Part shown: piece by piece, positions 1 to 64,000 of the stretch | How the letters are laid out: the number at the start of each line of letters is the position of its first letter | Numbering within the stretch: the stretch's first letter is position 1 | Virus record (IMG/VR): IMGVR_UViG_3300025949_000019 | Location: 1 to 64,000 of that record | Source: a virus | Length of the DNA: 64,000 nt | Direction: 5' to 3' (one strand) | Program-made: the position numbers and the translations under genes | Notes under the pieces: generated by a model | Databases searched by the model: none | What the model was told of the DNA's origin: nothing | What the model saw: only the letters and a program-made list of their open reading frames with translations

Positions 1-1
1 A

Positions 2-142
2 CATTTGATCAAGCATCATTTGCCAAAAGAAAAGCACCAAGAGATATATAATAAGTTCGTAGAAGCTACAAGTAAAATGAAGAATGTCGATTCTACAAAA
101 GCAGTCGCACATTTGAAGAAAGAATTGAATACGCACGATTAG
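2..142 (+). CDS. 3' end of hypothetical protein (partial, runs in from the window edge)
   Basis: Open frame HLIKHHLPKEKH...KKELNTHD ends in TAG at 140-142, inside the following tRNA. Confidence 0.6.
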   Translation, partial: HLIKHHLPKEKHQEIYNKFVEATSKMKNVDSTKAVAHLKKELNTHD

Positions 143-207
143 TTCATTGGTAGAACGCCGCTTCGACAAGGCGGATGTAAGAGGTCCGATTCCTTTATCG
201 TGCACCA
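133..207 (+). tRNA. tRNA-Val(GAC)
   Basis: Cloverleaf: acceptor GCACGAT/ATCGTGC + A-CCA, D stem GTTC/GAAC, anticodon stem CCGCT/GGCGG with loop TC-GAC-AA, T arm AGAGG-TCCGATT-CCTTT; C33 and the TCC T-loop are atypical. Confidence 0.85.
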
Positions 208-235
208 GAATTTATAAAATAACTATGGAGATATT

Positions 236-499
236 ATGCAAGCACTTGGAAAGAATGTTCTTTTGAAGAAAGTAGAAGGTGAGCAGCAAATCGGTTCAAT
301 CTTGCTGCCGGGTCAACAAAATCAAAACCGTGGAGAGATTGTTTCTGTTGGAAATGATGTGCCTGCTGGTTTGTTTGCTGTCGGTGACCATGTGATCTAC
401 AACGGCGGAAAGCATGTTGCAGTTGATGGAAAGACATTCATTGCATCTGCATATGAAGATTTGCTTGTCAAAGTGAAAGACGCTGGAAACGTAAGCTAG
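236..499 (+). CDS. groES: GroES-like co-chaperonin (T4 gp31 analogue)
   Basis: 87 aa with LGKNVLL, GSILLP mobile loop, GEIVSVG, VGDHV and EDLLV GroES motifs; SD GGAG. Confidence 0.85.
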   Translation: MQALGKNVLLKKVEGEQQIGSILLPGQQNQNRGEIVSVGNDVPAGLFAVGDHVIYNGGKHVAVDGKTFIASAYEDLLVKVKDAGNVS

Positions 500-559
500 T
501 CGGTAAACTGTTGCTCTCATACGGCAAACTCTCGGGTTCGATTCCCGGCGTTTCTACCA
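485..559 (+). tRNA. tRNA-Met or Ile2 (CAT)
   Basis: Acceptor GGAAACG/CGTTTCT + A-CCA, anticodon stem TTGCT/GGCAA with loop CT-CAT-AC, T loop TTCGATT. Confidence 0.85.
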
Positions 560-581
560 ACTCTAAGGATACACACACATC

Positions 582-815
582 ATGGCTCGAAAATGTTGGA
601 GTACGACCGCGTCTGTTGAAGTTGACATTTTCCTAGACGATCTAGACGATGAAACATTGCTAGAAGAAGTCGAAGCAAGAAATCTAGGAATTGTTTCGAT
701 GACTGCTGCTGGTTGGTGCAATGCACTTGCGGACGCATATCAACTAGGAGACACGAAAAAAATCTACGAGTTGAACAAAAAACTGATCGATGAAGTGACC
801 GGCAGGATCATTTAA
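582..815 (+). CDS. hypothetical protein
   Basis: 77-aa ORF with SD TAAGGA. Confidence 0.65.
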   Translation: MARKCWSTTASVEVDIFLDDLDDETLLEEVEARNLGIVSMTAAGWCNALADAYQLGDTKKIYELNKKLIDEVTGRII

Positions 816-866
816 TTTGGCAATCGATCCCAAGTCGGCAATAGAAAAATACAATAGAAAAAAAGC

Positions 867-895
867 TTGACACGGACACTAGATATCCGTATAAT
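867..895 (+). promoter_or_regulatory. sigma70-type early promoter driving the RNA island
   Basis: TTGACA(867-872)-17 nt-TATAAT(890-895), with A-rich UP element upstream. Confidence 0.9.
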
Positions 896-911
896 GTGTT
901 CTGTTGTTTGA

Positions 912-1372
912 GATGCGGTTTGCCTGCGAGGGAAACCAATCCTACAAGTAGGGAAAGAATCGCATCATCTTTGTTATGATATCGCTAATGGCTACTATAA
1001 TCTAACGGCTAGAGGTGACGTACCGATGAAGTAAGATACTAAACTCTATTTAAATCTTATATACATTGTGATGTTTTACGGGTCTAACCAGCCCGGGAGA
1101 TAAGTCCGATGTTCAGCTATTAGGGTTGAAATAGGATGTAGCGTGGAGCGAAAGCATTGAAGCGCACTTCGAAATTGGAATTATACTTAGTGTAACTTGA
1201 AACGTAGTACCCGTCCCTCGGATGCCACAAGTGTCTGAGGGACATTTGAAAAGCAATTTTGAAATACAGGTTGCTTTTCAAATTTGATTCTACTGTGTGA
1301 ACGTGTGGCTGAGTAAAACTATCGGCGGGTCTGAAGGCCCGAAACGTTGCCGAGCGTTCTAAGGTAGAATCA
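912..1372 (+). ncRNA. unidentified structured non-coding RNA(s)
   Basis: No ORF. Helices GATGCGGTTT/GAATCGCATC (912-966), GTCCCTCGGATGC/GTGTCTGAGGGAC (1213-1243), ATTTGAAAAGCAA/TTGCTTTTCAAAT (1244-1283), TGATTCTAC/GTAGAATCA (1285-1372). Confidence 0.5.
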
Positions 1373-1385
1373 TTTTATTTTTTTC

Positions 1386-1462
1386 GCGAGGGTAGCTCAG
1401 AGAAAGAGCAGCGGCCTTAATTGAGCCGAAGGTCGGTGGTTCGATTCCATCCCCTCGCACCA
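1386..1462 (+). tRNA. atypical tRNA, undetermined anticodon (9-nt loop CTTAATTGA)
   Basis: Perfect acceptor GCGAGGG/CCCTCGC + A-CCA, D stem GCTC/GAGC, variable AGGTC, T arm GGTGG-TTCGATT-CCATC; anticodon loop enlarged and D loop lacks GG. Confidence 0.75.
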
Positions 1463-1469
1463 GATTTAT

Positions 1470-1558
1470 AGAAGAAAAGCAATGAAACTCTAAAACAGAG
1501 TTTCGTATTTTTCATAGCAGCCACTATGATGAATTGATTTGGAGATTGCTTTTCTTCT
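1470..1558 (+). ncRNA. small multi-branched structured RNA
   Basis: 14-bp perfect closing stem AGAAGAAAAGCAAT/ATTGCTTTTCTTCT enclosing hairpins GAAACTCT-AAAAC-AGAGTTTC and TCATAG-CAGCCA-CTATGA. Confidence 0.45.
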
Positions 1559-1560
1559 TC

Positions 1561-2498
1561 GTTCTTTAACATTCGATTTACAAGAATTAACGGGGTGTGT
1601 GAACTCCGTCATGTGGCGAAAGCTGCATGAAAAGATACTCTGTAGCGATACAGGAAAGCGGGAAGCTTACATTACCGCGGGCTAGCTAACTATCCTCAAT
1701 TACACAAGCCTCAGTCCACGGGTGACCGTGATATCGGTGAAAAGAGCGCCGGTATGAAGTATGACGTTGAGAGTAGGGAAAGAGTCATGACTTAAACGCT
1801 TCACCTTCGGGTGAAGGAACGTTAGTCGTGAAAGAAGAAACAGGTGGTGCTGTCTCTCCTACAAAACCATTCAATCAGTACAGAGACTAAAGGGTAGCGT
1901 AATATCTTCGAGACTAGCACTCTAGAGGGATTATGCAGAATAATTGGTTTGTGGCCTATGCGAAAGCTGTGATGGACATGTACCGAGAAATTCGATTGAG
2001 TAGTCCTTGGCGGGATGAAAAATACGTGGCGAGTGGCATATTGGAGACCAAAAGTTTCTGACACCACTGGATGCGCTCGTCGCAGTAAGTTCATAGATGC
2101 TCTAAGGTAGAGCGTTTCCCTTTCATGGAAAATGCAGTTGGTTCGATCCCAACCTATATTACAAAAATGCAAAGACGCATCCTGTGTTAGTGCCAACAGA
2201 AGAAAATGGCTTAAATCTGCACGTCTTCGGACGAATGCAGGAATTCGAAACTCGCAAGGTCTAGAATTTTGATGTGGAAGCGCACGGTTGGGATTAGCGT
2301 CCCTTAACAGCCCGCAAGGTTGACGGTAGCAGAAACGTCGAGTAGCCTAACACGAAGCTTGAAATGCAACAAGCCTAAAAATGCAGCCATGAAGACATAG
2401 CTATTTGATAGCTGGACAAGTCAGAAAGGTAAGGGGTAGCACCCGAATCCGTAACCTGAACAAAAGAGTCTTCACAAAAACGTATAGTCTCAGCGTTT
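1561..2498 (+). ncRNA. giant ornate structured RNA, GOLLD-like
   Basis: ~940 nt without a sense ORF inside a phage tRNA cluster. Many tetraloop hairpins (CATGTGGC-GAAA-GCTGCATG, CTGTA-GCGA-TACAG, CACGG-GTGA-CCGTG, CTTCACC-TTCG-GGTGAAG, CGTC-TTCG-GACG). Motifs ACAGGTGGTGCTG, repeated GAGTAG and terminal AGTCTCAG resemble my recollection of GOLLD RNAs. Ends approximate. Confidence 0.65.
2090..2164 (+). other. degenerate tRNA-Glu(TTC)-like domain embedded in the giant RNA
   Basis: D arm GCTC-TAAGGTA-GAGC, anticodon arm TTTCC-CTTTCAT-GGAAA, T arm GTTGG-TTCGATC-CCAAC; acceptor only 4 bp (ATAG/CTAT), no CCA. Confidence 0.7.
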
Positions 2499-2500
2499 AT

Positions 2501-2625
2501 AAGATTTCATTAGTATTCGCCGTGGTGCCATACAAACATATTGACATTTGAGTTTGCAACTAGGCGATTAGCGTTGGACCGGTTATGATGAATCGTACAA
2601 GCACGGTGAATGCTAATGAAATTTT
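2501..2625 (+). ncRNA. stem-closed small RNA 1 (~125 nt)
   Basis: 24-bp terminal helix AAGATTTCATTAGTATTCGCCGTG/CACGGTGAATGCTAATGAAATTTT containing G-U pairs. Confidence 0.55.
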
Positions 2626-2627
2626 CA

Positions 2628-2755
2628 TAGTTCGTTTTGTAGAGCATAGTCCGTTGTGGTTATCTAAAGACAAGCCTAGATGAGGCGTAATTGAAAAGTC
2701 GATGTGTACAGTCGATCTGATCAGGCAACCTTGCTATGCTGCACAAAGCGAATTG
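2628..2755 (+). ncRNA. stem-closed small RNA 2 (~128 nt)
   Basis: Terminal helix TAGTTCGTTTTGT..AGCATAG/CTATGCT..ACAAAGCGAATTG containing G-U pairs. Confidence 0.55.
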
Positions 2756-2756
2756 C

Positions 2757-2886
2757 GTAACCGCTCAGGGTAATGGCGATAATTCTCCCGATAAATAGAT
2801 GATTCTTGGAAGCTGTTGGAACATACAGGAACTCCACGGATAACGCGCGTATCTAGAACAAAATTATCTGTATCATCGGCGGTTAC
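2757..2886 (+). ncRNA. stem-closed small RNA 3 (~130 nt)
   Basis: Terminal helix GTAACCGCT/GGCGGTTAC and inner GATAATT/AATTATC. Confidence 0.4.
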
Positions 2887-2887
2887 A

Positions 2888-3046
2888 ATGAATTTCAGAA
2901 AGATCGTAATTGCAATCGTAATTCTAGCAACATTGTTGTTTGTTTTGCAGTCTGCAACTGATAAATATGTGACGGATCATCTTTGCCAGCAAGGTGAACG
3001 ATATCGTGTTACATTCTATGGTTACGAATGCATAAATAAGCAATAA
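2888..3046 (+). CDS. small membrane protein
   Basis: MNFRKIVIAIVILATLLFVL transmembrane segment; ATG 2888 preferred over the track start at 2816. Confidence 0.55.
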   Translation: MNFRKIVIAIVILATLLFVLQSATDKYVTDHLCQQGERYRVTFYGYECINKQ

Positions 3047-3057
3047 GTGTTTTCATT

Positions 3058-3137
3058 GGGGATCGGGTCTGCCTGGCGTGGACACCGCACTTGCAATGCG
3101 GCTAATCAGAGGGGTTCGAGTCCCCTGTTCTCCACCA
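3058..3137 (+). tRNA. tRNA-Ala(TGC)
   Basis: Acceptor GGGGATC/GTTCTCC with G3:U70, anticodon arm CCGCA-CTTGCAA-TGCGG, TTCGAGT loop, CCA. Confidence 0.92.
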
Positions 3138-3233
3138 ATTTCTAACAAGTTCCAAACCATCAAGCATGGTTCGGCGCGGGGATCACCGAGAGGACCCCAC
3201 AGGAGTATGCGAAAGTTACTAAAGATTACAAAT

Positions 3234-3308
3234 GCGGGCGTGGTCTAGTGGCTTGGGCCCCATCCTTCCAAGTTGGTGACGCGAGTTCGATTCTCGCCGT
3301 CCGCTCCA
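3234..3308 (+). tRNA. tRNA-Gly(TCC)
   Basis: GCGGGCG/CGTCCGC + U73-CCA, loop CT-TCC-AA, T arm GCGAG-TTCGATT-CTCGC. Confidence 0.93.
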
Positions 3309-3460
3309 AAACAGTAATAAAAGGCTCAGTATAGGCCGACGCAATCAGAACAAAACGTCCATGGACATACGCTTGTTCTGATTGCGATTATAGATTTATA
3401 GTCAGACCTCGTTATCATAAGAGGATACAAAAACTCAACTGATCTGGCTTTAGTTACAAG

Positions 3461-3534
3461 TGCGCGGTGGTGTAACAGCAACACGCTAGGCTCATAACCT
3501 TGAACTCTGGGTGCGACTCCCGGCTGCGCTTCCA
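3461..3534 (+). tRNA. tRNA-Met(CAT), probably initiator-like
   Basis: Unpaired T1:T72, loop CT-CAT-AA, T loop TGCGACT, CCA; only two of the three initiator G:C pairs in the anticodon stem. Confidence 0.8.
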
Positions 3535-3570
3535 TCATTTCAATATACATAAAAGGGAGAATAAAACAAT

Positions 3571-3822
3571 ATGGTTCTATTAACTTCTTGGGTTGCAATT
3601 GGAATGGTGCTGATCGCACTAGATGGCGGTCAATTAGATCAAAAAGCATTTGCATCAAACAAAGTCTTTATGTCTGAAGCTGATTGTCAAAAGGAAGTTG
3701 ATGGAGCAATTCCATTGTTTGACAGAGATGTAGAGGCTGGAAAGCTTGGCGGTTATGTCCTAAAATGTGTTCAAGTAGAATTGCGTCCTCCGCTGCCTAC
3801 CAAGAAAGAAAAAAAGAAGTAA
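3571..3822 (+). CDS. hypothetical exported protein
   Basis: Hydrophobic N-terminus, F.SEADC...C pair; SD GGGAG. Confidence 0.65.
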   Translation: MVLLTSWVAIGMVLIALDGGQLDQKAFASNKVFMSEADCQKEVDGAIPLFDRDVEAGKLGGYVLKCVQVELRPPLPTKKEKKK

Positions 3823-3835
3823 TACGCGCACCGAT

Positions 3836-3911
3836 GCGGCGGTAGTTCAGTTGGTAGAATAGGAGCTTGCCAAGTTTCAGGTCACGGGTTCGATCCCCGT
3901 TCGCCGCTCCA
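3836..3911 (+). tRNA. tRNA-Gly(GCC)
   Basis: GCGGCGG/TCGCCGC + U73-CCA, loop TT-GCC-AA, canonical D and T arms. Confidence 0.95.
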
Positions 3912-3939
3912 GAATCACAAAAAAGAGTAAAACTTCATA

Positions 3940-5115
3940 ATGGATAACATGAAATACACCCTGAATCGTAGTAATCTATACGAAGTCTCTGAAATCACGG
4001 CTGACGTTAAAGCCATCTTTATCGAGAAACAAAAACAAGAAAACAATTTCGACATTTCAAGTTTCTCGATCAAAACTCCAGTTAAAATCGATACAGTAGA
4101 AATGATGAACAAGATTCGTTCTTGTCTCGGTTCTATTGTTGGTGGTGAAAATCTGGTTCGCTTGATTGATTACACTACCACAATGTCAGAATTCTCCGTG
4201 GATTCTGCACCCAATGTTAACGTAGCAAAACTCTTTGTCAAGAAATCTTCGTCTAAGACAACTTCACGCTATTACACTGACGAAGATATTCCCGATTCTA
4301 TTGATGAGGATGATAAAGTAGACAGTCACAATGCAGTCATTTTGACCATTGAAATTTGTGGTCAGAAGCAATTTGCAGTCGATATCTTGAGAGCATTGAA
4401 AAATCTGTTCACTCAGATCAATGATGAAAACAAGACTTCGATGGTCAAATGGATTTATCCGAACCACGGAAGCACCTATTCCCATATCTTTAAGATTACG
4501 AAGGATTGGGAAGTTCACAAGGAATTTTATCCGTACATCAAAGCACCCGATCTAAATTCTTATTACCAGAAGTTTCTAGACAATGATTCCCAAGTTATGG
4601 TTCTTCATGGACCTCCGGGAACTGGTAAGACTTCCTTCATTAAGGACATGATCTGCGAATTAGGTCTGAATGCAATCATTTCATATGACATGGGAGTTCT
4701 TAGTTCCGATGCCAACTTCGTTGGCTATCTGGAAGACAACATGTTTGATGTTCTCATCATCGAAGATGCAGATGATTTGTTGACTTCAGACAGATCGGAA
4801 AATAACAAGCTTATCGCAAAGATTCTCAACATTTCGGATGGAATCATCAAGCTTCGCAAAAAGAAATTAATCTTTTCGACCAACCTAGACAACATCAATA
4901 AGATTGATTCCGCAGTTGTCCGTCCGGGCCGTTGTTTCGATATCGTGAATTTCAGAAAGCTAACTGGTCCGGAATCCGAAGCCGTTGGTAAGGTTCTCGG
5001 GATCGAAGTGGATAATAGAGAGGCGCACACACTAGCAGAATTGTTCTATGCCAAGAACAATAACGAAAAGTCGCAACATAGCAGCATCGGCTTGAAGAAA
5101 GCAATCGGATTTTAG
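3940..5115 (+). CDS. AAA+ ATPase
   Basis: Walker A GPPGTGKT, Walker B LIIEDAD, sensor STN, SRH DSAVVRPGR, C-terminal IGF. Confidence 0.9.
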   Translation: MDNMKYTLNRSNLYEVSEITADVKAIFIEKQKQENNFDISSFSIKTPVKIDTVEMMNKIRSCLGSIVGGENLVRLIDYTTTMSEFSVDSAPNVNVAKLFVKKSSSKTTSRYYTDEDIPDSIDEDDKVDSHNAVILTIEICGQKQFAVDILRALKNLFTQINDENKTSMVKWIYPNHGSTYSHIFKITKDWEVHKEFYPYIKAPDLNSYYQKFLDNDSQVMVLHGPPGTGKTSFIKDMICELGLNAIISYDMGVLSSDANFVGYLEDNMFDVLIIEDADDLLTSDRSENNKLIAKILNISDGIIKLRKKKLIFSTNLDNINKIDSAVVRPGRCFDIVNFRKLTGPESEAVGKVLGIEVDNREAHTLAELFYAKNNNEKSQHSSIGLKKAIGF

Positions 5116-5131
5116 ACAAAAATAATAGTAG

Positions 5132-5191
5132 AATCAGCCACTTACGCTCCCCAATGGTCTGCTTGACATTGGGGATTTTTTGTTATATAAT
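5132..5191 (+). promoter_or_regulatory. IHF-like site plus sigma70 early promoter overlapping a terminator hairpin
   Basis: AATCAGCCACTTA (5132-5144); TTGACA(5163)-17-TATAAT(5186); hairpin CCCCAATG/CATTGGGG + T run spans the -35. Confidence 0.85.
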
Positions 5192-5224
5192 GTCATTTCA
5201 AACATAGTCAATTTGGGTGTCTCC

Positions 5225-5503
5225 ATGAGAGCCGAAATCGTTTCTACCGATTCCCTGTCATTCCTGAAGAACGAAAACAAATTCGTCGGCGACATGTCCG
5301 ACATTCACGATCCGAAAAAACCTTTCCCCTATCGTTTCTACCTGAAGTCTGCAAAGACTGGCGAAAAGGTCGAATTCGTCTACATGGAAAAGGAAGTCGA
5401 TTCTGAAGGCGACATTATTTCCTTCAAGTATCTTCCGCTCGCAAATGATCTTGTGAAATTCCCGAAGCTTCGCTTCACGACTGTTATTCTGTACAACGAT
5501 TGA
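5225..5503 (+). CDS. hypothetical early protein
   Basis: First ATG downstream of the promoter (the track start at 5180 lies inside the promoter). Confidence 0.7.
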   Translation: MRAEIVSTDSLSFLKNENKFVGDMSDIHDPKKPFPYRFYLKSAKTGEKVEFVYMEKEVDSEGDIISFKYLPLANDLVKFPKLRFTTVILYND

Positions 5504-5524
5504 TATTTTAAAGGATAAAGAAGC

Positions 5525-5737
5525 ATGAGATATGCAGTATTCAGGAGTATGGGTAAGGGAACGTTTTTTGTGAATCCTGTTGGTGAGCATGGAAACTCTC
5601 TAGGGGACGGTATTATTATCTACGGTGGTTACTTATCACCTAGCGAACAAGAAAATCTTGCTGGTAAAATTTGCAATTTTCTGAATGATTATGAAACTGA
5701 GAAACAAAAACTCCTACAAAAGACTGAATTGAAATGA
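5525..5737 (+). CDS. hypothetical protein
   Basis: ORF with SD AAGGA; ATGA overlap with next gene. Confidence 0.65.
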   Translation: MRYAVFRSMGKGTFFVNPVGEHGNSLGDGIIIYGGYLSPSEQENLAGKICNFLNDYETEKQKLLQKTELK

Positions 5738-5940
5738 TAGACATGAGGCAACGTGTTCTAGATGCGATCCTAACCGATATTACAAGGCTTCATGTTCTTT
5801 ATAAAGAGAAGGGCTGGGACGAAAACTACAATCTCCTAGAAGCATTAGGATATGATGTAGAAATTGGTGCCATTCCTGATTATCTGCATAGTCTTTCCGA
5901 TGAAGAACTTTTGAAAATTTACGATGAGGTTATGAAATGA
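5734..5940 (+). CDS. hypothetical protein
   Basis: Translationally coupled small ORF. Confidence 0.65.
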   Translation: MIDMRQRVLDAILTDITRLHVLYKEKGWDENYNLLEALGYDVEIGAIPDYLHSLSDEELLKIYDEVMK

Positions 5941-6101
5941 TTAAGGAAGAAGATTTTGTTACTGTCAACGGTATGGATGGCGAATTCCGTGTCGTTGAAG
6001 TTGATGGAAACGAAGCCTATGTCGAGAATGTTTCTGACATGGGCGCTTGCATGTTGACGTGGGTTCCGTTGGATGTTTGCGAAAGGATCAATGTTCTATG
6101 A
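5937..6101 (+). CDS. hypothetical 54-aa protein (not in ORF track)
   Basis: MIKEEDFVTVNG...CERINVL, SD GAGGT, ATGA overlaps at both ends. Confidence 0.65.
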   Translation: MIKEEDFVTVNGMDGEFRVVEVDGNEAYVENVSDMGACMLTWVPLDVCERINVL

Positions 6102-6358
6102 ACAAATTTCGTCAAGTGAATATTTTCACTGGTGAGCCTATCACAGACTCGCCTTGGATGTTTACTGCTACCACAGCGAAAGTTAAATGCCCAAAATGCG
6201 GTTCTGATCCGGGCTTCTATTGCGAGACCCCGAAGGGCAGACAGGCCAGCGAACCACACACAGCAAGATGCCAAGCGTATCGCAATCTTCCTGATTTCGA
6301 TATTACGAAGCACGAAGTAAAATGTACTAAACTTTCTGACTTGCTGAAACACGAATGA
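6098..6358 (+). CDS. zinc-finger protein
   Basis: CPKC-x7-C...H..RC; ATG 6098 coupled to the upstream stop. Confidence 0.65.
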   Translation: MNKFRQVNIFTGEPITDSPWMFTATTAKVKCPKCGSDPGFYCETPKGRQASEPHTARCQAYRNLPDFDITKHEVKCTKLSDLLKHE

Positions 6359-6379
6359 AACCATTAGGATGCATACAGG

Positions 6380-6754
6380 ATGACCAAGCGGAGAAAATTC
6401 AGAAACTCGGCTCAGGCGCGTTTGGATCGGGAGCTACGGGCGGATTGGCAAGATTTGCTAGAATCCCACCCCGTAGTGAAGCACATATCCGTGAATGTGC
6501 CGAGCAAGTTTCCAAACTACACAATTCCAAAGAGGAATGAGCATGTAAACTTCGTATCTAGGACCCATCATGGTCCGGCTACTACTGGAACATCGATAGA
6601 GAAACCACGATACGAAGGCGAGTTGCTAGAGCGTGAACTAGAAGCACTAAAGGAAATAGAGAAGAAAAAGAAGCGAGTTGCAATAGCATACAACAAGGGC
6701 GCATATCAATATATTACGGATGATTGTGATCCAAAGACGATAGGAAAGAAGTGA
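6380..6754 (+). CDS. hypothetical protein of a type seen in T4-like phages
   Basis: C-terminal AIAYNKGAYQYI...IGKK motif. Confidence 0.65.
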   Translation: MTKRRKFRNSAQARLDRELRADWQDLLESHPVVKHISVNVPSKFPNYTIPKRNEHVNFVSRTHHGPATTGTSIEKPRYEGELLERELEALKEIEKKKKRVAIAYNKGAYQYITDDCDPKTIGKK

Positions 6755-7020
6755 TTATTATGAATAGAACCGAAAAGGGTTTGATGCTGTTGGATATTGT
6801 CGAGAAATTTATCAAAGAGCAAAAAATTACTTGTGTAGAATCGGTATACCAATCTGACCGTGTTATCGAAAATGCATATGAATTTATTGAAAAACTTTGC
6901 AATATTTCTGGCTATTGTCAAATCGATGATGACGGAAATCTGATTGAACCAGAATATATCCTTGTTGATGAAGACATGGAACCGGATGCTAATGGACACT
7001 ACATTGGACTTGATAGATGA
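6751..7020 (+). CDS. hypothetical protein
   Basis: Coupled ORF in early gene run. Confidence 0.65.
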   Translation: MIIMNRTEKGLMLLDIVEKFIKEQKITCVESVYQSDRVIENAYEFIEKLCNISGYCQIDDDGNLIEPEYILVDEDMEPDANGHYIGLDR

Positions 7021-7232
7021 AGCCTAAAGATCATCCGTACTTCCCAAAATTCGTAGAAATTTACTACAGCAAGAATGCATCTGCTCAGTTTCTACAAATG
7101 GTGTTCAAGCCGGAAAAGTACAAGGAATTTCATGATTACTTGACATGTGTTCATGAAGATTGGATCGACAATATGAACGAGGGATATGCGGAAACATTTC
7201 CTCCACCTCCAGAAGATAAAAGAAAGAAATAA
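7017..7232 (+). CDS. hypothetical protein
   Basis: Coupled ORF. Confidence 0.6.
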   Translation: MKPKDHPYFPKFVEIYYSKNASAQFLQMVFKPEKYKEFHDYLTCVHEDWIDNMNEGYAETFPPPPEDKRKK

Positions 7233-7233
7233 C

Positions 7234-7482
7234 ATGAAAATCGCAAAAGTTATTGATGAAACATCCAATGATTGGGTTGGTCTTTACGTTGATGGCAAAT
7301 TAGCATCTCAAGATCATTCCATTCAAGAAGAAGACTTGATTTCTTATTTGATTGACAATGAAATCAAATTTTCAAAGGAAGATAAAATGGAAATTTATTA
7401 CTACGATAGAGATTTAGATGGTGAAGGATTTCCGGTGAAATTTGAAGACTTAGATTCTAAGCAACTTGCGAAATGTAAATGA
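7234..7482 (+). CDS. hypothetical acidic protein
   Basis: ATG 7234 follows the upstream stop. Confidence 0.6.
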   Translation: MKIAKVIDETSNDWVGLYVDGKLASQDHSIQEEDLISYLIDNEIKFSKEDKMEIYYYDRDLDGEGFPVKFEDLDSKQLAKCK

Positions 7483-7491
7483 GGTTTAATC

Positions 7492-8694
7492 ATGGCTGAT
7501 TTTAAAGTTGAAGTAATGAAGATTGACGATGTTACCAAACATCCCGATGCTGACAGTCTTTGGATTGTCAGCATTCGTGGTTATCGGTGCATCACAAACC
7601 AACAAGTCTATAGCAAGGGCGACCTTGTTGGATACATTCCAGAGGGTGCTGTTCTGCCAGAGGAACTTCTGAAGGCAATGGGATTTTGGAAAGGCAACGC
7701 TGGTACTCTCGCTGGTCGCGGAGGTGATCGAGTAAAAGCAATCAGACTTCGTGGTGTTGTATCTCAAGGGATTTTGTACCGAATCGATCAGGATTCGCAA
7801 CGGACCAAAGGACCTCATGGAAATACAAAATTCGTAAATGAGGGCGATGATGTTGCTGATTTTCTTGGCATCACCAAATACGAAGCGCCGGTCCCCGTTC
7901 ACATGGCTGGTGAGATGTGCAATATCGGACAAGACTTGACACTGAAATACGATATCGAAAACATCCAAAAGTTCCCGCATGTTTTCCTTGATGGTGAGGA
8001 AGTTAGCATCACAGAGAAACTTCACGGAACGTTCTGTGGTATTGGATTTCATACTAGCTTGAATAATCCAGAACTTATGAAAGCGAAATATTCAGCCTTT
8101 TCAAAAGGACAAGGTCAATACTTTGCCTTTTCAAAAGGACTTGGGGCCCAAGGACTTGTGTTCAAGGACAATGATGCAAACGCTCACAATATCTACCAAA
8201 ATGTTCTTGTTGACAATCTGCACAAGCTTGAAGACGGTATCCAAAAAATTAAAAAGGGCATGGGAGATGTTTTTGATCCTGCTGTCGAATGGGGATTCAT
8301 CATCTGTGGTGAGATTTTTGGAAAAGGTGTCCAAGACTTGCACTACGGGATGGAAAAACCTACGTTCCGTGTCTTCGATGCATACTTCCATGGGCGTAAT
8401 AGTGCTACTGGAAAAGAACAAAAAAGTTTTCTGCCATTCGATGGTTTGGTAGACATGTGTGAGGACCTTGGATTTGAAGTCGTGCCGGAATTGTATCGTG
8501 GGCCCTTCAGCATGAAGAAAGTCGAAGAACTGCGAGATGGAAAGACAATCCTGAATGGAACAAACGTCCGCGAGGGTGTTGTTATCAAGAGCATGGATGA
8601 AGATTCAGGTGATCTTATGATCGGGAGAAGAATTCTGAAGGCTGTTTCTCCCGACTATATACTTAGGAAAGGTAACGTTACGGAGTATAACTAA
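7492..8694 (+). CDS. RNA ligase, DRB0094/Rnl2-like family
   Basis: N-terminal HPDADSL OB-like module; nucleotidyltransferase motifs TEKLHGT, GEIFG, FRVFD, REGVVIK, LKAVS. Confidence 0.9.
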   Translation: MADFKVEVMKIDDVTKHPDADSLWIVSIRGYRCITNQQVYSKGDLVGYIPEGAVLPEELLKAMGFWKGNAGTLAGRGGDRVKAIRLRGVVSQGILYRIDQDSQRTKGPHGNTKFVNEGDDVADFLGITKYEAPVPVHMAGEMCNIGQDLTLKYDIENIQKFPHVFLDGEEVSITEKLHGTFCGIGFHTSLNNPELMKAKYSAFSKGQGQYFAFSKGLGAQGLVFKDNDANAHNIYQNVLVDNLHKLEDGIQKIKKGMGDVFDPAVEWGFIICGEIFGKGVQDLHYGMEKPTFRVFDAYFHGRNSATGKEQKSFLPFDGLVDMCEDLGFEVVPELYRGPFSMKKVEELRDGKTILNGTNVREGVVIKSMDEDSGDLMIGRRILKAVSPDYILRKGNVTEYN

Positions 8695-8696
8695 TT

Positions 8697-9152
8697 ATGT
8701 CAGGAACTTATGTTGCAGTTAGAGTACACCCCGAATCAGAAAAACTGATTCGGGCTTTTTTGGATCAGCACAATATACCAGTCGCATTTCCAAAAGAAGA
8801 ACAACGAAGACATGCTACAATCATGTATTCGCGCGACGATTTCTATGATGATTTCGTTCCAGAACCACAGAAGGTTCATTTTGCGGTGCCTAAACAGTTT
8901 GCATTCTTCCCAACGAAGGAAGGGCACCCTTGTCTTGTTTTGTTGTTAAACTGTCAGACACTATCTGATAGACATGAACAAATCAAACAAATGCACGGAT
9001 GTACCTATTCATATCCAGAATTCAAACCGCATATTTCTTTCACCTATGATGTTGGTGATACGAAGCTAGAGAACATTCCTCCATTCTATGCTCCGATTAT
9101 TTTAAGTGAGGAATACAAAGAAGCATTGAATGAGGATTGGGCTAAAAAATGA
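8697..9152 (+). CDS. acb1: 2H phosphodiesterase, T4 gp57B/Acb1 (anti-CBASS) homologue
   Basis: GTYVAV, HATIMYSR, LVLLL, PHISFTY, EEYKEAL.EDW are collinear with T4 57B (GLYVAA, HSTICYSR, LVLVL, PHITLSY, REYKEPLKLDW). Confidence 0.88.
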   Translation: MSGTYVAVRVHPESEKLIRAFLDQHNIPVAFPKEEQRRHATIMYSRDDFYDDFVPEPQKVHFAVPKQFAFFPTKEGHPCLVLLLNCQTLSDRHEQIKQMHGCTYSYPEFKPHISFTYDVGDTKLENIPPFYAPIILSEEYKEALNEDWAKK

Positions 9153-9289
9153 GTGCAGAGGCTTTAGCTGGTTTGTTCATATGGATCATAATGATTGTCG
9201 GTGCGGTTTGCCTTGGAATTTGGCAGAATTCGTTTTGCTTCGGTGTTGGCTCTCTAGTTTTTTTCTTTCTATTAGCTACTAGGAGATAG
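9149..9289 (+). CDS. small membrane protein (not in ORF track)
   Basis: MSAEALAGLFIWIIMIVG...FFFLLATRR, two hydrophobic segments, ATGA overlap with acb1. Confidence 0.55.
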   Translation: MSAEALAGLFIWIIMIVGAVCLGIWQNSFCFGVGSLVFFFLLATRR

Positions 9290-9290
9290 T

Positions 9291-9500
9291 GTGCATATGT
9301 TTGTCGCAAATTGGAGACCTATTCATACTGCACCCATGAACAAGAATGTTCTTGTGACTGATGGGCACGATGTTGAAATCGCAAGAAAGTACAATCACCA
9401 AGATCATTTGGAATGGAGTTGTAGTCTAGACCCGGACAGCGGCATGAGTTATCCGACTGGTTGGATGGAGCTACCTGATCCGAAGAAAGGATACTTATAA
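9291..9500 (+). CDS. DUF551-like phage protein
   Basis: WRPIHTAP...VLV...PTGWMELPDP pattern. Confidence 0.7.
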   Translation: MHMFVANWRPIHTAPMNKNVLVTDGHDVEIARKYNHQDHLEWSCSLDPDSGMSYPTGWMELPDPKKGYL

Positions 9501-9501
9501 C

Positions 9502-9660
9502 ATGCACGTTACCATTCCAGATCGCCCGGGAACCGAATACAACAAATTTATAAATGAAGCAATATCAATCCTAGAACTAGCCAAGGGAGACAAAATTACC
9601 CAAACTGGTAAACTTAGATTGATCAAAGCCGCAATCTCGGCTCTCGAAGAAGCTAAATAA
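9502..9660 (+). CDS. hypothetical 52-aa protein (not in ORF track)
   Basis: MHVTIPDRPG...LEEAK with SD AAGGA. Confidence 0.55.
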   Translation: MHVTIPDRPGTEYNKFINEAISILELAKGDKITQTGKLRLIKAAISALEEAK

Positions 9661-9683
9661 TCCATATACCTCTTGGAGAATTT

Positions 9684-10772
9684 ATGGAAGACAGAAAAAA
9701 CATTAAAGTCTTATTTGTTCTAAAATACAGAGAAGTCCCAACCGAAGACGAGCCACATCGTTACGGTGGGCTTTCGTCGGGTCTGTTAAACTCAGCTACG
9801 TTTGTGGTAAACATGCTGAAGAACAATGGGATTGAAACTAAAGTCGTTCAATGTCTAGACAATAACTATATTGATGCTGAGGTTACCGCATTCAAACCAA
9901 CCCACGTCATCATTGAAGCCCTTTGGGTTGTGCCAGAAAAATTTGCAATTCTAACCAAACTGCACCCGACAGTAAAATGGATCATCAGACTTCATTCTGA
10001 CACCCCATTTGCTGCTGGTGAAGGCATCTTCGTAGAATGGGTTTCTAAGTATCTGGATTATGGTAAGAACATGCACATCAATTGTAATTCGGATGAGATG
10101 TACGAATCTATCAAGGTTATTCTGGAAGAAAAGTACCGTGGATTTTCGGGCGTTGATCTAAAGAAACAGTTGTCTCTGTTGAAGAACTACTACCCAGTCC
10201 ATAATGTCTATCCAAATAGCAAGATTGACTATGATAAGTTGCACATCAATATTTCATGTTTCGGTGCAATTCGCCCGCTGAAAAACCAACTCCTACAAGC
10301 AATAGCAGCAATCAAATTTGCTAACGAAACTGGTAAGACACTTCATTTTCACATCAACGTAGGTCGTGAGGAAATGAATGGCAATCCAGTCTTGAAGAAC
10401 ATTTTGAGCCTGTTTGCAGAACAACCAAAACATAAGCTTGTTCTTCACCAGTGGAAGGATCACCATACATTCATGAAGACAGTTGCAACAATGGATATTG
10501 GAATGCAAGTTTCATATACGGAGACATTCAACATTGTTTCTGCGGACCATGTCGTTGCTAATGTTCCTGTTCTAGTCTCTCCAGAAATTGAATGGGTTGC
10601 ACCATTCTTTAAAGCTGATCCAAATGACATTGATTCAATTACTGAAGGGCTTCACAGAACATGGAATTATGCAGCCCTCGGAATTCACAATCTAAACAAG
10701 CGCAGGCTGGCTACATACTCAAAACGTTCCGAGAAGGCTTGGTTGAAATTCATGCTTGACACGGACGCTTGA
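9684..10772 (+). CDS. GT-B fold glycosyltransferase (GT4-like)
   Basis: FGAIRPLKNQ and SYTETFNIVSAD match the GT4 GR..K and E-x7-E/D motifs; preceded by late-promoter-like CTAAATA. Confidence 0.7.
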   Translation: MEDRKNIKVLFVLKYREVPTEDEPHRYGGLSSGLLNSATFVVNMLKNNGIETKVVQCLDNNYIDAEVTAFKPTHVIIEALWVVPEKFAILTKLHPTVKWIIRLHSDTPFAAGEGIFVEWVSKYLDYGKNMHINCNSDEMYESIKVILEEKYRGFSGVDLKKQLSLLKNYYPVHNVYPNSKIDYDKLHINISCFGAIRPLKNQLLQAIAAIKFANETGKTLHFHINVGREEMNGNPVLKNILSLFAEQPKHKLVLHQWKDHHTFMKTVATMDIGMQVSYTETFNIVSADHVVANVPVLVSPEIEWVAPFFKADPNDIDSITEGLHRTWNYAALGIHNLNKRRLATYSKRSEKAWLKFMLDTDA

Positions 10773-10797
10773 CAAGTTTGCCATTCTGTGTTATCAT
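10769..10797 (+). promoter_or_regulatory. sigma70 promoter
   Basis: TTGACA-17-TATCAT with extended -10 TG. Confidence 0.75.
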
Positions 10798-10803
10798 AGC
10801 AGA

Positions 10804-11337
10804 ATGGACGTTTTATCTCATCTAAAATCCCGCGGCTTTGATCCCTCTCGGTATGGAAACGTGCCAATGACGGACGAGGTCGCGGTTTTCTATCTCTGGA
10901 ATCTCTCGGGGCAGATGGTCGGCTATCAACAGTATCGCCCGCTAGGAGACAAGGAACAATGCAATGATCCGGAAGTTGGTAAATACTACACATATGCGAA
11001 GGATAGCATCGCGGTGTTTGGTCTGGAAACATACTTCTACAGAAATGACATTTTGTTTCTGACAGAGGGTGTCTTCGATGCTGTCAAGCTTCATGCACTA
11101 GGACTTCCTGCATTTGCGGTACTTTCAAACAATCCGAAGAAAATCCAATCATGGCTCTATGCACTACCTAGATACATCGTTGCTGTTTGTGATAACGATG
11201 CAGCAGGAAAGAAGCTAGCAAAATGCGGAAACATGTCAATCACCTGCGATGGTGGCAAGGACCTAGGGTCCCTTAGCCTAGAGGAAGCTAAGTCCTTGAT
11301 TCTCCGGGCTAATATAAAGGGGTTGACAATAGAATAA
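10804..11337 (+). CDS. stand-alone TOPRIM (DnaG primase core-like) protein
   Basis: FLTEGVFDA and VCDNDAAG...KD motifs; no zinc-binding domain; ATG 10804 is downstream of the promoter. Confidence 0.8.
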   Translation: MDVLSHLKSRGFDPSRYGNVPMTDEVAVFYLWNLSGQMVGYQQYRPLGDKEQCNDPEVGKYYTYAKDSIAVFGLETYFYRNDILFLTEGVFDAVKLHALGLPAFAVLSNNPKKIQSWLYALPRYIVAVCDNDAAGKKLAKCGNMSITCDGGKDLGSLSLEEAKSLILRANIKGLTIE

Positions 11338-11351
11338 ATTTCAAGTATAAT
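11289..11351 (+). promoter_or_regulatory. IHF-like site (reverse orientation) plus sigma70 early promoter
   Basis: TAAGTCCTTGATT (= AATCAAGGACTTA on minus); TTGACA(11323)-17-TATAAT(11346). Confidence 0.88.
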
Positions 11352-11381
11352 GAACGCTTAAATACATTGGAGTTTACCTAT

Positions 11382-11711
11382 ATGACTTCTGATCAAGTGA
11401 AAGCAATCGAGAAATTCCAAGTCGCTCTCCAGAAGAAAGTCACAGCCGCCGAAAAAAAGTGTTTTAGCAGCACCAAAATTTATGAGATGTACAAGACGGA
11501 AATTTCACTCGAATACGGGCGGAAGTATTGCAAAGTCGTGAAGAAGTCCGGCGTTTCCAATTCTGTTCATTGCTTCATCGAAATCGCGACGGGTGACATT
11601 TACAAAGCCGCAACGTATCTCGCTCCTGCGAAGCACGTTCGCGGAAACATCAACACTCCTGATTGTGGTATGTCCGCTGTGACTGAATACGGCGCTAACT
11701 ATATTCGCTAG
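11382..11711 (+). CDS. conserved phage early protein
   Basis: GRKYCKV...SVHCFI...GDIYKAA...PAKHVRGNI motif common in T4-like phages; SD GGAG. Confidence 0.75.
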   Translation: MTSDQVKAIEKFQVALQKKVTAAEKKCFSSTKIYEMYKTEISLEYGRKYCKVVKKSGVSNSVHCFIEIATGDIYKAATYLAPAKHVRGNINTPDCGMSAVTEYGANYIR

Positions 11712-11725
11712 TAGGATATTACATC

Positions 11726-12352
11726 ATGACTTTTAAGATCAAAACTGTTAAACTGAAAAAGGACAGTGGAAGTCCTTATTTTAGGCTTGATTACGTTAAC
11801 GCAATCCCGAAAGAATTTCTTACGAAAAGAACGACTCTAACAGAATTGGGTTCTGGTGCTTTCGGCACTGTTTATGACAGCAAGACTCCTGGCCGGGTAG
11901 TCAAGATTTGTGATTTCGATTCGGCTTATGCTTGCTATGTCAAGGAACTTTCCAAGCTTAATAAGAAAAAGAAAAATCCTCATTTTCCGACCATCTTTAA
12001 TGTGACTGTTTTTGAATTCAAGGATGATCGTTCTGCATTGGTAGTTGAAATGGAACGTCTAAATCCGATGAAACCAGCTAAGTATGATTACGGCTGGAAC
12101 TATTCGAGCATGACGCCGCTGAATGAATCAGCCGAGATTGTTGCATCATTTGATTGGAGCAATCGCCGTTTCAAACGTTCGAATTGGTTCTTGACGGGCA
12201 ACAAGGAATTGCTTGAAGCGCGAGAGTTTCTGGCTAAGACGTACAAAAAATACAATAGACCTTCTGAAATGGGTGTTGGTAATGATATGGGATGTTCGAA
12301 CATCATGCTTAGGGATGATGGCACTCCTGTCGTGACCGATCCTTTCTCCTGA
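11726..12352 (+). CDS. protein kinase, T7 gp0.7 kinase domain-like
   Basis: Gly loop LGSGAFGTVY, RVVKI, and DMGCSNIM...PVVTDPFS versus T7 gp0.7 DMHSGNIM...PYITDPVS. Confidence 0.8.
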   Translation: MTFKIKTVKLKKDSGSPYFRLDYVNAIPKEFLTKRTTLTELGSGAFGTVYDSKTPGRVVKICDFDSAYACYVKELSKLNKKKKNPHFPTIFNVTVFEFKDDRSALVVEMERLNPMKPAKYDYGWNYSSMTPLNESAEIVASFDWSNRRFKRSNWFLTGNKELLEAREFLAKTYKKYNRPSEMGVGNDMGCSNIMLRDDGTPVVTDPFS

Positions 12353-12362
12353 GATTTTAAAA

Positions 12363-13181
12363 ATGAAATTTGATCTACTTAGCGATTTACACATTGACAT
12401 TAATAGGGAATTTTTTCTTCCAGACAAGAATGAAGGATCGGATATCCTGGTCGTGGCTGGTGATCTGGCTGAATATAGATCGCTCCTAAATCTGCACTAT
12501 AAACCGTTTCATGAAATGATGAAACAATACAATGATGTGGTTTATGTTGCGGGCAATCATGAATTCTATGGAGCGAACTATCAAGCTGTTCTGAACCGAT
12601 TCAGGGATGACCTTGGTATTATGTACGAAGGTCATATTCATTTTCTGCATGGAGATACTTGGGAAGTACCGGATAGCGATGTTGCATTCGTTGGTGGTAC
12701 GTTGTTTACTGATATGAATGGTGGTGATGAACTGGCTATGAAGGTCGTCAGACAATGTATGGCTGATTTCACCTATATCACGTATAATGACAACAATCCA
12801 TTGGCGCTCGGAGATAGGTATCAAGCTAGAATTTGTCGCCCAGAAGACTATGTTCACGAACACAAACATATGCTTTTGAAGTTCGAGAATGAATGTGATC
12901 GCCTTGCGGATAAAAAGGTTGTTCTTGTCACGCATCATGCGATGAGCGAGAAAAGCGTTACCTATCGCTACTCGAATGATCATTTGATGAATGCTGGATA
13001 TAGGAGCCATCTCGAATGGTTCTTTGAGAAACACAAGAACGTTCATGTTCACTGTCATGGACATATGCATGAAATGATTCGTTACGAGATTGCCAACGCA
13101 CGAATTTATTGCAATCCGTGTGGTTATACTAAGTATGGTGAGACTAGGGTTAATTACGGACCGCTTCAAATAGAGGTTTGA
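12363..13181 (+). CDS. calcineurin-like metallophosphoesterase
   Basis: DLH, GDL, GNHE, THH, HGHMH. Confidence 0.92.
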   Translation: MKFDLLSDLHIDINREFFLPDKNEGSDILVVAGDLAEYRSLLNLHYKPFHEMMKQYNDVVYVAGNHEFYGANYQAVLNRFRDDLGIMYEGHIHFLHGDTWEVPDSDVAFVGGTLFTDMNGGDELAMKVVRQCMADFTYITYNDNNPLALGDRYQARICRPEDYVHEHKHMLLKFENECDRLADKKVVLVTHHAMSEKSVTYRYSNDHLMNAGYRSHLEWFFEKHKNVHVHCHGHMHEMIRYEIANARIYCNPCGYTKYGETRVNYGPLQIEV

Positions 13182-13182
13182 T

Positions 13183-13497
13183 ATGTTAAACGATGATGTT
13201 AAATTGATTGTGTATCCAGATACATTCAAACAGTATGAATCTTCAAATTTACACGTAATTGTGGTTCGCGTAAGGCTCGATCCATATAACAATGCCATAC
13301 AAAACGGCGCTTGTAATTTATATCTTCAAAGCATTAACAATATTCTAGGAAAATTGTATGCAGAAGGTTATTTACCTGAAATGTTTTTGTATGGCGGACT
13401 GCCGGAGTGGCGAACAGCGAAGCATGAGGACGTGAATTATATCTACGCGGGCCGCTACGCGGGATTCACACACAAACAACTAATGCTCTTGGAATAA
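13183..13497 (+). CDS. hypothetical protein (paralogue A)
   Basis: Shares DD...YP.TF, L.KLY.EG, LPEW, GFT.KQLM with the next ORF. Confidence 0.75.
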   Translation: MLNDDVKLIVYPDTFKQYESSNLHVIVVRVRLDPYNNAIQNGACNLYLQSINNILGKLYAEGYLPEMFLYGGLPEWRTAKHEDVNYIYAGRYAGFTHKQLMLLE

Positions 13498-13507
13498 AAT
13501 TAATACA

Positions 13508-13843
13508 ATGAATGGCGATGATATTAGGGTTATTGCATATCCAAGTACATTTCGCGATAACTATGATGCTGGTGATTATGTAATAGAAGTTAGAATACAA
13601 CTTCGTCATTTTAGAAATTGCGACGCGCGGGAGTATATAAACCACATAGATAATGGCCTAGAGAAGTTGTACAAAGAAGGCCACATACCTGTGTTATGTA
13701 AATACGTTAGACTTCCAGAGTGGTATGGCAAAAGCACCGAAGATAAGAATTTCATTTATGAAATTATTTTAAACTCAGGTATAAGCCACGGAATTACGGG
13801 GTTTACTGAAAAACAATTGATGTGTTTGAGAAAAAGGATATAA
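13508..13843 (+). CDS. hypothetical protein (paralogue B)
   Basis: Tandem paralogue of 13183-13497. Confidence 0.75.
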   Translation: MNGDDIRVIAYPSTFRDNYDAGDYVIEVRIQLRHFRNCDAREYINHIDNGLEKLYKEGHIPVLCKYVRLPEWYGKSTEDKNFIYEIILNSGISHGITGFTEKQLMCLRKRI

Positions 13844-13849
13844 GAGAAA

Positions 13850-14569
13850 ATGAACGTGATATTTTTAGATATTGATGGAGTCCTGAATTCGTTCAGGAAC
13901 ATTTTGGCTTTTGGTCGTTTTCCGTTTCCCGAAGTAACAGAGGATGTGCCAGGACATGGCATGGGACCGGAATCTGAATTGGATGCGCTCGCAATCGGAA
14001 TGATCAGGAAACTCTGTGATCTGACCGGGGCGAAGATCGTTCTGCATTCTATGTGGCGCAAACATATGGATGTACAGAAGTTTGGTGAACGACATAAGCT
14101 TCCTGTCATTGATGCCACCGCAAGAAACCTACCTAAGCATCTTGGAATCTTCGACTGGCTTAGACAACATAAGGAAGTTGGTATATTTGCGATCATCGAT
14201 GATGATCCGATTTTGAGTGTTCAATTCCATCCGGCTGATGACGAACAGGCTGCACTGTGGCTCCAGATGCACGATTCGTTCATTCAGACAAACATGGAGC
14301 ATGGATTTACGTTCTTGAATTTCGTGAATACGTTCCTTGTTTTTTCTGATATTGATATTGACGAGATTCGTGAAAAGAACAAGCGCCTAAAGGAACTGAG
14401 AAAATTTGATCTGCAACATGCAGCAGGAACCTTGATTGGTGGGATTGATGAAAGGACGAAGGAAGAACGAGACAGCAATACAAGGGAAATGAACATGTTG
14501 ACGGAGGAATTGAGCGATATCGGCGTCTGGTCCGTCTTGATCATGCTAGATAGTATGGAAAATCAATAA
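13850..14569 (+). CDS. HAD phosphatase, Swiss-Army-Knife RNA-repair type
   Basis: FLDIDGVLN, IVLHSMWR, IIDDD. Confidence 0.8.
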   Translation: MNVIFLDIDGVLNSFRNILAFGRFPFPEVTEDVPGHGMGPESELDALAIGMIRKLCDLTGAKIVLHSMWRKHMDVQKFGERHKLPVIDATARNLPKHLGIFDWLRQHKEVGIFAIIDDDPILSVQFHPADDEQAALWLQMHDSFIQTNMEHGFTFLNFVNTFLVFSDIDIDEIREKNKRLKELRKFDLQHAAGTLIGGIDERTKEERDSNTREMNMLTEELSDIGVWSVLIMLDSMENQ

Positions 14570-14608
14570 CTTAGCTGTATTGACATTAACTGCCGATTAG
14601 CGTATAAT
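14561..14608 (+). promoter_or_regulatory. IHF site plus sigma70 early promoter
   Basis: AATCAATAACTTA (14561-14573); TTGACA(14580)-17-TATAAT(14603). Confidence 0.88.
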
Positions 14609-14617
14609 TACTTATAT

Positions 14618-14998
14618 ATGAGCAATGGGAAAATTTATTTCGAACAAACGCATATCCATTCTCTCTTGCGCCCAAAGGATATAAATTCACCATCGTCTTG
14701 GTCTTTTGGAGGCTCAATTCCTTTTTCGTTGTCTCCTGAAAAAGACATTGAATGGTCAACCGCAAAATCTGACGAAGAAAGATACAACATTCAAGATGAC
14801 ATTGCGAAATTAATTCAAGCTGTGGTAAAAGAATGGGCGCAGACAAAATTTAATCCGCAACATATTTATTTGTTCGAAACAAAATGGTTTCCATCAAAAT
14901 TAGCTGGTATTGCTGTCATGTACTTTGAGCCAACTCTTGAAATAAAAACTTGGATACAAAATAAATCAACTTCAGAAACAGCTATCACCTATGCATAA
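14618..14998 (+). CDS. hypothetical protein
   Basis: ORF almost directly at the predicted transcription start, no SD. Confidence 0.6.
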   Translation: MSNGKIYFEQTHIHSLLRPKDINSPSSWSFGGSIPFSLSPEKDIEWSTAKSDEERYNIQDDIAKLIQAVVKEWAQTKFNPQHIYLFETKWFPSKLAGIAVMYFEPTLEIKTWIQNKSTSETAITYA

Positions 14999-15007
14999 GG
15001 GACAGAA

Positions 15008-15211
15008 ATGAAACTGACTAAACAGGGAATCATCACCGAAGTTCGCACTGACGGTCTCGCTTGTGTTCGTTTTGGAACTGGACTTTGTGACGTTGAATGG
15101 GTTCGCTCGCGTGGTCATAAAGTCGGAGAGAAAGTGATTCTGATGTATGTACGTTCTGTTTCATTTGCAACGTGGGAAATTGCAGGAACACCTGAAAGGA
15201 AAGCAGCATGA
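15008..15211 (+). CDS. hypothetical protein
   Basis: Small ORF with SD. Confidence 0.6.
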   Translation: MKLTKQGIITEVRTDGLACVRFGTGLCDVEWVRSRGHKVGEKVILMYVRSVSFATWEIAGTPERKAA

Positions 15212-15690
15212 GTGAACGCGATGAATTGAAGTATCATGACCTATATCTTGATCTTGATGGAGTCATGGTTGACTTCGACAAACACAAATATCGGATCAAG
15301 AATCATTTCGACTCCGATGCCGAAATGTGGGCAGAAATCAACAAAGTTCCTCATTGGTTCCTGAACCTCGATCCGATGCCAGATGCATTCGTTCTTTGGA
15401 ATTTTCTGAAACAATACAAAGTAACGATCCTAACTGCGATCCCGAGAACCGCACAGAAAGAACACGCTGCGGACGACAAACGCGAATGGGTCCACAGGTA
15501 TCTTGGGGAAGATGTTCCTGTCATTACTTGTTATGGAATCGAGAAACAGGAATACGCTGTTCGTGGTTATCGATCAGTTTTGATCGATGATACTGGTAGA
15601 AATGTTGGTCAATGGGTGCGGAGAGGTGGAACTGGAATCCTTCACCGCGATGCAGAAAATACAATTGCTTTTTTAAAGGAACTTCAATGA
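15208..15690 (+). CDS. 5'(3')-deoxyribonucleotidase (NT5C-type HAD)
   Basis: LDLDGVMVDF, ILTA, K..W, LIDD...N...W...GG.GILH. Confidence 0.85.
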   Translation: MSERDELKYHDLYLDLDGVMVDFDKHKYRIKNHFDSDAEMWAEINKVPHWFLNLDPMPDAFVLWNFLKQYKVTILTAIPRTAQKEHAADDKREWVHRYLGEDVPVITCYGIEKQEYAVRGYRSVLIDDTGRNVGQWVRRGGTGILHRDAENTIAFLKELQ

Positions 15691-15848
15691 TTGAATTGTT
15701 ATGTGTTTTTATGCTTTTCGTGGGCATGGCGTTAGACTTTTTGGTTGGCTACGCTCCAGCCAAGGACATGGCTGCTAATGTGGTTGTTTGGACCATCGGT
15801 GCTATTTGCATTTACATGGGTCTCTATGGACTTATCGTGGGGTTCTAA
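15687..15848 (+). CDS. small membrane protein
   Basis: Two hydrophobic segments; ATG 15687 coupled. Confidence 0.6.
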   Translation: MIELLCVFMLFVGMALDFLVGYAPAKDMAANVVVWTIGAICIYMGLYGLIVGF

Positions 15849-15851
15849 ATT

Positions 15852-16190
15852 ATGATCAGCATTTGGGTTATTTTAATCATCTTTTGGGTGCATTTTGTCG
15901 CTGACTTTATGCTCCAATCTGATGCAATCGCTCTCGCAAAGAGTTCTGATAATCAAATCTTGACATGGCATGTGTTTCTTTACATCATTCCATTTCTTTT
16001 GATCTTCGGACCAATCTTCGCATTGCTGAATTTTATGCTTCATTGGATCACTGACTATTTCTCGTCCAGAGCCACCGCGAAGCTATATAAAGCAGGGAAA
16101 CGGCATTGGTTTTTTGTTGTGATTGGTCTGGACCAAGCACTTCATTACACCGCTCTGTTTACGACATATTACCTACTTTCTGGAATCTAA
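15852..16190 (+). CDS. DUF3307-family membrane protein
   Basis: HFVADFMLQ, H..., HWITDY, GLDQALH. Confidence 0.8.
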   Translation: MISIWVILIIFWVHFVADFMLQSDAIALAKSSDNQILTWHVFLYIIPFLLIFGPIFALLNFMLHWITDYFSSRATAKLYKAGKRHWFFVVIGLDQALHYTALFTTYYLLSGI

Positions 16191-16625
16191 ATGAAAAGAG
16201 AAGACTTAGAAGAACTGATTATCAATCTGGCCAGCAAGGAACATGGAGTCACTGGCGGTCAGCCTGTGTTTGAATTTGCATGGCAAATTATTGATATCCT
16301 AGAGCAATATCAATTTGAAGTTACGTATGCAAGGGACTTCATTCCAGACAGTGCGGAATTCGATTCTGATAAAGTCTGGCTGACATTCACCGCTTCCGAT
16401 AGCAACAAGAAGCTTTATAGTCTGTTCATGGTGACTGGTGACGTAGATGATCAGGAAGCAATCACCGTTTTCTACCAAATCGGCAACGCTTACGAATCGC
16501 TCGATCCTGTTAGGGAAACTCATTTTTCCGACTTGGACAAAATGCATTTCCTCCTGCAATTAAGGAAGAACATTCTAGAATTTCATTTGCCGAATGATGA
16601 ATCTTTGCCGGTTATCGTTCGGTAG
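16191..16625 (+). CDS. hypothetical protein
   Basis: 144-aa ORF abutting the upstream stop. Confidence 0.65.
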   Translation: MKREDLEELIINLASKEHGVTGGQPVFEFAWQIIDILEQYQFEVTYARDFIPDSAEFDSDKVWLTFTASDSNKKLYSLFMVTGDVDDQEAITVFYQIGNAYESLDPVRETHFSDLDKMHFLLQLRKNILEFHLPNDESLPVIVR

Positions 16626-16627
16626 GG

Positions 16628-16656
16628 TTGACATTTCAATGCCAATCTGCTATAGT
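16628..16656 (+). promoter_or_regulatory. sigma70 promoter
   Basis: TTGACA-17-TATAGT with extended -10 TG. Confidence 0.8.
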
Positions 16657-16702
16657 GTTTTGTATTGTACTGTGAAAGTTTAACATAGGAGAAGACTACA
16701 TT

Positions 16703-17137
16703 ATGTCTAGAAAAAAGATGAAAAAGGCTCGACCATTCGAGAATCTAATGCTGTTCATGTTGCATGGAGAACCTGTTACCAAGGATGAGGTGGCGGATTC
16801 GTTGGGTTGGAATGCGCCGAGAGGTTCGGGTGTAGCCGGTCCTAAGATTTACAACATTTCGTCTTATATTTGGGATATCAAGAATATTCCGCAGGTTGAT
16901 GGACGTTCAATTGTAGTTCGCTCGATTCGTGACGGTAAGAAGGTTACCGCATATCAGATTGTAAATATTGATGATGCGAAAGCATGGCTCGTCAAGCGAG
17001 AACTGTTGAAAGAAGCAACGCCTTCGGTTGAAGTCATTCTTCCGCCGGAGAATCTTCCGGTTGAGACTCCGTTAATCAAACCGATCAAAACGACTAATAA
17101 CAAAAAGAAAGTAACCAAAAAGAAAGAGACTATCTAA
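16703..17137 (+). CDS. hypothetical basic protein, possible winged HTH
   Basis: SD AGGAG; PVTKDEVA...ISSYIWDIK helix pattern. Confidence 0.65.
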   Translation: MSRKKMKKARPFENLMLFMLHGEPVTKDEVADSLGWNAPRGSGVAGPKIYNISSYIWDIKNIPQVDGRSIVVRSIRDGKKVTAYQIVNIDDAKAWLVKRELLKEATPSVEVILPPENLPVETPLIKPIKTTNNKKKVTKKKETI

Positions 17138-17141
17138 GAAC

Positions 17142-17498
17142 ATGTCAATCTCATTCGAAAAAGGTGATAAGGTACTTGTCATCCTGCCGGGCGCTCCCGA
17201 GCATCTTATGACAGTGAAAATTATCAAACCCATGGGACCCGTCTATCTAAATCTGATGGGCATCCAGTGCAAATTCGAGCGTTCATGTCTAGTTGACGTT
17301 CCGAATGTTGGCTTCCTAGATCAAGATACTGGGCAACCAATCGTCTACCCTGCGGAGTTTTTGTTCTATGCGAAACCGCCGGTAGCATTTGAGCGATCAT
17401 CTTGGGAAGATTTCGACAAGATGATTTTAGAAGTTCAAGAAACTACGTCTTCCAACACGATCAAAAATGGAGTTCAGAGTAATGGCCAAGAATTGTAA
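17142..17498 (+). CDS. hypothetical protein
   Basis: FEKGDKV SH3/KOW-like start. Confidence 0.6.
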   Translation: MSISFEKGDKVLVILPGAPEHLMTVKIIKPMGPVYLNLMGIQCKFERSCLVDVPNVGFLDQDTGQPIVYPAEFLFYAKPPVAFERSSWEDFDKMILEVQETTSSNTIKNGVQSNGQEL

Positions 17499-17733
17499 TC
17501 AATGTCAATTTTATGTTGAAAAGCTGTATTCGAAGAACGACCGCCTTCCCGACTCTCGTTGCACTCATAACAGTGCAGTTTTGGGTAAGGATGAGGATGG
17601 AAAGGTTGTTTCGTGGCTGCTAGTCACTGAAGCTAGAAGCCCGCTCCCCGACGAAAAGAAGCATGGAATGGCCCCTTGGGGACCCATTCCGTGCGGTCCA
17701 AAAGGACTTTATTTCAAGGGGAAGACAGCATGA
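17482..17733 (+). CDS. hypothetical Cys-rich protein
   Basis: CNQC...C...CGP.G.YF; SD GGAG. Confidence 0.6.
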   Translation: MAKNCNQCQFYVEKLYSKNDRLPDSRCTHNSAVLGKDEDGKVVSWLLVTEARSPLPDEKKHGMAPWGPIPCGPKGLYFKGKTA

Positions 17734-17945
17734 TTTGGGGTAAGACAGCAGCAGAACGACGCGCAGATAGAGAAAGATTTTTGAATTGGCATAAATGGTT
17801 TGCCTGGCATCCAATCTCACTAGATGAAGGTGAACATGCTGGAAGGATAGTCTGGCTAGATGTTGTGGAGAGAAAGCCCGTGAGTAGAGTGTTAGATGAT
17901 ATTTTCTTCTATCGTCTACCGCAGGAGAAAGAATCTCCTAAATAA
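17730..17945 (+). CDS. hypothetical protein
   Basis: WHKWFAWHP...VWL motif; coupled start. Confidence 0.65.
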   Translation: MIWGKTAAERRADRERFLNWHKWFAWHPISLDEGEHAGRIVWLDVVERKPVSRVLDDIFFYRLPQEKESPK

Positions 17946-17953
17946 TCTTTTCT

Positions 17954-17978
17954 CGAAGCCCGCATTTTGCGGGCTTCG
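17954..17978 (+). terminator. GC-rich hairpin, probable terminator between early and late units
   Basis: CGAAGCCCGCA-TTT-TGCGGGCTTCG, short U tract, followed by CTAAATA. Confidence 0.55.
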
Positions 17979-18024
17979 TTGCATCTAAATACTGCCTGTA
18001 AGAATTAACAAACAGGAGTATAAT

Positions 18025-18282
18025 GTGCCAACATACAATTTCAGGCAAAAAGAAACAGGTGAGGTAATAGAGAAGGTAATGAAGTTTTCGGAAAGAGATG
18101 AATGGATTGCTGCAAACCCTGATTATGAACAAGTGCATATTCAAATGCCTAATATCGGTGATCCGATCAGACTAGGTATAACAAAACCCCCTTCAGATTT
18201 TCAGAAACACATTATCGGCAAAGTTGCGTCAATGCATGGAGCAGACGTGCAATCTAAGTTTGGAATTCCAAAAGAATGGTAG
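18025..18282 (+). CDS. FmdB-like small protein
   Basis: MPTYNF...TGE..E motif; SD AGGAG, GTG start. Confidence 0.7.
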   Translation: MPTYNFRQKETGEVIEKVMKFSERDEWIAANPDYEQVHIQMPNIGDPIRLGITKPPSDFQKHIIGKVASMHGADVQSKFGIPKEW

Positions 18283-18291
18283 GTAAAAATC

Positions 18292-19146
18292 ATGTCAGCA
18301 AAAGTAGCAAAATTATTTTCGAAAGTATTTCCATATTCGAGAGATGAAGATGATATCATCCCAACTCTGGAAGACGAAGTTGCTAGGCCCGAAGAAACAG
18401 TAACAACCACAAAACAAGAGGACCAGCCGCATATGTCCAGCAAAAAGAAACACCACGGCAGTAACATCGGTAAGTTCCACCTTAAGAATGTAAAACCATA
18501 CACATTCACCCAAGAAGAAGTTTTCAAAGCCTTCATGAGTGGTGGAAATCTGATGCTTCACGGTATTGCAGGAACAGGTAAGACATTCATTGCAATGTAC
18601 CTTGCTCTAAAGGAAGTCGAAAGATATCAGTTAGAGTATGACAAAGTTATCGTGATTCGTTCTGGTGTTCCTTCGCGTGATCTTGGATATCTACCTGGTT
18701 CGGTAGACGAAAAGGCTGCTGTCTACGAATGCCCATATGAAGAAATCGCATGTAAGCTATATGAACGTGGTGATGCATATGACGTTCTAAAAGCACATGG
18801 GAAAATCGAATTCATGACAACATCTTTTCTTCGTGGTATCACACTAGAAAGGTGTATTGTCATCGTTGACGAAATTCAAAATATGACATATGGGGAACTA
18901 TCCACGATCATTACCAGAATGGGTGATCGTTGCCGTGTTATATTCTGTGGAGACTTCAGACAAACAGACCTTTTCAGAACAAAGGAAAGGGATGGACTGA
19001 AGCACTTCTTGAATATTATCGATAGAATGCCGGAATTCTCGTTTCACGAATTCAATGCTACCGACATTGTGAGAAGCAAGCTAGTAAAATCATTCATTAT
19101 TGAGGAAGCTGAATATCGTGATACCCACCCAGAATTCGACTATTAA
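18292..19146 (+). CDS. phoH: PhoH-family ATPase
   Basis: GIAGTGKT, LGYLPG, FLRGIT, DEIQN, TRMG, GDFRQTD, DIVRS. Confidence 0.95.
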   Translation: MSAKVAKLFSKVFPYSRDEDDIIPTLEDEVARPEETVTTTKQEDQPHMSSKKKHHGSNIGKFHLKNVKPYTFTQEEVFKAFMSGGNLMLHGIAGTGKTFIAMYLALKEVERYQLEYDKVIVIRSGVPSRDLGYLPGSVDEKAAVYECPYEEIACKLYERGDAYDVLKAHGKIEFMTTSFLRGITLERCIVIVDEIQNMTYGELSTIITRMGDRCRVIFCGDFRQTDLFRTKERDGLKHFLNIIDRMPEFSFHEFNATDIVRSKLVKSFIIEEAEYRDTHPEFDY

Positions 19147-19885
19147 ACCAGAAAGGACGTTTACATTCCACCCCGATTTCAAAGATTGGGGTGGAGTTGT
19201 TTATCAGGAAGAAACAGTAAATGGTAAAAGACACTACACCATAAATGGCGTTGCATATCCATCGATAACGACAGTCCTATCCTACGATCCCCTGAAGAAA
19301 GAAATCCTTCGAAGATGGAGAAAACGAGTTGGTGAAGTGGCTGCTGAACAGATCAGGGTTAACAGTTCTGTCAGGGGAAAATCACTCCACAAGCTATGTG
19401 AAGACTATCTCCAAAAACACGAAGCAGTCATATCAACCTATGAGGAACGAGAGAATTTCTTCAAGGTCAAACCTGTCATAGAACAGAACATCGGTCAAAT
19501 CTACTGTATTGAAACAGCACTTTTCTCAGACAGCCTTGGTGTAGCTGGTAGATGTGACTTGATTGCGGAATGGAATGTCGATGGTGCTATCGTACCGGCG
19601 GTTATTGACTTCAAGACAAGCACAAGGACTAAATACAGAAAGGACATTTACAATTACTTCATTCAGGGAGCAGCCTACGCAAGGATGTTTCGTGACATGA
19701 CTGGAATTGAAGTTCCGAAGGTCGTCATCGTGATGGCTTCTGAGGAAGTCAAGGATTGTCAGGTTTTTGTTGAAAATACATTAGATTGGAATGACGCCCT
19801 AGATAAAGCAATAACAACATATAGGGAAAACGTCAATGTCACTAACAAAGAAACTCCTAGCTATAATAGCCTTCGTGGGATTTAG
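19100..19885 (+). CDS. PD-(D/E)XK exonuclease of T4-like phages (start uncertain)
   Basis: YPSITTVL, RGKSLH, AGRCD, IDFKTS, YFIQ..AY. Confidence 0.85.
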   Translation: MRKLNIVIPTQNSTIKPERTFTFHPDFKDWGGVVYQEETVNGKRHYTINGVAYPSITTVLSYDPLKKEILRRWRKRVGEVAAEQIRVNSSVRGKSLHKLCEDYLQKHEAVISTYEERENFFKVKPVIEQNIGQIYCIETALFSDSLGVAGRCDLIAEWNVDGAIVPAVIDFKTSTRTKYRKDIYNYFIQGAAYARMFRDMTGIEVPKVVIVMASEEVKDCQVFVENTLDWNDALDKAITTYRENVNVTNKETPSYNSLRGI

Positions 19886-20201
19886 TTCCTTTGCTTATTC
19901 TACACCACCAGAAGACCCAGTTATGAACGTCAAATCTATCATGAAATGCTCTAGCATAGAGTATGCAGTAAACTTGATAGAAAAGGAATATGGTGAATTT
20001 CCGGTTTTTGTTTCTGACTATGATCCAGAAGATAACAGTCAGGATATTCTATTCTGGAATAAAAGAACAAAGACATTTTCAATGATAGAAATGAGAATGG
20101 TGAAACAGGCTGATGGCAAGACAGAAAAGCAAATGGCTTGTATGATTGCAACAGGAACCATGAAATTTGACTTGAAAGCACTGGCTGACAGAAGAAGCTA
20201 A
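19836..20201 (+). CDS. hypothetical exported protein
   Basis: Signal-peptide-like N-terminus; C...YGE.P...N..T.TFS...C. Confidence 0.7.
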   Translation: MSLTKKLLAIIAFVGFSSFAYSTPPEDPVMNVKSIMKCSSIEYAVNLIEKEYGEFPVFVSDYDPEDNSQDILFWNKRTKTFSMIEMRMVKQADGKTEKQMACMIATGTMKFDLKALADRRS

Positions 20202-20243
20202 TATAAACACATTTGCCAGTATTTTAGCAGCATAAATAGTATA

Positions 20244-20585
20244 ATGGTGTAGCTGTAAAGAATGGTTGTAAACTTGCATGAAAGAACGCTCGGAACACGC
20301 GGGTTCGACTCCCGCCATCTCCACCAAAGAATTTTCGCATTAGCGGCAGCCAATAGAAGAAGGCCGGGGAATATAAGCTGAGAATTCTTTAGTGGGGATG
20401 TAACGGATATCGACTCTGAGTAAGTATGTCATATAAGCAACCCGTGAATCGCTCACGTTAAACAGAGAAAAAACAAAATTTAATCGCAAATGATGAAAAT
20501 TTTGATCTAGCTCTTGCTGCGTAATTAGCAGTAAGGTAAGCCGGGGTTTTGGGAGATGAACCTAGCAACAGAATCATCTCCCATT
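20244..20585 (+). ncRNA. ssrA: circularly permuted (two-piece) tmRNA
   Basis: Acceptor piece ends GCGGGTTCGACTCCCGCCATCTCCACCA (20326); self-paired spacer 20327-20393; coding piece starts GGGGATG (20394, G3:U70 with CATCTCC); tag ORF 20486-20524 = ANDENFDLALAA*; terminal hairpin 20550-20583. Outer ends approximate. Confidence 0.92.
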
Positions 20586-20614
20586 TTCATTTATACGGAG
20601 AGAAAGGCTATTCA

Positions 20615-21292
20615 ATGCAAAAAACGATGATTTGTTTAATCCTAGACCGCAGCGGTTCAATGGCAGGTCTACAGCGTGATGTGATTGGTGGTGTGAATAC
20701 ATTTATCGCAGAACAAAAGAAACTTCCAGACCCAGCAATTCTAACTGCGGTCCGTTTCGATTCAAATGGTTTTGGTTATGGTAATCTCAATACAGTAAAT
20801 ATTGAGCGTTTCATTTCTATGAAAAATCTTCAAGAAGTAAATTCCCTGACTGAAAGTGATTTCGTGCCTCGTGGCGGTACTCCATTGTTGGATGCAATTG
20901 GAGAAACCATCCTGAAGCTTGATCATGATTGGCAGGAATATCATCCCGATAAATGCATCGTCGTGATCTATACTGATGGTCAAGAAAACTCGTCAGTCAA
21001 GTTCACAAGGCCGCAGATCAAACAATTGATCGAAGCACGTCAGGGAACCGGAAAGTGGGCATTCCTATTCCTAGGTGCAAACATCGATGCAGTTGGTGAA
21101 GCCACTTCGATGGGAATCTGGGCGCAGAATGCAGCTCAGTACACAAATGATGGTATTGGTCTTCGAGCAGCATATTCAACTACTTCAGCAACAGTCTCAG
21201 CAATGAGGTCAACTGGCTCAACAATGGCTGATTGGGGTGGAGAAATCAAAGCTGCTATTGAAAAAACAGAGGAAAAGGCAGACAGCAAGTAA
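20615..21292 (+). CDS. von Willebrand factor A domain protein
   Basis: MIDAS DRSGSM, GGTPL.DA, YTDGQEN; the track start at 20549 lies inside tmRNA. Confidence 0.9.
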   Translation: MQKTMICLILDRSGSMAGLQRDVIGGVNTFIAEQKKLPDPAILTAVRFDSNGFGYGNLNTVNIERFISMKNLQEVNSLTESDFVPRGGTPLLDAIGETILKLDHDWQEYHPDKCIVVIYTDGQENSSVKFTRPQIKQLIEARQGTGKWAFLFLGANIDAVGEATSMGIWAQNAAQYTNDGIGLRAAYSTTSATVSAMRSTGSTMADWGGEIKAAIEKTEEKADSK

Positions 21293-21303
21293 TAATAGAG
21301 TCA

Positions 21304-21339
21304 TAGGCTTCGCTGGGTGTGCCTAATCCAAAAACACCC
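21304..21339 (+). promoter_or_regulatory. H-type RNA pseudoknot in intergenic leader
   Basis: S1 TAGGC/GCCTA, S2 GGGTGT/ACACCC, A-rich loop ATCCAAAA, followed by a pyrimidine tract. Confidence 0.55.
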
Positions 21340-21370
21340 TCTTTTCTTTTTCTAAAAAGGCGAACGAATA

Positions 21371-21970
21371 ATGGTCAAATTTCTAATGACAACCATTATT
21401 ATGTTGTTAGCTGGAATTTTGACATGTTTAGTTTTTCTGATCATAAGCGAAAATAGGCATCCATCTCCAGTTAATATGAAAGAAGTCGCACCAGTTAGGA
21501 AGTTGTACAACGTATCGTATTCAAATCAAAATCTTAGTTGTCTCTCTGAAGCCATCTTTAATGAAGCTGGCACGGAGCCGATGATTGGAAAGGAAGCTGT
21601 TGGTATTGTTATCATGAATCGAGCAGAACAGAAGGGAACACAAAACATCTGTTCTATTGTGCATGAATCCAGAGTTGTGAATGGTGTTAGAATATGTCAA
21701 TTTTCCTATTACTGTCTACCAGCTAACAGGCGATTGGCACCAACATCTGGAACAAATTGGGCTGAATCTGTTTTCATCGCAGTAAAGATTCTAAATAACA
21801 AGTTGAACGATGGTGCAGAATTATTGGTAGCAAATGCAACACACTTCCATGCAGACTATGTTCATCCTGCATGGACAAGAGACATGAAGTTTTTGAGTAA
21901 AATTGGAACACATCTATTTTATGCAGAGGAAAATCAAAATGAAAAAGTCCTTACTATTGGCAGCAATTAG
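21371..21970 (+). CDS. SleB/Hydrolase_2 cell wall hydrolase with N-terminal membrane anchor
   Basis: CL..AIFNEA.E...GK.AV..VIMNR, CQFS, ATHFHADYV.P.W, IGTHLFY. Confidence 0.9.
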   Translation: MVKFLMTTIIMLLAGILTCLVFLIISENRHPSPVNMKEVAPVRKLYNVSYSNQNLSCLSEAIFNEAGTEPMIGKEAVGIVIMNRAEQKGTQNICSIVHESRVVNGVRICQFSYYCLPANRRLAPTSGTNWAESVFIAVKILNNKLNDGAELLVANATHFHADYVHPAWTRDMKFLSKIGTHLFYAEENQNEKVLTIGSN

Positions 21971-22217
21971 TGTTGTCGTCCTATCTTTGCCAGTCATTGG
22001 TGCCGTAGCAGAAAAACCTGTCGCAAAACTGGAAGTTATGCCAGTTGCAGATCAGATCAAGGTCGACAAGGCTACTGACGAAGCAAAGAAAGCTGCTGAA
22101 AAGAGAGCAGCATTCGAAAAGAAGAAGCGAGACTACATTGAAGGAATGAGAAAGGCAGAAAGAGCATCAAAGGTTGGTAAAGATAATCAAGAAAAGAAAG
22201 ATGTGCCAACAAAGTAG
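21939..22217 (+). CDS. hypothetical exported protein
   Basis: MKKSLLLAAISVVVL signal peptide; SD GAGGA. Confidence 0.65.
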   Translation: MKKSLLLAAISVVVLSLPVIGAVAEKPVAKLEVMPVADQIKVDKATDEAKKAAEKRAAFEKKKRDYIEGMRKAERASKVGKDNQEKKDVPTK

Positions 22218-22237
22218 TTCAAGAAGTGATACAATAT

Positions 22238-22275
22238 TGGGTGAGGTCGGGTCTTTTCCGCCTCACCCATTTTTC
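22238..22275 (+). terminator. intrinsic terminator
   Basis: TGGGTGAGG...CCTCACCCA followed by TTTTT. Confidence 0.7.
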
Positions 22276-22295
22276 GTTTTGGAGAGGTAAAAAGA

Positions 22296-23342
22296 ATGCA
22301 AATAATCAATGATCCGAAGCTAGACTTCAAGGATGTTCTGATCATGCCGAAGGTTTCGACACTTGGTTCTAGAAGTGATGTAAATATCAATAGAGAGTTT
22401 CAATACATCGATTTAGCTGGAAACAAAAGACATTTCACCTGTGTTCCAATCATTGCATCCAACATGGATGGGGTTGGAACATTCTCAATGGCAAAATCTA
22501 TATCTGCACATGGTTGTCTAACTGCAATCTGTAAACATGAACCACTAGAAAAGTGGAATTCACTTCCAAATTATACACTCCCGATTCTATCAATGGGAAG
22601 AACTGATGGTCGTGAACTACTGAAAATTAGAGATTGGATGGACAATAATTGGTGTTGGGGTCTTCCAAAAGTTTGCATTGACGTTGCAAATGGATATAGC
22701 GAAGATTTCATAGAATTTGTTTCGATGGCACGAGAAATACTTCCAATTCACACATTCATAATTGCAGGTAATGTTGTGACACCAAGCCAAACAGAAAGAT
22801 TAATCCTGGCAGGTGCAAATGCAGTCAAGGTTGGCATCGGCTCTGGGTCTGTCTGCACTACAAGAAAAGTAACTGGTGTTGGTTATCCACAATTATCCGC
22901 AATCATGGAATGTGCAGATGCAGCACACGGAATGAATGGTTTTGTTGTTTCTGATGGTGGCTGTCAAGTTCCCGGCGATGTTTGCAAAGCATTTGGGGCT
23001 GGTGCAGACTTCGTTATGTTGGGAGGAATGTTAGCGGGGCATGATGAATCGGAAATCCACGAAGATGTTATTAAATTTCATGGCTCATCATCAAAGGCGG
23101 CTCAAACTAGAGATGGAAAAGAACTAGCAGAATACAGGTCCTCGGAAGGAAAGGAAGTTGAAATTAAGTATCGTGGACCAGTAGAACACACAATAAAGCA
23201 CATTCTCGGCGGTCTAAGATCATGCTGTACTTATTGTGGTGCTAGGAAATTAAAAGAACTGAGCAAAAGAACCACGTTTGTTCGCGTCTATAATGGTGCA
23301 CAATATAACACTGTCTTTGGTGACAGCAACGAGGTAACCTAA
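22296..23342 (+). CDS. guaC: GMP reductase
   Basis: KLDFKDVLI.PK.STL.SRS.V, IDVANGYSE, KVGIGSGSVCTTR, SDGGC..PGD, YRSSEGK, LKELSKRTTFVRV. Confidence 0.93.
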   Translation: MQIINDPKLDFKDVLIMPKVSTLGSRSDVNINREFQYIDLAGNKRHFTCVPIIASNMDGVGTFSMAKSISAHGCLTAICKHEPLEKWNSLPNYTLPILSMGRTDGRELLKIRDWMDNNWCWGLPKVCIDVANGYSEDFIEFVSMAREILPIHTFIIAGNVVTPSQTERLILAGANAVKVGIGSGSVCTTRKVTGVGYPQLSAIMECADAAHGMNGFVVSDGGCQVPGDVCKAFGAGADFVMLGGMLAGHDESEIHEDVIKFHGSSSKAAQTRDGKELAEYRSSEGKEVEIKYRGPVEHTIKHILGGLRSCCTYCGARKLKELSKRTTFVRVYNGAQYNTVFGDSNEVT

Positions 23343-23579
23343 TTGCCAACAAAAGAAGAAAAAAACAAGTTCTATCATGAGATAGAGAAGATCGTAATTG
23401 AGACCAATGGCGAACTAAACTGGATCGAAGCTATTACTCATTACTGTGAAAAGACTGGTATGGAAATAGAAGTTGCTTCCACACTAGTAGGCGACAAACT
23501 CAAGAAAAAACTAACTGAGGTTGCACTTGAGAAAAACTACCTAAAGAAGAATGGAAATGGAAGACTTAAAAATGTCTAA
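23343..23579 (+). CDS. gp33: late transcription co-activator, T4 gp33-like
   Basis: F..EIEKIV...IEAI..YCE...EIE....L....KKKL..A...NYL; position upstream of gp59/gp32. Confidence 0.8.
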   Translation: MPTKEEKNKFYHEIEKIVIETNGELNWIEAITHYCEKTGMEIEVASTLVGDKLKKKLTEVALEKNYLKKNGNGRLKNV

Positions 23580-24000
23580 TAGTGAAATTATCAAAGAATT
23601 GATGGATGAATATGATTTACAAACTCCAGAACAAAAGAAAGAATCAGAAAAGCTAGTTAGCGAAGAAATGCTACCATTTGTTTTACACTTCTTTTCGAAA
23701 ATGGTTCACAAAAATAACGTTGATCATGGATTTTGGGAAGATGGTTACGAAACAAGAAACAAGTCAGAAATGCTGATGCTAATGGTTACCGAATTAGCCG
23801 AGGCTTGCGAAGGTCTCCGACATGGAAATCCACCAGATGATCATCTACCACAATATCCAACGGCAGGTGTCGAATTAGCTGATTGTGTGATCAGAATCCT
23901 AGATTATTGTGCTGCATTCGATATTCCAATTGGAGAAATTATTGCTGCAAAGCATGACTATAACACCAAGAGACCATACAAGCATGGAAAACAATTCTAA
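23572..24000 (+). CDS. MazG-like NTP pyrophosphohydrolase
   Basis: TELAEACE...ELAD..IRILD, K..YN..RPYKHGK. Confidence 0.85.
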   Translation: MSNSEIIKELMDEYDLQTPEQKKESEKLVSEEMLPFVLHFFSKMVHKNNVDHGFWEDGYETRNKSEMLMLMVTELAEACEGLRHGNPPDDHLPQYPTAGVELADCVIRILDYCAAFDIPIGEIIAAKHDYNTKRPYKHGKQF

Positions 24001-24538
24001 GCAAATAGATCGATTAGTGGACTTTTTAGAGATAGTGTTACCTGAGTATGACGTATCGCTAGACAAACTTGAGAAATTGTTTAGAAAGCGCGAACTGAAA
24101 GAAGGCCGATGCGGCGAATATTTTGTATCAAGGCTCACTGGCGTACCTCTATGGGAAAAACGAAATCAAGAAGCTACTGACCTTATAAATGGCGTATCAG
24201 TTAAATTACGCATAGCAACTTTATTATCAAATGGCATAGGAAAAACAGCAGCCTACAAAGCTGATTTTGACTATAATCCAGAGCATGTAATCAATGAAGC
24301 TTATGGATTGACAGGAATTGCGTACATAAATTGGTTTCCTGTGACTGACAAAATGACGTATGCATTTATAAGCCGAGATGATTTGTTACAATGCCCAAAC
24401 AAAAACGGCTACATTAAGGTTAGGCAAGATCATGGTGGTAATTTCACATCGGAGTGGATTGCTAATTTTGCTTCGACAGATAGAGAAGTTTTACTAGGTG
24501 CCGGAGTGCCCACAACTTATGGAGCATTGCTTGTTTAG
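23984..24538 (+). CDS. hypothetical protein, possible PD-(D/E)XK-like endonuclease
   Basis: G..GE...TD....VSVK pattern; overlaps both neighbours. Confidence 0.5.
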   Translation: MENNSKQIDRLVDFLEIVLPEYDVSLDKLEKLFRKRELKEGRCGEYFVSRLTGVPLWEKRNQEATDLINGVSVKLRIATLLSNGIGKTAAYKADFDYNPEHVINEAYGLTGIAYINWFPVTDKMTYAFISRDDLLQCPNKNGYIKVRQDHGGNFTSEWIANFASTDREVLLGAGVPTTYGALLV

Positions 24539-25058
24539 CGGATACGAAGCCTGCAAGATATGGTGTGCCGCAAAAGCCCATTACAACTCAGACAGCTATG
24601 ATATTCTAAAATACGGCTGGTCGTTTGATATGTCAGAAGAATCTTTCCGTCTAAGAAAAGATCGCTTCACATTCGAACGTCTTGCTAGAGAATACGAATC
24701 CGAAGCTGTATTCAAGCAAGCAGTTGGTTTCTATCTGTATGACAATCCAAAGGCTTATATTCGCGGCTTAGTCAGACCCAATCCACAAGTTGATTCTGCT
24801 CTAAGTCGCTTTGCAAATCTCTACGAGAATTTCAGGCTTGACTACATTGAATTTTTGAACAAAGGAAATGTTCTAGATAGATTGATTCAATGCGATATCT
24901 CTCCAGAGGGCGCCTGTATGATAATGGATTACTTCAACATGTTGGAAATTCCAGCGCCATTAGACAAAATCAGAGTAACCGCTTTATTGCCGAAGTACAA
25001 TGCCTTTATTGGTTATGATAAAGGCAAAGCTGCACAAATAGTCAACTCTTTCGCCTAA
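24531..25058 (+). CDS. gp59: helicase loader, T4 gp59-like
   Basis: GYEA.K...A.KAH...SYD..KY, F..RKDR..F..LA; TTG start with SD GGAG; sits before gp32. Confidence 0.85.
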   Translation: MFSGYEACKIWCAAKAHYNSDSYDILKYGWSFDMSEESFRLRKDRFTFERLAREYESEAVFKQAVGFYLYDNPKAYIRGLVRPNPQVDSALSRFANLYENFRLDYIEFLNKGNVLDRLIQCDISPEGACMIMDYFNMLEIPAPLDKIRVTALLPKYNAFIGYDKGKAAQIVNSFA

Positions 25059-25147
25059 CTGTACATAAATAGTGTGACATAATGAGAAGTACATTTGAAT
25101 AAGAGAAAACTATACATCGTTTATACAAACTACAGGAGAATATACAA

Positions 25148-26062
25148 ATGTCAGATTTTGCAAAAATGTTAAAGAAAGGCAGCACAGTAGAGAAGTTTAA
25201 GGACGCAATCGAAAAGGAATCCGCAAAGGGTTTCACAAAAGATGAAGACTTCTGGCAACCTACTGTTGATGCAGCCGGAAACGGTTTCGCAGTAATTCGT
25301 TTTCTTCCAACCCCACCACAAGACGGAGATGATGGCCTACCATGGGTCAAGTATTTCTCTCACGGCTTCCAAGGTCCAACAGGACTGTGGTATATCGAAA
25401 ATTCCCTAACAACTCTAGGCAAGGATGATCCAGTTTCCGAATACAATTCGAAACTCTGGGCAACCGGCGTTGATGCAAACAAGGATATCGCTCGCGCGCA
25501 AAAGCGTAAGCTAACCTATGTCAGCAACATTCTAGTTGTTTCCGATCCAAAGAAACCTGAGTGTGAAGGAAAAGTCTTCAAGTACAAATACGGAAAGAAG
25601 ATTTTCGAGAAGATTGATGAATCTATGAATCCAGCCAAGTACGATCAAGCATGGAATCCAGCAACGGATAAGCCTGCAATTGATCCGTTCCATTTCCTAG
25701 AAGGCGCAAACTTCAAGCTGAAGATCAGAAAGTACGAAGGATATAGAAACTATGACAAGTCAGAATTCGATAATCCAACAGCACTTTTTGGTGGAGATGC
25801 AAAGAAGCTAGAAGACCTTTGGAATCAGGAATTTTCATTGAAAGCACTGATCGCTCCAGACAAGTTCAAGGATTATGCAACACTTAAATTGCACCTTGAT
25901 AAAGTCTTGGGAATCGACACTTCGACAGCAAGACCTCTCGGCACACCTGTTGATGATGTAGAAACTCATGCACCAGTCAGAGCATCTACCGCAGAAGGCG
26001 TTGTTCTAGCCGGATCGGACGATGACGATCACTTGTTTGAGAATCTAGCAAGACCGGAGTAA
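25148..26062 (+). CDS. gp32: single-stranded DNA-binding protein, T4 gp32
   Basis: FW.P..D.AGNGFAVIRFLP, HGFQGPTG.WYIENSLTT, YGKKIF, GANFKLKI, YRNYDKSEF, acidic tail; CATAAATA promoter at 25064. Confidence 0.96.
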   Translation: MSDFAKMLKKGSTVEKFKDAIEKESAKGFTKDEDFWQPTVDAAGNGFAVIRFLPTPPQDGDDGLPWVKYFSHGFQGPTGLWYIENSLTTLGKDDPVSEYNSKLWATGVDANKDIARAQKRKLTYVSNILVVSDPKKPECEGKVFKYKYGKKIFEKIDESMNPAKYDQAWNPATDKPAIDPFHFLEGANFKLKIRKYEGYRNYDKSEFDNPTALFGGDAKKLEDLWNQEFSLKALIAPDKFKDYATLKLHLDKVLGIDTSTARPLGTPVDDVETHAPVRASTAEGVVLAGSDDDDHLFENLARPE

Positions 26063-26074
26063 GAAGAAAAGAAG

Positions 26075-26105
26075 AAAGGGAGCGTTAGTTTCGCTCCCTT
26101 TTTTT
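26075..26105. terminator. bidirectional intrinsic terminator
   Basis: AAAGGGAGCG-TTAGTTT-CGCTCCCTTTTTTT between convergent genes. Confidence 0.85.
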
Positions 26106-26117
26106 GGCTTATTGTTA

Positions 26118-28187
26118 TTATCCAAAGAATGTTCTTAGATATGTCTGATCATCATTTCGTGTATCAGGCATCGGTAGGTTCATATTATTGTTTGTATTAA
26201 CACTGTTCACTGAGGTAATAATGGGTGCAGCAGCAGGCGCCCTAGAGTTATTTTTATCATTCATATCCTGCAATTGATTTGCTTGTCCAGAAGCCAATAA
26301 AATCTTTCTTCCACTGTCTTTTTGTTGTGGTGCAACAGGTGCAACCATTGGACCGTTTTGTTTCATGGAAATCAGTTTCATCATTGCATCATTTCCATAG
26401 TTTTCAGCCATTGGTCCAGAGCCGTTGTATCTACTAAAGGCTCCACGAAGATTGCCACCAGATTGTTTCAATTTCAATTTCATAAACAGTGCAGAGGTCA
26501 GTAAGGCTACTCTATAATCACCTCTGATCTGATCTTGCGTTATGTTTGTACCGAAGTTATCATTCACATCCTTCAATGCATCTGGTCTAATTTGAGTGAT
26601 ACCAACCGCAGTTCCACTATCTCCATCCGGTACATTCAATTTACCACTAGACTCTTTTCTGACAATAACAGCAAGGGCTTCTGGTGGAACTCGACCATCG
26701 ATGCTGCCATCGACTCCCTTCATTGCAGAAGCCGCATCCACAGCCGCCCTGATTGCATTTCCCGGAACTTCACCGACTGTCAATGGGTCATTCGATCCAC
26801 TCGCAGCATCTTTTTTTACTGGTTCTGGAGTCGTTGATGTTGGGGCTTTTTGTGGCTGTTGTACGGCTTCTGGTGCCGTAGTCGGCGCTCTTTTAATGAT
26901 GCCTTTCTGGTGATTTGTTGCAACCTGAATAGGTTTATCACCTGGCTCTTGTGGATTGAAGGCTTCCGATACGACTTTGGTTGCAGCATGAACATATCCT
27001 GTATTTGCAGTAGCAGCCTTCATCTTTGCTCTCATGTCCGCATCTTGCTTGTCGTTTTCTTCACTTCTTTTTTTAGCAGCATCAGAGGCGTCAGCAAGAA
27101 CTTGACTACTTTCTTTTCGTTGTGTATCTGCTTTTGCAAGGAAGCTATCACCTAGGCTACCCAAACCAATAGATTTTAGGACATGACCAATAGCTTCTTC
27201 TGCATCTGCAATGATGTTCTTTGTTCCAGCCGTTAGAGTTGCTTTTGTACTTTCAAAGTAGTCTGTGAACAGATTATCTACTCTAAATTTACCGTAGTCA
27301 GAACTCAATTGTGCTACGATATCATCGTTCTTATGCTTTTCTTCAATGATCTGGCCAATCAACTTTGGAATTTTACCTAGTTTGTTTTCCATGAAGTCTT
27401 TTATGAAACCGTTTAGTTTATCACCACCAAGGAATCCTGCAACACCACCAACGATGGTACCAATTATTGCACCTACAGGTCCCTTCAACATACCACCAAT
27501 TGTTCCAAGTGTAGTAGCCTTTGAGATTGCATTTAAAGCGCCACCATTCTTGTTACCAGCTAGCATTCCAATTAAACCACCCATCAATGGGTTTGTTCCC
27601 CATTCTTTTGAATTGCTAACACCTTGGTATGCGTCGTAACCAGTAATTGCCACGGAGGCACCATACTTCAGGAAGTTACCAATTGAGAAAACATCCTTTG
27701 CTGTGTTCATCAATGAGCCAGTTTGTTTTCCTCTTTGTTGCGGCATGATCTTTGGTGTCGTTACTTTCTGCATTGCTTGTTCTTGCTTCAGGCGTACAAT
27801 GTTACTCTGTGCGGAATCCTTAGCCTGCATCTGGTTACTGATGTTAAGACGATTTTCAATTTCCTTTAGACGTTCATCGATTGATATTAGATATTGAGTT
27901 TGGTTGTTTGTCGAATGAGCTAAGACTTGGGTTACCTTCTCGGAGTTGTATGCGGCTGGCGTTTCTCTTTGAACAATAGAAGCCTGAGAACCAACGACTC
28001 GTCTAGCATTTCTTCTAGATTCTGGTTCTGATGCTAATGTGGTGTCTGCAACCTTTCCAAGACCGTACTTCTTCTGGAGGCCACGGTAAAACCCCTCTAA
28101 TGCATCCTTCGGAATCGAAGCAATGCCATGACCTTTGTCGATCTTGGCTGCTACTTCATCTCTGATGTTTACGTCCTTGACTGCCAT
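26118..28187 (-). CDS. tape-measure/baseplate hub protein (gp29 position) with lytic transglycosylase domain
   Basis: Helical, Gly/Ala-rich middle; SLT motifs KESSG, AVGITQI, SRYNG; downstream of gp26/gp51. Confidence 0.7.
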   Translation of the reverse strand: MAVKDVNIRDEVAAKIDKGHGIASIPKDALEGFYRGLQKKYGLGKVADTTLASEPESRRNARRVVGSQASIVQRETPAAYNSEKVTQVLAHSTNNQTQYLISIDERLKEIENRLNISNQMQAKDSAQSNIVRLKQEQAMQKVTTPKIMPQQRGKQTGSLMNTAKDVFSIGNFLKYGASVAITGYDAYQGVSNSKEWGTNPLMGGLIGMLAGNKNGGALNAISKATTLGTIGGMLKGPVGAIIGTIVGGVAGFLGGDKLNGFIKDFMENKLGKIPKLIGQIIEEKHKNDDIVAQLSSDYGKFRVDNLFTDYFESTKATLTAGTKNIIADAEEAIGHVLKSIGLGSLGDSFLAKADTQRKESSQVLADASDAAKKRSEENDKQDADMRAKMKAATANTGYVHAATKVVSEAFNPQEPGDKPIQVATNHQKGIIKRAPTTAPEAVQQPQKAPTSTTPEPVKKDAASGSNDPLTVGEVPGNAIRAAVDAASAMKGVDGSIDGRVPPEALAVIVRKESSGKLNVPDGDSGTAVGITQIRPDALKDVNDNFGTNITQDQIRGDYRVALLTSALFMKLKLKQSGGNLRGAFSRYNGSGPMAENYGNDAMMKLISMKQNGPMVAPVAPQQKDSGRKILLASGQANQLQDMNDKNNSRAPAAAPIITSVNSVNTNNNMNLPMPDTRNDDQTYLRTFFG

Positions 28188-28192
28188 ATCTT

Positions 28193-28396
28193 CTATTTCC
28201 TATTTGCTAGTGCTTGGTTCTTTTGTCGTTCGACTTCTTCTTCAATGTGAGCCATCAATAATTGAACATATACATCTAGCTCCCACGGCATCATTGATTC
28301 AATCTCAGATAGTGAATATTTGTGGTGTTGCATCATCGCAAAGTTTGTGAGATAGTAATTTCGCAAACTGTCATTACAAAAGCTTATCCAAAAAAA
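28193..28396 (-). CDS. gp51: gp51-like baseplate hub assembly segment, probably reached by -1 frameshift from gp26
   Basis: SLRNYYLTNFAMMQHHKYSLSEIESMMPWE..VYV conserved motif begins upstream of any ATG; -1 frame relative to gp26. Confidence 0.75.
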   Translation of the reverse strand, partial: FFWISFCNDSLRNYYLTNFAMMQHHKYSLSEIESMMPWELDVYVQLLMAHIEEEVERQKNQALANRK

Positions 28397-29109
28397 TCTT
28401 GGATTCCCTCCAATGTTATTTCTTCTTGGTAACCACATTTGCCACATTTAAATGATGACTTTCCGACAATCTTTGGTGCTGTGTCGAAGAAAGACATGAT
28501 CTTCTTCAAGTCGCCCTCTGATAGCTTTTCAAACCATTTGATAATATCTTCTTTCTTTTCGTCTTTGGTATAATGAATTCGTTCTGCATCATAGACATAT
28601 TCAACGCATTCTGCTACGATATCAAAGACTTCGGTTTCAGACGGATTATCCTTTGTTAGAATCTGTGCCATTGCATATGTCGGATATCTCATACCAACAC
28701 CGATATTGTCCGACAGCGGAATTTTGTTTGTATGCCCAGGCTTTGTTTCTACCTTCACATCTAACATGTTGAATGCAACCTTGGTTATACCACCACAAGG
28801 CTTCTCATTTACCAGATTCTTACACTCGAATTCCAAATCCTGAACCTCACCAGCAGAGCGAGCCCTTAGATGAATAAACAAATATTCAATGTCAATTATA
28901 GGCATGTTGTCCACATCAATATCATGCGGGCTCACGATGCAATTTTTTATGACCTGTTTGATCTGGTTTATCACATCCTTCGCATCATCAGATTCCTTTA
29001 CTAGCAGAAACAATTTCTTTTCTGCGACAGTGAAAGGGTGATACTTGATTGTCTTGTTGCTTGAAGGTAACTTCAATTCATATATCGGAACTGCTACATT
29101 AGGTAACAT
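28384..29109 (-). CDS. gp26: baseplate hub assembly protein, gp26-like
   Basis: MLP....P.YEL.LPS, PF.V.E.K, DIEYLF..LRARS.GE, C..C, LEGIQDFF. Confidence 0.88.
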   Translation of the reverse strand: MLPNVAVPIYELKLPSSNKTIKYHPFTVAEKKLFLLVKESDDAKDVINQIKQVIKNCIVSPHDIDVDNMPIIDIEYLFIHLRARSAGEVQDLEFECKNLVNEKPCGGITKVAFNMLDVKVETKPGHTNKIPLSDNIGVGMRYPTYAMAQILTKDNPSETEVFDIVAECVEYVYDAERIHYTKDEKKEDIIKWFEKLSEGDLKKIMSFFDTAPKIVGKSSFKCGKCGYQEEITLEGIQDFFG

Positions 29110-29118
29110 AGTGTATTA

Positions 29119-30177
29119 TTAACCTCCTCCTAAAAATTTATTGATAGAATTTGTACCAGATGAAATCAATGCGTTTGAAATTGGGTCCTTCGTCTGGCTC
29201 TTGTTGCCAATAATAGAAACACCAGCCCTTAACAATTGTGACGTTGACATTCCAGCAACAGCCAAGAACTTCCCTCCACCTGGAATAGATGGCAGCATAT
29301 TGAAGAAGAAATCTGTCAGAACAGAATGTGTCTTTGCTCCCGGATCGGATGGAATTGGTGCACTGATATCTGGCTCTGAATATGAAACTGTCTCCCATGA
29401 CCTATATGCAAAGGAAACTGACAATCTCATGTTTTCCTGATCCTGCCAAGAAAGTTGAATCGGCATCATTGCGACTGGCCAGCATTCATGGAAAACAACA
29501 CCGTAGATTGGTTGGTTGTTCATTGCATAGATCGTGATCTGTAAATCAGTCACGAAATTGTCATAGTATTCATACAGGTTGTTTGGGTCTCTCATCAAAT
29601 ACATCCAATAGTCAAAGAAATATTTCTCAACCATGTCTGCTGAAACCATGAATGACAAATTCAAATCCTGATAGATGATCTGATTTGGCATTCGCATGAT
29701 TGGCGCGTATGTCTTCACATCCGATGTTGTGAATGTATAACCTGGCAATTCAGCCATATCAGTTCTCATCATCAGGTGTTGTTGATCCGAGACTGTAGCA
29801 ATGCTCTTATGATCTGAGAGACCACCAGCATCAATCAATTCCTGCATCATTGGTGGTGGAACAAATGAACAATAAAATCGATTGTTCCATGCGACACCGT
29901 AACTCTGGATATCAACTAGGAAATCCTTCATCAACGACTGAGAATTATTCTGTGCGCCAGTTGGTCCACTCTGTCCTAGTAATCCACTGAATTGGTGTGT
30001 CAAACCGCCAACGACTCCATTGATTCCCGATGACAATGCTCCCGCAGCAGCAGAGGGAAGGCCAGAAAGACCACCGAGAGCCGATGACACGGACGATCCA
30101 ATACCATTCTGTATTACGCCAGATGCGGCTGAGACAGCCCCGGAAACTGATGGAACAAACGAGAAAATTGAGGTCAT
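29119..30177 (-). CDS. gp54: tail-tube-fold baseplate protein (gp54-like) with Ser/Gly-rich N-terminus
   Basis: NRF, AELPG, F..W, WP....I.LSW, VSFAYR.W of the gp19/gp54 family. Confidence 0.7.
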   Translation of the reverse strand: MTSIFSFVPSVSGAVSAASGVIQNGIGSSVSSALGGLSGLPSAAAGALSSGINGVVGGLTHQFSGLLGQSGPTGAQNNSQSLMKDFLVDIQSYGVAWNNRFYCSFVPPPMMQELIDAGGLSDHKSIATVSDQQHLMMRTDMAELPGYTFTTSDVKTYAPIMRMPNQIIYQDLNLSFMVSADMVEKYFFDYWMYLMRDPNNLYEYYDNFVTDLQITIYAMNNQPIYGVVFHECWPVAMMPIQLSWQDQENMRLSVSFAYRSWETVSYSEPDISAPIPSDPGAKTHSVLTDFFFNMLPSIPGGGKFLAVAGMSTSQLLRAGVSIIGNKSQTKDPISNALISSGTNSINKFLGGG

Positions 30178-30737
30178 GCTTTACCTTCCCAAATGTCTTC
30201 TGCTTTCGCACCGACGAATTGTTGAACTGGTAGAAAAATGGCAATCTCCCATTCCTTTGGTTCGACCTTAATGAATTGGGATTTTACATGAGAGTATAGG
30301 TATTTCTTGATGCAGGGCTTTACTTCCCTAAACTTAGTCGATTCTCTAATCAAGTCATATGTTATTTGGAATCGACTAGATTCATCCAAGTATTTATTCC
30401 CTGAGACCGCAGCTAGCTTGTCTAATAGGATTGCTCGTTCTTGGTAACCGAGGTAGTGGAGGTTCAGACCTAGAAAGGAATCGGGATAGAAGTCAATTGG
30501 AATTACGAGAGGAAATTTATCCCAATATGGCAATTCATCTTTTAGCTTTGCATCGTATCTGAAGAAGAACATGTTTCCAACCATTGAGACTGGTGTATCT
30601 GGCTCGCCTTTCAACAACGAAGATGGCGTAACCTTGTATTGCTTCAAAACATCGAAGAACCAGGCTCTTGCAGCAACCGATTTCGGTTTCAAGCCCGATT
30701 TGTAATATTCTTTTGTCAGTATGTCAAGTAGTGGCAA
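30174..30737 (-). CDS. gp2: DNA end protector protein
   Basis: YDAK.KD.LPYWDKFPL, FLGLNLHYL, PCIKKYL, AIFLPVQQF. Confidence 0.93.
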   Translation of the reverse strand: MPLLDILTKEYYKSGLKPKSVAARAWFFDVLKQYKVTPSSLLKGEPDTPVSMVGNMFFFRYDAKLKDELPYWDKFPLVIPIDFYPDSFLGLNLHYLGYQERAILLDKLAAVSGNKYLDESSRFQITYDLIRESTKFREVKPCIKKYLYSHVKSQFIKVEPKEWEIAIFLPVQQFVGAKAEDIWEGKA

Positions 30738-30769
30738 AGCATTGTCCTTTAATTCGGCAGTAGTGCGTG

Positions 30770-30777
30770 TATTTATA
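30770..30777 (-). promoter_or_regulatory. T4-type late promoter for gp2
   Basis: TATAAATA on the minus strand ~35 nt upstream of gp2. Confidence 0.75.
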
Positions 30778-30900
30778 CTATTGCCAGTTATTTGGGGTTC
30801 GGTTTACTATATAAATAGAGTGTAGAGTTTCTTCGAGTGACCTTAAAGAACCCTTATCCCCGCCCTACCCCGAGTGCAGAGTTACACATCCAGAAAACAC

Positions 30901-31389
30901 CTACTTCTTCTTGTTGGTTTTACCAGATTCTCCATAGTTAATTCCCATATCAACCTCAGTCACGACTTGAAATTTCCAACCACGATCCTCACAGAATGCA
31001 GTCGCAGCCTGGAACTTAGCATCATTCACACCCCATCTCGCAACCTCACGAATGTAATACCTCATTAGCTTATTTCCTCGCTTTGGGGCATTTTCTTCAT
31101 TTAATGCATTTTCCTTCTCCATTTTAATTTCAATGACCAGTGTCTCTATTTTGCCATCTGGTTTCTGGATTTTGCACCAAATGTCCGGGAAATAGCGATG
31201 AATCTCTCCGTCCAATGGGCTTCTATATGGTATTGAAAACTCCTCGGATGCCCATTCTAGGACATTCGGATTGCTGTCCATTCTTTGCATGAATTCCAAC
31301 TCAAGGCGAGACCGATAGATGATCTTGGTTGGGTCACCTTTCTTGTACTTTTCCGGGTTCTTTGGTTTGAATTTGCCTCTTTGTGCCAT
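30901..31389 (-). CDS. gp4: head completion nuclease
   Basis: GKFKPKNPEKY.GD, YRS..E, WASEE..IPY, HRYFPD, EIK, N.AK..AA. Confidence 0.93.
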   Translation of the reverse strand: MAQRGKFKPKNPEKYKKGDPTKIIYRSRLELEFMQRMDSNPNVLEWASEEFSIPYRSPLDGEIHRYFPDIWCKIQKPDGKIETLVIEIKMEKENALNEENAPKRGNKLMRYYIREVARWGVNDAKFQAATAFCEDRGWKFQVVTEVDMGINYGESGKTNKKK

Positions 31390-31397
31390 ATTCTAGA

Positions 31398-31449
31398 GAT
31401 AAATAGTTTGTAGTTATATGTGTGTGTGTATGTCCTAGTGCTATTTATC
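31398..31449. promoter_or_regulatory. face-to-face late promoters for divergent gp4 and gp48
   Basis: GATAAATA (+, 31398-31405) and GATAAATA (-, 31442-31449). Confidence 0.7.
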
Positions 31450-31469
31450 CACATCAATAAAGAAGAAAA

Positions 31470-32519
31470 ATGCCAACCTCAACCTTCAAGCTAACAAACA
31501 GAACCCCGCTTCCAACAAACGCTGATATCTCAGTCGCTAGCCAAACAGAAGATGGTCTTGAAATTCTTCAATATCCATCAGACTTGCTACGAGACAAAGT
31601 GCCGGTTGTTGGTAATACAATAGATGCGGTCGTGCCATTCATTTCCTTCTATATCATGGTTCCACAGAAAGCCCAAGCAATAAAAGACAATCTAGCACTA
31701 GACGACGACACTTCAAAAAACGTCATTGCACTAAGAGGCTTGCAATATGCTTCTGAGGTCAACAAGGAATTGACTATCAAGGCTGGGGAAGCTTTTTCGA
31801 CTGGCTTGAACGATGGAAAGGACAGACTCAGAATCCAAAGAAAAGTTCAAGTCCTGAAGAAATTGATCTGCCTTCACATGCCGGATACAGTAAACCATGA
31901 CTTGAGTGCAGAATACAGCACACTTTCCATTGGAAAAGATTTGGTTAAGGTTGGTTCTGTTATTGATGCAGTCAAGCATGGAATCAAGATGGACATGGAC
32001 AAGCTAGGCTCTGATATTGTCAATTTTGGCGCTGCATTTGCAGACGAAAGCGGTCTTGCTGGTGTTGCAGGAACATTAGCCAAATATGTCCAAGCCGGTC
32101 AGGGCGTTGCAGTAAACCCGCTTTCTGAGGTGTTCTTTGAGAACATGCAATTCAGGCAATTCAATTTCGATTTTAAGATGCAACCTAGAAATGCAGCAGA
32201 AGCACAAGAAATCCTAGACATAATAAAGACATTCAGAATGTACATGGTTCCAGAGATTTCGTCTGACAACGTTGCTGGCATTTTCTTCACTGTTCCGGGA
32301 TTCTTCCAGATCAAGTATTATATCCAAGACCAGGATGGTGTTCGCGAAAACGACAGGATTCCTAGAATTTCTGGTTGTGCATTGACTGGTGTTCAAACTG
32401 ACTGGGCTCCGGATGGATTGTCACTTCACAAGGATGGAATGCCAAATGCAGTTAGAATTCAATTGAACTTCACTGAGCTAGAAATCATGCACAGAGACAG
32501 AATCAAGGACGGATACTAA
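31470..32519 (+). CDS. gp48: baseplate tail tube cap
   Basis: L.YP.D, I.LHMP, NP..E..F....FRQFNFDF...PRN..EA, L.FTE.E. Confidence 0.85.
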   Translation: MPTSTFKLTNRTPLPTNADISVASQTEDGLEILQYPSDLLRDKVPVVGNTIDAVVPFISFYIMVPQKAQAIKDNLALDDDTSKNVIALRGLQYASEVNKELTIKAGEAFSTGLNDGKDRLRIQRKVQVLKKLICLHMPDTVNHDLSAEYSTLSIGKDLVKVGSVIDAVKHGIKMDMDKLGSDIVNFGAAFADESGLAGVAGTLAKYVQAGQGVAVNPLSEVFFENMQFRQFNFDFKMQPRNAAEAQEILDIIKTFRMYMVPEISSDNVAGIFFTVPGFFQIKYYIQDQDGVRENDRIPRISGCALTGVQTDWAPDGLSLHKDGMPNAVRIQLNFTELEIMHRDRIKDGY

Positions 32520-32527
32520 AAACTATC

Positions 32528-33151
32528 ATGGGTAAATATTTTGACAAAATGCCAAAAGTCTATTACAGCCTGGACGATAATAGACAAAATCCACAGGTTG
32601 TTACTGACGTTACGTTTTCAGTCAGATTGCTAGAACAATATGCAACCGACACCAAATTCTTCTATACGACAATAGTCAAGGATGGTTTGAAACCAGAGGA
32701 TGTTGCTTTTATTGTCTATGGAGATGTTCAGTTGCATTGGGTCATTCTACAATTCAATAAGATCATAAATCCAAGATTCGAATGGCCGTTATCTAGTATC
32801 AATCTAGACAAATACATAATAGACAAATATGGTTCTATTGGCAATGCAGAATCGGGTGTTCATACTTATCTAAAAAAATTAACATATGTTTCGTCTACTT
32901 CGGATACACCATATGTCAGAAACATTGAGATTGGCGCAGCGGAATATGCTAATGTAGCTATTGATCTAGCTGGACAAGACTATTCTTTGTCTAACGGCGA
33001 AACAGTCACAATCCTAACTGACAGAGATACAATATCATTCTATGATTGGGAAGTCTCAGAGAATGAAAAGAAACGAGAAATAAGATTGTTGCAGAATCAG
33101 TATGTCGATGCGATTAGAGTTTCATTCAATAATCTAACAAAGGTGTCATAA
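32528..33151 (+). CDS. gp53: baseplate wedge subunit
   Basis: YF..MP...Y, DG..PE.VA...YGD..LHWVIL.FN.I.NP..EWP, ENE.KR.I. Confidence 0.9.
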   Translation: MGKYFDKMPKVYYSLDDNRQNPQVVTDVTFSVRLLEQYATDTKFFYTTIVKDGLKPEDVAFIVYGDVQLHWVILQFNKIINPRFEWPLSSINLDKYIIDKYGSIGNAESGVHTYLKKLTYVSSTSDTPYVRNIEIGAAEYANVAIDLAGQDYSLSNGETVTILTDRDTISFYDWEVSENEKKREIRLLQNQYVDAIRVSFNNLTKVS

Positions 33152-33155
33152 GATA

Positions 33156-34532
33156 ATGGCAGTAACACAAAAAGTCCTCCAGAGTGCGACTGGTGTTTCT
33201 ATTGATAGATTCGTCGTGATTGCTGGCACAAGAAACAGCATTGGCTTGGAACTACAGATGTTGGAGATGAACATCTTTGAGGATATCTTTTCGCCATCAA
33301 TGTCGGCTACTGTCCTTGTTCAAGATACATTCAACCTAATCGAAAAAATCCCAATTTGTGGTCAAGAGTGGGTCTTCATTAGAATTTCAAAACCTGGATT
33401 TGAAGCAGAAGATGGCAATGATCTTAGCTTTTCCTTCCTGATGCGAATCTATAAGATTGAAAAGGTAAATCACGAATCTCCTCTTAAACAAACCTATTTG
33501 ATGCATTTGATTAAGGAAGACGCCGTTTTCTCCGCTCAAGACAGGGTCAATAAGTCATACAAGACAACAAAGCCTGAAGTTGCAATCAAGGACATATTCA
33601 AGAACAATTTCTTTTATGATGATGAAGATTCGTTCTTGCAATCGTTCGCAACATGGCCTATGAAATCATCAAATTATGCGTTTTCATTTCAAATACCAAA
33701 CTTGAAGCCATTTGAAGCAATTCAGTTTCTATCTTCAATGGCTAGGAATAAGAACAACATAAATGACTATATCTTCTTTGAAAACAATAGAGGTTATGTA
33801 TTCGATAGTCTCTCAGAGATGTTTGTTGCAGACCCAATTCTAACCATCGAATATAGGGTAAAGAACATCGTGACAGATACGGTTGATTCTACTGACCCAT
33901 ATGTTAACTCTCTGTCACCATTGGGTATTCAAAATGATGTTCTGTTTGATTACTTAAAGAGTCTAGACCATGGAGAATTGGGTGTGCAAGCAGACTCTTT
34001 CCAGTTGCATAATCAAACATTCATGTCAAATTCTATTTCATATGATACTTTCTTTAGCAAGTACAAGAAAGATTTTAAGCTAAACAAATTCAGCAAGATA
34101 CCAGACAATGATTGGCGTGAATTGATCACAAGTCAAGATGCAAGCCGTATTCCATACTATAGGGTATTTTCTGTTATTCCGAAGAAGAATGCAGGTCTAT
34201 TTACTGATTTCTCTGAGGAAGCAATCGCAACTAGGGTTATGCAATTCTCGTCAATAACAAATCAGAAGATCAGGCTTCATATGCCAGGAACTCCACTAAT
34301 GAAGGCTGGTGCAACGATTCAACTTCAATATCCTGCAATCGAATCTAAATCTACTTCAGACAATGCAGAGGAATTGTTAGATGATTACCTAGCAGCAAAA
34401 TACTTGATCCTATCTGTGCGTCATGTAATAACACAGAAGGAATGGCATTCCTATGCAGAAATTTCCAAGGACACACTTCCTAAGAAACTACCTATGGAAT
34501 TCGCCTCAAACTTTACACTAGAAGGTCTATAA
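33156..34532 (+). CDS. baseplate hub protein (gp27-like)
   Basis: IFEDIFSP, PI.GQE, PN.KPFEAI, FFEN..GY.F; lies between gp53 and gp5. Confidence 0.7.
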   Translation: MAVTQKVLQSATGVSIDRFVVIAGTRNSIGLELQMLEMNIFEDIFSPSMSATVLVQDTFNLIEKIPICGQEWVFIRISKPGFEAEDGNDLSFSFLMRIYKIEKVNHESPLKQTYLMHLIKEDAVFSAQDRVNKSYKTTKPEVAIKDIFKNNFFYDDEDSFLQSFATWPMKSSNYAFSFQIPNLKPFEAIQFLSSMARNKNNINDYIFFENNRGYVFDSLSEMFVADPILTIEYRVKNIVTDTVDSTDPYVNSLSPLGIQNDVLFDYLKSLDHGELGVQADSFQLHNQTFMSNSISYDTFFSKYKKDFKLNKFSKIPDNDWRELITSQDASRIPYYRVFSVIPKKNAGLFTDFSEEAIATRVMQFSSITNQKIRLHMPGTPLMKAGATIQLQYPAIESKSTSDNAEELLDDYLAAKYLILSVRHVITQKEWHSYAEISKDTLPKKLPMEFASNFTLEGL

Positions 34533-34533
34533 G

Positions 34534-36276
34534 ATGGAAAATTTCTTCTTTGGAAAAGCTGGATTGATTCCTTGGATTGGGATCGTAGAAAGACGAAATA
34601 GCGATGATCTAAGGATTGGTCGCTGTAAGGTCAGGGCTTTCTTTCACCACAGCGGTGACACATCAGAAATGTCAACGGATTCGCTTCCCGATGCATATCC
34701 ACTAGAACCATTGACAGGAACATTCTGGGCAACAGCGAAGGAAGGTGATACTGTTTTTGGTTATTTCTTGGACGAAAAGAAACAATCAATGCTAATTGTT
34801 GGAAAATTGCCTGTTGCTCTCCAAAATGAAGTCAATCATCCAGAAGGTTCTGGTTTCAAGGATGCAAGAACAAGTGCAGAGCTAGCCTCGTTTCCAAGAC
34901 AGATTTTCAAGACATACAGATATTCACCTAATGGTGTCGATGCACAGGAACTAGACAAGGCTGCAAAATATCCTCCATATGGCTCAGACAAAGCCTCAAT
35001 ACCATTTTTGTCAAGAGCAGACGAGGCTGCAATTCCATCCCAGATTTCTCCAGATTCTAGAAAAGCCCAAGCCTCCGGAACTAGATACAACACAGCCGAT
35101 GGTAAGACATGGTTTGAATTGCCAACTGTCTGGTCTGCGAAGTATCCTTTCAATCATGCATACGAATCAGAATCACTTCATGTCATGGAGTTCGATGATT
35201 CGCCTGGCTCCGAGAGAGTTTCCCTGCACCACAGAATAGGCTCTGGTTTTGAGTTTTTCCCTGATGGTTCTGTTGTCTATAAAAATATGAAGGACGGTTA
35301 TGAGGTGACATTGGGGAACAAGAAAATCGGTATCTCTGGTGATTGTGATGTTCACATCAAAGGTAACAGGACATTGCTGATAGATGGTAACCTGACACAA
35401 CACGTTTCTGGTGACTATTTTCTATCGGTTGACGGTCAGATGAAGACACTTATTAGAGGAAATGAGACAAGAAACATAGGTGCAGACAGCAAGACTTCTA
35501 TTCAGGGAGATTTTGTCAACAAGGTGGCTGGTCAGCTATGGTTGCAGGGAAGCAAGATACAGGAAAATTCTTCATCTACACCAGACGTAGATGAAATCCA
35601 TGACTTTGATCTACCGTCGTTACCAGCAAACACAATTGAAAACACATCGAAATTGATTTCTATTACAGGCACAGAAGTTGCAGCACACGATGATACATTC
35701 AAGGTTGCAGGAGGCGGTTCAGGTGAAGTTGTGACCACAAACAAGCTAACACCAGCGCCAACGACATGTCCTGTCGTGAAGGATTCAACGACTGCATTTA
35801 CTGATGGCGATTCACGTTACAGAATGCAGCTTTCGAAATATTACCAATTGGCTGATTTGACAATTCGCCCACCATATCCTCATGCAATTGCAGATCAAAA
35901 TGGCTTGAGTCAGGCTGATATAATTTGCAACCTAGCAGCACTTTCATTGCAGATCATAGATCCAATCTCCGCTCAATTTCCCGGTTCTCAGATCAATTCA
36001 GGATTCAGGGCTTTAACTGATGGTAAGTCACAACACGAATCGGGTGAGGCTGTTGATTTGCAATGGCCATCAATAACTGCTGGTTCATTGTCTAAATACC
36101 TAGAGATTGCAAACTGGATAAAAGACAATCTACCATTTGATCAATTGATTCTAGAGCATGGAACAACATGCTGGATTCACGTCTCAATGTCTAGAACAAA
36201 GACAAATAGAAAAGTAACCTTGACTCAGATAAATGGAACATACTATCCAGGTCTTTCAATGTTTGGGAGGATATAA
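34534..36276 (+). CDS. gp5: baseplate central spike gp5 with C-terminal peptidase M15A-like domain
   Basis: OB fold W.G.VE...GRCKVR, YPFNH..ESES.H..EFDD.PG.ER, beta-helix repeats; C-terminal SGFR...SQH..GEAVD...WIHVS. Confidence 0.88.
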   Translation: MENFFFGKAGLIPWIGIVERRNSDDLRIGRCKVRAFFHHSGDTSEMSTDSLPDAYPLEPLTGTFWATAKEGDTVFGYFLDEKKQSMLIVGKLPVALQNEVNHPEGSGFKDARTSAELASFPRQIFKTYRYSPNGVDAQELDKAAKYPPYGSDKASIPFLSRADEAAIPSQISPDSRKAQASGTRYNTADGKTWFELPTVWSAKYPFNHAYESESLHVMEFDDSPGSERVSLHHRIGSGFEFFPDGSVVYKNMKDGYEVTLGNKKIGISGDCDVHIKGNRTLLIDGNLTQHVSGDYFLSVDGQMKTLIRGNETRNIGADSKTSIQGDFVNKVAGQLWLQGSKIQENSSSTPDVDEIHDFDLPSLPANTIENTSKLISITGTEVAAHDDTFKVAGGGSGEVVTTNKLTPAPTTCPVVKDSTTAFTDGDSRYRMQLSKYYQLADLTIRPPYPHAIADQNGLSQADIICNLAALSLQIIDPISAQFPGSQINSGFRALTDGKSQHESGEAVDLQWPSITAGSLSKYLEIANWIKDNLPFDQLILEHGTTCWIHVSMSRTKTNRKVTLTQINGTYYPGLSMFGRI

Positions 36277-36281
36277 GATAT

Positions 36282-36920
36282 ATGCCAGGAGCAGCACGAA
36301 CGTACAAAAATTACATGATCAAATTTCCCAATGAAAAAGTTTATGTGGGCTATACTTCAACCAGTATGGAAGATAGGCGTAAAGCTCACAAGAGGGATAT
36401 GAAGTTAAATAGACCCGTATCAAATGCTCTCAAGAAGTATGGATTTGAAAATGTAAATTGGCAAATCATTGCGGAGTTTGATAATGAGCATGATGCTCTA
36501 GAAAATGAAAAGAAGTTAATTGAAGAATACAATTCTAGAGACATAAATTTTGGATATAATGTGTCTGTTGGAGGTGAAACTTTTCCAACCGGTTTTAATG
36601 GATCATATTGGATGGAAGGAAAAACTGAAGCTGAAATTAAATCGATTAATAAGAAGAAGGGAAAACCAGGCGAAACAAATCCATTTTACGGTAAGAAACA
36701 TTCAAAAGAGTCTATGGATAAGATGGTAGCTAAAAGACGAGCTAGTGGTTCTTATGATATCCCATCTTGCTCCATCCCTATAATTTATGACGGAATAGAA
36801 TATAAAACTAAGAGTCATATGAGGCGTGCTACCGGTATAAGTAGAAATAAACAAAACAAATTAATATCAGAAGGAATTGCTACATTGAAAGCTCAGATCA
36901 ATGGTAAGGAGGTTAACTAA
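36282..36920 (+). mobile_element. free-standing GIY-YIG homing endonuclease (Seg/I-TevI-like) fused to the first six PAAR codons
   Basis: KNY...YVG, R...H, E, GYN catalytic motifs; NUMOD3 NPFYGKKHS.ES; begins MPGAAR. Confidence 0.88.
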
Positions 36921-37214
36921 TGCCCGGGGCATCTCGTTTTGGCGATCTTTGCTCTGGGCATTAGTTGCCATGGTTGTTATCCGTCACGTCCAAACATCTC
37001 CGCATCAGATGATGTGTTTGTAAATGATATTGGTTCTCACAGGGTTTCTGACCAGTGGGACGTTCATTGTTGCAAGCTTTGTCACGGCGGGTCCACGATA
37101 GAGGGTTCGCCAGATGTGTTTGTGAATGACCTGCCAAAGGCACGCATTGGTGATGCAGTTGATTGTGGTTCAATGATTCTAGAAGGTTCCGATGACGTAT
37201 TGGTGAATGAATGA
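36920..37214 (+). CDS. gp5.4: PAAR spike-tip protein gp5.4 interrupted by a 10-nt insertion (36962-36971); candidate ribosomal bypass
   Basis: SD TAAGGAGGT then MPGASRFGDLCSGH-TAG; resumes GCYPSRP...VFVN...ARIGD.VDCG in the +1 frame; removing 10 nt gives a 94-aa PAAR protein. Confidence 0.85.
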
Positions 37215-38893
37215 TTCCTAATTTCCTAACAGATACATTTTCTTCAGTAGCCGGTGAGTTTGCAAACTCCTCGGGTCCATTTATTGAAGGGCTTGACTTT
37301 GATGCAAGCCAGTTTCCATCAGATTTGGTTAATCTACCATCTGAATTGAATATTCAGAAGTTAAATCCATTCCAGTCTGACATGGTTAAGACCATCCTAA
37401 CAGAGAATGGCCGTGCTGAATTGTTCACAAATCCTCACACGCAAGATATTCTTGCAGTCAGGACACGATTAAACAATCTTCTAAATTCGCCTGGTGCGAA
37501 TGCAACTGGTGTCGATCTATCAATTTCACTAGGACCGTCCGTGACTGATCTTCTAGAGACAATAGATCACTTCGAATCTCACACCGATAGACTGTCTGGA
37601 GTCATTGAGCCAGACACAAAAACAGCAGCATTACCAACACTAGAGCGAGCCTTGGCTGTTGGCAGCAGCATCAATCACATTCACAAGGTTCTAGATATAG
37701 ACCTAAAGCCAACAAATTCACCAGTCCTGTCATTGTTTGGATCGCTGTTTGCAGGGAAAACTCATTTTGATAATCTGAAGACAATCCTCGCAAAGCCCGA
37801 CTCCGATATCCTACCAGAAGATTTGAATGGCATTTCCCAATCGTTGACTACCTTGGCTGAAAACGATGTTAAAAACTACACCGTTGCTGTCAAGAAACTA
37901 AAGAGAATTGGTGTTGCAAACATGGTCTTCGGCATGAAGGACAAGCCAGTAGAGGCTAATATCATTTCATTGGTCACGACTTCGTTTTCGAAAGGTTTGT
38001 TCCAGAATGATACGACAAAAAGGGATGCGGATCAGGTTGCAACAACACAGAAACGTCTTGAGATTCAGGCTGCATCCAGAGCAAATACTGTCTCGTACAA
38101 CCAGGAATTCAAGGAAATTCCAGACTTATTCAGGGCTCATGGCTTATTTGAGGGAATTCCTATTACGTGGGATATCTATAAGAAAATCACAGACCAATAC
38201 CCATCAGACCAGCCAGGCTTGTTCAATTCATATCTGTCAACAGAAAGACTAACATCACCAGATCAACTCAGCATTTATTTCAATGCCCCATTTAAGTTTA
38301 AAAAAGGCAAGTTCTTATTGGCTATCTTCCAAGACTATGTAAGCCGCCAGGCTAAAAGTAACATCATTGGTCATGCGGACTGGTACTTTGGTGGCGTTCT
38401 GAAGTTTGGTTCGATATCTAAGATTCTACTAGACGAAGGTTGGTTTAATGGCTCAATAACAAATTCCCTAGGCGGTACAGTCGATGACAAGATAGAACCA
38501 CAGACATATGATAATGGCAATTGGAGGAGGGCGACCACAGATGAGGAAGCAAAACTGAAGGATTTCGTCGTGAACTACCCAAATGGTAATGTAAATGGCG
38601 TGAATGATGATTTGCTTCGCAGGATGAGATTCTATGTCTACGGGGCTCCATTTGACCTATATAACTGGATTGGTTCTAGATACTTGATTCCAGCAGACCC
38701 AACACTAACACCGCCAGGTCAGATTTACCAAGGTGGTATTTGGATTCCACCGCAGCCACCGAAGCCATGGCCACCGGGTGTTATCAATTACGTCCTATTC
38801 ACTGGCGGACCAAACGGAGCCCATTGGGACCCACAGTATGCTGCCTCTTGGACTGGTCACAGAGACCCATCAGACGCAATCCAACCATCATAA
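37211..38893 (+). CDS. hypothetical virion-associated protein
   Basis: 560-aa ORF coupled to gp5.4 (ATGA), Pro/Trp-rich C-terminus. Confidence 0.7.
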   Translation: MIPNFLTDTFSSVAGEFANSSGPFIEGLDFDASQFPSDLVNLPSELNIQKLNPFQSDMVKTILTENGRAELFTNPHTQDILAVRTRLNNLLNSPGANATGVDLSISLGPSVTDLLETIDHFESHTDRLSGVIEPDTKTAALPTLERALAVGSSINHIHKVLDIDLKPTNSPVLSLFGSLFAGKTHFDNLKTILAKPDSDILPEDLNGISQSLTTLAENDVKNYTVAVKKLKRIGVANMVFGMKDKPVEANIISLVTTSFSKGLFQNDTTKRDADQVATTQKRLEIQAASRANTVSYNQEFKEIPDLFRAHGLFEGIPITWDIYKKITDQYPSDQPGLFNSYLSTERLTSPDQLSIYFNAPFKFKKGKFLLAIFQDYVSRQAKSNIIGHADWYFGGVLKFGSISKILLDEGWFNGSITNSLGGTVDDKIEPQTYDNGNWRRATTDEEAKLKDFVVNYPNGNVNGVNDDLLRRMRFYVYGAPFDLYNWIGSRYLIPADPTLTPPGQIYQGGIWIPPQPPKPWPPGVINYVLFTGGPNGAHWDPQYAASWTGHRDPSDAIQPS

Positions 38894-38910
38894 ATACAAG
38901 ATAAACCATC

Positions 38911-39300
38911 ATGGCACAACCAACTTATAAAGATATCGATCTAAACTTCCTAGTTCATCCGGTCAAGAAAGATATCAACACGTTAACTGATGCAGATGCC
39001 ATCGTCGCTTCTGTAAGAAATCTGGTCCTAACCAACAGGTTTGAGACGCCATTCAATCCAGACGAAGGCTCCGACCTCAGAAGAATGCTTTTTGAGAACT
39101 GGTCGCCAGCCTTGGATGCTGTCATTGCACAGTTGATTGGCCAGGTTGTTCAGATTTATGAGCCGAGGGTGACACTTACTGAAATTGATGTAACCTTTGA
39201 TGAAGATGCAGGTGGCTACTTCATTGACATTAGATTCCTAATCAACACAATACCAAACAAAGTATTTCAAGGCTCGTTCTTTCTAGATAAAGCAAGGTAA
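38911..39300 (+). CDS. gp25: baseplate wedge subunit
   Basis: YKDIDL.F..HPV..D, SVRNL.LT...E.PF.P..G, YEPRV; CATAAATA at 38889. Confidence 0.93.
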   Translation: MAQPTYKDIDLNFLVHPVKKDINTLTDADAIVASVRNLVLTNRFETPFNPDEGSDLRRMLFENWSPALDAVIAQLIGQVVQIYEPRVTLTEIDVTFDEDAGGYFIDIRFLINTIPNKVFQGSFFLDKAR

Positions 39301-39302
39301 AA

Positions 39303-41360
39303 ATGACAACAAACGTCCTAAGAATAACAGAAATAGACTTCGATACCATCCTTGGTAATCTGAGAACATGGTTCCAATCCCAAGATCAGTTCAAGGACTA
39401 TGACTTTGAAGGCTCTGGTCTTTCAATTTTATTGAAGAACCTAGCGTACAATACACACTATAATGCCTTCTATCTAAACATGGCAGTCAATGAGGCGTTT
39501 ATTGGTGGCGCTATTGTTGCAAGGAACGTTTATTCTCATGCAAAGACATTGAATTATCTACCAGGTTCTAGGATAGCAGCAAAAGCTACTGTAGATGTTA
39601 CAATCACACCACCACCAAACTATTCATCTTCTGCTTTCACGATTCCAAAATACCAACAATTCGTTTCTTCTGCAATCGATGGAGTCTCATATTCATTTGT
39701 GACAACAGAATCCCTATTTGGTTCTAGGGTTACCTCGTTTGGCCAAGAGCCATTCCTATTTTCTGGTGTAATTTTGTCTCAGGGCGAACCAATCACAATA
39801 ACATATACTGTTGACCAAACAACAAATCCGAAGCTTCGTTTTGAGATTCCATCTGCAAATGTAGACATAAACACACTATCGGTTCAGACGCAAGAATCAG
39901 CATCAAATACATTGATAACAACATGGTCTGTTTCTAGTGACATTACCGCAATCGATTCTTCTACAAATGCATTCTTCCTAGAACGTGGATCAAACGGAAA
40001 CTATACTCTGTATTTCGGTGATGGTATCGTTGGTAAGAAGCCAAATACTGGCAATTTGTTGTTGGTCTCATATTTGGTAACAAATGGCCTAGAAGCAAAT
40101 AAGGCTCAATTCTTCACGATGCTGCCATTAGATAACGTAGCCTCTGTCTCTGTCTCTACTGTAGCGGCTGCGGCTGGTGGTGATGATGAGGAATCAATCG
40201 ATTCTATCAAAGCATCTGCGCCTATTTTCTATTCTACGCAAGGTCGAGCAGTCACGAAGGGAGACTTTGAAGTTACCATTAAGAAAGATTTCCCGGCTGT
40301 AGGTTCTGTTTCTGTCTGGGGTGGTGAGGAAAACAACCCACCTATTTACGGCAAAGTCTTTGTTGCACTTGCACCAAAGGAAGGATTCTTGATTTCTCAA
40401 GCCCAGAAGGACAGTATCGTTAAGAAATTAGTAGAGGAAAGAGTAACCGTCTCTATCAACCCAGAAATCAAGGACCCAGACTATACTTACGTCAGGTTGA
40501 AATCAACTGTGCAGTATGACAAACAAAAGACAAATCTAACAAAAGGCGTCCTTACGGATGCAATTAGAAATGCAATCATAGATTACAACGAAACCAATCT
40601 AAGAACATTCGATTCTAATTTTATCACATCTAAACTGGCAACCGCAATTGACGATTCGAACCCAGCTATTCTTGGTAATGACACTAGGGTTTTCCTAGAG
40701 AAAAGGTTTCTTCCTGTCATTGGTAGAAGTGGTACATACACCCTAAACTTCAATACAGAACTAAAGCGTGGAACTGTCATTGATAAACTAGGTTCAACAG
40801 TCTTCCAAATGTTAGACCCAAACGGTATTGAACAGAGCGTTTATTTCGAAGAAAAGCCATTGTCCTTTACTGGTATCGATGATATTGTTGTTACAAATCC
40901 GGGATCGCAATATCTTTCACCACCAGATGTTGTAATCACAGGTGATGGACAGGGTGCAACCGCGAGCGCAAGCATTGTGAATGGTATGGTCAAATCCATC
41001 AAGGTCACAAACAAGGGCGACTCTTACACGACCGCACTCGTCACATTGAATTCTGACACAGGGCTCGGAGCAACTGCGAAACCAGTCATTGCAGCACGCT
41101 ATGGGCAGCTAAGAATCTTCTATTACAATGATCTACAGCAAAAGGTGATTCTAGTTGAAAATGCAGGAACAATCGATTATCTTCTAGGCCAGATTGTGAT
41201 CACTTCATTCAATCCATCTAATTTCAGTCGTTATATTGCACTGTGGTTACAGACAGAGGAACCCATCATTCAATCAGTTAGAGGAAGCATTTTGATCATA
41301 GACACCTCTGATATTTCATCAATCAACATTAACTTGCAAGAATCGTCAGCATCTTCATGA
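39303..41360 (+). CDS. gp6: baseplate wedge subunit
   Basis: DFD.I..NL, DYDFEGS.LS, LAYNTHYNA, FGDG..GK, Q.RAVT..D, WGGEEN.PP.YGKV. Confidence 0.95.
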   Translation: MTTNVLRITEIDFDTILGNLRTWFQSQDQFKDYDFEGSGLSILLKNLAYNTHYNAFYLNMAVNEAFIGGAIVARNVYSHAKTLNYLPGSRIAAKATVDVTITPPPNYSSSAFTIPKYQQFVSSAIDGVSYSFVTTESLFGSRVTSFGQEPFLFSGVILSQGEPITITYTVDQTTNPKLRFEIPSANVDINTLSVQTQESASNTLITTWSVSSDITAIDSSTNAFFLERGSNGNYTLYFGDGIVGKKPNTGNLLLVSYLVTNGLEANKAQFFTMLPLDNVASVSVSTVAAAAGGDDEESIDSIKASAPIFYSTQGRAVTKGDFEVTIKKDFPAVGSVSVWGGEENNPPIYGKVFVALAPKEGFLISQAQKDSIVKKLVEERVTVSINPEIKDPDYTYVRLKSTVQYDKQKTNLTKGVLTDAIRNAIIDYNETNLRTFDSNFITSKLATAIDDSNPAILGNDTRVFLEKRFLPVIGRSGTYTLNFNTELKRGTVIDKLGSTVFQMLDPNGIEQSVYFEEKPLSFTGIDDIVVTNPGSQYLSPPDVVITGDGQGATASASIVNGMVKSIKVTNKGDSYTTALVTLNSDTGLGATAKPVIAARYGQLRIFYYNDLQQKVILVENAGTIDYLLGQIVITSFNPSNFSRYIALWLQTEEPIIQSVRGSILIIDTSDISSININLQESSASS

Positions 41361-43696
41361 TTTCATCGAATAATAAAGTCTCGCTGGTAGCACCGTCTCA
41401 GTTGCCAGCATTCGTTCAGGACGATTACCAGACATTCATCGCTTTTCTAGAAGCTTATTATGAGTTTTTAGAGCAAGATGGTGGTGTGAACTGGGGTCTA
41501 GACAAACTGAATTCAGCTTTTGATGTTGATGCAGCAATTGACCAATTCCTAGATCGCTTCAAGGATCAGTATCTAAATGGCTGGCCAGACGATATGCTAG
41601 CCGACAAAGCACTTGTCATAAAGAATATTAAGCAGTTTTATCTTTCTAAGGGAACTGAGAAGTCCATCAAATTTTTATTCAGGGCTCTTTTTGGTGAAGA
41701 TATTACAATTTTCTACCCAAACAGATCAATCCTGAAGGTCTCTGATGGAAAGTGGGTTAAGGAACAAGCACTCAGGATTACTGGTAACATCTTGAATATC
41801 TATACTGGTGATGGTAATACAGCATCATACATCATATCAGACACGGTAAATTCAAAGGCTAATTTGCATGTCTTCATCAATGAAACTGAGATTACACAGA
41901 ACAACTTCACATTGTCAGGTAGAACGGTAACATTGAGCCAAAATGTAGCAAACAATGACACACTAACAATCGACATTGAGGGTGCAGATTATAACAGGTT
42001 CGTCGGTCAACAAATCTTCGGCTCTCTATCGGAAGCAACAGCAATCGTAGAAAAATACAAGCAAGTCTTTGACAAGGGACAATTCTATAATGAACTAACT
42101 GTTACTGACTTAGCAAAAGCTTTTGTTATTGGTGAGAATGCGTATACATTCTTTATAGACGATGAAAATAACATCTCAATCAAAATAGCAGTTCCAATTA
42201 CATCGTCTGTTATTGACGTTGAAATTGTTTCCGGTGGAACCTTCTATAATGTTGGTGACCCTCTTGTCTTCACATCTAATGTTGGTTCTGGTGCGGAAGC
42301 CTTCGTGGCTAGCATCTTCCGATCAGGTATCCGATCATTAGAAGTCCTTGCGAAAGGTGCTGGATTTGAACCTGGTGTTTTCTTTAACATAACAGGCGGT
42401 GGTGGAACTGGTGCTGTTATTCAATTAAATGGTGTCGATTCTAGTGGCTTCACACATCCAAACACATACAATGTCACGACTGATATCATTCACACATATG
42501 CAAACACACCGATTAATTCAAACACATATGGATTCCCAGCCTTTGCAAACGCAAACCTAAACACTTTGCTTTCTCAGTCATTCCAATACCAACAATATGG
42601 TCTTTGTGGTCCAGTTGATCCTACGCAAGTCCTGATTATAACTGAGGGACAAGATTATAGTGCACCACCTACGATTAAGCTACCAGTGCCAATCTTTGAA
42701 GTAAACGTAGCAGGAAATACAGCTAACGTTGCAATGACAGACTTTGGCATTCTAGGATCATTAAAGATCATAAATGGTGGTTCTGGATATGCAGTAGGTG
42801 ACGAAGTTATCTTCACAAACCAACCAGGATCATCTGGACAGGATGCAGCGGCGGCTGTCACTTCAGTCTCCGCGACGGGTGGTATTGCAAAGATTGATTT
42901 TCAACCACCAAGAATAAGCGGAACAGCAAATATATCTGCTGGTTCTAACGTAGTCTTGGGAATTGGTACTGCATTTTCAAATGCAATAACAGCTAATGCT
43001 AAGATCATGATCAACAATGAAAGTCAGATAGTCAAGACCGTTGTCAACGCAAATTCAATTATTATCTTCGGCACTTGGGCTAACTCTGCAAACAATAAGA
43101 AAATTGGCGTCTATGGGAGGAATTTCATTGGCGGCTCTGGTTATCACATGGGTGAATTGCCAACTATTTCTCTTTCATCTGTTGGCGGCGTAGATGCAAA
43201 TGTGGTCTGTGATGCAGTCATTGGTGACGGTGATGATGTTCGTGTTTCATCCCTACAACCTGTTGGTAAGATAAGGACAATCAAAGTAAGTCAAGGTGGT
43301 AGAGGCTATCTTGAACCACCTCTGGTTGACCTAACAATGAGCGGTGACGGAACGGCTAATGTCATTGCAGAAATTGCCGGAGGAATGTTCCAATATCCGG
43401 GAAGATACAAAAATGAAGACGGTTTGCTGTCTGGCACAAATAAGATTCATGATCGTGATTTTTACCAATTGTATTCCTATGTCATTCAATCCAAGAATAC
43501 ACTAGACAAGTATGAAAAAATTCTGAAACAACTAGCTCACCCTCTTGGTATGAAGCAATTTGCAGAGGTTGAAGTCGGCTTCGCGGAAGTGTCGCCAACC
43601 GATTCCACCAACGTATTCTCATACGGTGCTGTAACCGAAAACAAGTTCTTGAAATTGTCAATTAGCGGCAAGGCTAACACTCATAAGACTCCATAA
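41357..43696 (+). CDS. gp7: baseplate wedge initiator (gp7-like)
   Basis: QLP.FV.DDY..F..FL.AYYEFLE, FY.SKGT..S, SDGKW, D..FYQ.YSYVI, HP.G. Confidence 0.8.
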   Translation: MISSNNKVSLVAPSQLPAFVQDDYQTFIAFLEAYYEFLEQDGGVNWGLDKLNSAFDVDAAIDQFLDRFKDQYLNGWPDDMLADKALVIKNIKQFYLSKGTEKSIKFLFRALFGEDITIFYPNRSILKVSDGKWVKEQALRITGNILNIYTGDGNTASYIISDTVNSKANLHVFINETEITQNNFTLSGRTVTLSQNVANNDTLTIDIEGADYNRFVGQQIFGSLSEATAIVEKYKQVFDKGQFYNELTVTDLAKAFVIGENAYTFFIDDENNISIKIAVPITSSVIDVEIVSGGTFYNVGDPLVFTSNVGSGAEAFVASIFRSGIRSLEVLAKGAGFEPGVFFNITGGGGTGAVIQLNGVDSSGFTHPNTYNVTTDIIHTYANTPINSNTYGFPAFANANLNTLLSQSFQYQQYGLCGPVDPTQVLIITEGQDYSAPPTIKLPVPIFEVNVAGNTANVAMTDFGILGSLKIINGGSGYAVGDEVIFTNQPGSSGQDAAAAVTSVSATGGIAKIDFQPPRISGTANISAGSNVVLGIGTAFSNAITANAKIMINNESQIVKTVVNANSIIIFGTWANSANNKKIGVYGRNFIGGSGYHMGELPTISLSSVGGVDANVVCDAVIGDGDDVRVSSLQPVGKIRTIKVSQGGRGYLEPPLVDLTMSGDGTANVIAEIAGGMFQYPGRYKNEDGLLSGTNKIHDRDFYQLYSYVIQSKNTLDKYEKILKQLAHPLGMKQFAEVEVGFAEVSPTDSTNVFSYGAVTENKFLKLSISGKANTHKTP

Positions 43697-43706
43697 ATAA
43701 ACTGAT

Positions 43707-45038
43707 ATGTCAAACTCAATCTTAACACCAAATTATCGCTTCACGATTGCATCCGAGTTCTTGGATTCGTTTGCCAGGGAAGACGTTTCTTACTATCTTT
43801 TCATCGGAAAAATCCTTCCTTGGGCAAATGAAGCCTCACCAAACGTTGGTGATACATCAATTGTAACTCAGAAGGACGCATGGAATTCCATGATTTCAGC
43901 AAAGCGCCTTCGCGGTGATTCTGTCAGGCTTGTCATTCCAAGAACAGCTTGGACGGCCAATGTCATCTATACACCATATGATGATAATAACCCAACATAC
44001 TACACAAATACTTCAAACAAAATCTATGTTGTTACTGCTAATAATGAGGTCTATAAGTGTATTGACAATGCAAACACAGCAAATTCTACAATAGAGCCTA
44101 TTGGTAACAACAATAACAGCGGCTTTGTTAAGATGCAAGACGGTTACCTCTGGAAATATATGTTCACCGTTGCTTCTGAAGTAAATGATTCTGCATTTGT
44201 GACTTCAGATTATATTCCTGTACCATTGACTCAAGTCGGAACAACAGCCGTCGTTCCGGGGACAATCGACAGAATTATTGTCACCGATCCGGGGTTTGGT
44301 TATAATGGCGCAAATGCCGGTATTGATCTAGCAATCGTGACAATTACCGGAGATGGTTCTGGTGCTACCGCAGTTGCAAACGTGGGCTTAACTGGCAATA
44401 TTTCATCTGTTACTGTCACTTCCCAAGGAACGGGCTACACATATGCAAATGTGACATTTGCTGGTGGTGTTGGAGCAACAGCAAGAGCAATCATCTCGCC
44501 GGTTAATGGACACGGTTTCGCACCAGCAGAGGAATTGAACGCAAAGCAAGTCTTGTTGGCTGGGCGTATTGGAAGACCAGATTCGACCGAAGGTGGTACA
44601 TTTACTATTCAAAATGACTTCAGACAGTTCGGTATAATAAAAAATCCATATAAATATAACACTACCGAGATTGCAAACTCAAATTCTGTCAGCCAGACAG
44701 TAGATATCACAATCGTAGAAGATAATTCTCCTGATTTTGCTATCGATGATTTTGTGTTTCAGATTGATGCAAATGGAAGCATCGTTTTCTCTGGGAATGT
44801 TGTTGATATTGGCAATCAATCAAACACAGCAATTGTTAAGGTTACCCAAGCAACTGGTGTGGTTCAAGTAGGAAACCTGATGTTTAACACAAATTCAGTA
44901 AAATCTAAGAGGGTTCAATCATTCAGCAATCCTCCACTAGAACGATATTCTGGACAAGTCTTGTATTTTGAAAATATACTAGCAGTCCAAAGAAACAACA
45001 ATCAAGCGGAAGTGTTCAAAGTTCTATTTGATTTTTAG
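43707..45038 (+). CDS. gp8: baseplate wedge subunit
   Basis: Y.FIG...PW, VYKCIDN, DGY.WKYMF, GHG....EL, NDFRQ.GII.NP. Confidence 0.88.
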   Translation: MSNSILTPNYRFTIASEFLDSFAREDVSYYLFIGKILPWANEASPNVGDTSIVTQKDAWNSMISAKRLRGDSVRLVIPRTAWTANVIYTPYDDNNPTYYTNTSNKIYVVTANNEVYKCIDNANTANSTIEPIGNNNNSGFVKMQDGYLWKYMFTVASEVNDSAFVTSDYIPVPLTQVGTTAVVPGTIDRIIVTDPGFGYNGANAGIDLAIVTITGDGSGATAVANVGLTGNISSVTVTSQGTGYTYANVTFAGGVGATARAIISPVNGHGFAPAEELNAKQVLLAGRIGRPDSTEGGTFTIQNDFRQFGIIKNPYKYNTTEIANSNSVSQTVDITIVEDNSPDFAIDDFVFQIDANGSIVFSGNVVDIGNQSNTAIVKVTQATGVVQVGNLMFNTNSVKSKRVQSFSNPPLERYSGQVLYFENILAVQRNNNQAEVFKVLFDF

Positions 45039-45046
45039 GGAAATAA

Positions 45047-48000
45047 ATGGAAAAAACCAATCTTAATGTTGCACCATATTTTGACGATTTTGATGAATCT
45101 AAGAATTTTCATAGAATTCTATTTCGTCCGGGATATGCAGTTCAAGGTCGTGAGCTAACCCAACTTCAGACAATCCTACAGAATCAGATTGAACGCCTTG
45201 GAAATAACATCCTTAAGGATGGTTCGCCCGTTACTGGTGGACAGACAAACCTCTACACCGATGTTACCTATGTTAAGCTAGAATCAACATTCGGTGGCTT
45301 GGTATTAAACGTAGACCAATATGACGGTGCAGAAATTGTTGACACCGCTGGTCGCGGCGCTAGAGCCAGAATTATTGCAGTTGCACCAGAATCAGCAGAC
45401 CCACCAACATTCATGATTCGTTATGTCTCCGGCCAGGAATTTCTTCCATCGGACACAATCGCGCTTTCGGTTTCTCCATCAGTTGGTATTGCAAAAATTC
45501 GTTCTGATTCAGACTCTATTGGTCTCGGCTCTGTTGCTGCTATTCTCGAAGGTGTATTTTTCGTTCGAGGTTTCTTTGTTCACACTCCACAACAAGTTGT
45601 AATTCTAGACAAATATGGTGTCACACCAACATATTCAGTTGGTCTTGAAATAACAGAATCCATCGTAACAGAACATGATGATGATACTCTGTTAGACCCG
45701 GCCTTGGATTCTTCTAACTTCCAAGCACCTGGCGCAGATCGTTTCTCTATTACACTAAATTTCAACAAACGAGCACCTAGCTCAATTGATGTTACGGAAT
45801 TTATTCAATTGATGACAATTGAAAATGGTGTAATAACAGAATGGGTTAAATATCCAATCTACAATGAAATCGAAAAGACACTAGCAAGAAGAACATACGA
45901 CCAAGCTGGCAACTATACCGTCCGCGCATTCAGAGCTACCGTCTCCGAAGATGATTCAAATAACGCAAACTATATCGTAACCCTAGATGCAGGTAAAGCA
46001 TATGTCTTTGGTTTTGAATTTGAAACAATCGCACCAACAAAGATATCGGTTCCAAAACCAAGAACAAGAACATCGATCAATAACTATGCATTGTCGATGA
46101 ACTATGGTGATTTTGTTTTTGTTCAAAATGCAAATGGTTTCTTTGATACATCTCAATTCTCTAGCATTGATCTTCACTGTGTTCCGAGTGGAAACATTGA
46201 TTTTTCTGTCTCTGCAAACTATGCCAATACAAAGATTGGTACTGCAAGAATTCGTGATTGGGTTCTAGAATCAACAGGAACAATTTCACTAGCAAACACA
46301 TACCAATACAGAGCGCATCTATTTGACGTAAACACAATTTCTCTAGCTGCAAACTCAGCAGGAACAAACAACACAATCGGCTCTGTTAACCTAGCCTCTG
46401 GTTTTTCTTCTGTCTCAAACGCCTATGTTGGCGCAATTCTGACGGTGACAGCCGGAACATCAGTTGGTGATAGAAGAACAATAACATCATACAACGGTGT
46501 GACAAAAATTGCTACTGTAGATGCAAACTTCAGCGTTATTCCAGACACAACTTCTGTTATTTCATTAGACTTCCAATTCAAGGACGTTGAATCTCTTGCA
46601 ATCAGAAATGTGACTGGTGTCAATGCATTTGCTGATATTGCGTCATCTTCCAAGGATAGCACAACAACATTTAATGATGCATTTTTGACAGATACCGCAT
46701 TTGATTCATTGATCTTTGAATTGCCATACCGTTTCGTCGTAGCGACAGATGCCGCAAATAGCATCACTGGTATTGCAGATGTTTCGTATCAATACCGCAA
46801 AGTCTTTACACCAACTCTAACTGCAAACACTGTCATCTTGAACTTGTCTGGAGCAGAACAATTTATTGGTTCTGCTGGCGTGCAAGGATCATTACAGAAA
46901 ACTCTAGATTGGTTCATTGAAGTCACAAATCCAGTCAATTCAACGTTTGGTAAGGGCGCAGTCGTACCGGTTGGCGATACACCTACTACTATCACATTGA
47001 CTGGCACCCAGACTGCAAATATCACAATTGCAGGTGGTGGAAACTCAACAATTGCGGTTGTCGCAATCGTAAACGTAACAAATGGTGGTAGAAAAACAAA
47101 AACAAAAGTTCTTGCAAACACAACAACGCTACCAACATCATCGGGACAACTTGCATATGACCAGTCTGGTGTTGTCGTGCCAGGTGTCAATGTGTACTCA
47201 TCAGTTGGTCAAGTTGATTTTGCAAACAACAGCGTTCTACCAAAGACACCTGATACTGATCTATCATTGTACATCCCAGACGTTATTTCTTTGGTAAAAG
47301 TTGTTCAATCTGCAAATTCATCTACGCCGGTTGCCCTCGCGGACGTTTCTGATCCAACGAAGGATATAACAACATACTATACTCTAGACACTGGTCAAAA
47401 AGATGGCTACTATGGTATGGCGAAGATTCGCCTAAAGTCTGGATCACCACCACCAACTGGACAAATTCGTGTCTTTGTGAACTACTATGATCACGACCAG
47501 AACCAAGGATACTTCTCTGTCGATAGTTATCCAAATGCAAACAACCAGACTGGTTATGCAGATATTCCACAATACACATCACCATCAGGCAGAGTCTTTT
47601 CGCTTCGTGATTGCATCGATTTCAGACCAAGGAAAACAATTGGTTTTGCAAATACGTTTACATCACCAACATACATCGCAGCCTCAGAGACTAACTTTAC
47701 TCTAGACTTTGCATACTATCTTGCAAGAATCGATAACGTTGTTTTAACCAGAGACAAGCAATTTGACATTGTTCAGGGCATTGATGCGTTAATTCCATCA
47801 GCACCAAAACAACGTGACGATGCAATGTTGTTGAATGTTCTTTCATTGCCACCTTACATCTCTGATGCTGCAAACAGCATTTCGATCAAGAATATCGAAA
47901 ACAAGCGTTACACAATGAGAGATATCGGTTCTCTAGAGCAAAGAATTCAAGACTTAGAATACTATACGTCTCTATCGTTGCTAGAACAAGCAACACTAAC

Positions 48001-51000
48001 AAAGACAGACGACACCATCCTAGATGACGCCGGACTAGAAAGAACAAAGAACGGTTTTATCGTAGATTCATTTGCAGACTTCTCAGCCGCAGATCACGAT
48101 TCTATTGATTTTAGAGCATCTATTGATACATTCAATAGAAGAATGAAGCCAAGCTTCATTTCAGACAACTATGATGTGTTCTTCTATGCAAACGGATCAA
48201 TTGCTGGTACATACAGCACACGCGGTTCTTTTGTCATGCTACCATATGATGATAACACATCATTAGTTTACCAAAACCTAGCAAGCAAGATTGAAAATCT
48301 AAATCCGTTCAATGTAACAAAATGGGCTGGTTCGGTTGGTCTTGCACCGCCAAATGATACTTGGATTGACCAACACGTAACTCAGATTGTTACAAATCCA
48401 AACGCACAGCTTCCATTGTCAACAACACAAACACTATGGGAAAACTGGACCTCATTGTACCATGGATATACATGGAGTGCATATTTCCCAGATGCAAAAA
48501 GAGCCGCAGTTGCATATGGAGCCTCGTCGATTGGTGTAAATCCAGACGTTGCAGATAGAATTGGCTTCCCTGTTAATGGTTTCGGTGGTTTGGGTAACGA
48601 TCCGAACGTTTTTGAATTCTCTATTGGTTACACAACAACAGCAATCAGAACAATTCAATACGAAGAAGTAAGGACTGCTCTTGGCACTAGAATCCTGAAT
48701 ACAACTATTATTCCATTTATTCGTTCTAGAGCAGTTAATTTCTCGTCTAAGAATGTTCGACCAAGCACAGCATATTATCCATTCTTTGATGGTGTGCCAG
48801 TTCTTGACTATGTAAAGAGAGCAAACGTAATCAGATTGGTTAAGACACCAGTTTCTTCTGGTCAGTTTACAGAGGAAGTTCAGGATACATATGGCTCTCC
48901 CGACATGTTGTTTCACTTTGATAACTTCCCACCAGCGAGCGCAACACAGAAAGGACTTAGTTGCCTATTGACATATGCAGCAAATATTGGTCTAACTGTA
49001 CCTGTGATAACAACTCAAGGTGTTTCCGATGGTGCAAAGGCTTCAGCAGTTGTTTATGGTGATGCTGAGATTGCAAACACGACAACAAATGCGATCTACG
49101 GTGTTTCGCACCTAGGAAATGGTTTGATTTCTGGTGTATGGTTCCAGATTAGCCAGTATGAACATTATTCTGGCAACGTAGTCAGTGCTACATCTTCGAC
49201 TGTCAGAATTTCAACAAACGCTCATGCTAATGCATATTTCTTTTCACCATCTATTGGCACAAAGAAATGGTCTGACCTAGCTGCATTCTCATCAGCACAG
49301 TGGGCGGCTCTTGGAGATGATGGAGTTGTCAGGATCGTTGGTGGAACAGGAGCGGGCCAGTCTAGACAAATTCTAAGTTATGCCCTAGCTACAAACACAC
49401 TTTCTGTCAATACTGCATGGACAACTACTCCAGATTCGACTTCGGTCTACTCTATTGGTCTTCCACGTTCCGTAGAAACAGGACATATTGGTGGTGTCTT
49501 TAATATTCCAAACACATCTATCATGCAATTTAGAACTGGTGATAGAGTGTTTAGACTGACAGATTCACCAACAAACAATGATAACCTAGCAACATCTATT
49601 GCAATAGGAAAATACTCTGCATCTGGCTCACTGCAGGAAGTTCAACAAGATGTTCTAGTGACCAGAAGGGTTAAATCTATAACAGATACTACAACACAAG
49701 GCGGTATTGTTGCCATTGCAAACGAAGACTTGGTTGCATTGACAGACCCATTGGCGCAGAGTTTCATCGTTGATGCAAGAACATATCCAAATGGTGTGTT
49801 CTTGAGCAAGCTTCGTTTCTGTTTTGCATCAAAAGATTTCTTCTTGCCAGTCACACTACAAGTAAGAACAATGGTCAATGGATTCCCAAATTCTAAGGAA
49901 GTCATCGACCAAGTTTCATTGAATCCTCAATACGTAAAAACAACATCGCTGCCGAATTTGAATGATGCAAACAAATACACTGAATTCAAATTCGTGAATC
50001 CGATCTTCCTAGCAGCAGGGCAGGAATATGCGTTTGTTTTGTTGTCTGACAGCAATCAATACAACATCTATGTTTCTGAAGTTGGTGGCATTGATATTGC
50101 ATCTGGCGCACAGATCACAAAACAGCCAACATTAGGTTCATTGTTCAAATCTCAAAATTCATCTACTTGGACACCTGTTCAGGAAGAAGACTTGATGTTT
50201 GCAATCAATATTTGCAAATTCGACACAACAAAAACAGCAAACGTCAACTTCAGAATTTCACCATTGGCTGCAAATGCAAACGTAGACGTATTCTATTTCT
50301 CGTCTGTTTCTCTATCACCGCCAACTACTGATATTGATTTCAAGTTCACATCAGAGTTGATTTCCGGTGGATTGACTGGAAACAAAGCATTCATTCCAAA
50401 TATAACAACATATTTCGACGATGCTCTAGGTCGTAGAGTCTTCAAGGCTAACAGCAATACATCATTTACTGTTACAGCAGACATGACAAGCACAAACCAA
50501 TGGGTTAGCCCTGCAATAGATATTTCTTCTGGTTTGTCTGTCTTCGGGATTCAGTACCAGATAAACAATGGCGAGTTGTCGAACAACAACATTGTTATCA
50601 CAAATCAAGGGACTGGATATCTGATTACAGATAACTCAAACGTTCAGATCACAATCTCTGGCGGTGGTGGTTCTGGTGCGACAGCAAAGGTTAATGCAAT
50701 CTCTAATGGCGCAATCACAAGTATTGTCTTGACAAATCCTGGTTCTGGATATTATACAACACCATCTTTGGCTATTAACTTCATTGGTAACACAACAATG
50801 AGAGCCGCAAACACAAACGTAGCTGCAACTATCTTGGGAGAAACATCAACAAGAGGCGGCAATGCACAAGCAAGATATGTCATGAAAAAAGTAAAACTTG
50901 CTGATGGATTTGATTCGTCTGACCTGCGTGTCTACCTAACTGCATACAAGCCACAAGGTTCGCAAATCTATGTCTATTACAAAGTCCTATCTGCGGAGGA

Positions 51001-51265
51001 CCCAGATGTGTTTGATAACAAGCCATGGACACAAATGACACAACTAGGAAATACTCTAGTTACATCTCCTGCAAAGGATAACATCATTGAGTTCACGTAT
51101 GCACCTGGAACAAATGGCGATCCATCAAAGGAAATTATCTACAATGGTTACAACACATTCAGATATTTCGCAATCAAGGTCGTTTCATTTGCCACGAACT
51201 TGACAGATGTTCCTGAGTTTAGAAATATTCGAGTAATCGCACTTCCATCTGGTAAGGTAATCTAA
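45047..51265 (+). CDS. large virion structural protein (DUF4815/VrlC-like)
   Basis: TNLNVAPYFDDF, RILFRPG.AVQ.RELTQLQ, APGADR, NKRYTMRDIG.LE.RI..LEYYTSL, DPLAQSF, GSLFKSQN.STW. Confidence 0.85.
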   Translation: MEKTNLNVAPYFDDFDESKNFHRILFRPGYAVQGRELTQLQTILQNQIERLGNNILKDGSPVTGGQTNLYTDVTYVKLESTFGGLVLNVDQYDGAEIVDTAGRGARARIIAVAPESADPPTFMIRYVSGQEFLPSDTIALSVSPSVGIAKIRSDSDSIGLGSVAAILEGVFFVRGFFVHTPQQVVILDKYGVTPTYSVGLEITESIVTEHDDDTLLDPALDSSNFQAPGADRFSITLNFNKRAPSSIDVTEFIQLMTIENGVITEWVKYPIYNEIEKTLARRTYDQAGNYTVRAFRATVSEDDSNNANYIVTLDAGKAYVFGFEFETIAPTKISVPKPRTRTSINNYALSMNYGDFVFVQNANGFFDTSQFSSIDLHCVPSGNIDFSVSANYANTKIGTARIRDWVLESTGTISLANTYQYRAHLFDVNTISLAANSAGTNNTIGSVNLASGFSSVSNAYVGAILTVTAGTSVGDRRTITSYNGVTKIATVDANFSVIPDTTSVISLDFQFKDVESLAIRNVTGVNAFADIASSSKDSTTTFNDAFLTDTAFDSLIFELPYRFVVATDAANSITGIADVSYQYRKVFTPTLTANTVILNLSGAEQFIGSAGVQGSLQKTLDWFIEVTNPVNSTFGKGAVVPVGDTPTTITLTGTQTANITIAGGGNSTIAVVAIVNVTNGGRKTKTKVLANTTTLPTSSGQLAYDQSGVVVPGVNVYSSVGQVDFANNSVLPKTPDTDLSLYIPDVISLVKVVQSANSSTPVALADVSDPTKDITTYYTLDTGQKDGYYGMAKIRLKSGSPPPTGQIRVFVNYYDHDQNQGYFSVDSYPNANNQTGYADIPQYTSPSGRVFSLRDCIDFRPRKTIGFANTFTSPTYIAASETNFTLDFAYYLARIDNVVLTRDKQFDIVQGIDALIPSAPKQRDDAMLLNVLSLPPYISDAANSISIKNIENKRYTMRDIGSLEQRIQDLEYYTSLSLLEQATLTKTDDTILDDAGLERTKNGFIVDSFADFSAADHDSIDFRASIDTFNRRMKPSFISDNYDVFFYANGSIAGTYSTRGSFVMLPYDDNTSLVYQNLASKIENLNPFNVTKWAGSVGLAPPNDTWIDQHVTQIVTNPNAQLPLSTTQTLWENWTSLYHGYTWSAYFPDAKRAAVAYGASSIGVNPDVADRIGFPVNGFGGLGNDPNVFEFSIGYTTTAIRTIQYEEVRTALGTRILNTTIIPFIRSRAVNFSSKNVRPSTAYYPFFDGVPVLDYVKRANVIRLVKTPVSSGQFTEEVQDTYGSPDMLFHFDNFPPASATQKGLSCLLTYAANIGLTVPVITTQGVSDGAKASAVVYGDAEIANTTTNAIYGVSHLGNGLISGVWFQISQYEHYSGNVVSATSSTVRISTNAHANAYFFSPSIGTKKWSDLAAFSSAQWAALGDDGVVRIVGGTGAGQSRQILSYALATNTLSVNTAWTTTPDSTSVYSIGLPRSVETGHIGGVFNIPNTSIMQFRTGDRVFRLTDSPTNNDNLATSIAIGKYSASGSLQEVQQDVLVTRRVKSITDTTTQGGIVAIANEDLVALTDPLAQSFIVDARTYPNGVFLSKLRFCFASKDFFLPVTLQVRTMVNGFPNSKEVIDQVSLNPQYVKTTSLPNLNDANKYTEFKFVNPIFLAAGQEYAFVLLSDSNQYNIYVSEVGGIDIASGAQITKQPTLGSLFKSQNSSTWTPVQEEDLMFAINICKFDTTKTANVNFRISPLAANANVDVFYFSSVSLSPPTTDIDFKFTSELISGGLTGNKAFIPNITTYFDDALGRRVFKANSNTSFTVTADMTSTNQWVSPAIDISSGLSVFGIQYQINNGELSNNNIVITNQGTGYLITDNSNVQITISGGGGSGATAKVNAISNGAITSIVLTNPGSGYYTTPSLAINFIGNTTMRAANTNVAATILGETSTRGGNAQARYVMKKVKLADGFDSSDLRVYLTAYKPQGSQIYVYYKVLSAEDPDVFDNKPWTQMTQLGNTLVTSPAKDNIIEFTYAPGTNGDPSKEIIYNGYNTFRYFAIKVVSFATNLTDVPEFRNIRVIALPSGKVI

Positions 51266-51268
51266 CAT

Positions 51269-51529
51269 ATGTCAAAAAATAATATCGCAAAGATAACGGA
51301 CGCGCCTGACTACGGTCGTGACATGGAGAGTGGCGCTGTTATACTTACAAACAAGAAGCCGTTGGATAAATACATGCTAGAAAAACAAAGGCGTCTTGAT
51401 GACAAAAGAAAAATCAGTTCACTAGAATCTGAGGTAGAATCTCTACGAAAAGAAATTGAGGACATTTCTGTTCTAGTTTACGACCTGAAAAAATACTGCG
51501 AAGACCATAACAAAGATTTCATTAAATGA
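51269..51529 (+). CDS. small coiled-coil protein
   Basis: RD..SGA.I..N followed by heptads. Confidence 0.7.
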   Translation: MSKNNIAKITDAPDYGRDMESGAVILTNKKPLDKYMLEKQRRLDDKRKISSLESEVESLRKEIEDISVLVYDLKKYCEDHNKDFIK

Positions 51530-53370
51530 TTCCACAGCTAACCACAGCTAATACCTTCGGGGAATGGCAAAACGACACCCAACAATTGATTGTTTTGATG
51601 AATCAATTGACAGATGGTGCTCAATTCAATGCAAATACATTGCTTGTTCTAACCAAACTTCAGGTCGCAAACCTGATTGTTTCTGGTGCAATCATCAATG
51701 GTCTGAACACATCTTCCGTCGCTGAAGGAAGCAATCTCTATTTCACAGCCGCTAGGGTTCGTGCGAATGTATCCAATACGGGTCCAGTAACTTACGATGC
51801 CACAAACGGTATTTTTGGTTTTGCAAACAGTGGTGCAACTGCTGGATCATATGGCGATGTAACACACCTTCCAGCCATAACAGTAGATAGATATGGTAGA
51901 ATCACCTCTGTAGCAAACACAACAGTAAAACAACCAGTCCTAAAAAACAACACATTAATTTCAACTCGCGCCGGACTGAACTTCCAACCCGGTGCAAACA
52001 TCGTAGTTACAATTTTCGATGATGCTGCAAACGACCAAGCTAATATTGTCCTAGACGGTGTTTGGGGTGGTGGACCTAACCCTCTTGGATTTACTAACTT
52101 CCTGATCAATTCTGTCTCTGTCGCAGCAAACACAAACGTAGTCAATTTCCTAGCTGGTCCGGGAGTTAACATTACCGGTGCATACAAAGCTGCCGGTGCT
52201 GGTGAGACTGATTTGTTCTTCTATTCGAACAATGCATACGATACCGCAAATGCAGCCTTCCTAGAAGCAAACAGCGCAGCACTAGCGGCTAACACGGTTG
52301 CAACTGCGGCTAAGATCAGGGCTAATGTTTCGAATTCAGCACCGATCACATACGATGCAACAAACGGTATCTTTGGACTTGCTTCGTCTGGTGTTACTGC
52401 AACATCATATGGCAACACCTCGTATGTTGCATCGTTCACGGTAGACGCAACTGGTAGAATAACATCTGCATCTAACGTAGCAGTAAACTACACTGGCGCA
52501 AGAGCCGTTCTATCTGCGACTGCACCGGTTGTTTACGATACATCAAATGGAATCTTCTCGCTTGCTGCTTCAGGTGTCTCAGCTACAACATACGGCGATT
52601 CTACCCACGTTGCTTCATTTACTGTAGATGCAACTGGTAGAATAACAGCAGCGTCAAACGTTTCAGTCAACTACAACGGCGCAAGGTCTGTTTTATCAAA
52701 TACAGCACCGGTTAATTATGACACGACAAATGGAATATTCAGTCATGCAGCCAGCGGCGTCACCGCAAAAGGATATGGAGATTCTGTCGATATTCCAGTT
52801 ATCGTTGTCGATGCATTCGGTCATTTGACGGCAGTAACAAACACCGCAATTCGTTCTGCAAGCACATCACAAACTGGTATTGTACAGCTAAATGACAGCG
52901 TAACAAGCAATTCGGTTACATTGGCTGCAACTGCAAATGCGGTGCTTACCGTAAACAATAGCATCACCGCGGTGAAAGCTGGATTAGGTACTATGGCTAG
53001 CCAGAGTTCCGCATCAGTTTCAATTACTGGCGGTTCAATAACATCAACTTCTGTTTCTGCAACAAGAGTTTCTGAAACACTGAATCCAACATACAGTCCG
53101 GGAGCAAGTGCTGGTGTGTCAGTTGATTGGGGAAATGGTGGTTCGACAATAGTAACTAATGGAACAAACGCAATTACATTCATTAATATTCCAGCCGGAG
53201 TTGCTGGTCACATTGTCAAGATAGATAACTTCAATAATGTAACGTGGCCTGCTGCTGTTGACTTTGGTGTTGGTGGAAAGCCGTCAATTGCTGGTGCTGC
53301 ATATGTCACATTAACAACAATCAACAGCGGTACTGCAATCGCAGCCTCAATTCTATGGCGTGCTGTCTAA
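51526..53370 (+). CDS. tail fibre protein with internal repeats
   Basis: NTF.EW N-terminus; four copies of P..YD..NGIF....SG.....YG.......TVD..GRIT; G.VQL...SNS.T.AATA.AV fibre motif. Confidence 0.8.
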   Translation: MIPQLTTANTFGEWQNDTQQLIVLMNQLTDGAQFNANTLLVLTKLQVANLIVSGAIINGLNTSSVAEGSNLYFTAARVRANVSNTGPVTYDATNGIFGFANSGATAGSYGDVTHLPAITVDRYGRITSVANTTVKQPVLKNNTLISTRAGLNFQPGANIVVTIFDDAANDQANIVLDGVWGGGPNPLGFTNFLINSVSVAANTNVVNFLAGPGVNITGAYKAAGAGETDLFFYSNNAYDTANAAFLEANSAALAANTVATAAKIRANVSNSAPITYDATNGIFGLASSGVTATSYGNTSYVASFTVDATGRITSASNVAVNYTGARAVLSATAPVVYDTSNGIFSLAASGVSATTYGDSTHVASFTVDATGRITAASNVSVNYNGARSVLSNTAPVNYDTTNGIFSHAASGVTAKGYGDSVDIPVIVVDAFGHLTAVTNTAIRSASTSQTGIVQLNDSVTSNSVTLAATANAVLTVNNSITAVKAGLGTMASQSSASVSITGGSITSTSVSATRVSETLNPTYSPGASAGVSVDWGNGGSTIVTNGTNAITFINIPAGVAGHIVKIDNFNNVTWPAAVDFGVGGKPSIAGAAYVTLTTINSGTAIAASILWRAV

Positions 53371-54245
53371 TAAATCTAATGAAAAAACTTAGAAATTGTG
53401 TCTTCAAATTTAAGTCAAAAATGGGTGGTTGGTTAGCTCATAGAGGTGGTGGTGGTCGCCGTTCGATTTCCCTTGTAATTTCAGCCGATCAAACGTCACA
53501 ATATAACATCTCTACTGCGGCAGGCTCACCAACAAGTGTTTGTGATATATTACTAACAATAAACAGCGCCGTTGTATTAAAGGCTGGTTTGGTAACTGGA
53601 ATAATTCCGGCTGGCTCCACATTGAAAATAATAAACAATGGAAGTATTATTGGTATAGGTGGTGCCGGAGGTAGTGGTGGTTCTGTTACGTCTTTAGCTG
53701 CTCTTGATGGATCGCCCGGCGGCGCGGGTGGAGATGCGATTTCTCTAGCAATAAATGTGACAATCGATAATACTAATGGTAGTATATTTGGCGGTGGAGG
53801 CGGTGGAGGCGGTGGAGGTGCAGCAGCTTCAACAAACCCACCCCTAGACAATGCTTCGGCCGGAGGGTGCGGCGCCGGCGGTGGTGCTGGTTGGAATAAT
53901 GCTTCGGGTGGTAATGGTGGTTCGGGTAGGTTTTCTGATGGTGGTGGCACTTTTACTTCCGCACCAGGAACATCTGGAAGTTCTGGTGGAGCGGGTACTG
54001 GTGGTTCGGGCGGAAATTTCGATACTTATTTTGATACTGGCGGTAATGGTGGTAATGGTGGCGATTTTGGCGTTGCTGGTGGTACAGGCGGAGATGGTGT
54101 TCCAAATACGTCTGCACACCCAAATACTGTTGCTGGTCTTGGTGGTATTGGTGGTCCCGCTGGGTTTGCTGTCCGACTAGCTGGTCACACCTGTACATTC
54201 TTGGGTGGTAATAATGGCACACAGGTAAAAGGGCTGGTAGCCTAA
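53355..54245 (+). CDS. glycine-rich fibre-tip adhesin (gp38-like); true start probably downstream
   Basis: INNGSIIG.GG.GG, GG.GGDAI, N..G.IFGGGGGGG polyglycine blocks; follows the fibre gene. Confidence 0.7.
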   Translation: MACCLINLMKKLRNCVFKFKSKMGGWLAHRGGGGRRSISLVISADQTSQYNISTAAGSPTSVCDILLTINSAVVLKAGLVTGIIPAGSTLKIINNGSIIGIGGAGGSGGSVTSLAALDGSPGGAGGDAISLAINVTIDNTNGSIFGGGGGGGGGGAAASTNPPLDNASAGGCGAGGGAGWNNASGGNGGSGRFSDGGGTFTSAPGTSGSSGGAGTGGSGGNFDTYFDTGGNGGNGGDFGVAGGTGGDGVPNTSAHPNTVAGLGGIGGPAGFAVRLAGHTCTFLGGNNGTQVKGLVA

Positions 54246-54258
54246 ATAGAGTGTATAT

Positions 54259-54600
54259 ATGTCAACATTTATTGAATACACAGTAGAACAAAATGCCACC
54301 TTCAAGACGCAATTGCAACTGAAGGATGATACTGGTGTTGGTTTGAATTTGGTTTCATACGTAGTTTCATCTCAGGTTAGAAGGTCTTATTCTTCTATGA
54401 ATGTAGCTACAAATATTGTCTGTACTATGATTGATGCCCCAAATGGTGTAGTTCAACTGTCAATATCATATGCAAATACAGCAAACATAAAAGCTGGGCG
54501 ATATGTCTATGATGTTGTAGCACTAAACAATTCAACAAGCGAAGAACTAAGATTAATAGAAGGTATTATGACAATCACGCCAGCCGTCACACGACCATAA
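54259..54600 (+). CDS. virion structural protein (BppU N-terminal-like)
   Basis: EQNATF, SQVRRSY.S, AGRYVYDV, R..EG...ITP.VT; CTAAATA upstream. Confidence 0.75.
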   Translation: MSTFIEYTVEQNATFKTQLQLKDDTGVGLNLVSYVVSSQVRRSYSSMNVATNIVCTMIDAPNGVVQLSISYANTANIKAGRYVYDVVALNNSTSEELRLIEGIMTITPAVTRP

Positions 54601-54631
54601 AAGAAAGAAAAAGAAGGGTATATGGCACAAA

Positions 54632-55093
54632 ATGCAAACCACAGTACAAAGTATTTGGGATATCACATCGAGAGCAGACAGCATCTCTACGTTGATAACA
54701 GGAATCTTGGTTGTTTTATTCGTAGCTGGTAAGCTAGGCCTTGACTGGTGGAATAAAAAGCAAGCACAGAAAAAACAACAACAAGAACAAATCGCACCAA
54801 CATATCACTCAGACGAAGAACTAGATTCGATAGAATTAATCACTGGTACATACATAGAAATCATAAAGAAACTAAGAACAGAGGTTGATAAATTAAAGGA
54901 AGATGTTGCAATCCTAGAGACATTAAGGAAAGACAACGAGAAATTAGAACAAGAAGTACAGCACTTGAGAGACCAAAACAAGATATTGATAGAAGCTAAG
55001 ACAAGATTGGAAACAAAGATCAAGAATCTATCAGTAAAAGTAAAGAAGTTAGAAGCAACAAAAAAACAAAAAACGAAGAACAGGAGTAAATAA
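54632..55093 (+). CDS. membrane-anchored coiled-coil protein
   Basis: One TM segment followed by a long heptad repeat. Confidence 0.7.
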   Translation: MQTTVQSIWDITSRADSISTLITGILVVLFVAGKLGLDWWNKKQAQKKQQQEQIAPTYHSDEELDSIELITGTYIEIIKKLRTEVDKLKEDVAILETLRKDNEKLEQEVQHLRDQNKILIEAKTRLETKIKNLSVKVKKLEATKKQKTKNRSK

Positions 55094-55095
55094 GA

Positions 55096-55503
55096 ATGGC
55101 TCTAAATGCCCCAAACGAAGGCGAAGCAAGGATGCTCAAGTACATTGTGAACAATGCAACACCTGAGGACCTCTACTTAGTCCTTTTTGGCAACAACATG
55201 ACACCAGCCGAGAATGATAACGTTACGTTCTATACTGAAGTCTCTGGTGGTGGATATGCAAACATCTCACTTGCTGGTGCAAACTGGACTGTGACTGCTG
55301 GTAACAACTCGTTTGCTACATATGCAGCCCAGACATTTAACTTCACAGGTGCGACAACTCCAAACACTGTCTATGGATACATGCTCAAGGGAAAAACCTC
55401 TAACACAGTAATGTGGTCAGAGAGATTTACCGATGGTCCATATCCAATCAACAATAACGGAGATGCAATCACAGTCACACCACGTCTTGAACTAGAAGGC
55501 TAA
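55096..55503 (+). CDS. virion structural protein
   Basis: TEVSGGGY, TVYGY, W.ERF, GD.I.VTP. Confidence 0.7.
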   Translation: MALNAPNEGEARMLKYIVNNATPEDLYLVLFGNNMTPAENDNVTFYTEVSGGGYANISLAGANWTVTAGNNSFATYAAQTFNFTGATTPNTVYGYMLKGKTSNTVMWSERFTDGPYPINNNGDAITVTPRLELEG

Positions 55504-55509
55504 TCTATT

Positions 55510-56223
55510 ATGAGGCAGTACATTGATAAACTTTGCGCTTTGCATGGGTATCTAACACAAGCAAGCGCAGAGGTTGGTGTAACACCGGGCGCCGGCGTCA
55601 ACGTTGCAACAATGCAGGTTGTTTCTGGCGCAAATACAGTGCAATATCAAGTTGTCATGGTTGCAGACGAATCTGGACACGTTCAAGATTCCCTTCCGAC
55701 ATACTACTATGTCACGCCATCAATTGGAACTGGTGCAAATAAGGTGTGGTTAGATATGTTCAATGCGACTGGTTCAGGTAAGACTATGGATATTCGTGGC
55801 TTGTGGATATCACCTAACGCAACCGTCGCTGTCACAGGAACACTTGGTATTCGCCTTGACTTGTTTAGAAGTAATACTGTCGGAACTGGCGGAACGGCTG
55901 CAACCTTCGATGCTGCTGCGGCAGAACAAGCCGGCGGCAACATTTGGAGAGCGGACGTTAACGATGCAGCAATACCAGCCCAAGTCACAGCTAGAGTTGC
56001 ACCAACAGGAGGAGCTACGGCAAATTGTTGGTTGTTTTCTATGCAGTATTTTCCAGAAGAAACAAACGCCGCAATTACCTTAACTCCGGGCATTAACTGG
56101 ATTCCAACATTAAACTTTGGTAAGAGGATTGTTCTTAGGGAAGGTTTTGGTCTCAAGATCGTTCAAGGTGCAGTTGCTTCAGTTGGTAATGCTTCTATAT
56201 TGATAGCTTTTTCACTTCAATAA
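55510..56223 (+). CDS. hypothetical virion protein
   Basis: 237-aa beta-rich ORF in the late operon. Confidence 0.7.
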   Translation: MRQYIDKLCALHGYLTQASAEVGVTPGAGVNVATMQVVSGANTVQYQVVMVADESGHVQDSLPTYYYVTPSIGTGANKVWLDMFNATGSGKTMDIRGLWISPNATVAVTGTLGIRLDLFRSNTVGTGGTAATFDAAAAEQAGGNIWRADVNDAAIPAQVTARVAPTGGATANCWLFSMQYFPEETNAAITLTPGINWIPTLNFGKRIVLREGFGLKIVQGAVASVGNASILIAFSLQ

Positions 56224-56246
56224 TTTTCATTTAGGAGGTATCTGCT

Positions 56247-57839
56247 ATGCTACTTCTTTTGCTAAGAAATAGCAATAGTGCTACCTCCCACGCCTATGTT
56301 CCAACCGGTCAGTTAATTACGGTCTCTGGAACCGCTGTTGCTTCAACAAAATTTGTCTATTCTCCATCAGGCACTATTAAAGTGTCTGGAACCGATGTTG
56401 TCTCAAAGAAACTAAAATACGTTCCAACTGGTCAGAGATTAAATCTAGCTGGCACTGGCAACTTCAACAAGAAGTTTGTATGGTCTCCATCTGGTCAAAT
56501 CCTAAAGATTTCTGGTGTTGCAGCAGACAAGAAGACATTCAAGTGGACTTCTGCGGGATCAACAATACTAATATCCGGCTCTGCAACAACTTCATTACAT
56601 CTAGGATCAATTCATTACACATACACACCAACCGGCCAAATAATCAAGGTCTTTGGTGTCGATACAGTCTCCAAGAAACTAAGATACGTTCCAAGCGGTC
56701 AACTGGTTAGAGTAGCTGGAACCGATCTAGCGACCAAGAAACTATCATACAGTCCAACTGGTGTCATAAGGATTGCCGGCACTGTTTCTGGTGTTATCAA
56801 GTTGAAGTATGTCCCAAGTGGCCAACTAATCAAGGTTTCTGGAACTGATTTAGTAACCAAGAAACTGTCATATGCTGCAACTGGTCTAATCAAAGTTTCT
56901 GGCACTGTTATTGCAGGAAACAAATTTGCATACAGTCCGACAGGTTTGATCAAGGTTGCAGGTGTAGCAACAACCGCAAAGACAACACAATTCCTATATC
57001 ACCCAGCCGGAGTTATTTCTGTAGCTGGCACCTCTAGAATCACGAAGAAACTTGTTTATGCATTCCAAAGTGGTTTGTTGAGAATCGCAGCCTCATCAGT
57101 TTCATATTCATTCAAGAAATCAGTCAAACCTACTGGTCAGCTACTAAAAGTAGCCGGTACTGCGACAACGCGCAAAGCCGCTGCACGAACCTATAGTCCA
57201 GTAGGAACTATCAGAATCTCCGGAAATGTCAACACAGCCACTATCAAGCTGAAATACCAAGCAAGTGGTACAATTTCGGTAGCCGGTGCTGCGGCTCATC
57301 ATCTAAAAATAATTAGCACCGTTAAAAGCGGCTTACTCAGACTTTCTGGAACTGGCTCATACAGGAAAACCTTTGCATATCAACCACTTGGACACGCTTT
57401 TAGTTTAAGCGGCGGATTGCTGAATAAGAAGATATCTTTAGTTTGGCAGGCTTCTGGCGCCGTGATTCTGTCTGGGCAAAGTACCATTTCGAAGAAAATC
57501 ACGTTCAAATCAGACGGTTTGTTGATCAATCTTTCGAACTCAATAAAAAACTATGGCTCATTCATCGGCAGTAAGCATAGTTACGTAGCCTCAGGTGGTT
57601 TGTTTGTCTATGACGATGCTAAGAATGATGAAGGTTGGCATGGTTCGCCATTGATGTATTCCGTGTTCTATAAGCGTGGATCATATGGTTATACGACAAA
57701 AACTAGCTCTCGTTCTGATAAATTTACAGGTAACAATGAAGTTCATTTGGTTGGTTCATCCAATGAAAACAGGGTTCATAACACGGGTACTGTGTCTAGC
57801 AGTATTCGACGTGATACCGTTATCATAAGAAAACGATAA
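56247..57839 (+). CDS. basic repeat protein (~21-22-aa repeats)
   Basis: About 18 repeats of Y.P.G..I.V.GT....KK; SD AGGAGGT. Confidence 0.75.
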   Translation: MLLLLLRNSNSATSHAYVPTGQLITVSGTAVASTKFVYSPSGTIKVSGTDVVSKKLKYVPTGQRLNLAGTGNFNKKFVWSPSGQILKISGVAADKKTFKWTSAGSTILISGSATTSLHLGSIHYTYTPTGQIIKVFGVDTVSKKLRYVPSGQLVRVAGTDLATKKLSYSPTGVIRIAGTVSGVIKLKYVPSGQLIKVSGTDLVTKKLSYAATGLIKVSGTVIAGNKFAYSPTGLIKVAGVATTAKTTQFLYHPAGVISVAGTSRITKKLVYAFQSGLLRIAASSVSYSFKKSVKPTGQLLKVAGTATTRKAAARTYSPVGTIRISGNVNTATIKLKYQASGTISVAGAAAHHLKIISTVKSGLLRLSGTGSYRKTFAYQPLGHAFSLSGGLLNKKISLVWQASGAVILSGQSTISKKITFKSDGLLINLSNSIKNYGSFIGSKHSYVASGGLFVYDDAKNDEGWHGSPLMYSVFYKRGSYGYTTKTSSRSDKFTGNNEVHLVGSSNENRVHNTGTVSSSIRRDTVIIRKR

Positions 57840-57868
57840 ATAGGTAAAATACACAGGAGAGAAAATAG

Positions 57869-58621
57869 ATGGCGTTTCCAACAACCAGAGACCAATTTAC
57901 CGATCGTTGCTTAAGAGCCCTTGGTGCGCCTGTCATTGAGATTAACGTAGATGAAGATCAGGTAGCAGACAGAATTGACGATGCATTGAACAAATATTGG
58001 GACTATCACCATGACGGTATCGAGCATATGTACCTAAAATACCAAATAACGGCTGGTGACGTTGCCAACACATATATTCCAATTCCAGATAACGTCCGTG
58101 GTGTAACGCGCATTCTTCCATTAGTCGGTGGTGGTCTGACTTCCGGTGCTATCAATATGTTTGATGTTAGATATCAGTACATGCTGAATAATCTACCAAA
58201 CTTTACTTCACTATCGTATGTTGATTTTGAAATCACGATGATGCACATCGAAATGTTGAACATGTTTTTCAACGGACTTCCCGGAATTCGCTTTAACGTA
58301 AAGACAAATAGACTATGGCTTGATATTGATTGGAAAGTGGATACACTTCCGGGACAGTGGGTTATCATTGAGGCTTCCACAATTGTTGATCCAGATGCAT
58401 ATCCAAAGACATGGAGTGATGATTGGTTGTTTAGATATTCTACATGTCTGATCAAACGCCAGTGGGGTGCGAATTTAAAAAAATTCAATGCAGTTCAATT
58501 ACCCGGTGGAATCATGCTAGATGGTCAGACGATCTACAATGAAGCTGAGGCTGATAGAGTTGCACTAGAATTAGAACTTCGTGATGTTCATGAGGAACCA
58601 CCAGCCTTCATAATGGGCTAA
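57869..58621 (+). CDS. gp13: neck protein
   Basis: CLR.LG.PVIEINVD.DQ..DRIDDAL, KRQWG.NL.KF..VQLPGG. Confidence 0.95.
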   Translation: MAFPTTRDQFTDRCLRALGAPVIEINVDEDQVADRIDDALNKYWDYHHDGIEHMYLKYQITAGDVANTYIPIPDNVRGVTRILPLVGGGLTSGAINMFDVRYQYMLNNLPNFTSLSYVDFEITMMHIEMLNMFFNGLPGIRFNVKTNRLWLDIDWKVDTLPGQWVIIEASTIVDPDAYPKTWSDDWLFRYSTCLIKRQWGANLKKFNAVQLPGGIMLDGQTIYNEAEADRVALELELRDVHEEPPAFIMG

Positions 58622-58627
58622 AGAAAA

Positions 58628-59530
58628 ATGTCATCGACATATATCAATTCTCAAGCATTACTAGGTGTCTCAGGTGAACAATATATAATTGAAGACCTGA
58701 TGAATGAGGTCATTCATAATTTTGGCATCGATGCATATTTGATCCCAAGAGATGAAAATACTCCATTTGATATGGTCTATGGTGAGGACCCACTAAAGAC
58801 ATTCAAGAAAAATTTCGGCATTGAAGTCTACATCAACAACCCGACTCAATGGGATGGTGTTGGTGATTTCTTTTCTAAGTTTGGTCTTGAATTTAGGGAT
58901 GATAGTAATATCATTGTAACTCGAAGAATGTTCATGAGAAGGGTGCCCACGATTTACAACCAACAAGGTGGCGGACCAAGAGAAGGCGATCTAATTTGGA
59001 TTCCACTGACAAATGCACTTGTTGAAATCAAGAACACAAACGAAGAAAAAAGCTTCTACATGCTAGGTAGAAAAGTCCCATATTTCTATGAAATGAGATG
59101 TGAACGCTTCCGTTACTCGAACGAGAAATTTACTACTGGATTGGATGACGTGGACAGCCAACTTATCGATCATGGATATTTGATTCAATTCAATCTGTCC
59201 ACAACGGGGAATGGATTCTATACAAAGTACGAGACTGTCTATCAGTCACCAACACCATTGCCACTAGACCAGATCGCACTTGTAAACGCAACTGCTGTCG
59301 TAGAAGAATATGATTCATCTAGAGCAATCTTGAACGTTGCTCACACGAAAGGCGTCTTTACTGCAAACATCCCAATTTGGGGTGCAAACAGCAATGCTTC
59401 TTATGTCTTGATTAGCTACGATGATATGATGGATGTTCGTGAGGATACAATCATTGATAACAGACGTTTGGAAATCGAAGGTAATAACATCATCGACTTC
59501 ACAGTTCAAAACCCATTCGGAACACCATAA
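58628..59530 (+). CDS. gp14: neck protein
   Basis: EQ...EDL..E.I...G.D..Y.PR, SKFGLE, PREGDLI, CE.F.YS.E, NPFG. Confidence 0.93.
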   Translation: MSSTYINSQALLGVSGEQYIIEDLMNEVIHNFGIDAYLIPRDENTPFDMVYGEDPLKTFKKNFGIEVYINNPTQWDGVGDFFSKFGLEFRDDSNIIVTRRMFMRRVPTIYNQQGGGPREGDLIWIPLTNALVEIKNTNEEKSFYMLGRKVPYFYEMRCERFRYSNEKFTTGLDDVDSQLIDHGYLIQFNLSTTGNGFYTKYETVYQSPTPLPLDQIALVNATAVVEEYDSSRAILNVAHTKGVFTANIPIWGANSNASYVLISYDDMMDVREDTIIDNRRLEIEGNNIIDFTVQNPFGTP

Positions 59531-59533
59531 AAT

Positions 59534-59860
59534 ATGAGTAAGGTGAAGACATTTAAAGAATTGATGGTAGATTTGAGAAGGGGATACGATCCAGCCAGAG
59601 GTTGGGCCGAGGTTCACTTAAAAGGCGTCTATCGAATTCCATTAAAACATATCAGGTCGACAGCAAATCCTCAATTTTATGGAAATGTCAAGAAATATGC
59701 AAGATGGCTCAAAAAAGGAAGAGCCAAAACAGTACCACCTATCGTAGTTTATCGTGGAGAGAGCAACAAGCATTTTTACGTCTATGATGGACTCCATAGA
59801 TTAAAAGCACATAGATTAGTAAAAAGAAAATCAATTAAGGCAAAGGTAGACGCATTCTAA
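59534..59860 (+). CDS. ParB/Srx N-terminal-like small basic protein
   Basis: PPIVV...YDGLHRL.A. Confidence 0.7.
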   Translation: MSKVKTFKELMVDLRRGYDPARGWAEVHLKGVYRIPLKHIRSTANPQFYGNVKKYARWLKKGRAKTVPPIVVYRGESNKHFYVYDGLHRLKAHRLVKRKSIKAKVDAF

Positions 59861-59861
59861 A

Positions 59862-60887
59862 ATGCTTCAGGGACATTTTTATCACAAGACACTTAGGAAG
59901 ATCGTTGCTGCATTCGGCACGATGTTCAATTCCATCATATTGGTAAAGTATGATGCGAACATGGTTGAGCAAGAACGCCTAAAAGTCCCATTGACATATG
60001 CACAGAAAGAAAAGTTCATCTATGCATTGATTACAGAGAATGTTCCAAAGAAGATAACACAGATCGAACTCCCAAGAATGTCCTTTGAAATGACAGGTCT
60101 TGCATATGACGCACAGAGAAAACTGCCGTCATTGAACAGAAACTTCAATAGAAACACATCCAACAATTCATTGCTAGTCCAGAATTACACGCCAGTTCCA
60201 TATGATTTCTCATTTGAATTGAACATTTATACTCGAAACATTGAAGACATGAGCCAGATCATCGAGCAGATTGTTCCGTATTTCACACCAGATTATACTG
60301 TAACAATTTCATTAGTGAATGAAAATGGGGTTGCAATCAACAGGGACATTCCAATAACGCTCCAAGGAATCATTCCACAGGTTGAATTTGACTCGGATGG
60401 TATAACTCCTAGAGTCGTGATATATACAATGTCATTCACGATGAAAGCCTATCTATTTGGACCATTAACGAACTCTGCAATCATCAGAAAAGCCTTTGCT
60501 TCGATCTATGACACACTAGCTGAAGATACAGAGGAAACAATCGTTATGCAAGCTGGCGGAATTGGAAACTATAGATTTGAAGAAGAAGTCTATGCAGGTA
60601 ACAACTGGATCAATGCAGATTGGACCGGTCGTGTTATCAATTGGGATTTGTCTAGAAGAACACTGTATATCTATCAAGTTCAAGGAAAGAACCTGCCCAC
60701 AAACGGAGACATTGTGACTGGATTTGAATCTGGTGCTCGTTGGAATATAGCAACTGCATCTCGTTCGTTCTTGAAACACGCACAGATCGTCGCAGAACCA
60801 TTCCCAACGACAGCAAACGTTGGAGATGCAAATGTCATCTTTACTGCTAATACAACAGAATTCCCTAACACCGCACCTGGACCTTAA
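59862..60887 (+). CDS. gp15: tail sheath stabiliser/terminator
   Basis: FYH...RK...AFGT.FN, KVPL.YA..EKF, LPRMSFE, PVPY, QI.EQI.PYF.P. Confidence 0.95.
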   Translation: MLQGHFYHKTLRKIVAAFGTMFNSIILVKYDANMVEQERLKVPLTYAQKEKFIYALITENVPKKITQIELPRMSFEMTGLAYDAQRKLPSLNRNFNRNTSNNSLLVQNYTPVPYDFSFELNIYTRNIEDMSQIIEQIVPYFTPDYTVTISLVNENGVAINRDIPITLQGIIPQVEFDSDGITPRVVIYTMSFTMKAYLFGPLTNSAIIRKAFASIYDTLAEDTEETIVMQAGGIGNYRFEEEVYAGNNWINADWTGRVINWDLSRRTLYIYQVQGKNLPTNGDIVTGFESGARWNIATASRSFLKHAQIVAEPFPTTANVGDANVIFTANTTEFPNTAPGP

Positions 60888-61477
60888 TGCATATGCCTAA
60901 GATTCCATTCAAACAACTGAAGGTGCTGTTAACAAAGGGGAAAACCGCAGCAAAGAAAGCCGTGAAAGTTAAGAAAAAATTTGTAGGCATTGATGCTGAA
61001 TCTAGAAAATATCTAAATGCAGTTTCTCCATATTGGCAACGATTGGGTCAAACATACGGCGTAGCTATAGAGCATAAGCTACCGGAGAAGAATGTAAATA
61101 TAAAAGCTGAGATAGAAAAAATGATTGATCATTTCAACAAAGATTATAATTGCCGCTTGGAGTTAATAAACACAGGCCATTGTGCTGAATTTGCAGATGA
61201 ATTAATAGAAAAAACTGGAGGCCTTGTTGTCGGAAATGATCATCCACACTTGCTGAAGCGAAGAAAATTACCTGGCGGTGGTATGGCGTGGAGCCAACCA
61301 GATATGCCAGGTCATGTATGGATTTTCTGGAAGGGGAAACATTATGATGCCATGACGCGCGATGGTGTTAAAGACTGGCGCGATTTGGATATTTTTAAAT
61401 CACAAGGTGTATTTGAGCCAGAAAAGAAAAAAATTAATCCTTATACAGGACTAGAGGAAGATTATGAAACAATCTGA
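60887..61477 (+). CDS. hypothetical protein with Cys-His-Asp papain/transglutaminase-like triad
   Basis: NTGHCAEFA...GHVWI...HYDA. Confidence 0.6.
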   Translation: MHMPKIPFKQLKVLLTKGKTAAKKAVKVKKKFVGIDAESRKYLNAVSPYWQRLGQTYGVAIEHKLPEKNVNIKAEIEKMIDHFNKDYNCRLELINTGHCAEFADELIEKTGGLVVGNDHPHLLKRRKLPGGGMAWSQPDMPGHVWIFWKGKHYDAMTRDGVKDWRDLDIFKSQGVFEPEKKKINPYTGLEEDYETI

Positions 61478-62027
61478 GATTATCAACATCAAAATTGCAG
61501 AAACGCTTGGTATCGAACCAACAAAGACGACAACTGATCTACCAGCAAAGGTTGATGTAGAACCATTGCCAGTTCCAGCAGAGAAAACAAAATTAGAAAT
61601 CCTTCGAGACAAACCATTAGAAGAAGTCATCATAGATGAAGACTTTAATGATGCGCGAGATAATCTGAAGGATATCATCGAAAAGACAAACGATGCAATA
61701 ACAAAACTCTCAATGATTGCAGAGGAATCGGAATCACCAAGAGCCTTCGAGGTCTTGGAAAAACTTCTTCGCCAAGCCACGGACGCAAACGATAAACTAT
61801 TGAATCTATCAAAGCAAAGAAAAGAATTAACAAAAGGTTTGCCGATTCAACAGAAACCGCGTGGACATGAAGACTCAAACCAGCCTCCTGTCGTTCACCA
61901 AAACATTGAGAATGCAGTCTTCGTCGGTAACAGCACCGACCTAGACAAGATGTTATCAGAGAGAAGAAATAAACAAAAGGAACAGAATGTTCAATTACCA
62001 ACCGGTACCGTACAGGATCAAGAGTAG
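61464..62027 (+). CDS. gp16: terminase small subunit
   Basis: DF..AR.NL, A.ESESPRAFEV, NAVFVG.S.DL.KML. Confidence 0.92.
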   Translation: MKQSEIINIKIAETLGIEPTKTTTDLPAKVDVEPLPVPAEKTKLEILRDKPLEEVIIDEDFNDARDNLKDIIEKTNDAITKLSMIAEESESPRAFEVLEKLLRQATDANDKLLNLSKQRKELTKGLPIQQKPRGHEDSNQPPVVHQNIENAVFVGNSTDLDKMLSERRNKQKEQNVQLPTGTVQDQE

Positions 62028-63789
62028 TCATAAAGGCAAGCTACCAGTCGGGTTCAAAAACAATCCAAAGCTGTTACCAGCAAACGTAACAATCGAGTGG
62101 GACATAGAACAATTAGATGAATATGAAAAGTGTTCACAAGACCCACTTTACTTCATTGATACCTACTGCCAGATCAGAACCCTAGACAAAGGTCTTCAGC
62201 CTTTTAGATTGTATCCAAGACAAAAGGAAATGATAACGCTTTTCCATGAGGAAAGGTTTATCATAGTAAGAGCCGCACGTCAGGTCGGAAAATCAGAATC
62301 AGCCGCAGCTTACATGCTCTGGTATGCACTATTCAATCCACAGAAGTTCGTCGCAATCCTAGCAAACAAAGAAAAAACCGCGAAGGAAATCCTGCTAAAA
62401 GCAAAGAGAGCATTCATGGAATTGCCATTTTGGCTTCAGAAGGGCGTAACCTCTTGGAACCAAAACGACATTGAATTTGAAAATGGTTCTCGTCTTATGG
62501 CAGCCTCTACTGCATCGGACGCAATTCGTGGATACACGATTAACCTTCTGTTTCTTGACGAATTCGCGCACGTTGAGACAAACCAAGCAGAAGAATTCTT
62601 CCAAGCTGTTTTCCCGACAATTTCATCTGGAGAAACCTCCAAGATCATAATCGTATCGACACCAAAAGGTTACAACCTGTTTTGGAAGCTTTGGGACGAA
62701 TCCTGCAAGATCATCAAAGAAACAGGCAAATCAAAGAACGGTTTCAAGAACTTCTTCTTCCACTATGCAGAAGTTCCTGGTAGGGATGAAGCGTGGGTTC
62801 AGGCTCAGCTTCATGCACTAGGTCCAGTTGGTTTCAGAAGTGAGGTCCTTTGTGACTTCATGGGTTCTAGCATGACGTTGATTTCGCCGGATGCAATGAA
62901 CAGAATGACACCGGACGATCCAATCAACACAGAAGGTCGCTCTGACGATGTTGGGGCTGTTCACCATGGTTTGGATATCTACAAACTGCCAGAACCAGAT
63001 CATTCCTATGTCATTGTCGTTGATACATCTAGAGGGCACCATTTGGACTATTCTGCATTTGTTGTCTTTGATATCACACAGATGCCATATAGAATAGTGG
63101 CTAAATATAGAAGAAACGACATATCGACATTGGTTTATCCAACAATCATTTCTGACGTTGGTAAGAGATACAACGATGCATATGCACTGGTCGAAATCAA
63201 CGATGCAGGACAACAGGTTGCAGACTTAATGGTTACAGAGTGTGAGTACGAAAATATGTTCTATACATCAAAGAGCCGTTCACCTGCAAATCAGCCAGAA
63301 TTCATCGGCAATCCAAAGACAATTTCATTCCCGGGTATCAGAACAACGAAACCCGTAAAGAGAATCGGATGTAATGCATTTAAGACATTGGTAGAATTAG
63401 ATCACCTGATCATAAATGACTATCACCTGATCTTTGAAATTTCAACTTTTGTTATGACAAAAGATTCATTCGAAGCGGAAGAAGGCAAGAACGATGACTT
63501 GGTTATGTGTTGTGTTTTGTTCTCTTGGTTGACAACCCAGAACTTCTTCAAGGACCTGACTAACATTGATGTTAGGAAGAAAGTCTTGGAGAATTTTAGG
63601 CAAGAACGCGATGAAATGATGTTGCCAATCGTCGTCATAAACATGGACGATACTGAAACCGGCACTGATCCGAGGGAGAAAAACACTCCATTGGTCGTGA
63701 AGGAAGACGGTGATTTGTGGTTTAGAGGGAATGCAACGATGGATAATGTCTATGACTATCTTGGCATACCAAAATCCCCAAAGTTCTAA
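61987..63789 (+). CDS. gp17: terminase large subunit
   Basis: RQVGKS, LFLDEFAHV, IIVSTPKG.N, VDTSRG...DYS, EIND.G, DDLVM. Confidence 0.97.
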   Translation: MFNYQPVPYRIKSSHKGKLPVGFKNNPKLLPANVTIEWDIEQLDEYEKCSQDPLYFIDTYCQIRTLDKGLQPFRLYPRQKEMITLFHEERFIIVRAARQVGKSESAAAYMLWYALFNPQKFVAILANKEKTAKEILLKAKRAFMELPFWLQKGVTSWNQNDIEFENGSRLMAASTASDAIRGYTINLLFLDEFAHVETNQAEEFFQAVFPTISSGETSKIIIVSTPKGYNLFWKLWDESCKIIKETGKSKNGFKNFFFHYAEVPGRDEAWVQAQLHALGPVGFRSEVLCDFMGSSMTLISPDAMNRMTPDDPINTEGRSDDVGAVHHGLDIYKLPEPDHSYVIVVDTSRGHHLDYSAFVVFDITQMPYRIVAKYRRNDISTLVYPTIISDVGKRYNDAYALVEINDAGQQVADLMVTECEYENMFYTSKSRSPANQPEFIGNPKTISFPGIRTTKPVKRIGCNAFKTLVELDHLIINDYHLIFEISTFVMTKDSFEAEEGKNDDLVMCCVLFSWLTTQNFFKDLTNIDVRKKVLENFRQERDEMMLPIVVINMDDTETGTDPREKNTPLVVKEDGDLWFRGNATMDNVYDYLGIPKSPKF

Positions 63790-63849
63790 ATAGTTGAAGA
63801 TGAAAATAGCAGCAAAATAATATAGAAAAAAGAACAAGGAGATACACTA

Positions 63850-64000
63850 ATGAGCTTCCAGTTAAGTCCCGGCGTAGCGGTCTCAGAAATTGACCTAACA
63901 ACTATCGTACCAAGCGTTGCCTCAACGGGTGGTGCATATGCAGGATTTTTTGCATGGGGTCCTATTGGATTGCCAGTATTGATCCCAAATCAAGATCAAC
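63850..64000 (+). CDS. gp18: tail sheath protein, 5' part (partial)
   Basis: MSFQLSPGV.VSEIDLT...AG.FAWGP; SD AAGGAG; CTAAATA at 63786. Confidence 0.93.
   Translation, partial: MSFQLSPGVAVSEIDLTTIVPSVASTGGAYAGFFAWGPIGLPVLIPNQDQ

What the first reader, a model, noticed from the sequence alone, without database searches (positions are those of the whole stretch)
36282..37214. Homing endonuclease plus 10-nt ribosomal bypass cassette in the PAAR spike gene (a miniature T4 mobA/gene 60)
Seen: the gp5.4 PAAR gene has a perfect SD (TAAGGAGGT, 36905-36913) and ATG at 36920. It reads MPGASRFGDLCSGH and hits TAG. The local sequence is GGG CAT TAG TTGC CAT GGT TGT: a His codon, an immediate stop, and the same His codon 10 nt later. 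A small hairpin GGCA-TTAGT-TGCC puts the stop in its loop. Hopping CAT(36959) to CAT(36969) gives exactly the PAAR consensus RxGDxCxGHGCxP and an otherwise intact 94-aa protein with no extra or missing residue. Directly upstream is a GIY-YIG endonuclease whose first six codons (MPGAAR) are the original PAAR start, and the replacement start (MPGASR) differs at wobble positions. Established: T4 gene 60 uses matched take-off/landing codons, a stop right after take-off and a hairpin to skip 50 nt, and that insert travels with the neighbouring homing endonuclease mobA and protects its cleavage site. Inference: this is an independent, much smaller endonuclease-plus-bypass cassette in a virion structural gene, where the 10 nt immunise the target site and ribosome hopping rescues the protein.
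Basis: partly seen in the sequence, partly recalled or inferred. Interest (0 to 1): 0.93.

Follow-up and report, generated by a model that had tools for sequence, protein, structure and literature searches.

The report
Endonuclease cassette with ribosome-hop insert
An uncultured soil phage's only tail-spike tip (PAAR) gene is broken by a selfish nuclease gene plus a 10-base stop-containing insert. The sequence layout, a strong RNA hairpin and a second phage lineage suggest that ribosomes hop over the insert; no experiment has shown this.

Summary
The start ATG at 36920 gives 14 codons, then CAT (36959) TAG TTGC CAT (36969). The PAAR domain continues in the +1 frame. Omitting exactly 10 nt gives a 94-aa protein that aligns without gaps to seven of eight close relatives, 80/94 identical to the best. 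The insert is present in independent assemblies of two rhizosphere samples.

A GIY-YIG/NUMOD3 homing endonuclease sits upstream. It begins with a diverged copy (13/18 nt) of the first six PAAR codons.

New evidence:
- A second PAAR lineage (L004-6) has no adjacent endonuclease. One codon further on it carries GGT TAA CTA GGT, again with matched codons around a stop.
- Both insert-bearing alleles have a 15-20 bp hairpin that pairs the start-codon region with codons 11-14 (z -5 to -6). This is absent from 45 other alleles.
- In the window, 8 of the 10 inserted bases pair with the spacer supplied by the endonuclease's 3' end.
- An intein and translated inserts occur at the same motif in other PAAR genes.

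Best reading (about 0.55): a short translational hop in a homing-endonuclease cassette. The main rival is a tolerated knockout, since T4 gp5.4 is dispensable in the laboratory.

This scan noted similar endonuclease-plus-short-hop cassettes before on other DNA; those notes are unverified.

The parts
34534..36276 (+). gp5-like central spike gene (580 aa) directly upstream; it forms the left homology flank of the cassette
   Evidence: Pfam Gp5_C, Gp5_trimer_C and Gp5_OB matches; ORF list
36282..36920 (+). GIY-YIG homing endonuclease ORF (212 aa). Its stop TAA overlaps the PAAR ATG (TAATG).
   Evidence: Pfam GIY-YIG E 3.3e-7 and NUMOD3 E 1.8e-5. phrog_314 homing endonuclease E 3e-28, matching residues 8-189. 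It is the only GIY-YIG in the 97.5-kb record.
36282..36299 (+). First six codons of the endonuclease ORF (MPGAAR). They are a diverged copy of the PAAR start and sit where the PAAR start would lie, just after the gp5 stop.
   Evidence: 13/18 nt identical to 36920-36937. Relatives P0003 and P0004 begin MPGAAR. The family matches to the endonuclease begin only at residues 8-11.
36905..36913 (+). Shine-Dalgarno sequence for the re-supplied PAAR start, encoded inside the last endonuclease codons
   Evidence: Sequence
36920..36964 (+). PAAR part 1: ATG, 14 codons ending in the take-off His codon CAT (36959-36961), then stop TAG (36962-36964)
   Evidence: Eleven of these 14 residues are identical to P0002.
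36962..36971 (+). The 10 nt absent from relatives (TAG TTGC CAT). Because CAT is repeated, it can equally be placed as any 10-nt frame within 36959-36971. The landing codon CAT is 36969-36971.
   Evidence: The gap-free alignment of the joined product with seven close relatives of 94 aa. Present without indel in runs X1 and X2.
36911..36969 (+). Large coding hairpin. The 5' arm is 36911-36931 (end of SD, spacer, ATG, codons 2-4). The 3' arm is 36950-36969 (codons 11-14, TAG and most of the insert). It has 20 bp with one bulge (U36914) and an inner 4-bp stem at 36934-36945.
   Evidence: The 81-nt fold gives -37.4 kcal/mol, z -6.2, 0 of 200 shuffles as stable. The register comparison with 45 other PAAR alleles is.
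36970..36984 (+). Small 3' hairpin (4 bp, 7-nt loop) that starts inside the landing codon
   Evidence: Part of the minimum-energy fold. Not tested on its own.
36972..37214 (+). PAAR part 2: resumes at GGT and runs 80 codons to TGA. Its stop overlaps the ATG (37211) of the next baseplate-region gene.
   Evidence: Pfam PAAR_motif E 2.4e-10 and phrog_281 E 4.9e-22. It is the only PAAR in the record. Four strain differences in run X2 are all synonymous in this frame.

Best explanation
This is a homing-endonuclease cassette inserted at the 5' end of the phage's single PAAR spike-tip gene. The gene is kept functional by a short translational bypass, a 'stop-hop'.

Shown by sequence:
- The GIY-YIG endonuclease ORF uses a copy of the PAAR start and first six codons.
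- Its last codons carry a new SD.
- Its stop overlaps a re-supplied PAAR ATG plus six recoded codons.
- 24 nt further on, between His14 and Gly15, lie 10 extra bases.

Inferred mechanism:
1. A ribosome translates 14 codons and stops with peptidyl-tRNA-His on CAU and UAG in the A site.
2. In a fraction of ribosomes the anticodon unpairs.
3. The mRNA slides 10 nt.
4. The tRNA re-pairs with the second CAU.
5. Decoding resumes at GGU, giving the 94-aa protein.

The strong hairpin pairs the start region with codons 11-14 and the insert. It probably occludes the AUG until the upstream endonuclease ORF is translated. It probably also refolds behind the ribosome and favours forward movement, as proposed for the 5' stem-loop of T4 gene 60.

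A low yield would suffice, because T4 carries one spike-tip monomer per virion.

Also inferred: the insert, which moves with the endonuclease by co-conversion, spoils the endonuclease's own target.
For: 1. Exact restoration. The joined product is 94 aa and aligns with zero gaps to seven of eight close relatives, P0002 to P0009 (80/94 identical to P0002). A +1 shift or the TTG-started ORF needs 3 gap positions.

2. Matched codons and a stop in two independent lineages. The window has CAT TAG TTGC CAT. L004/5/6 (54% identical PAAR, two metagenomes) has GGT TAA CTA GGT one codon later, in frame, and again restores the consensus exactly. By my own estimate, under a random-insert null, 'last 3 nt equal the preceding codon' and 'first 3 nt are a stop' come to about 7e-4 per lineage.

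3. A hairpin specific to the insert alleles. Twelve contiguous pairs form between codons 1-4 and 11-14, with -23.2 and -24.4 kcal/mol for the 42-nt segment. The 45 other distinct PAAR 5' segments show at most 6 pairs and no better than -14.2 kcal/mol. Having 2 of 2 against 0 of 45 gives about 1e-3. Full structures score z -6.2 and -5.3.

4. The insert belongs to the cassette. Eight of its 10 nt pair with the SD-AUG spacer encoded by the endonuclease 3' end. The recoded start pairs better than the copy at the endonuclease 5' end: 12 against 7 contiguous pairs, -23.2 against -17.2 kcal/mol.

5. The insert is real and persists. It is identical in two samples and studies and shows no indel. The ORF is seen on 4 contigs.

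6. Both gene halves are intact. The SD is perfect. His14, which in T4 gp5.4 is a metal ligand needed for binding gp5, lies in part 1 (PMC12407873). It is the only PAAR in the record.

7. This motif is a repeated target of selfish elements. P0086 carries an intein inserted at Cys11. P0062 and P0091 carry translated inserts directly after His14.

8. Precedent. T4 gene 60/MobA. Synthetic stop-hops with matched codons (PMC5009743). The 10-nt inserts of Hau3 terminase, with a junction peptide seen by mass spectrometry in E. coli once the UUA codon was changed to the stop UAA (PMC10732093).
Against: - There is no protein or RNA evidence.
- The nascent chain is only 14 residues at take-off, so a gene 60-like nascent-peptide signal cannot act. 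No SD-like element lies in the gap.
- The efficiency of unstimulated 9-10-nt hops is unknown; by my recollection it is low.
- T4 gp5.4 is dispensable for plaque formation in the laboratory, so an inactivated gene could persist for a while, especially if driven by the endonuclease.
- The four synonymous strain differences start about 100 nt after the insert, while about 1 kb to the left is identical. They may therefore predate arrival of the cassette and say little about selection since then.
- The hairpin could be the cause of the insert (template switching at a quasi-palindrome) rather than a recoding signal.
- The loop after His14 tolerates insertions in some lineages, so a +1-shift product with 3 extra residues might also work.
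- Only two insert lineages were found among about 155 distinct PAAR loci.
Confidence: 0.55

Rival explanations
1. Tolerated knockout. The endonuclease cassette, or a replication error at the inverted repeat, put a frame-breaking, stop-containing insert into a gene the phage can do without for a time. No full-length PAAR is made. The matched codons are by-products of how the insert arose.
For: T4 5.4 amber mutants assemble and plate normally in the laboratory, and no lethal spike-tip mutation is known in any phage (PMC12407873). A clearly decayed PAAR exists elsewhere: L207 in a Bartonella apis genome has two lesions in the same region. In the window, the first 5 inserted nt are what copying from the opposite hairpin arm would give. 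The synonymous differences may predate the insert.
Against: The T4 mutant loses by a factor of about 1.55 per growth cycle in competition, so a dead gene should be purged or decay. Here there is a single lesion, a perfect SD and both halves intact. The same allele occurs in two samples and at depth 23. Two unrelated lineages each show stop, matched codon and exact restoration. Both also carry an exceptional hairpin made through codon choice, which a dead gene has no reason to keep. Template switching does not explain the L004-6 insert.
Confidence: 0.25
2. Recoding happens, but not by hopping. In the window it is a +1 frameshift at CAU-UAG, with the incoming tRNA reading AGU, giving a PAAR with three extra residues (SCH). 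In L004-6 it is readthrough of UAA.
For: A stop in the A site stimulates +1 shifts. The +1 product keeps all conserved residues. The loop after His14 carries natural insertions of about 4 to 31 residues in some lineages, so three more may be tolerated.
Against: tRNA-His cannot re-pair at AUU. The two lineages would need two different mechanisms. By my recollection, UAA is the least leaky stop codon. This reading leaves the matched landing codons unexplained in both lineages. In L004-6 the +1 frame has a TAG inside the insert.
Confidence: 0.1
3. The downstream part is made on its own, by re-initiation after the stop or from the TTG at 36939. It works alone or together with the 14-residue peptide, as a 'gene in pieces' like the nrdA or topoisomerase genes that MobE and MobA split.
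For: Gene callers call the 91-aa TTG ORF. Endonuclease-split genes that still function are known.
Against: In the PAAR frame the TTG at 36939 has only a weak GGGG upstream, and this start lies inside the hairpin. In L004-6 the first in-frame start after the stop is an ATG seven codons further on, with no SD. The product would lack the first PAAR motif. In L004-6 it would also lack His14, which T4 gp5.4 needs for binding gp5.
Confidence: 0.05
4. The insert is removed before translation, by RNA-level excision or by a DNA subpopulation without it, or it is an assembly error.
For: None directly. Contigs cannot show rare variants.
Against: Independent assemblies of two samples agree with no indel, as do four contigs in the protein collection. 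Ten nt is too short for a self-splicing intron. No Rfam family matches here.
Confidence: 0.03

Closest known systems
Phage T4 gene 60 translational bypass carried by the MobA homing-endonuclease element (Huang 1988; Bonocora 2011; Manning & Atkins preprint 10.1101/2022.08.31.505936)
   Same: Both have an endonuclease gene inserted in a conserved phage gene. Both re-supply coding ends. Both have a short untranslated insert a few tens of bases from the endonuclease junction. Both show matched take-off and landing codons, a stop right after take-off and an upstream stem-loop. Both have lineages that keep the insert without the endonuclease.
   Different: Here the gap is 10 nt, not 50. The endonuclease is GIY-YIG, not HNH. 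The gene is PAAR, not topoisomerase. There is no sequence similarity. No nascent-peptide signal is possible, with 14 residues against 46. There is no SD in the gap. The 5' helix is far stronger and includes the start codon. Nothing has been shown experimentally.
Streptomyces phage Hau3 terminase: 10-nt (and, in prophages, 7-nt) inserts proposed to be bypassed (Smith 2013; Antonov et al. 2023, PMC10732093)
   Same: Both are frame-breaking inserts of the same size in a phage late gene. Their flanks are contiguous in insert-free relatives. Both have a slow-to-decode codon at the 5' end of the insert, nearby RNA structure, and +1 frameshifting as the competing reading.
   Different: Hau3 uses the rare sense codon UUA and is thought to be regulatory, sensing the host's growth state. 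No endonuclease is linked to it. Here the A-site codon is a true stop and the insert sits in an endonuclease cassette.
Synthetic 'stop-hops' in E. coli (Weiss et al. 1987; reviewed in PMC5009743)
   Same: [quoted passage not shown] The in-frame L004-6 form (12 nt coding one Gly) is nearly this design.
   Different: Those were engineered constructs. The 2016 review states that no natural in-frame stop-hop is known.
Free-standing GIY-YIG homing endonucleases of phages (I-TevI, Seg proteins)
   Same: The domain order is GIY-YIG then NUMOD3. The gene is inserted beside or inside a conserved gene and uses the host gene's expression signals. By my recollection, I-TevI cuts about 23-25 bp from its insertion site, close to the 24 nt between junction and insert here.
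   Different: This one is fused in frame to the first six codons of its target gene. Its cleavage site is unknown.

Membership tests
T4 gene 60-type programmed bypass (MobA cassette) | Matched take-off and landing codons | tested here: met
   CAT at 36959 and at 36969; GGT/GGT in L006
T4 gene 60-type programmed bypass (MobA cassette) | Stop or other slow codon directly 3' of take-off | tested here: met
   TAG at 36962-36964; TAA in L006
T4 gene 60-type programmed bypass (MobA cassette) | Compact take-off stem-loop formed by the take-off codon and the start of the gap | tested here: inconclusive
   The 4-bp GGCA/UGCC hairpin exists but scores z -0.8. It competes with the large helix.
T4 gene 60-type programmed bypass (MobA cassette) | Nascent-peptide signal in the exit tunnel | tested here: not met
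   Only 14 residues are made before take-off. Their sequence is the ordinary PAAR N-terminus found in uninterrupted relatives.
T4 gene 60-type programmed bypass (MobA cassette) | SD-like element in the gap 5' of the landing codon | tested here: not met
   The gap is TAGTTGC, with no GAG or GGAGG
T4 gene 60-type programmed bypass (MobA cassette) | Homology to the gene 60 cassette and location in the topoisomerase II large-subunit gene | tested here: not met
   The host gene is PAAR and the endonuclease is GIY-YIG. Not a member, only an analogue.
T4 gene 60-type programmed bypass (MobA cassette) | The insert protects the target from the linked endonuclease | not testable with these tools
   Needs an in vitro cleavage assay
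Short-distance bypass / stop-hop (synthetic constructs; Hau3 terminase candidates) | A short insert whose flanks are contiguous in insert-free homologues, with a re-pairing codon at its 3' end | tested here: met
   Zero-gap alignment of the joined 94-aa product with seven 94-aa relatives; 33 uninterrupted alleles at the DNA level
Short-distance bypass / stop-hop (synthetic constructs; Hau3 terminase candidates) | A junction peptide showing that the gap is skipped | not testable with these tools
   Needs mass spectrometry
GIY-YIG homing endonuclease | GIY-YIG catalytic domain plus a DNA-binding module | tested here: met
   PF01541 E 3.3e-7, NUMOD3 E 1.8e-5; phrog_314 E 3e-28. By eye against my memory of I-TevI, the Arg, His, Glu and Asn catalytic positions are present.
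GIY-YIG homing endonuclease | Sporadic presence at a conserved site | tested here: met
   No relative of it lies beside PAAR in the other roughly 155 distinct loci. Close PAAR relatives are plain 94-aa genes, but their flanks could not be fetched.
GIY-YIG homing endonuclease | Cleaves the endonuclease-free allele and drives its own inheritance | not testable with these tools
   There is an indirect hint only. X2 contigs are identical to X1 over about 1 kb spanning the cassette, yet differ at 5 of 332 nt just downstream.
PAAR-repeat spike-tip protein (PF05488; T4 gp5.4, V. cholerae VCA0105) | PAAR domain, N-terminal PAAR motif, His/Cys metal site, gene next to the spike gene | tested here: met
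   PF05488. The close relative P0002 matches 4JIV chain D at E 1.7e-8. The gp5-like gene lies directly upstream. The full set of features exists only in the joined product.

The most novel reading that the evidence does not exclude
Natural minimal bypass modules exist. They consist of a strong coding hairpin that ends at the take-off codon, a stop, a 6-7-nt gap and a matched landing codon. They arise repeatedly at homing-endonuclease target sites in phage genes, here in two PAAR lineages. They let a selfish cassette alter its DNA target without changing the protein. Refolding of the hairpin behind the ribosome supplies the forward drive, without any nascent-peptide signal.
Probability: 0.4. 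Interest if true: 0.9.

Novelty: new variant of a known kind. Interest (0 to 1): 0.8.

Why it matters
Efficient translational bypassing in phages rests on one studied case, T4 gene 60, whose cassette a 2022 survey still called unique. A 2016 review states that no natural stop-hop is known.

If this reading is right, it offers three things:
- a 10-nt, hairpin-assisted hop in a virion gene, tied to a different class of homing endonuclease, showing that the 'selfish nuclease plus bypass' solution evolved more than once;
- a far smaller and more tractable model, about 80 nt, for asking what makes a ribosome let go and land again;
- a warning for annotation, since such genes are currently called as fragments or pseudogenes.

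If it is wrong, the locus is still a clean example of an endonuclease capturing its target gene's start.

Tried and rejected
- **DNA of the closest relatives.** The DNA of P0002-P0008, of the short ORF calls P0006 and P0027, and of P0062 and P0091 could not be fetched. Co-occurrence of insert, hairpin and endonuclease in close kin therefore stays untested.
- **Close phage relatives.**
  - blastn against GenBank phages found nothing.
  - The 560-aa neighbour has no relative in IMG/VR.
  - gp5 relatives (L029-31) have no PAAR after them.
- **Broad alignment query.** It was too diverse for a pattern scan.
- **Genome-wide scan for 'codon-stop-same codon'.** It gave 650 hits, so it is uninformative without homology.
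- **Survey of neighbouring ORFs for other endonuclease families.** I prepared it but dropped it as too noisy.
- **RNA.** No RNA holder was listed for this stretch, so expression is unknown.
- **L042/L043.** The in-frame TGA sits at the Cys codon, and between the two contigs the whole gene shows 15 synonymous and 3 nonsynonymous changes, 14 and 2 of them downstream of the TGA. I first counted this as a third interruption. I then set it aside as a different phenomenon, UGA recoding, as in earlier scan notes on PAAR genes.
- **P0022.** It is only an alternative start call of an intact gene.
- **L207.** It looks like a true pseudogene.
- **Amber reassignment or suppressor tRNA.** Rejected: the frames differ, and none of the seven tRNAs found is a suppressor.
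Full report
**What is there**

The window is part of a 97.5-kb IMG/VR virus record. It was assembled from a metagenome and CheckV estimates it at about 54% complete. Positions 31470-51265 hold a tightly packed, same-strand block of baseplate and tail genes.

- A 580-aa gp5-like spike gene (34534-36276) carries Gp5_C, Gp5 trimerisation and OB-domain matches.
- Five bases after its stop, a 212-aa ORF begins (36282-36920). It has a GIY-YIG domain and a NUMOD3 motif and matches phrog_314 'homing endonuclease' at E 3e-28.
- The family matches begin only at residues 8-11.
- The first six codons (MPGAAR) are a PAAR N-terminus. Relatives P0003 and P0004 start with exactly these residues.
- The 18 nt are 13/18 identical to the start of the PAAR gene proper at 36920.

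The last endonuclease codons contain TAAGGAGGT. Its stop overlaps the next ATG (TAATG). From 36920 the sequence reads MPGASRFGDLCSGH, then TAG. The PAAR domain (Pfam E 2.4e-10, phrog_281 E 4.9e-22) continues from 36969 in the +1 frame to 37214, where its stop overlaps the start of the next gene.

**The 10 nt are an insertion, and they are real**

Searching the large protein collection with the downstream 81 residues found close relatives, most of them 94 aa. P0002 is 86% identical over those residues, and all relatives carry ...GH followed directly by GC[FY]P.

| Product tested | Length | Gaps against the 94-aa relatives |
|---|---|---|
| Joined, omitting 36962-36971 | 94 aa | none (80/94 identical to P0002) |
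| +1 frameshift | 97 aa | 3 positions |
| Started at TTG 36939 | 91 aa | 3 positions |

Thirty-three distinct uninterrupted alleles fetched as DNA have CAY followed directly by the next codon.

The insert is not an assembly artefact.
- Logan's independent contig of run X1 spans it at depth 23. X1 is probably the source sample.
- In run X2, a different sample and study, two contigs cover 36826-36981 and 36959-37290 with no indel.
- The +1-frame ORF that contains the translated insert is on record from three JGI contigs and one ENA contig.

**A second, independent lineage**

About 155 distinct PAAR loci were fetched from IMG/VR, JGI metagenomes and GTDB genomes. One other lineage has the same kind of lesion. 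It is L004/L005/L006, also fetched as L126-128: three contigs from two metagenomes, 54% identical to the window's PAAR. It reads ...TGC ACT GGG CAT GGT TAA CTA GGT TGT TTC CCA.

- The insert is 9 nt and in frame, one codon later than in the window.
- The codon before it (GGT) is repeated at its end.
- A stop follows the first copy directly.
- Skipping from GGT to GGT restores ...GHGCFP... exactly.
- Nothing in the 3 kb on either side of PAAR looks like an endonuclease. The upstream neighbour, a 950-aa ORF, matched no PHROG, the record has no GIY-YIG, and its only HNH lies about 11 kb away.
- It is that record's only PAAR.
- TAA is a genuine stop there, since the neighbouring genes end in it.

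A frameshift cannot explain this allele, and TAA readthrough would add three residues. One mechanism that fits both lineages is re-pairing of peptidyl-tRNA at the matched codon.

**A hairpin specific to the insert-bearing alleles**

The promoter and terminator scan flagged a palindrome at the new start. Following this up, I compared the 42 nt from ATG to the His14 codon in all distinct alleles.

| Alleles | Contiguous pairs, codons 1-4 with 11-14 | Fold energy (kcal/mol) |
|---|---|---|
| Window | 12 | -23.2 |
| L004 lineage | 12 | -24.4 |
| 45 other segments | at most 6 | no better than -14.2 |

Two of two against none of 45 is about 1 in 1,000 by Fisher's test (my calculation).

Folded in context, the window forms a 20-bp helix with one bulge, 36911-36931 with 36950-36969. 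It scores -37.4 kcal/mol and z -6.2, and no shuffle among 200 did as well. L006 forms a 15-bp helix, 2947-2961 with 2981-2995, at -32.9 kcal/mol and z -5.3.

- In L006 the helix ends exactly at the take-off codon.
- In the window the helix also takes in the TAG and most of the insert. UAGUU pairs with AACUA, and GCC pairs with GGU of the SD-AUG spacer.
- The insert is therefore complementary to sequence supplied by the endonuclease's 3' end.
- The recoded replacement start pairs better than the copy at the endonuclease 5' end would: 12 against 7 contiguous pairs, -23.2 against -17.2 kcal/mol.
- Between the two lineages the helix differs at three pairs but stays paired.
- A small hairpin begins at or inside the landing codon in both.

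**How it most likely works**

Shown: the anatomy above.

Inferred: PAAR translation starts at 36920, probably coupled to termination of the endonuclease ORF because the AUG is buried in the helix. At codon 14 the A site holds UAG. Most ribosomes terminate. A fraction detach from CAU, slide 10 nt and re-pair at the second CAU.

When the ribosome sits at take-off, the 5' arm has already left it. As the 3' arm emerges it can pair with the 5' arm. That would hinder backward movement and favour forward movement. This role is proposed for mRNA pairing behind the ribosome in gene 60 (preprint 10.1101/2024.12.09.627546; discussion).

A low yield may be enough, because T4 carries a single gp5.4 monomer per virion (PMC12407873). 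The same paper shows that His14 is a metal ligand without which gp5.4 does not bind gp5. A product lacking part 1 should therefore be inactive.

**The homing-cassette part**

- The endonuclease is intact and uses the PAAR translation signals.
- The junction (36937/36938) is 24 nt from the insert. By my recollection, I-TevI cuts about 23-25 bp from its insertion site, so the spacing is similar, and the insert splits a CATGG that fits its CNNNG cleavage motif. This is a lead, not a test.
- X2 contigs are identical to X1 from 35900 to 36981 but differ at 5 of 332 positions just downstream. Recent spread of the cassette, with its insert, into a slightly diverged genome would leave this pattern. 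Coverage is low, however, and only contigs were available.
- Four of those differences lie in PAAR and all are synonymous third-position changes. Because they may predate the cassette, I give them little weight.
- The motif attracts selfish elements elsewhere. P0086 is a PAAR with an intein inserted at Cys11 (Intein_splicing E 1.2e-13). P0062 and P0091 carry translated inserts of about 31 and 21 residues directly after His14.

**Rivals**

The main rival is a tolerated knockout. T4 5.4 amber mutants plate normally, although they lose by about 1.55-fold per cycle in competition. A decayed PAAR with two lesions exists in a Bartonella genome. The first five inserted bases in the window are what template switching across the inverted repeat would produce.

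Against it:
- there is a single lesion;
- the SD is perfect and both halves are intact;
- the allele is abundant and recurs;
- the signature is the same in two lineages;
- the hairpins are built from codon choice.

A +1 shift (window) plus readthrough (L006) remains possible, because the loop after His14 tolerates insertions in some lineages. It needs two mechanisms, however, and leaves the matched codons unexplained. Independent initiation of part 2, RNA-level removal and artefact are unlikely, for the reasons given under the rival explanations.

**Comparison with what is known**

- It works like the T4 gene 60/MobA cassette but is not a member. The gene, the endonuclease class and the gap length all differ. 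A nascent-peptide signal is not possible and there is no SD in the gap.
- In size it matches the 10-nt inserts of Streptomyces phage Hau3 terminase. For those, bypassing has partial experimental support, including a junction peptide seen in E. coli after the UUA codon was changed to UAA. They begin with a rare sense codon and have no linked endonuclease.
- The in-frame L006 form is close to the synthetic stop-hops of Weiss et al. The 2016 review says no natural one is known.

Earlier notes of this scan describe similar endonuclease-plus-short-hop cassettes in other phage genes, one of them also behind a coding hairpin. These are unverified AI notes and I used them only as leads.

**Unexplained**

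The 9-mer GGTTAACTA is L006's insert. It occurs once in the whole 97.5-kb record, at 36911-36919, which is exactly the SD-ATG spacer. The window's own insert is nearly its reverse complement. Whether the two inserts share an origin is open.

**Verdict**

The reading as an endonuclease cassette rescued by a short hop is the best supported (about 0.55) but has no experimental proof. It is a new variant of a known kind and of high interest.

Noticed in passing
window 20208-20582 (+): The phage encodes a permuted, alphaproteobacterial-type tmRNA. Rfam matches are tmRNA_permuted at 95.6 bits and alpha_tmRNA at 74.1 bits. ARAGORN gives the tag ANDENFDLALAA. This points to an alphaproteobacterial host. 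It is also curious in a phage whose PAAR mRNA may stall ribosomes.
   Followed up: partly
window 133-3911 (+): A cluster of seven tRNA genes (Val-GAC, Met x2, Ile-AAT, Ala-TGC, Gly-TCC, Gly-GCC). None is a tRNA-His or a suppressor.
   Followed up: no
L042 2273-2563 and L043 520-810: These PAAR genes have a conserved in-frame TGA exactly at the metal-ligand Cys codon (CSGHSP*FPP). Between the two diverged contigs there are 15 synonymous and 3 nonsynonymous differences, so translation goes on past the TGA. Neighbouring genes use TGA as a stop. This fits the candidate selenocysteine PAAR genes noted earlier in this scan.
   Followed up: partly
protein P0086 (505 aa, from the representative library): A PAAR protein with an intein inserted at Cys11 of the GDxC motif, three codons before the window's take-off site. 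The intein has NUMOD3-like repeats and an HTH.
   Followed up: partly
proteins P0062 (127 aa) and P0091 (111 aa): These PAAR proteins have translated inserts of about 31 and 21 residues directly after His14, replacing the GC pair. Their DNA could not be fetched. They could be longer inserts at the same site, translated or bypassed.
   Followed up: no
L006 2992-3000 and window 36911-36919: The 9-nt insert of the L006 lineage (GGTTAACTA) is identical to the SD-ATG spacer of the window's PAAR start. That is the only occurrence in the 97.5-kb record. The window's insert is nearly its reverse complement.
   Followed up: partly
L207 2440-2560 (Bartonella apis genome contig): A prophage PAAR gene has two lesions in the same 5' region: an in-frame TGA between two GGT codons, and a 2-nt TA expansion in TATAT. 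It is probably a pseudogene.
   Followed up: partly
window 36306-36338: A separate 958-nt contig in run X1 matches 33 nt of the endonuclease N-terminal coding region with 3 mismatches and then diverges on both sides. It may be a related endonuclease in another phage of the sample.
   Followed up: no
window 45047-51265 (+): A 2072-aa ORF lies at the end of the baseplate and tail block. I did not examine it.
   Followed up: no
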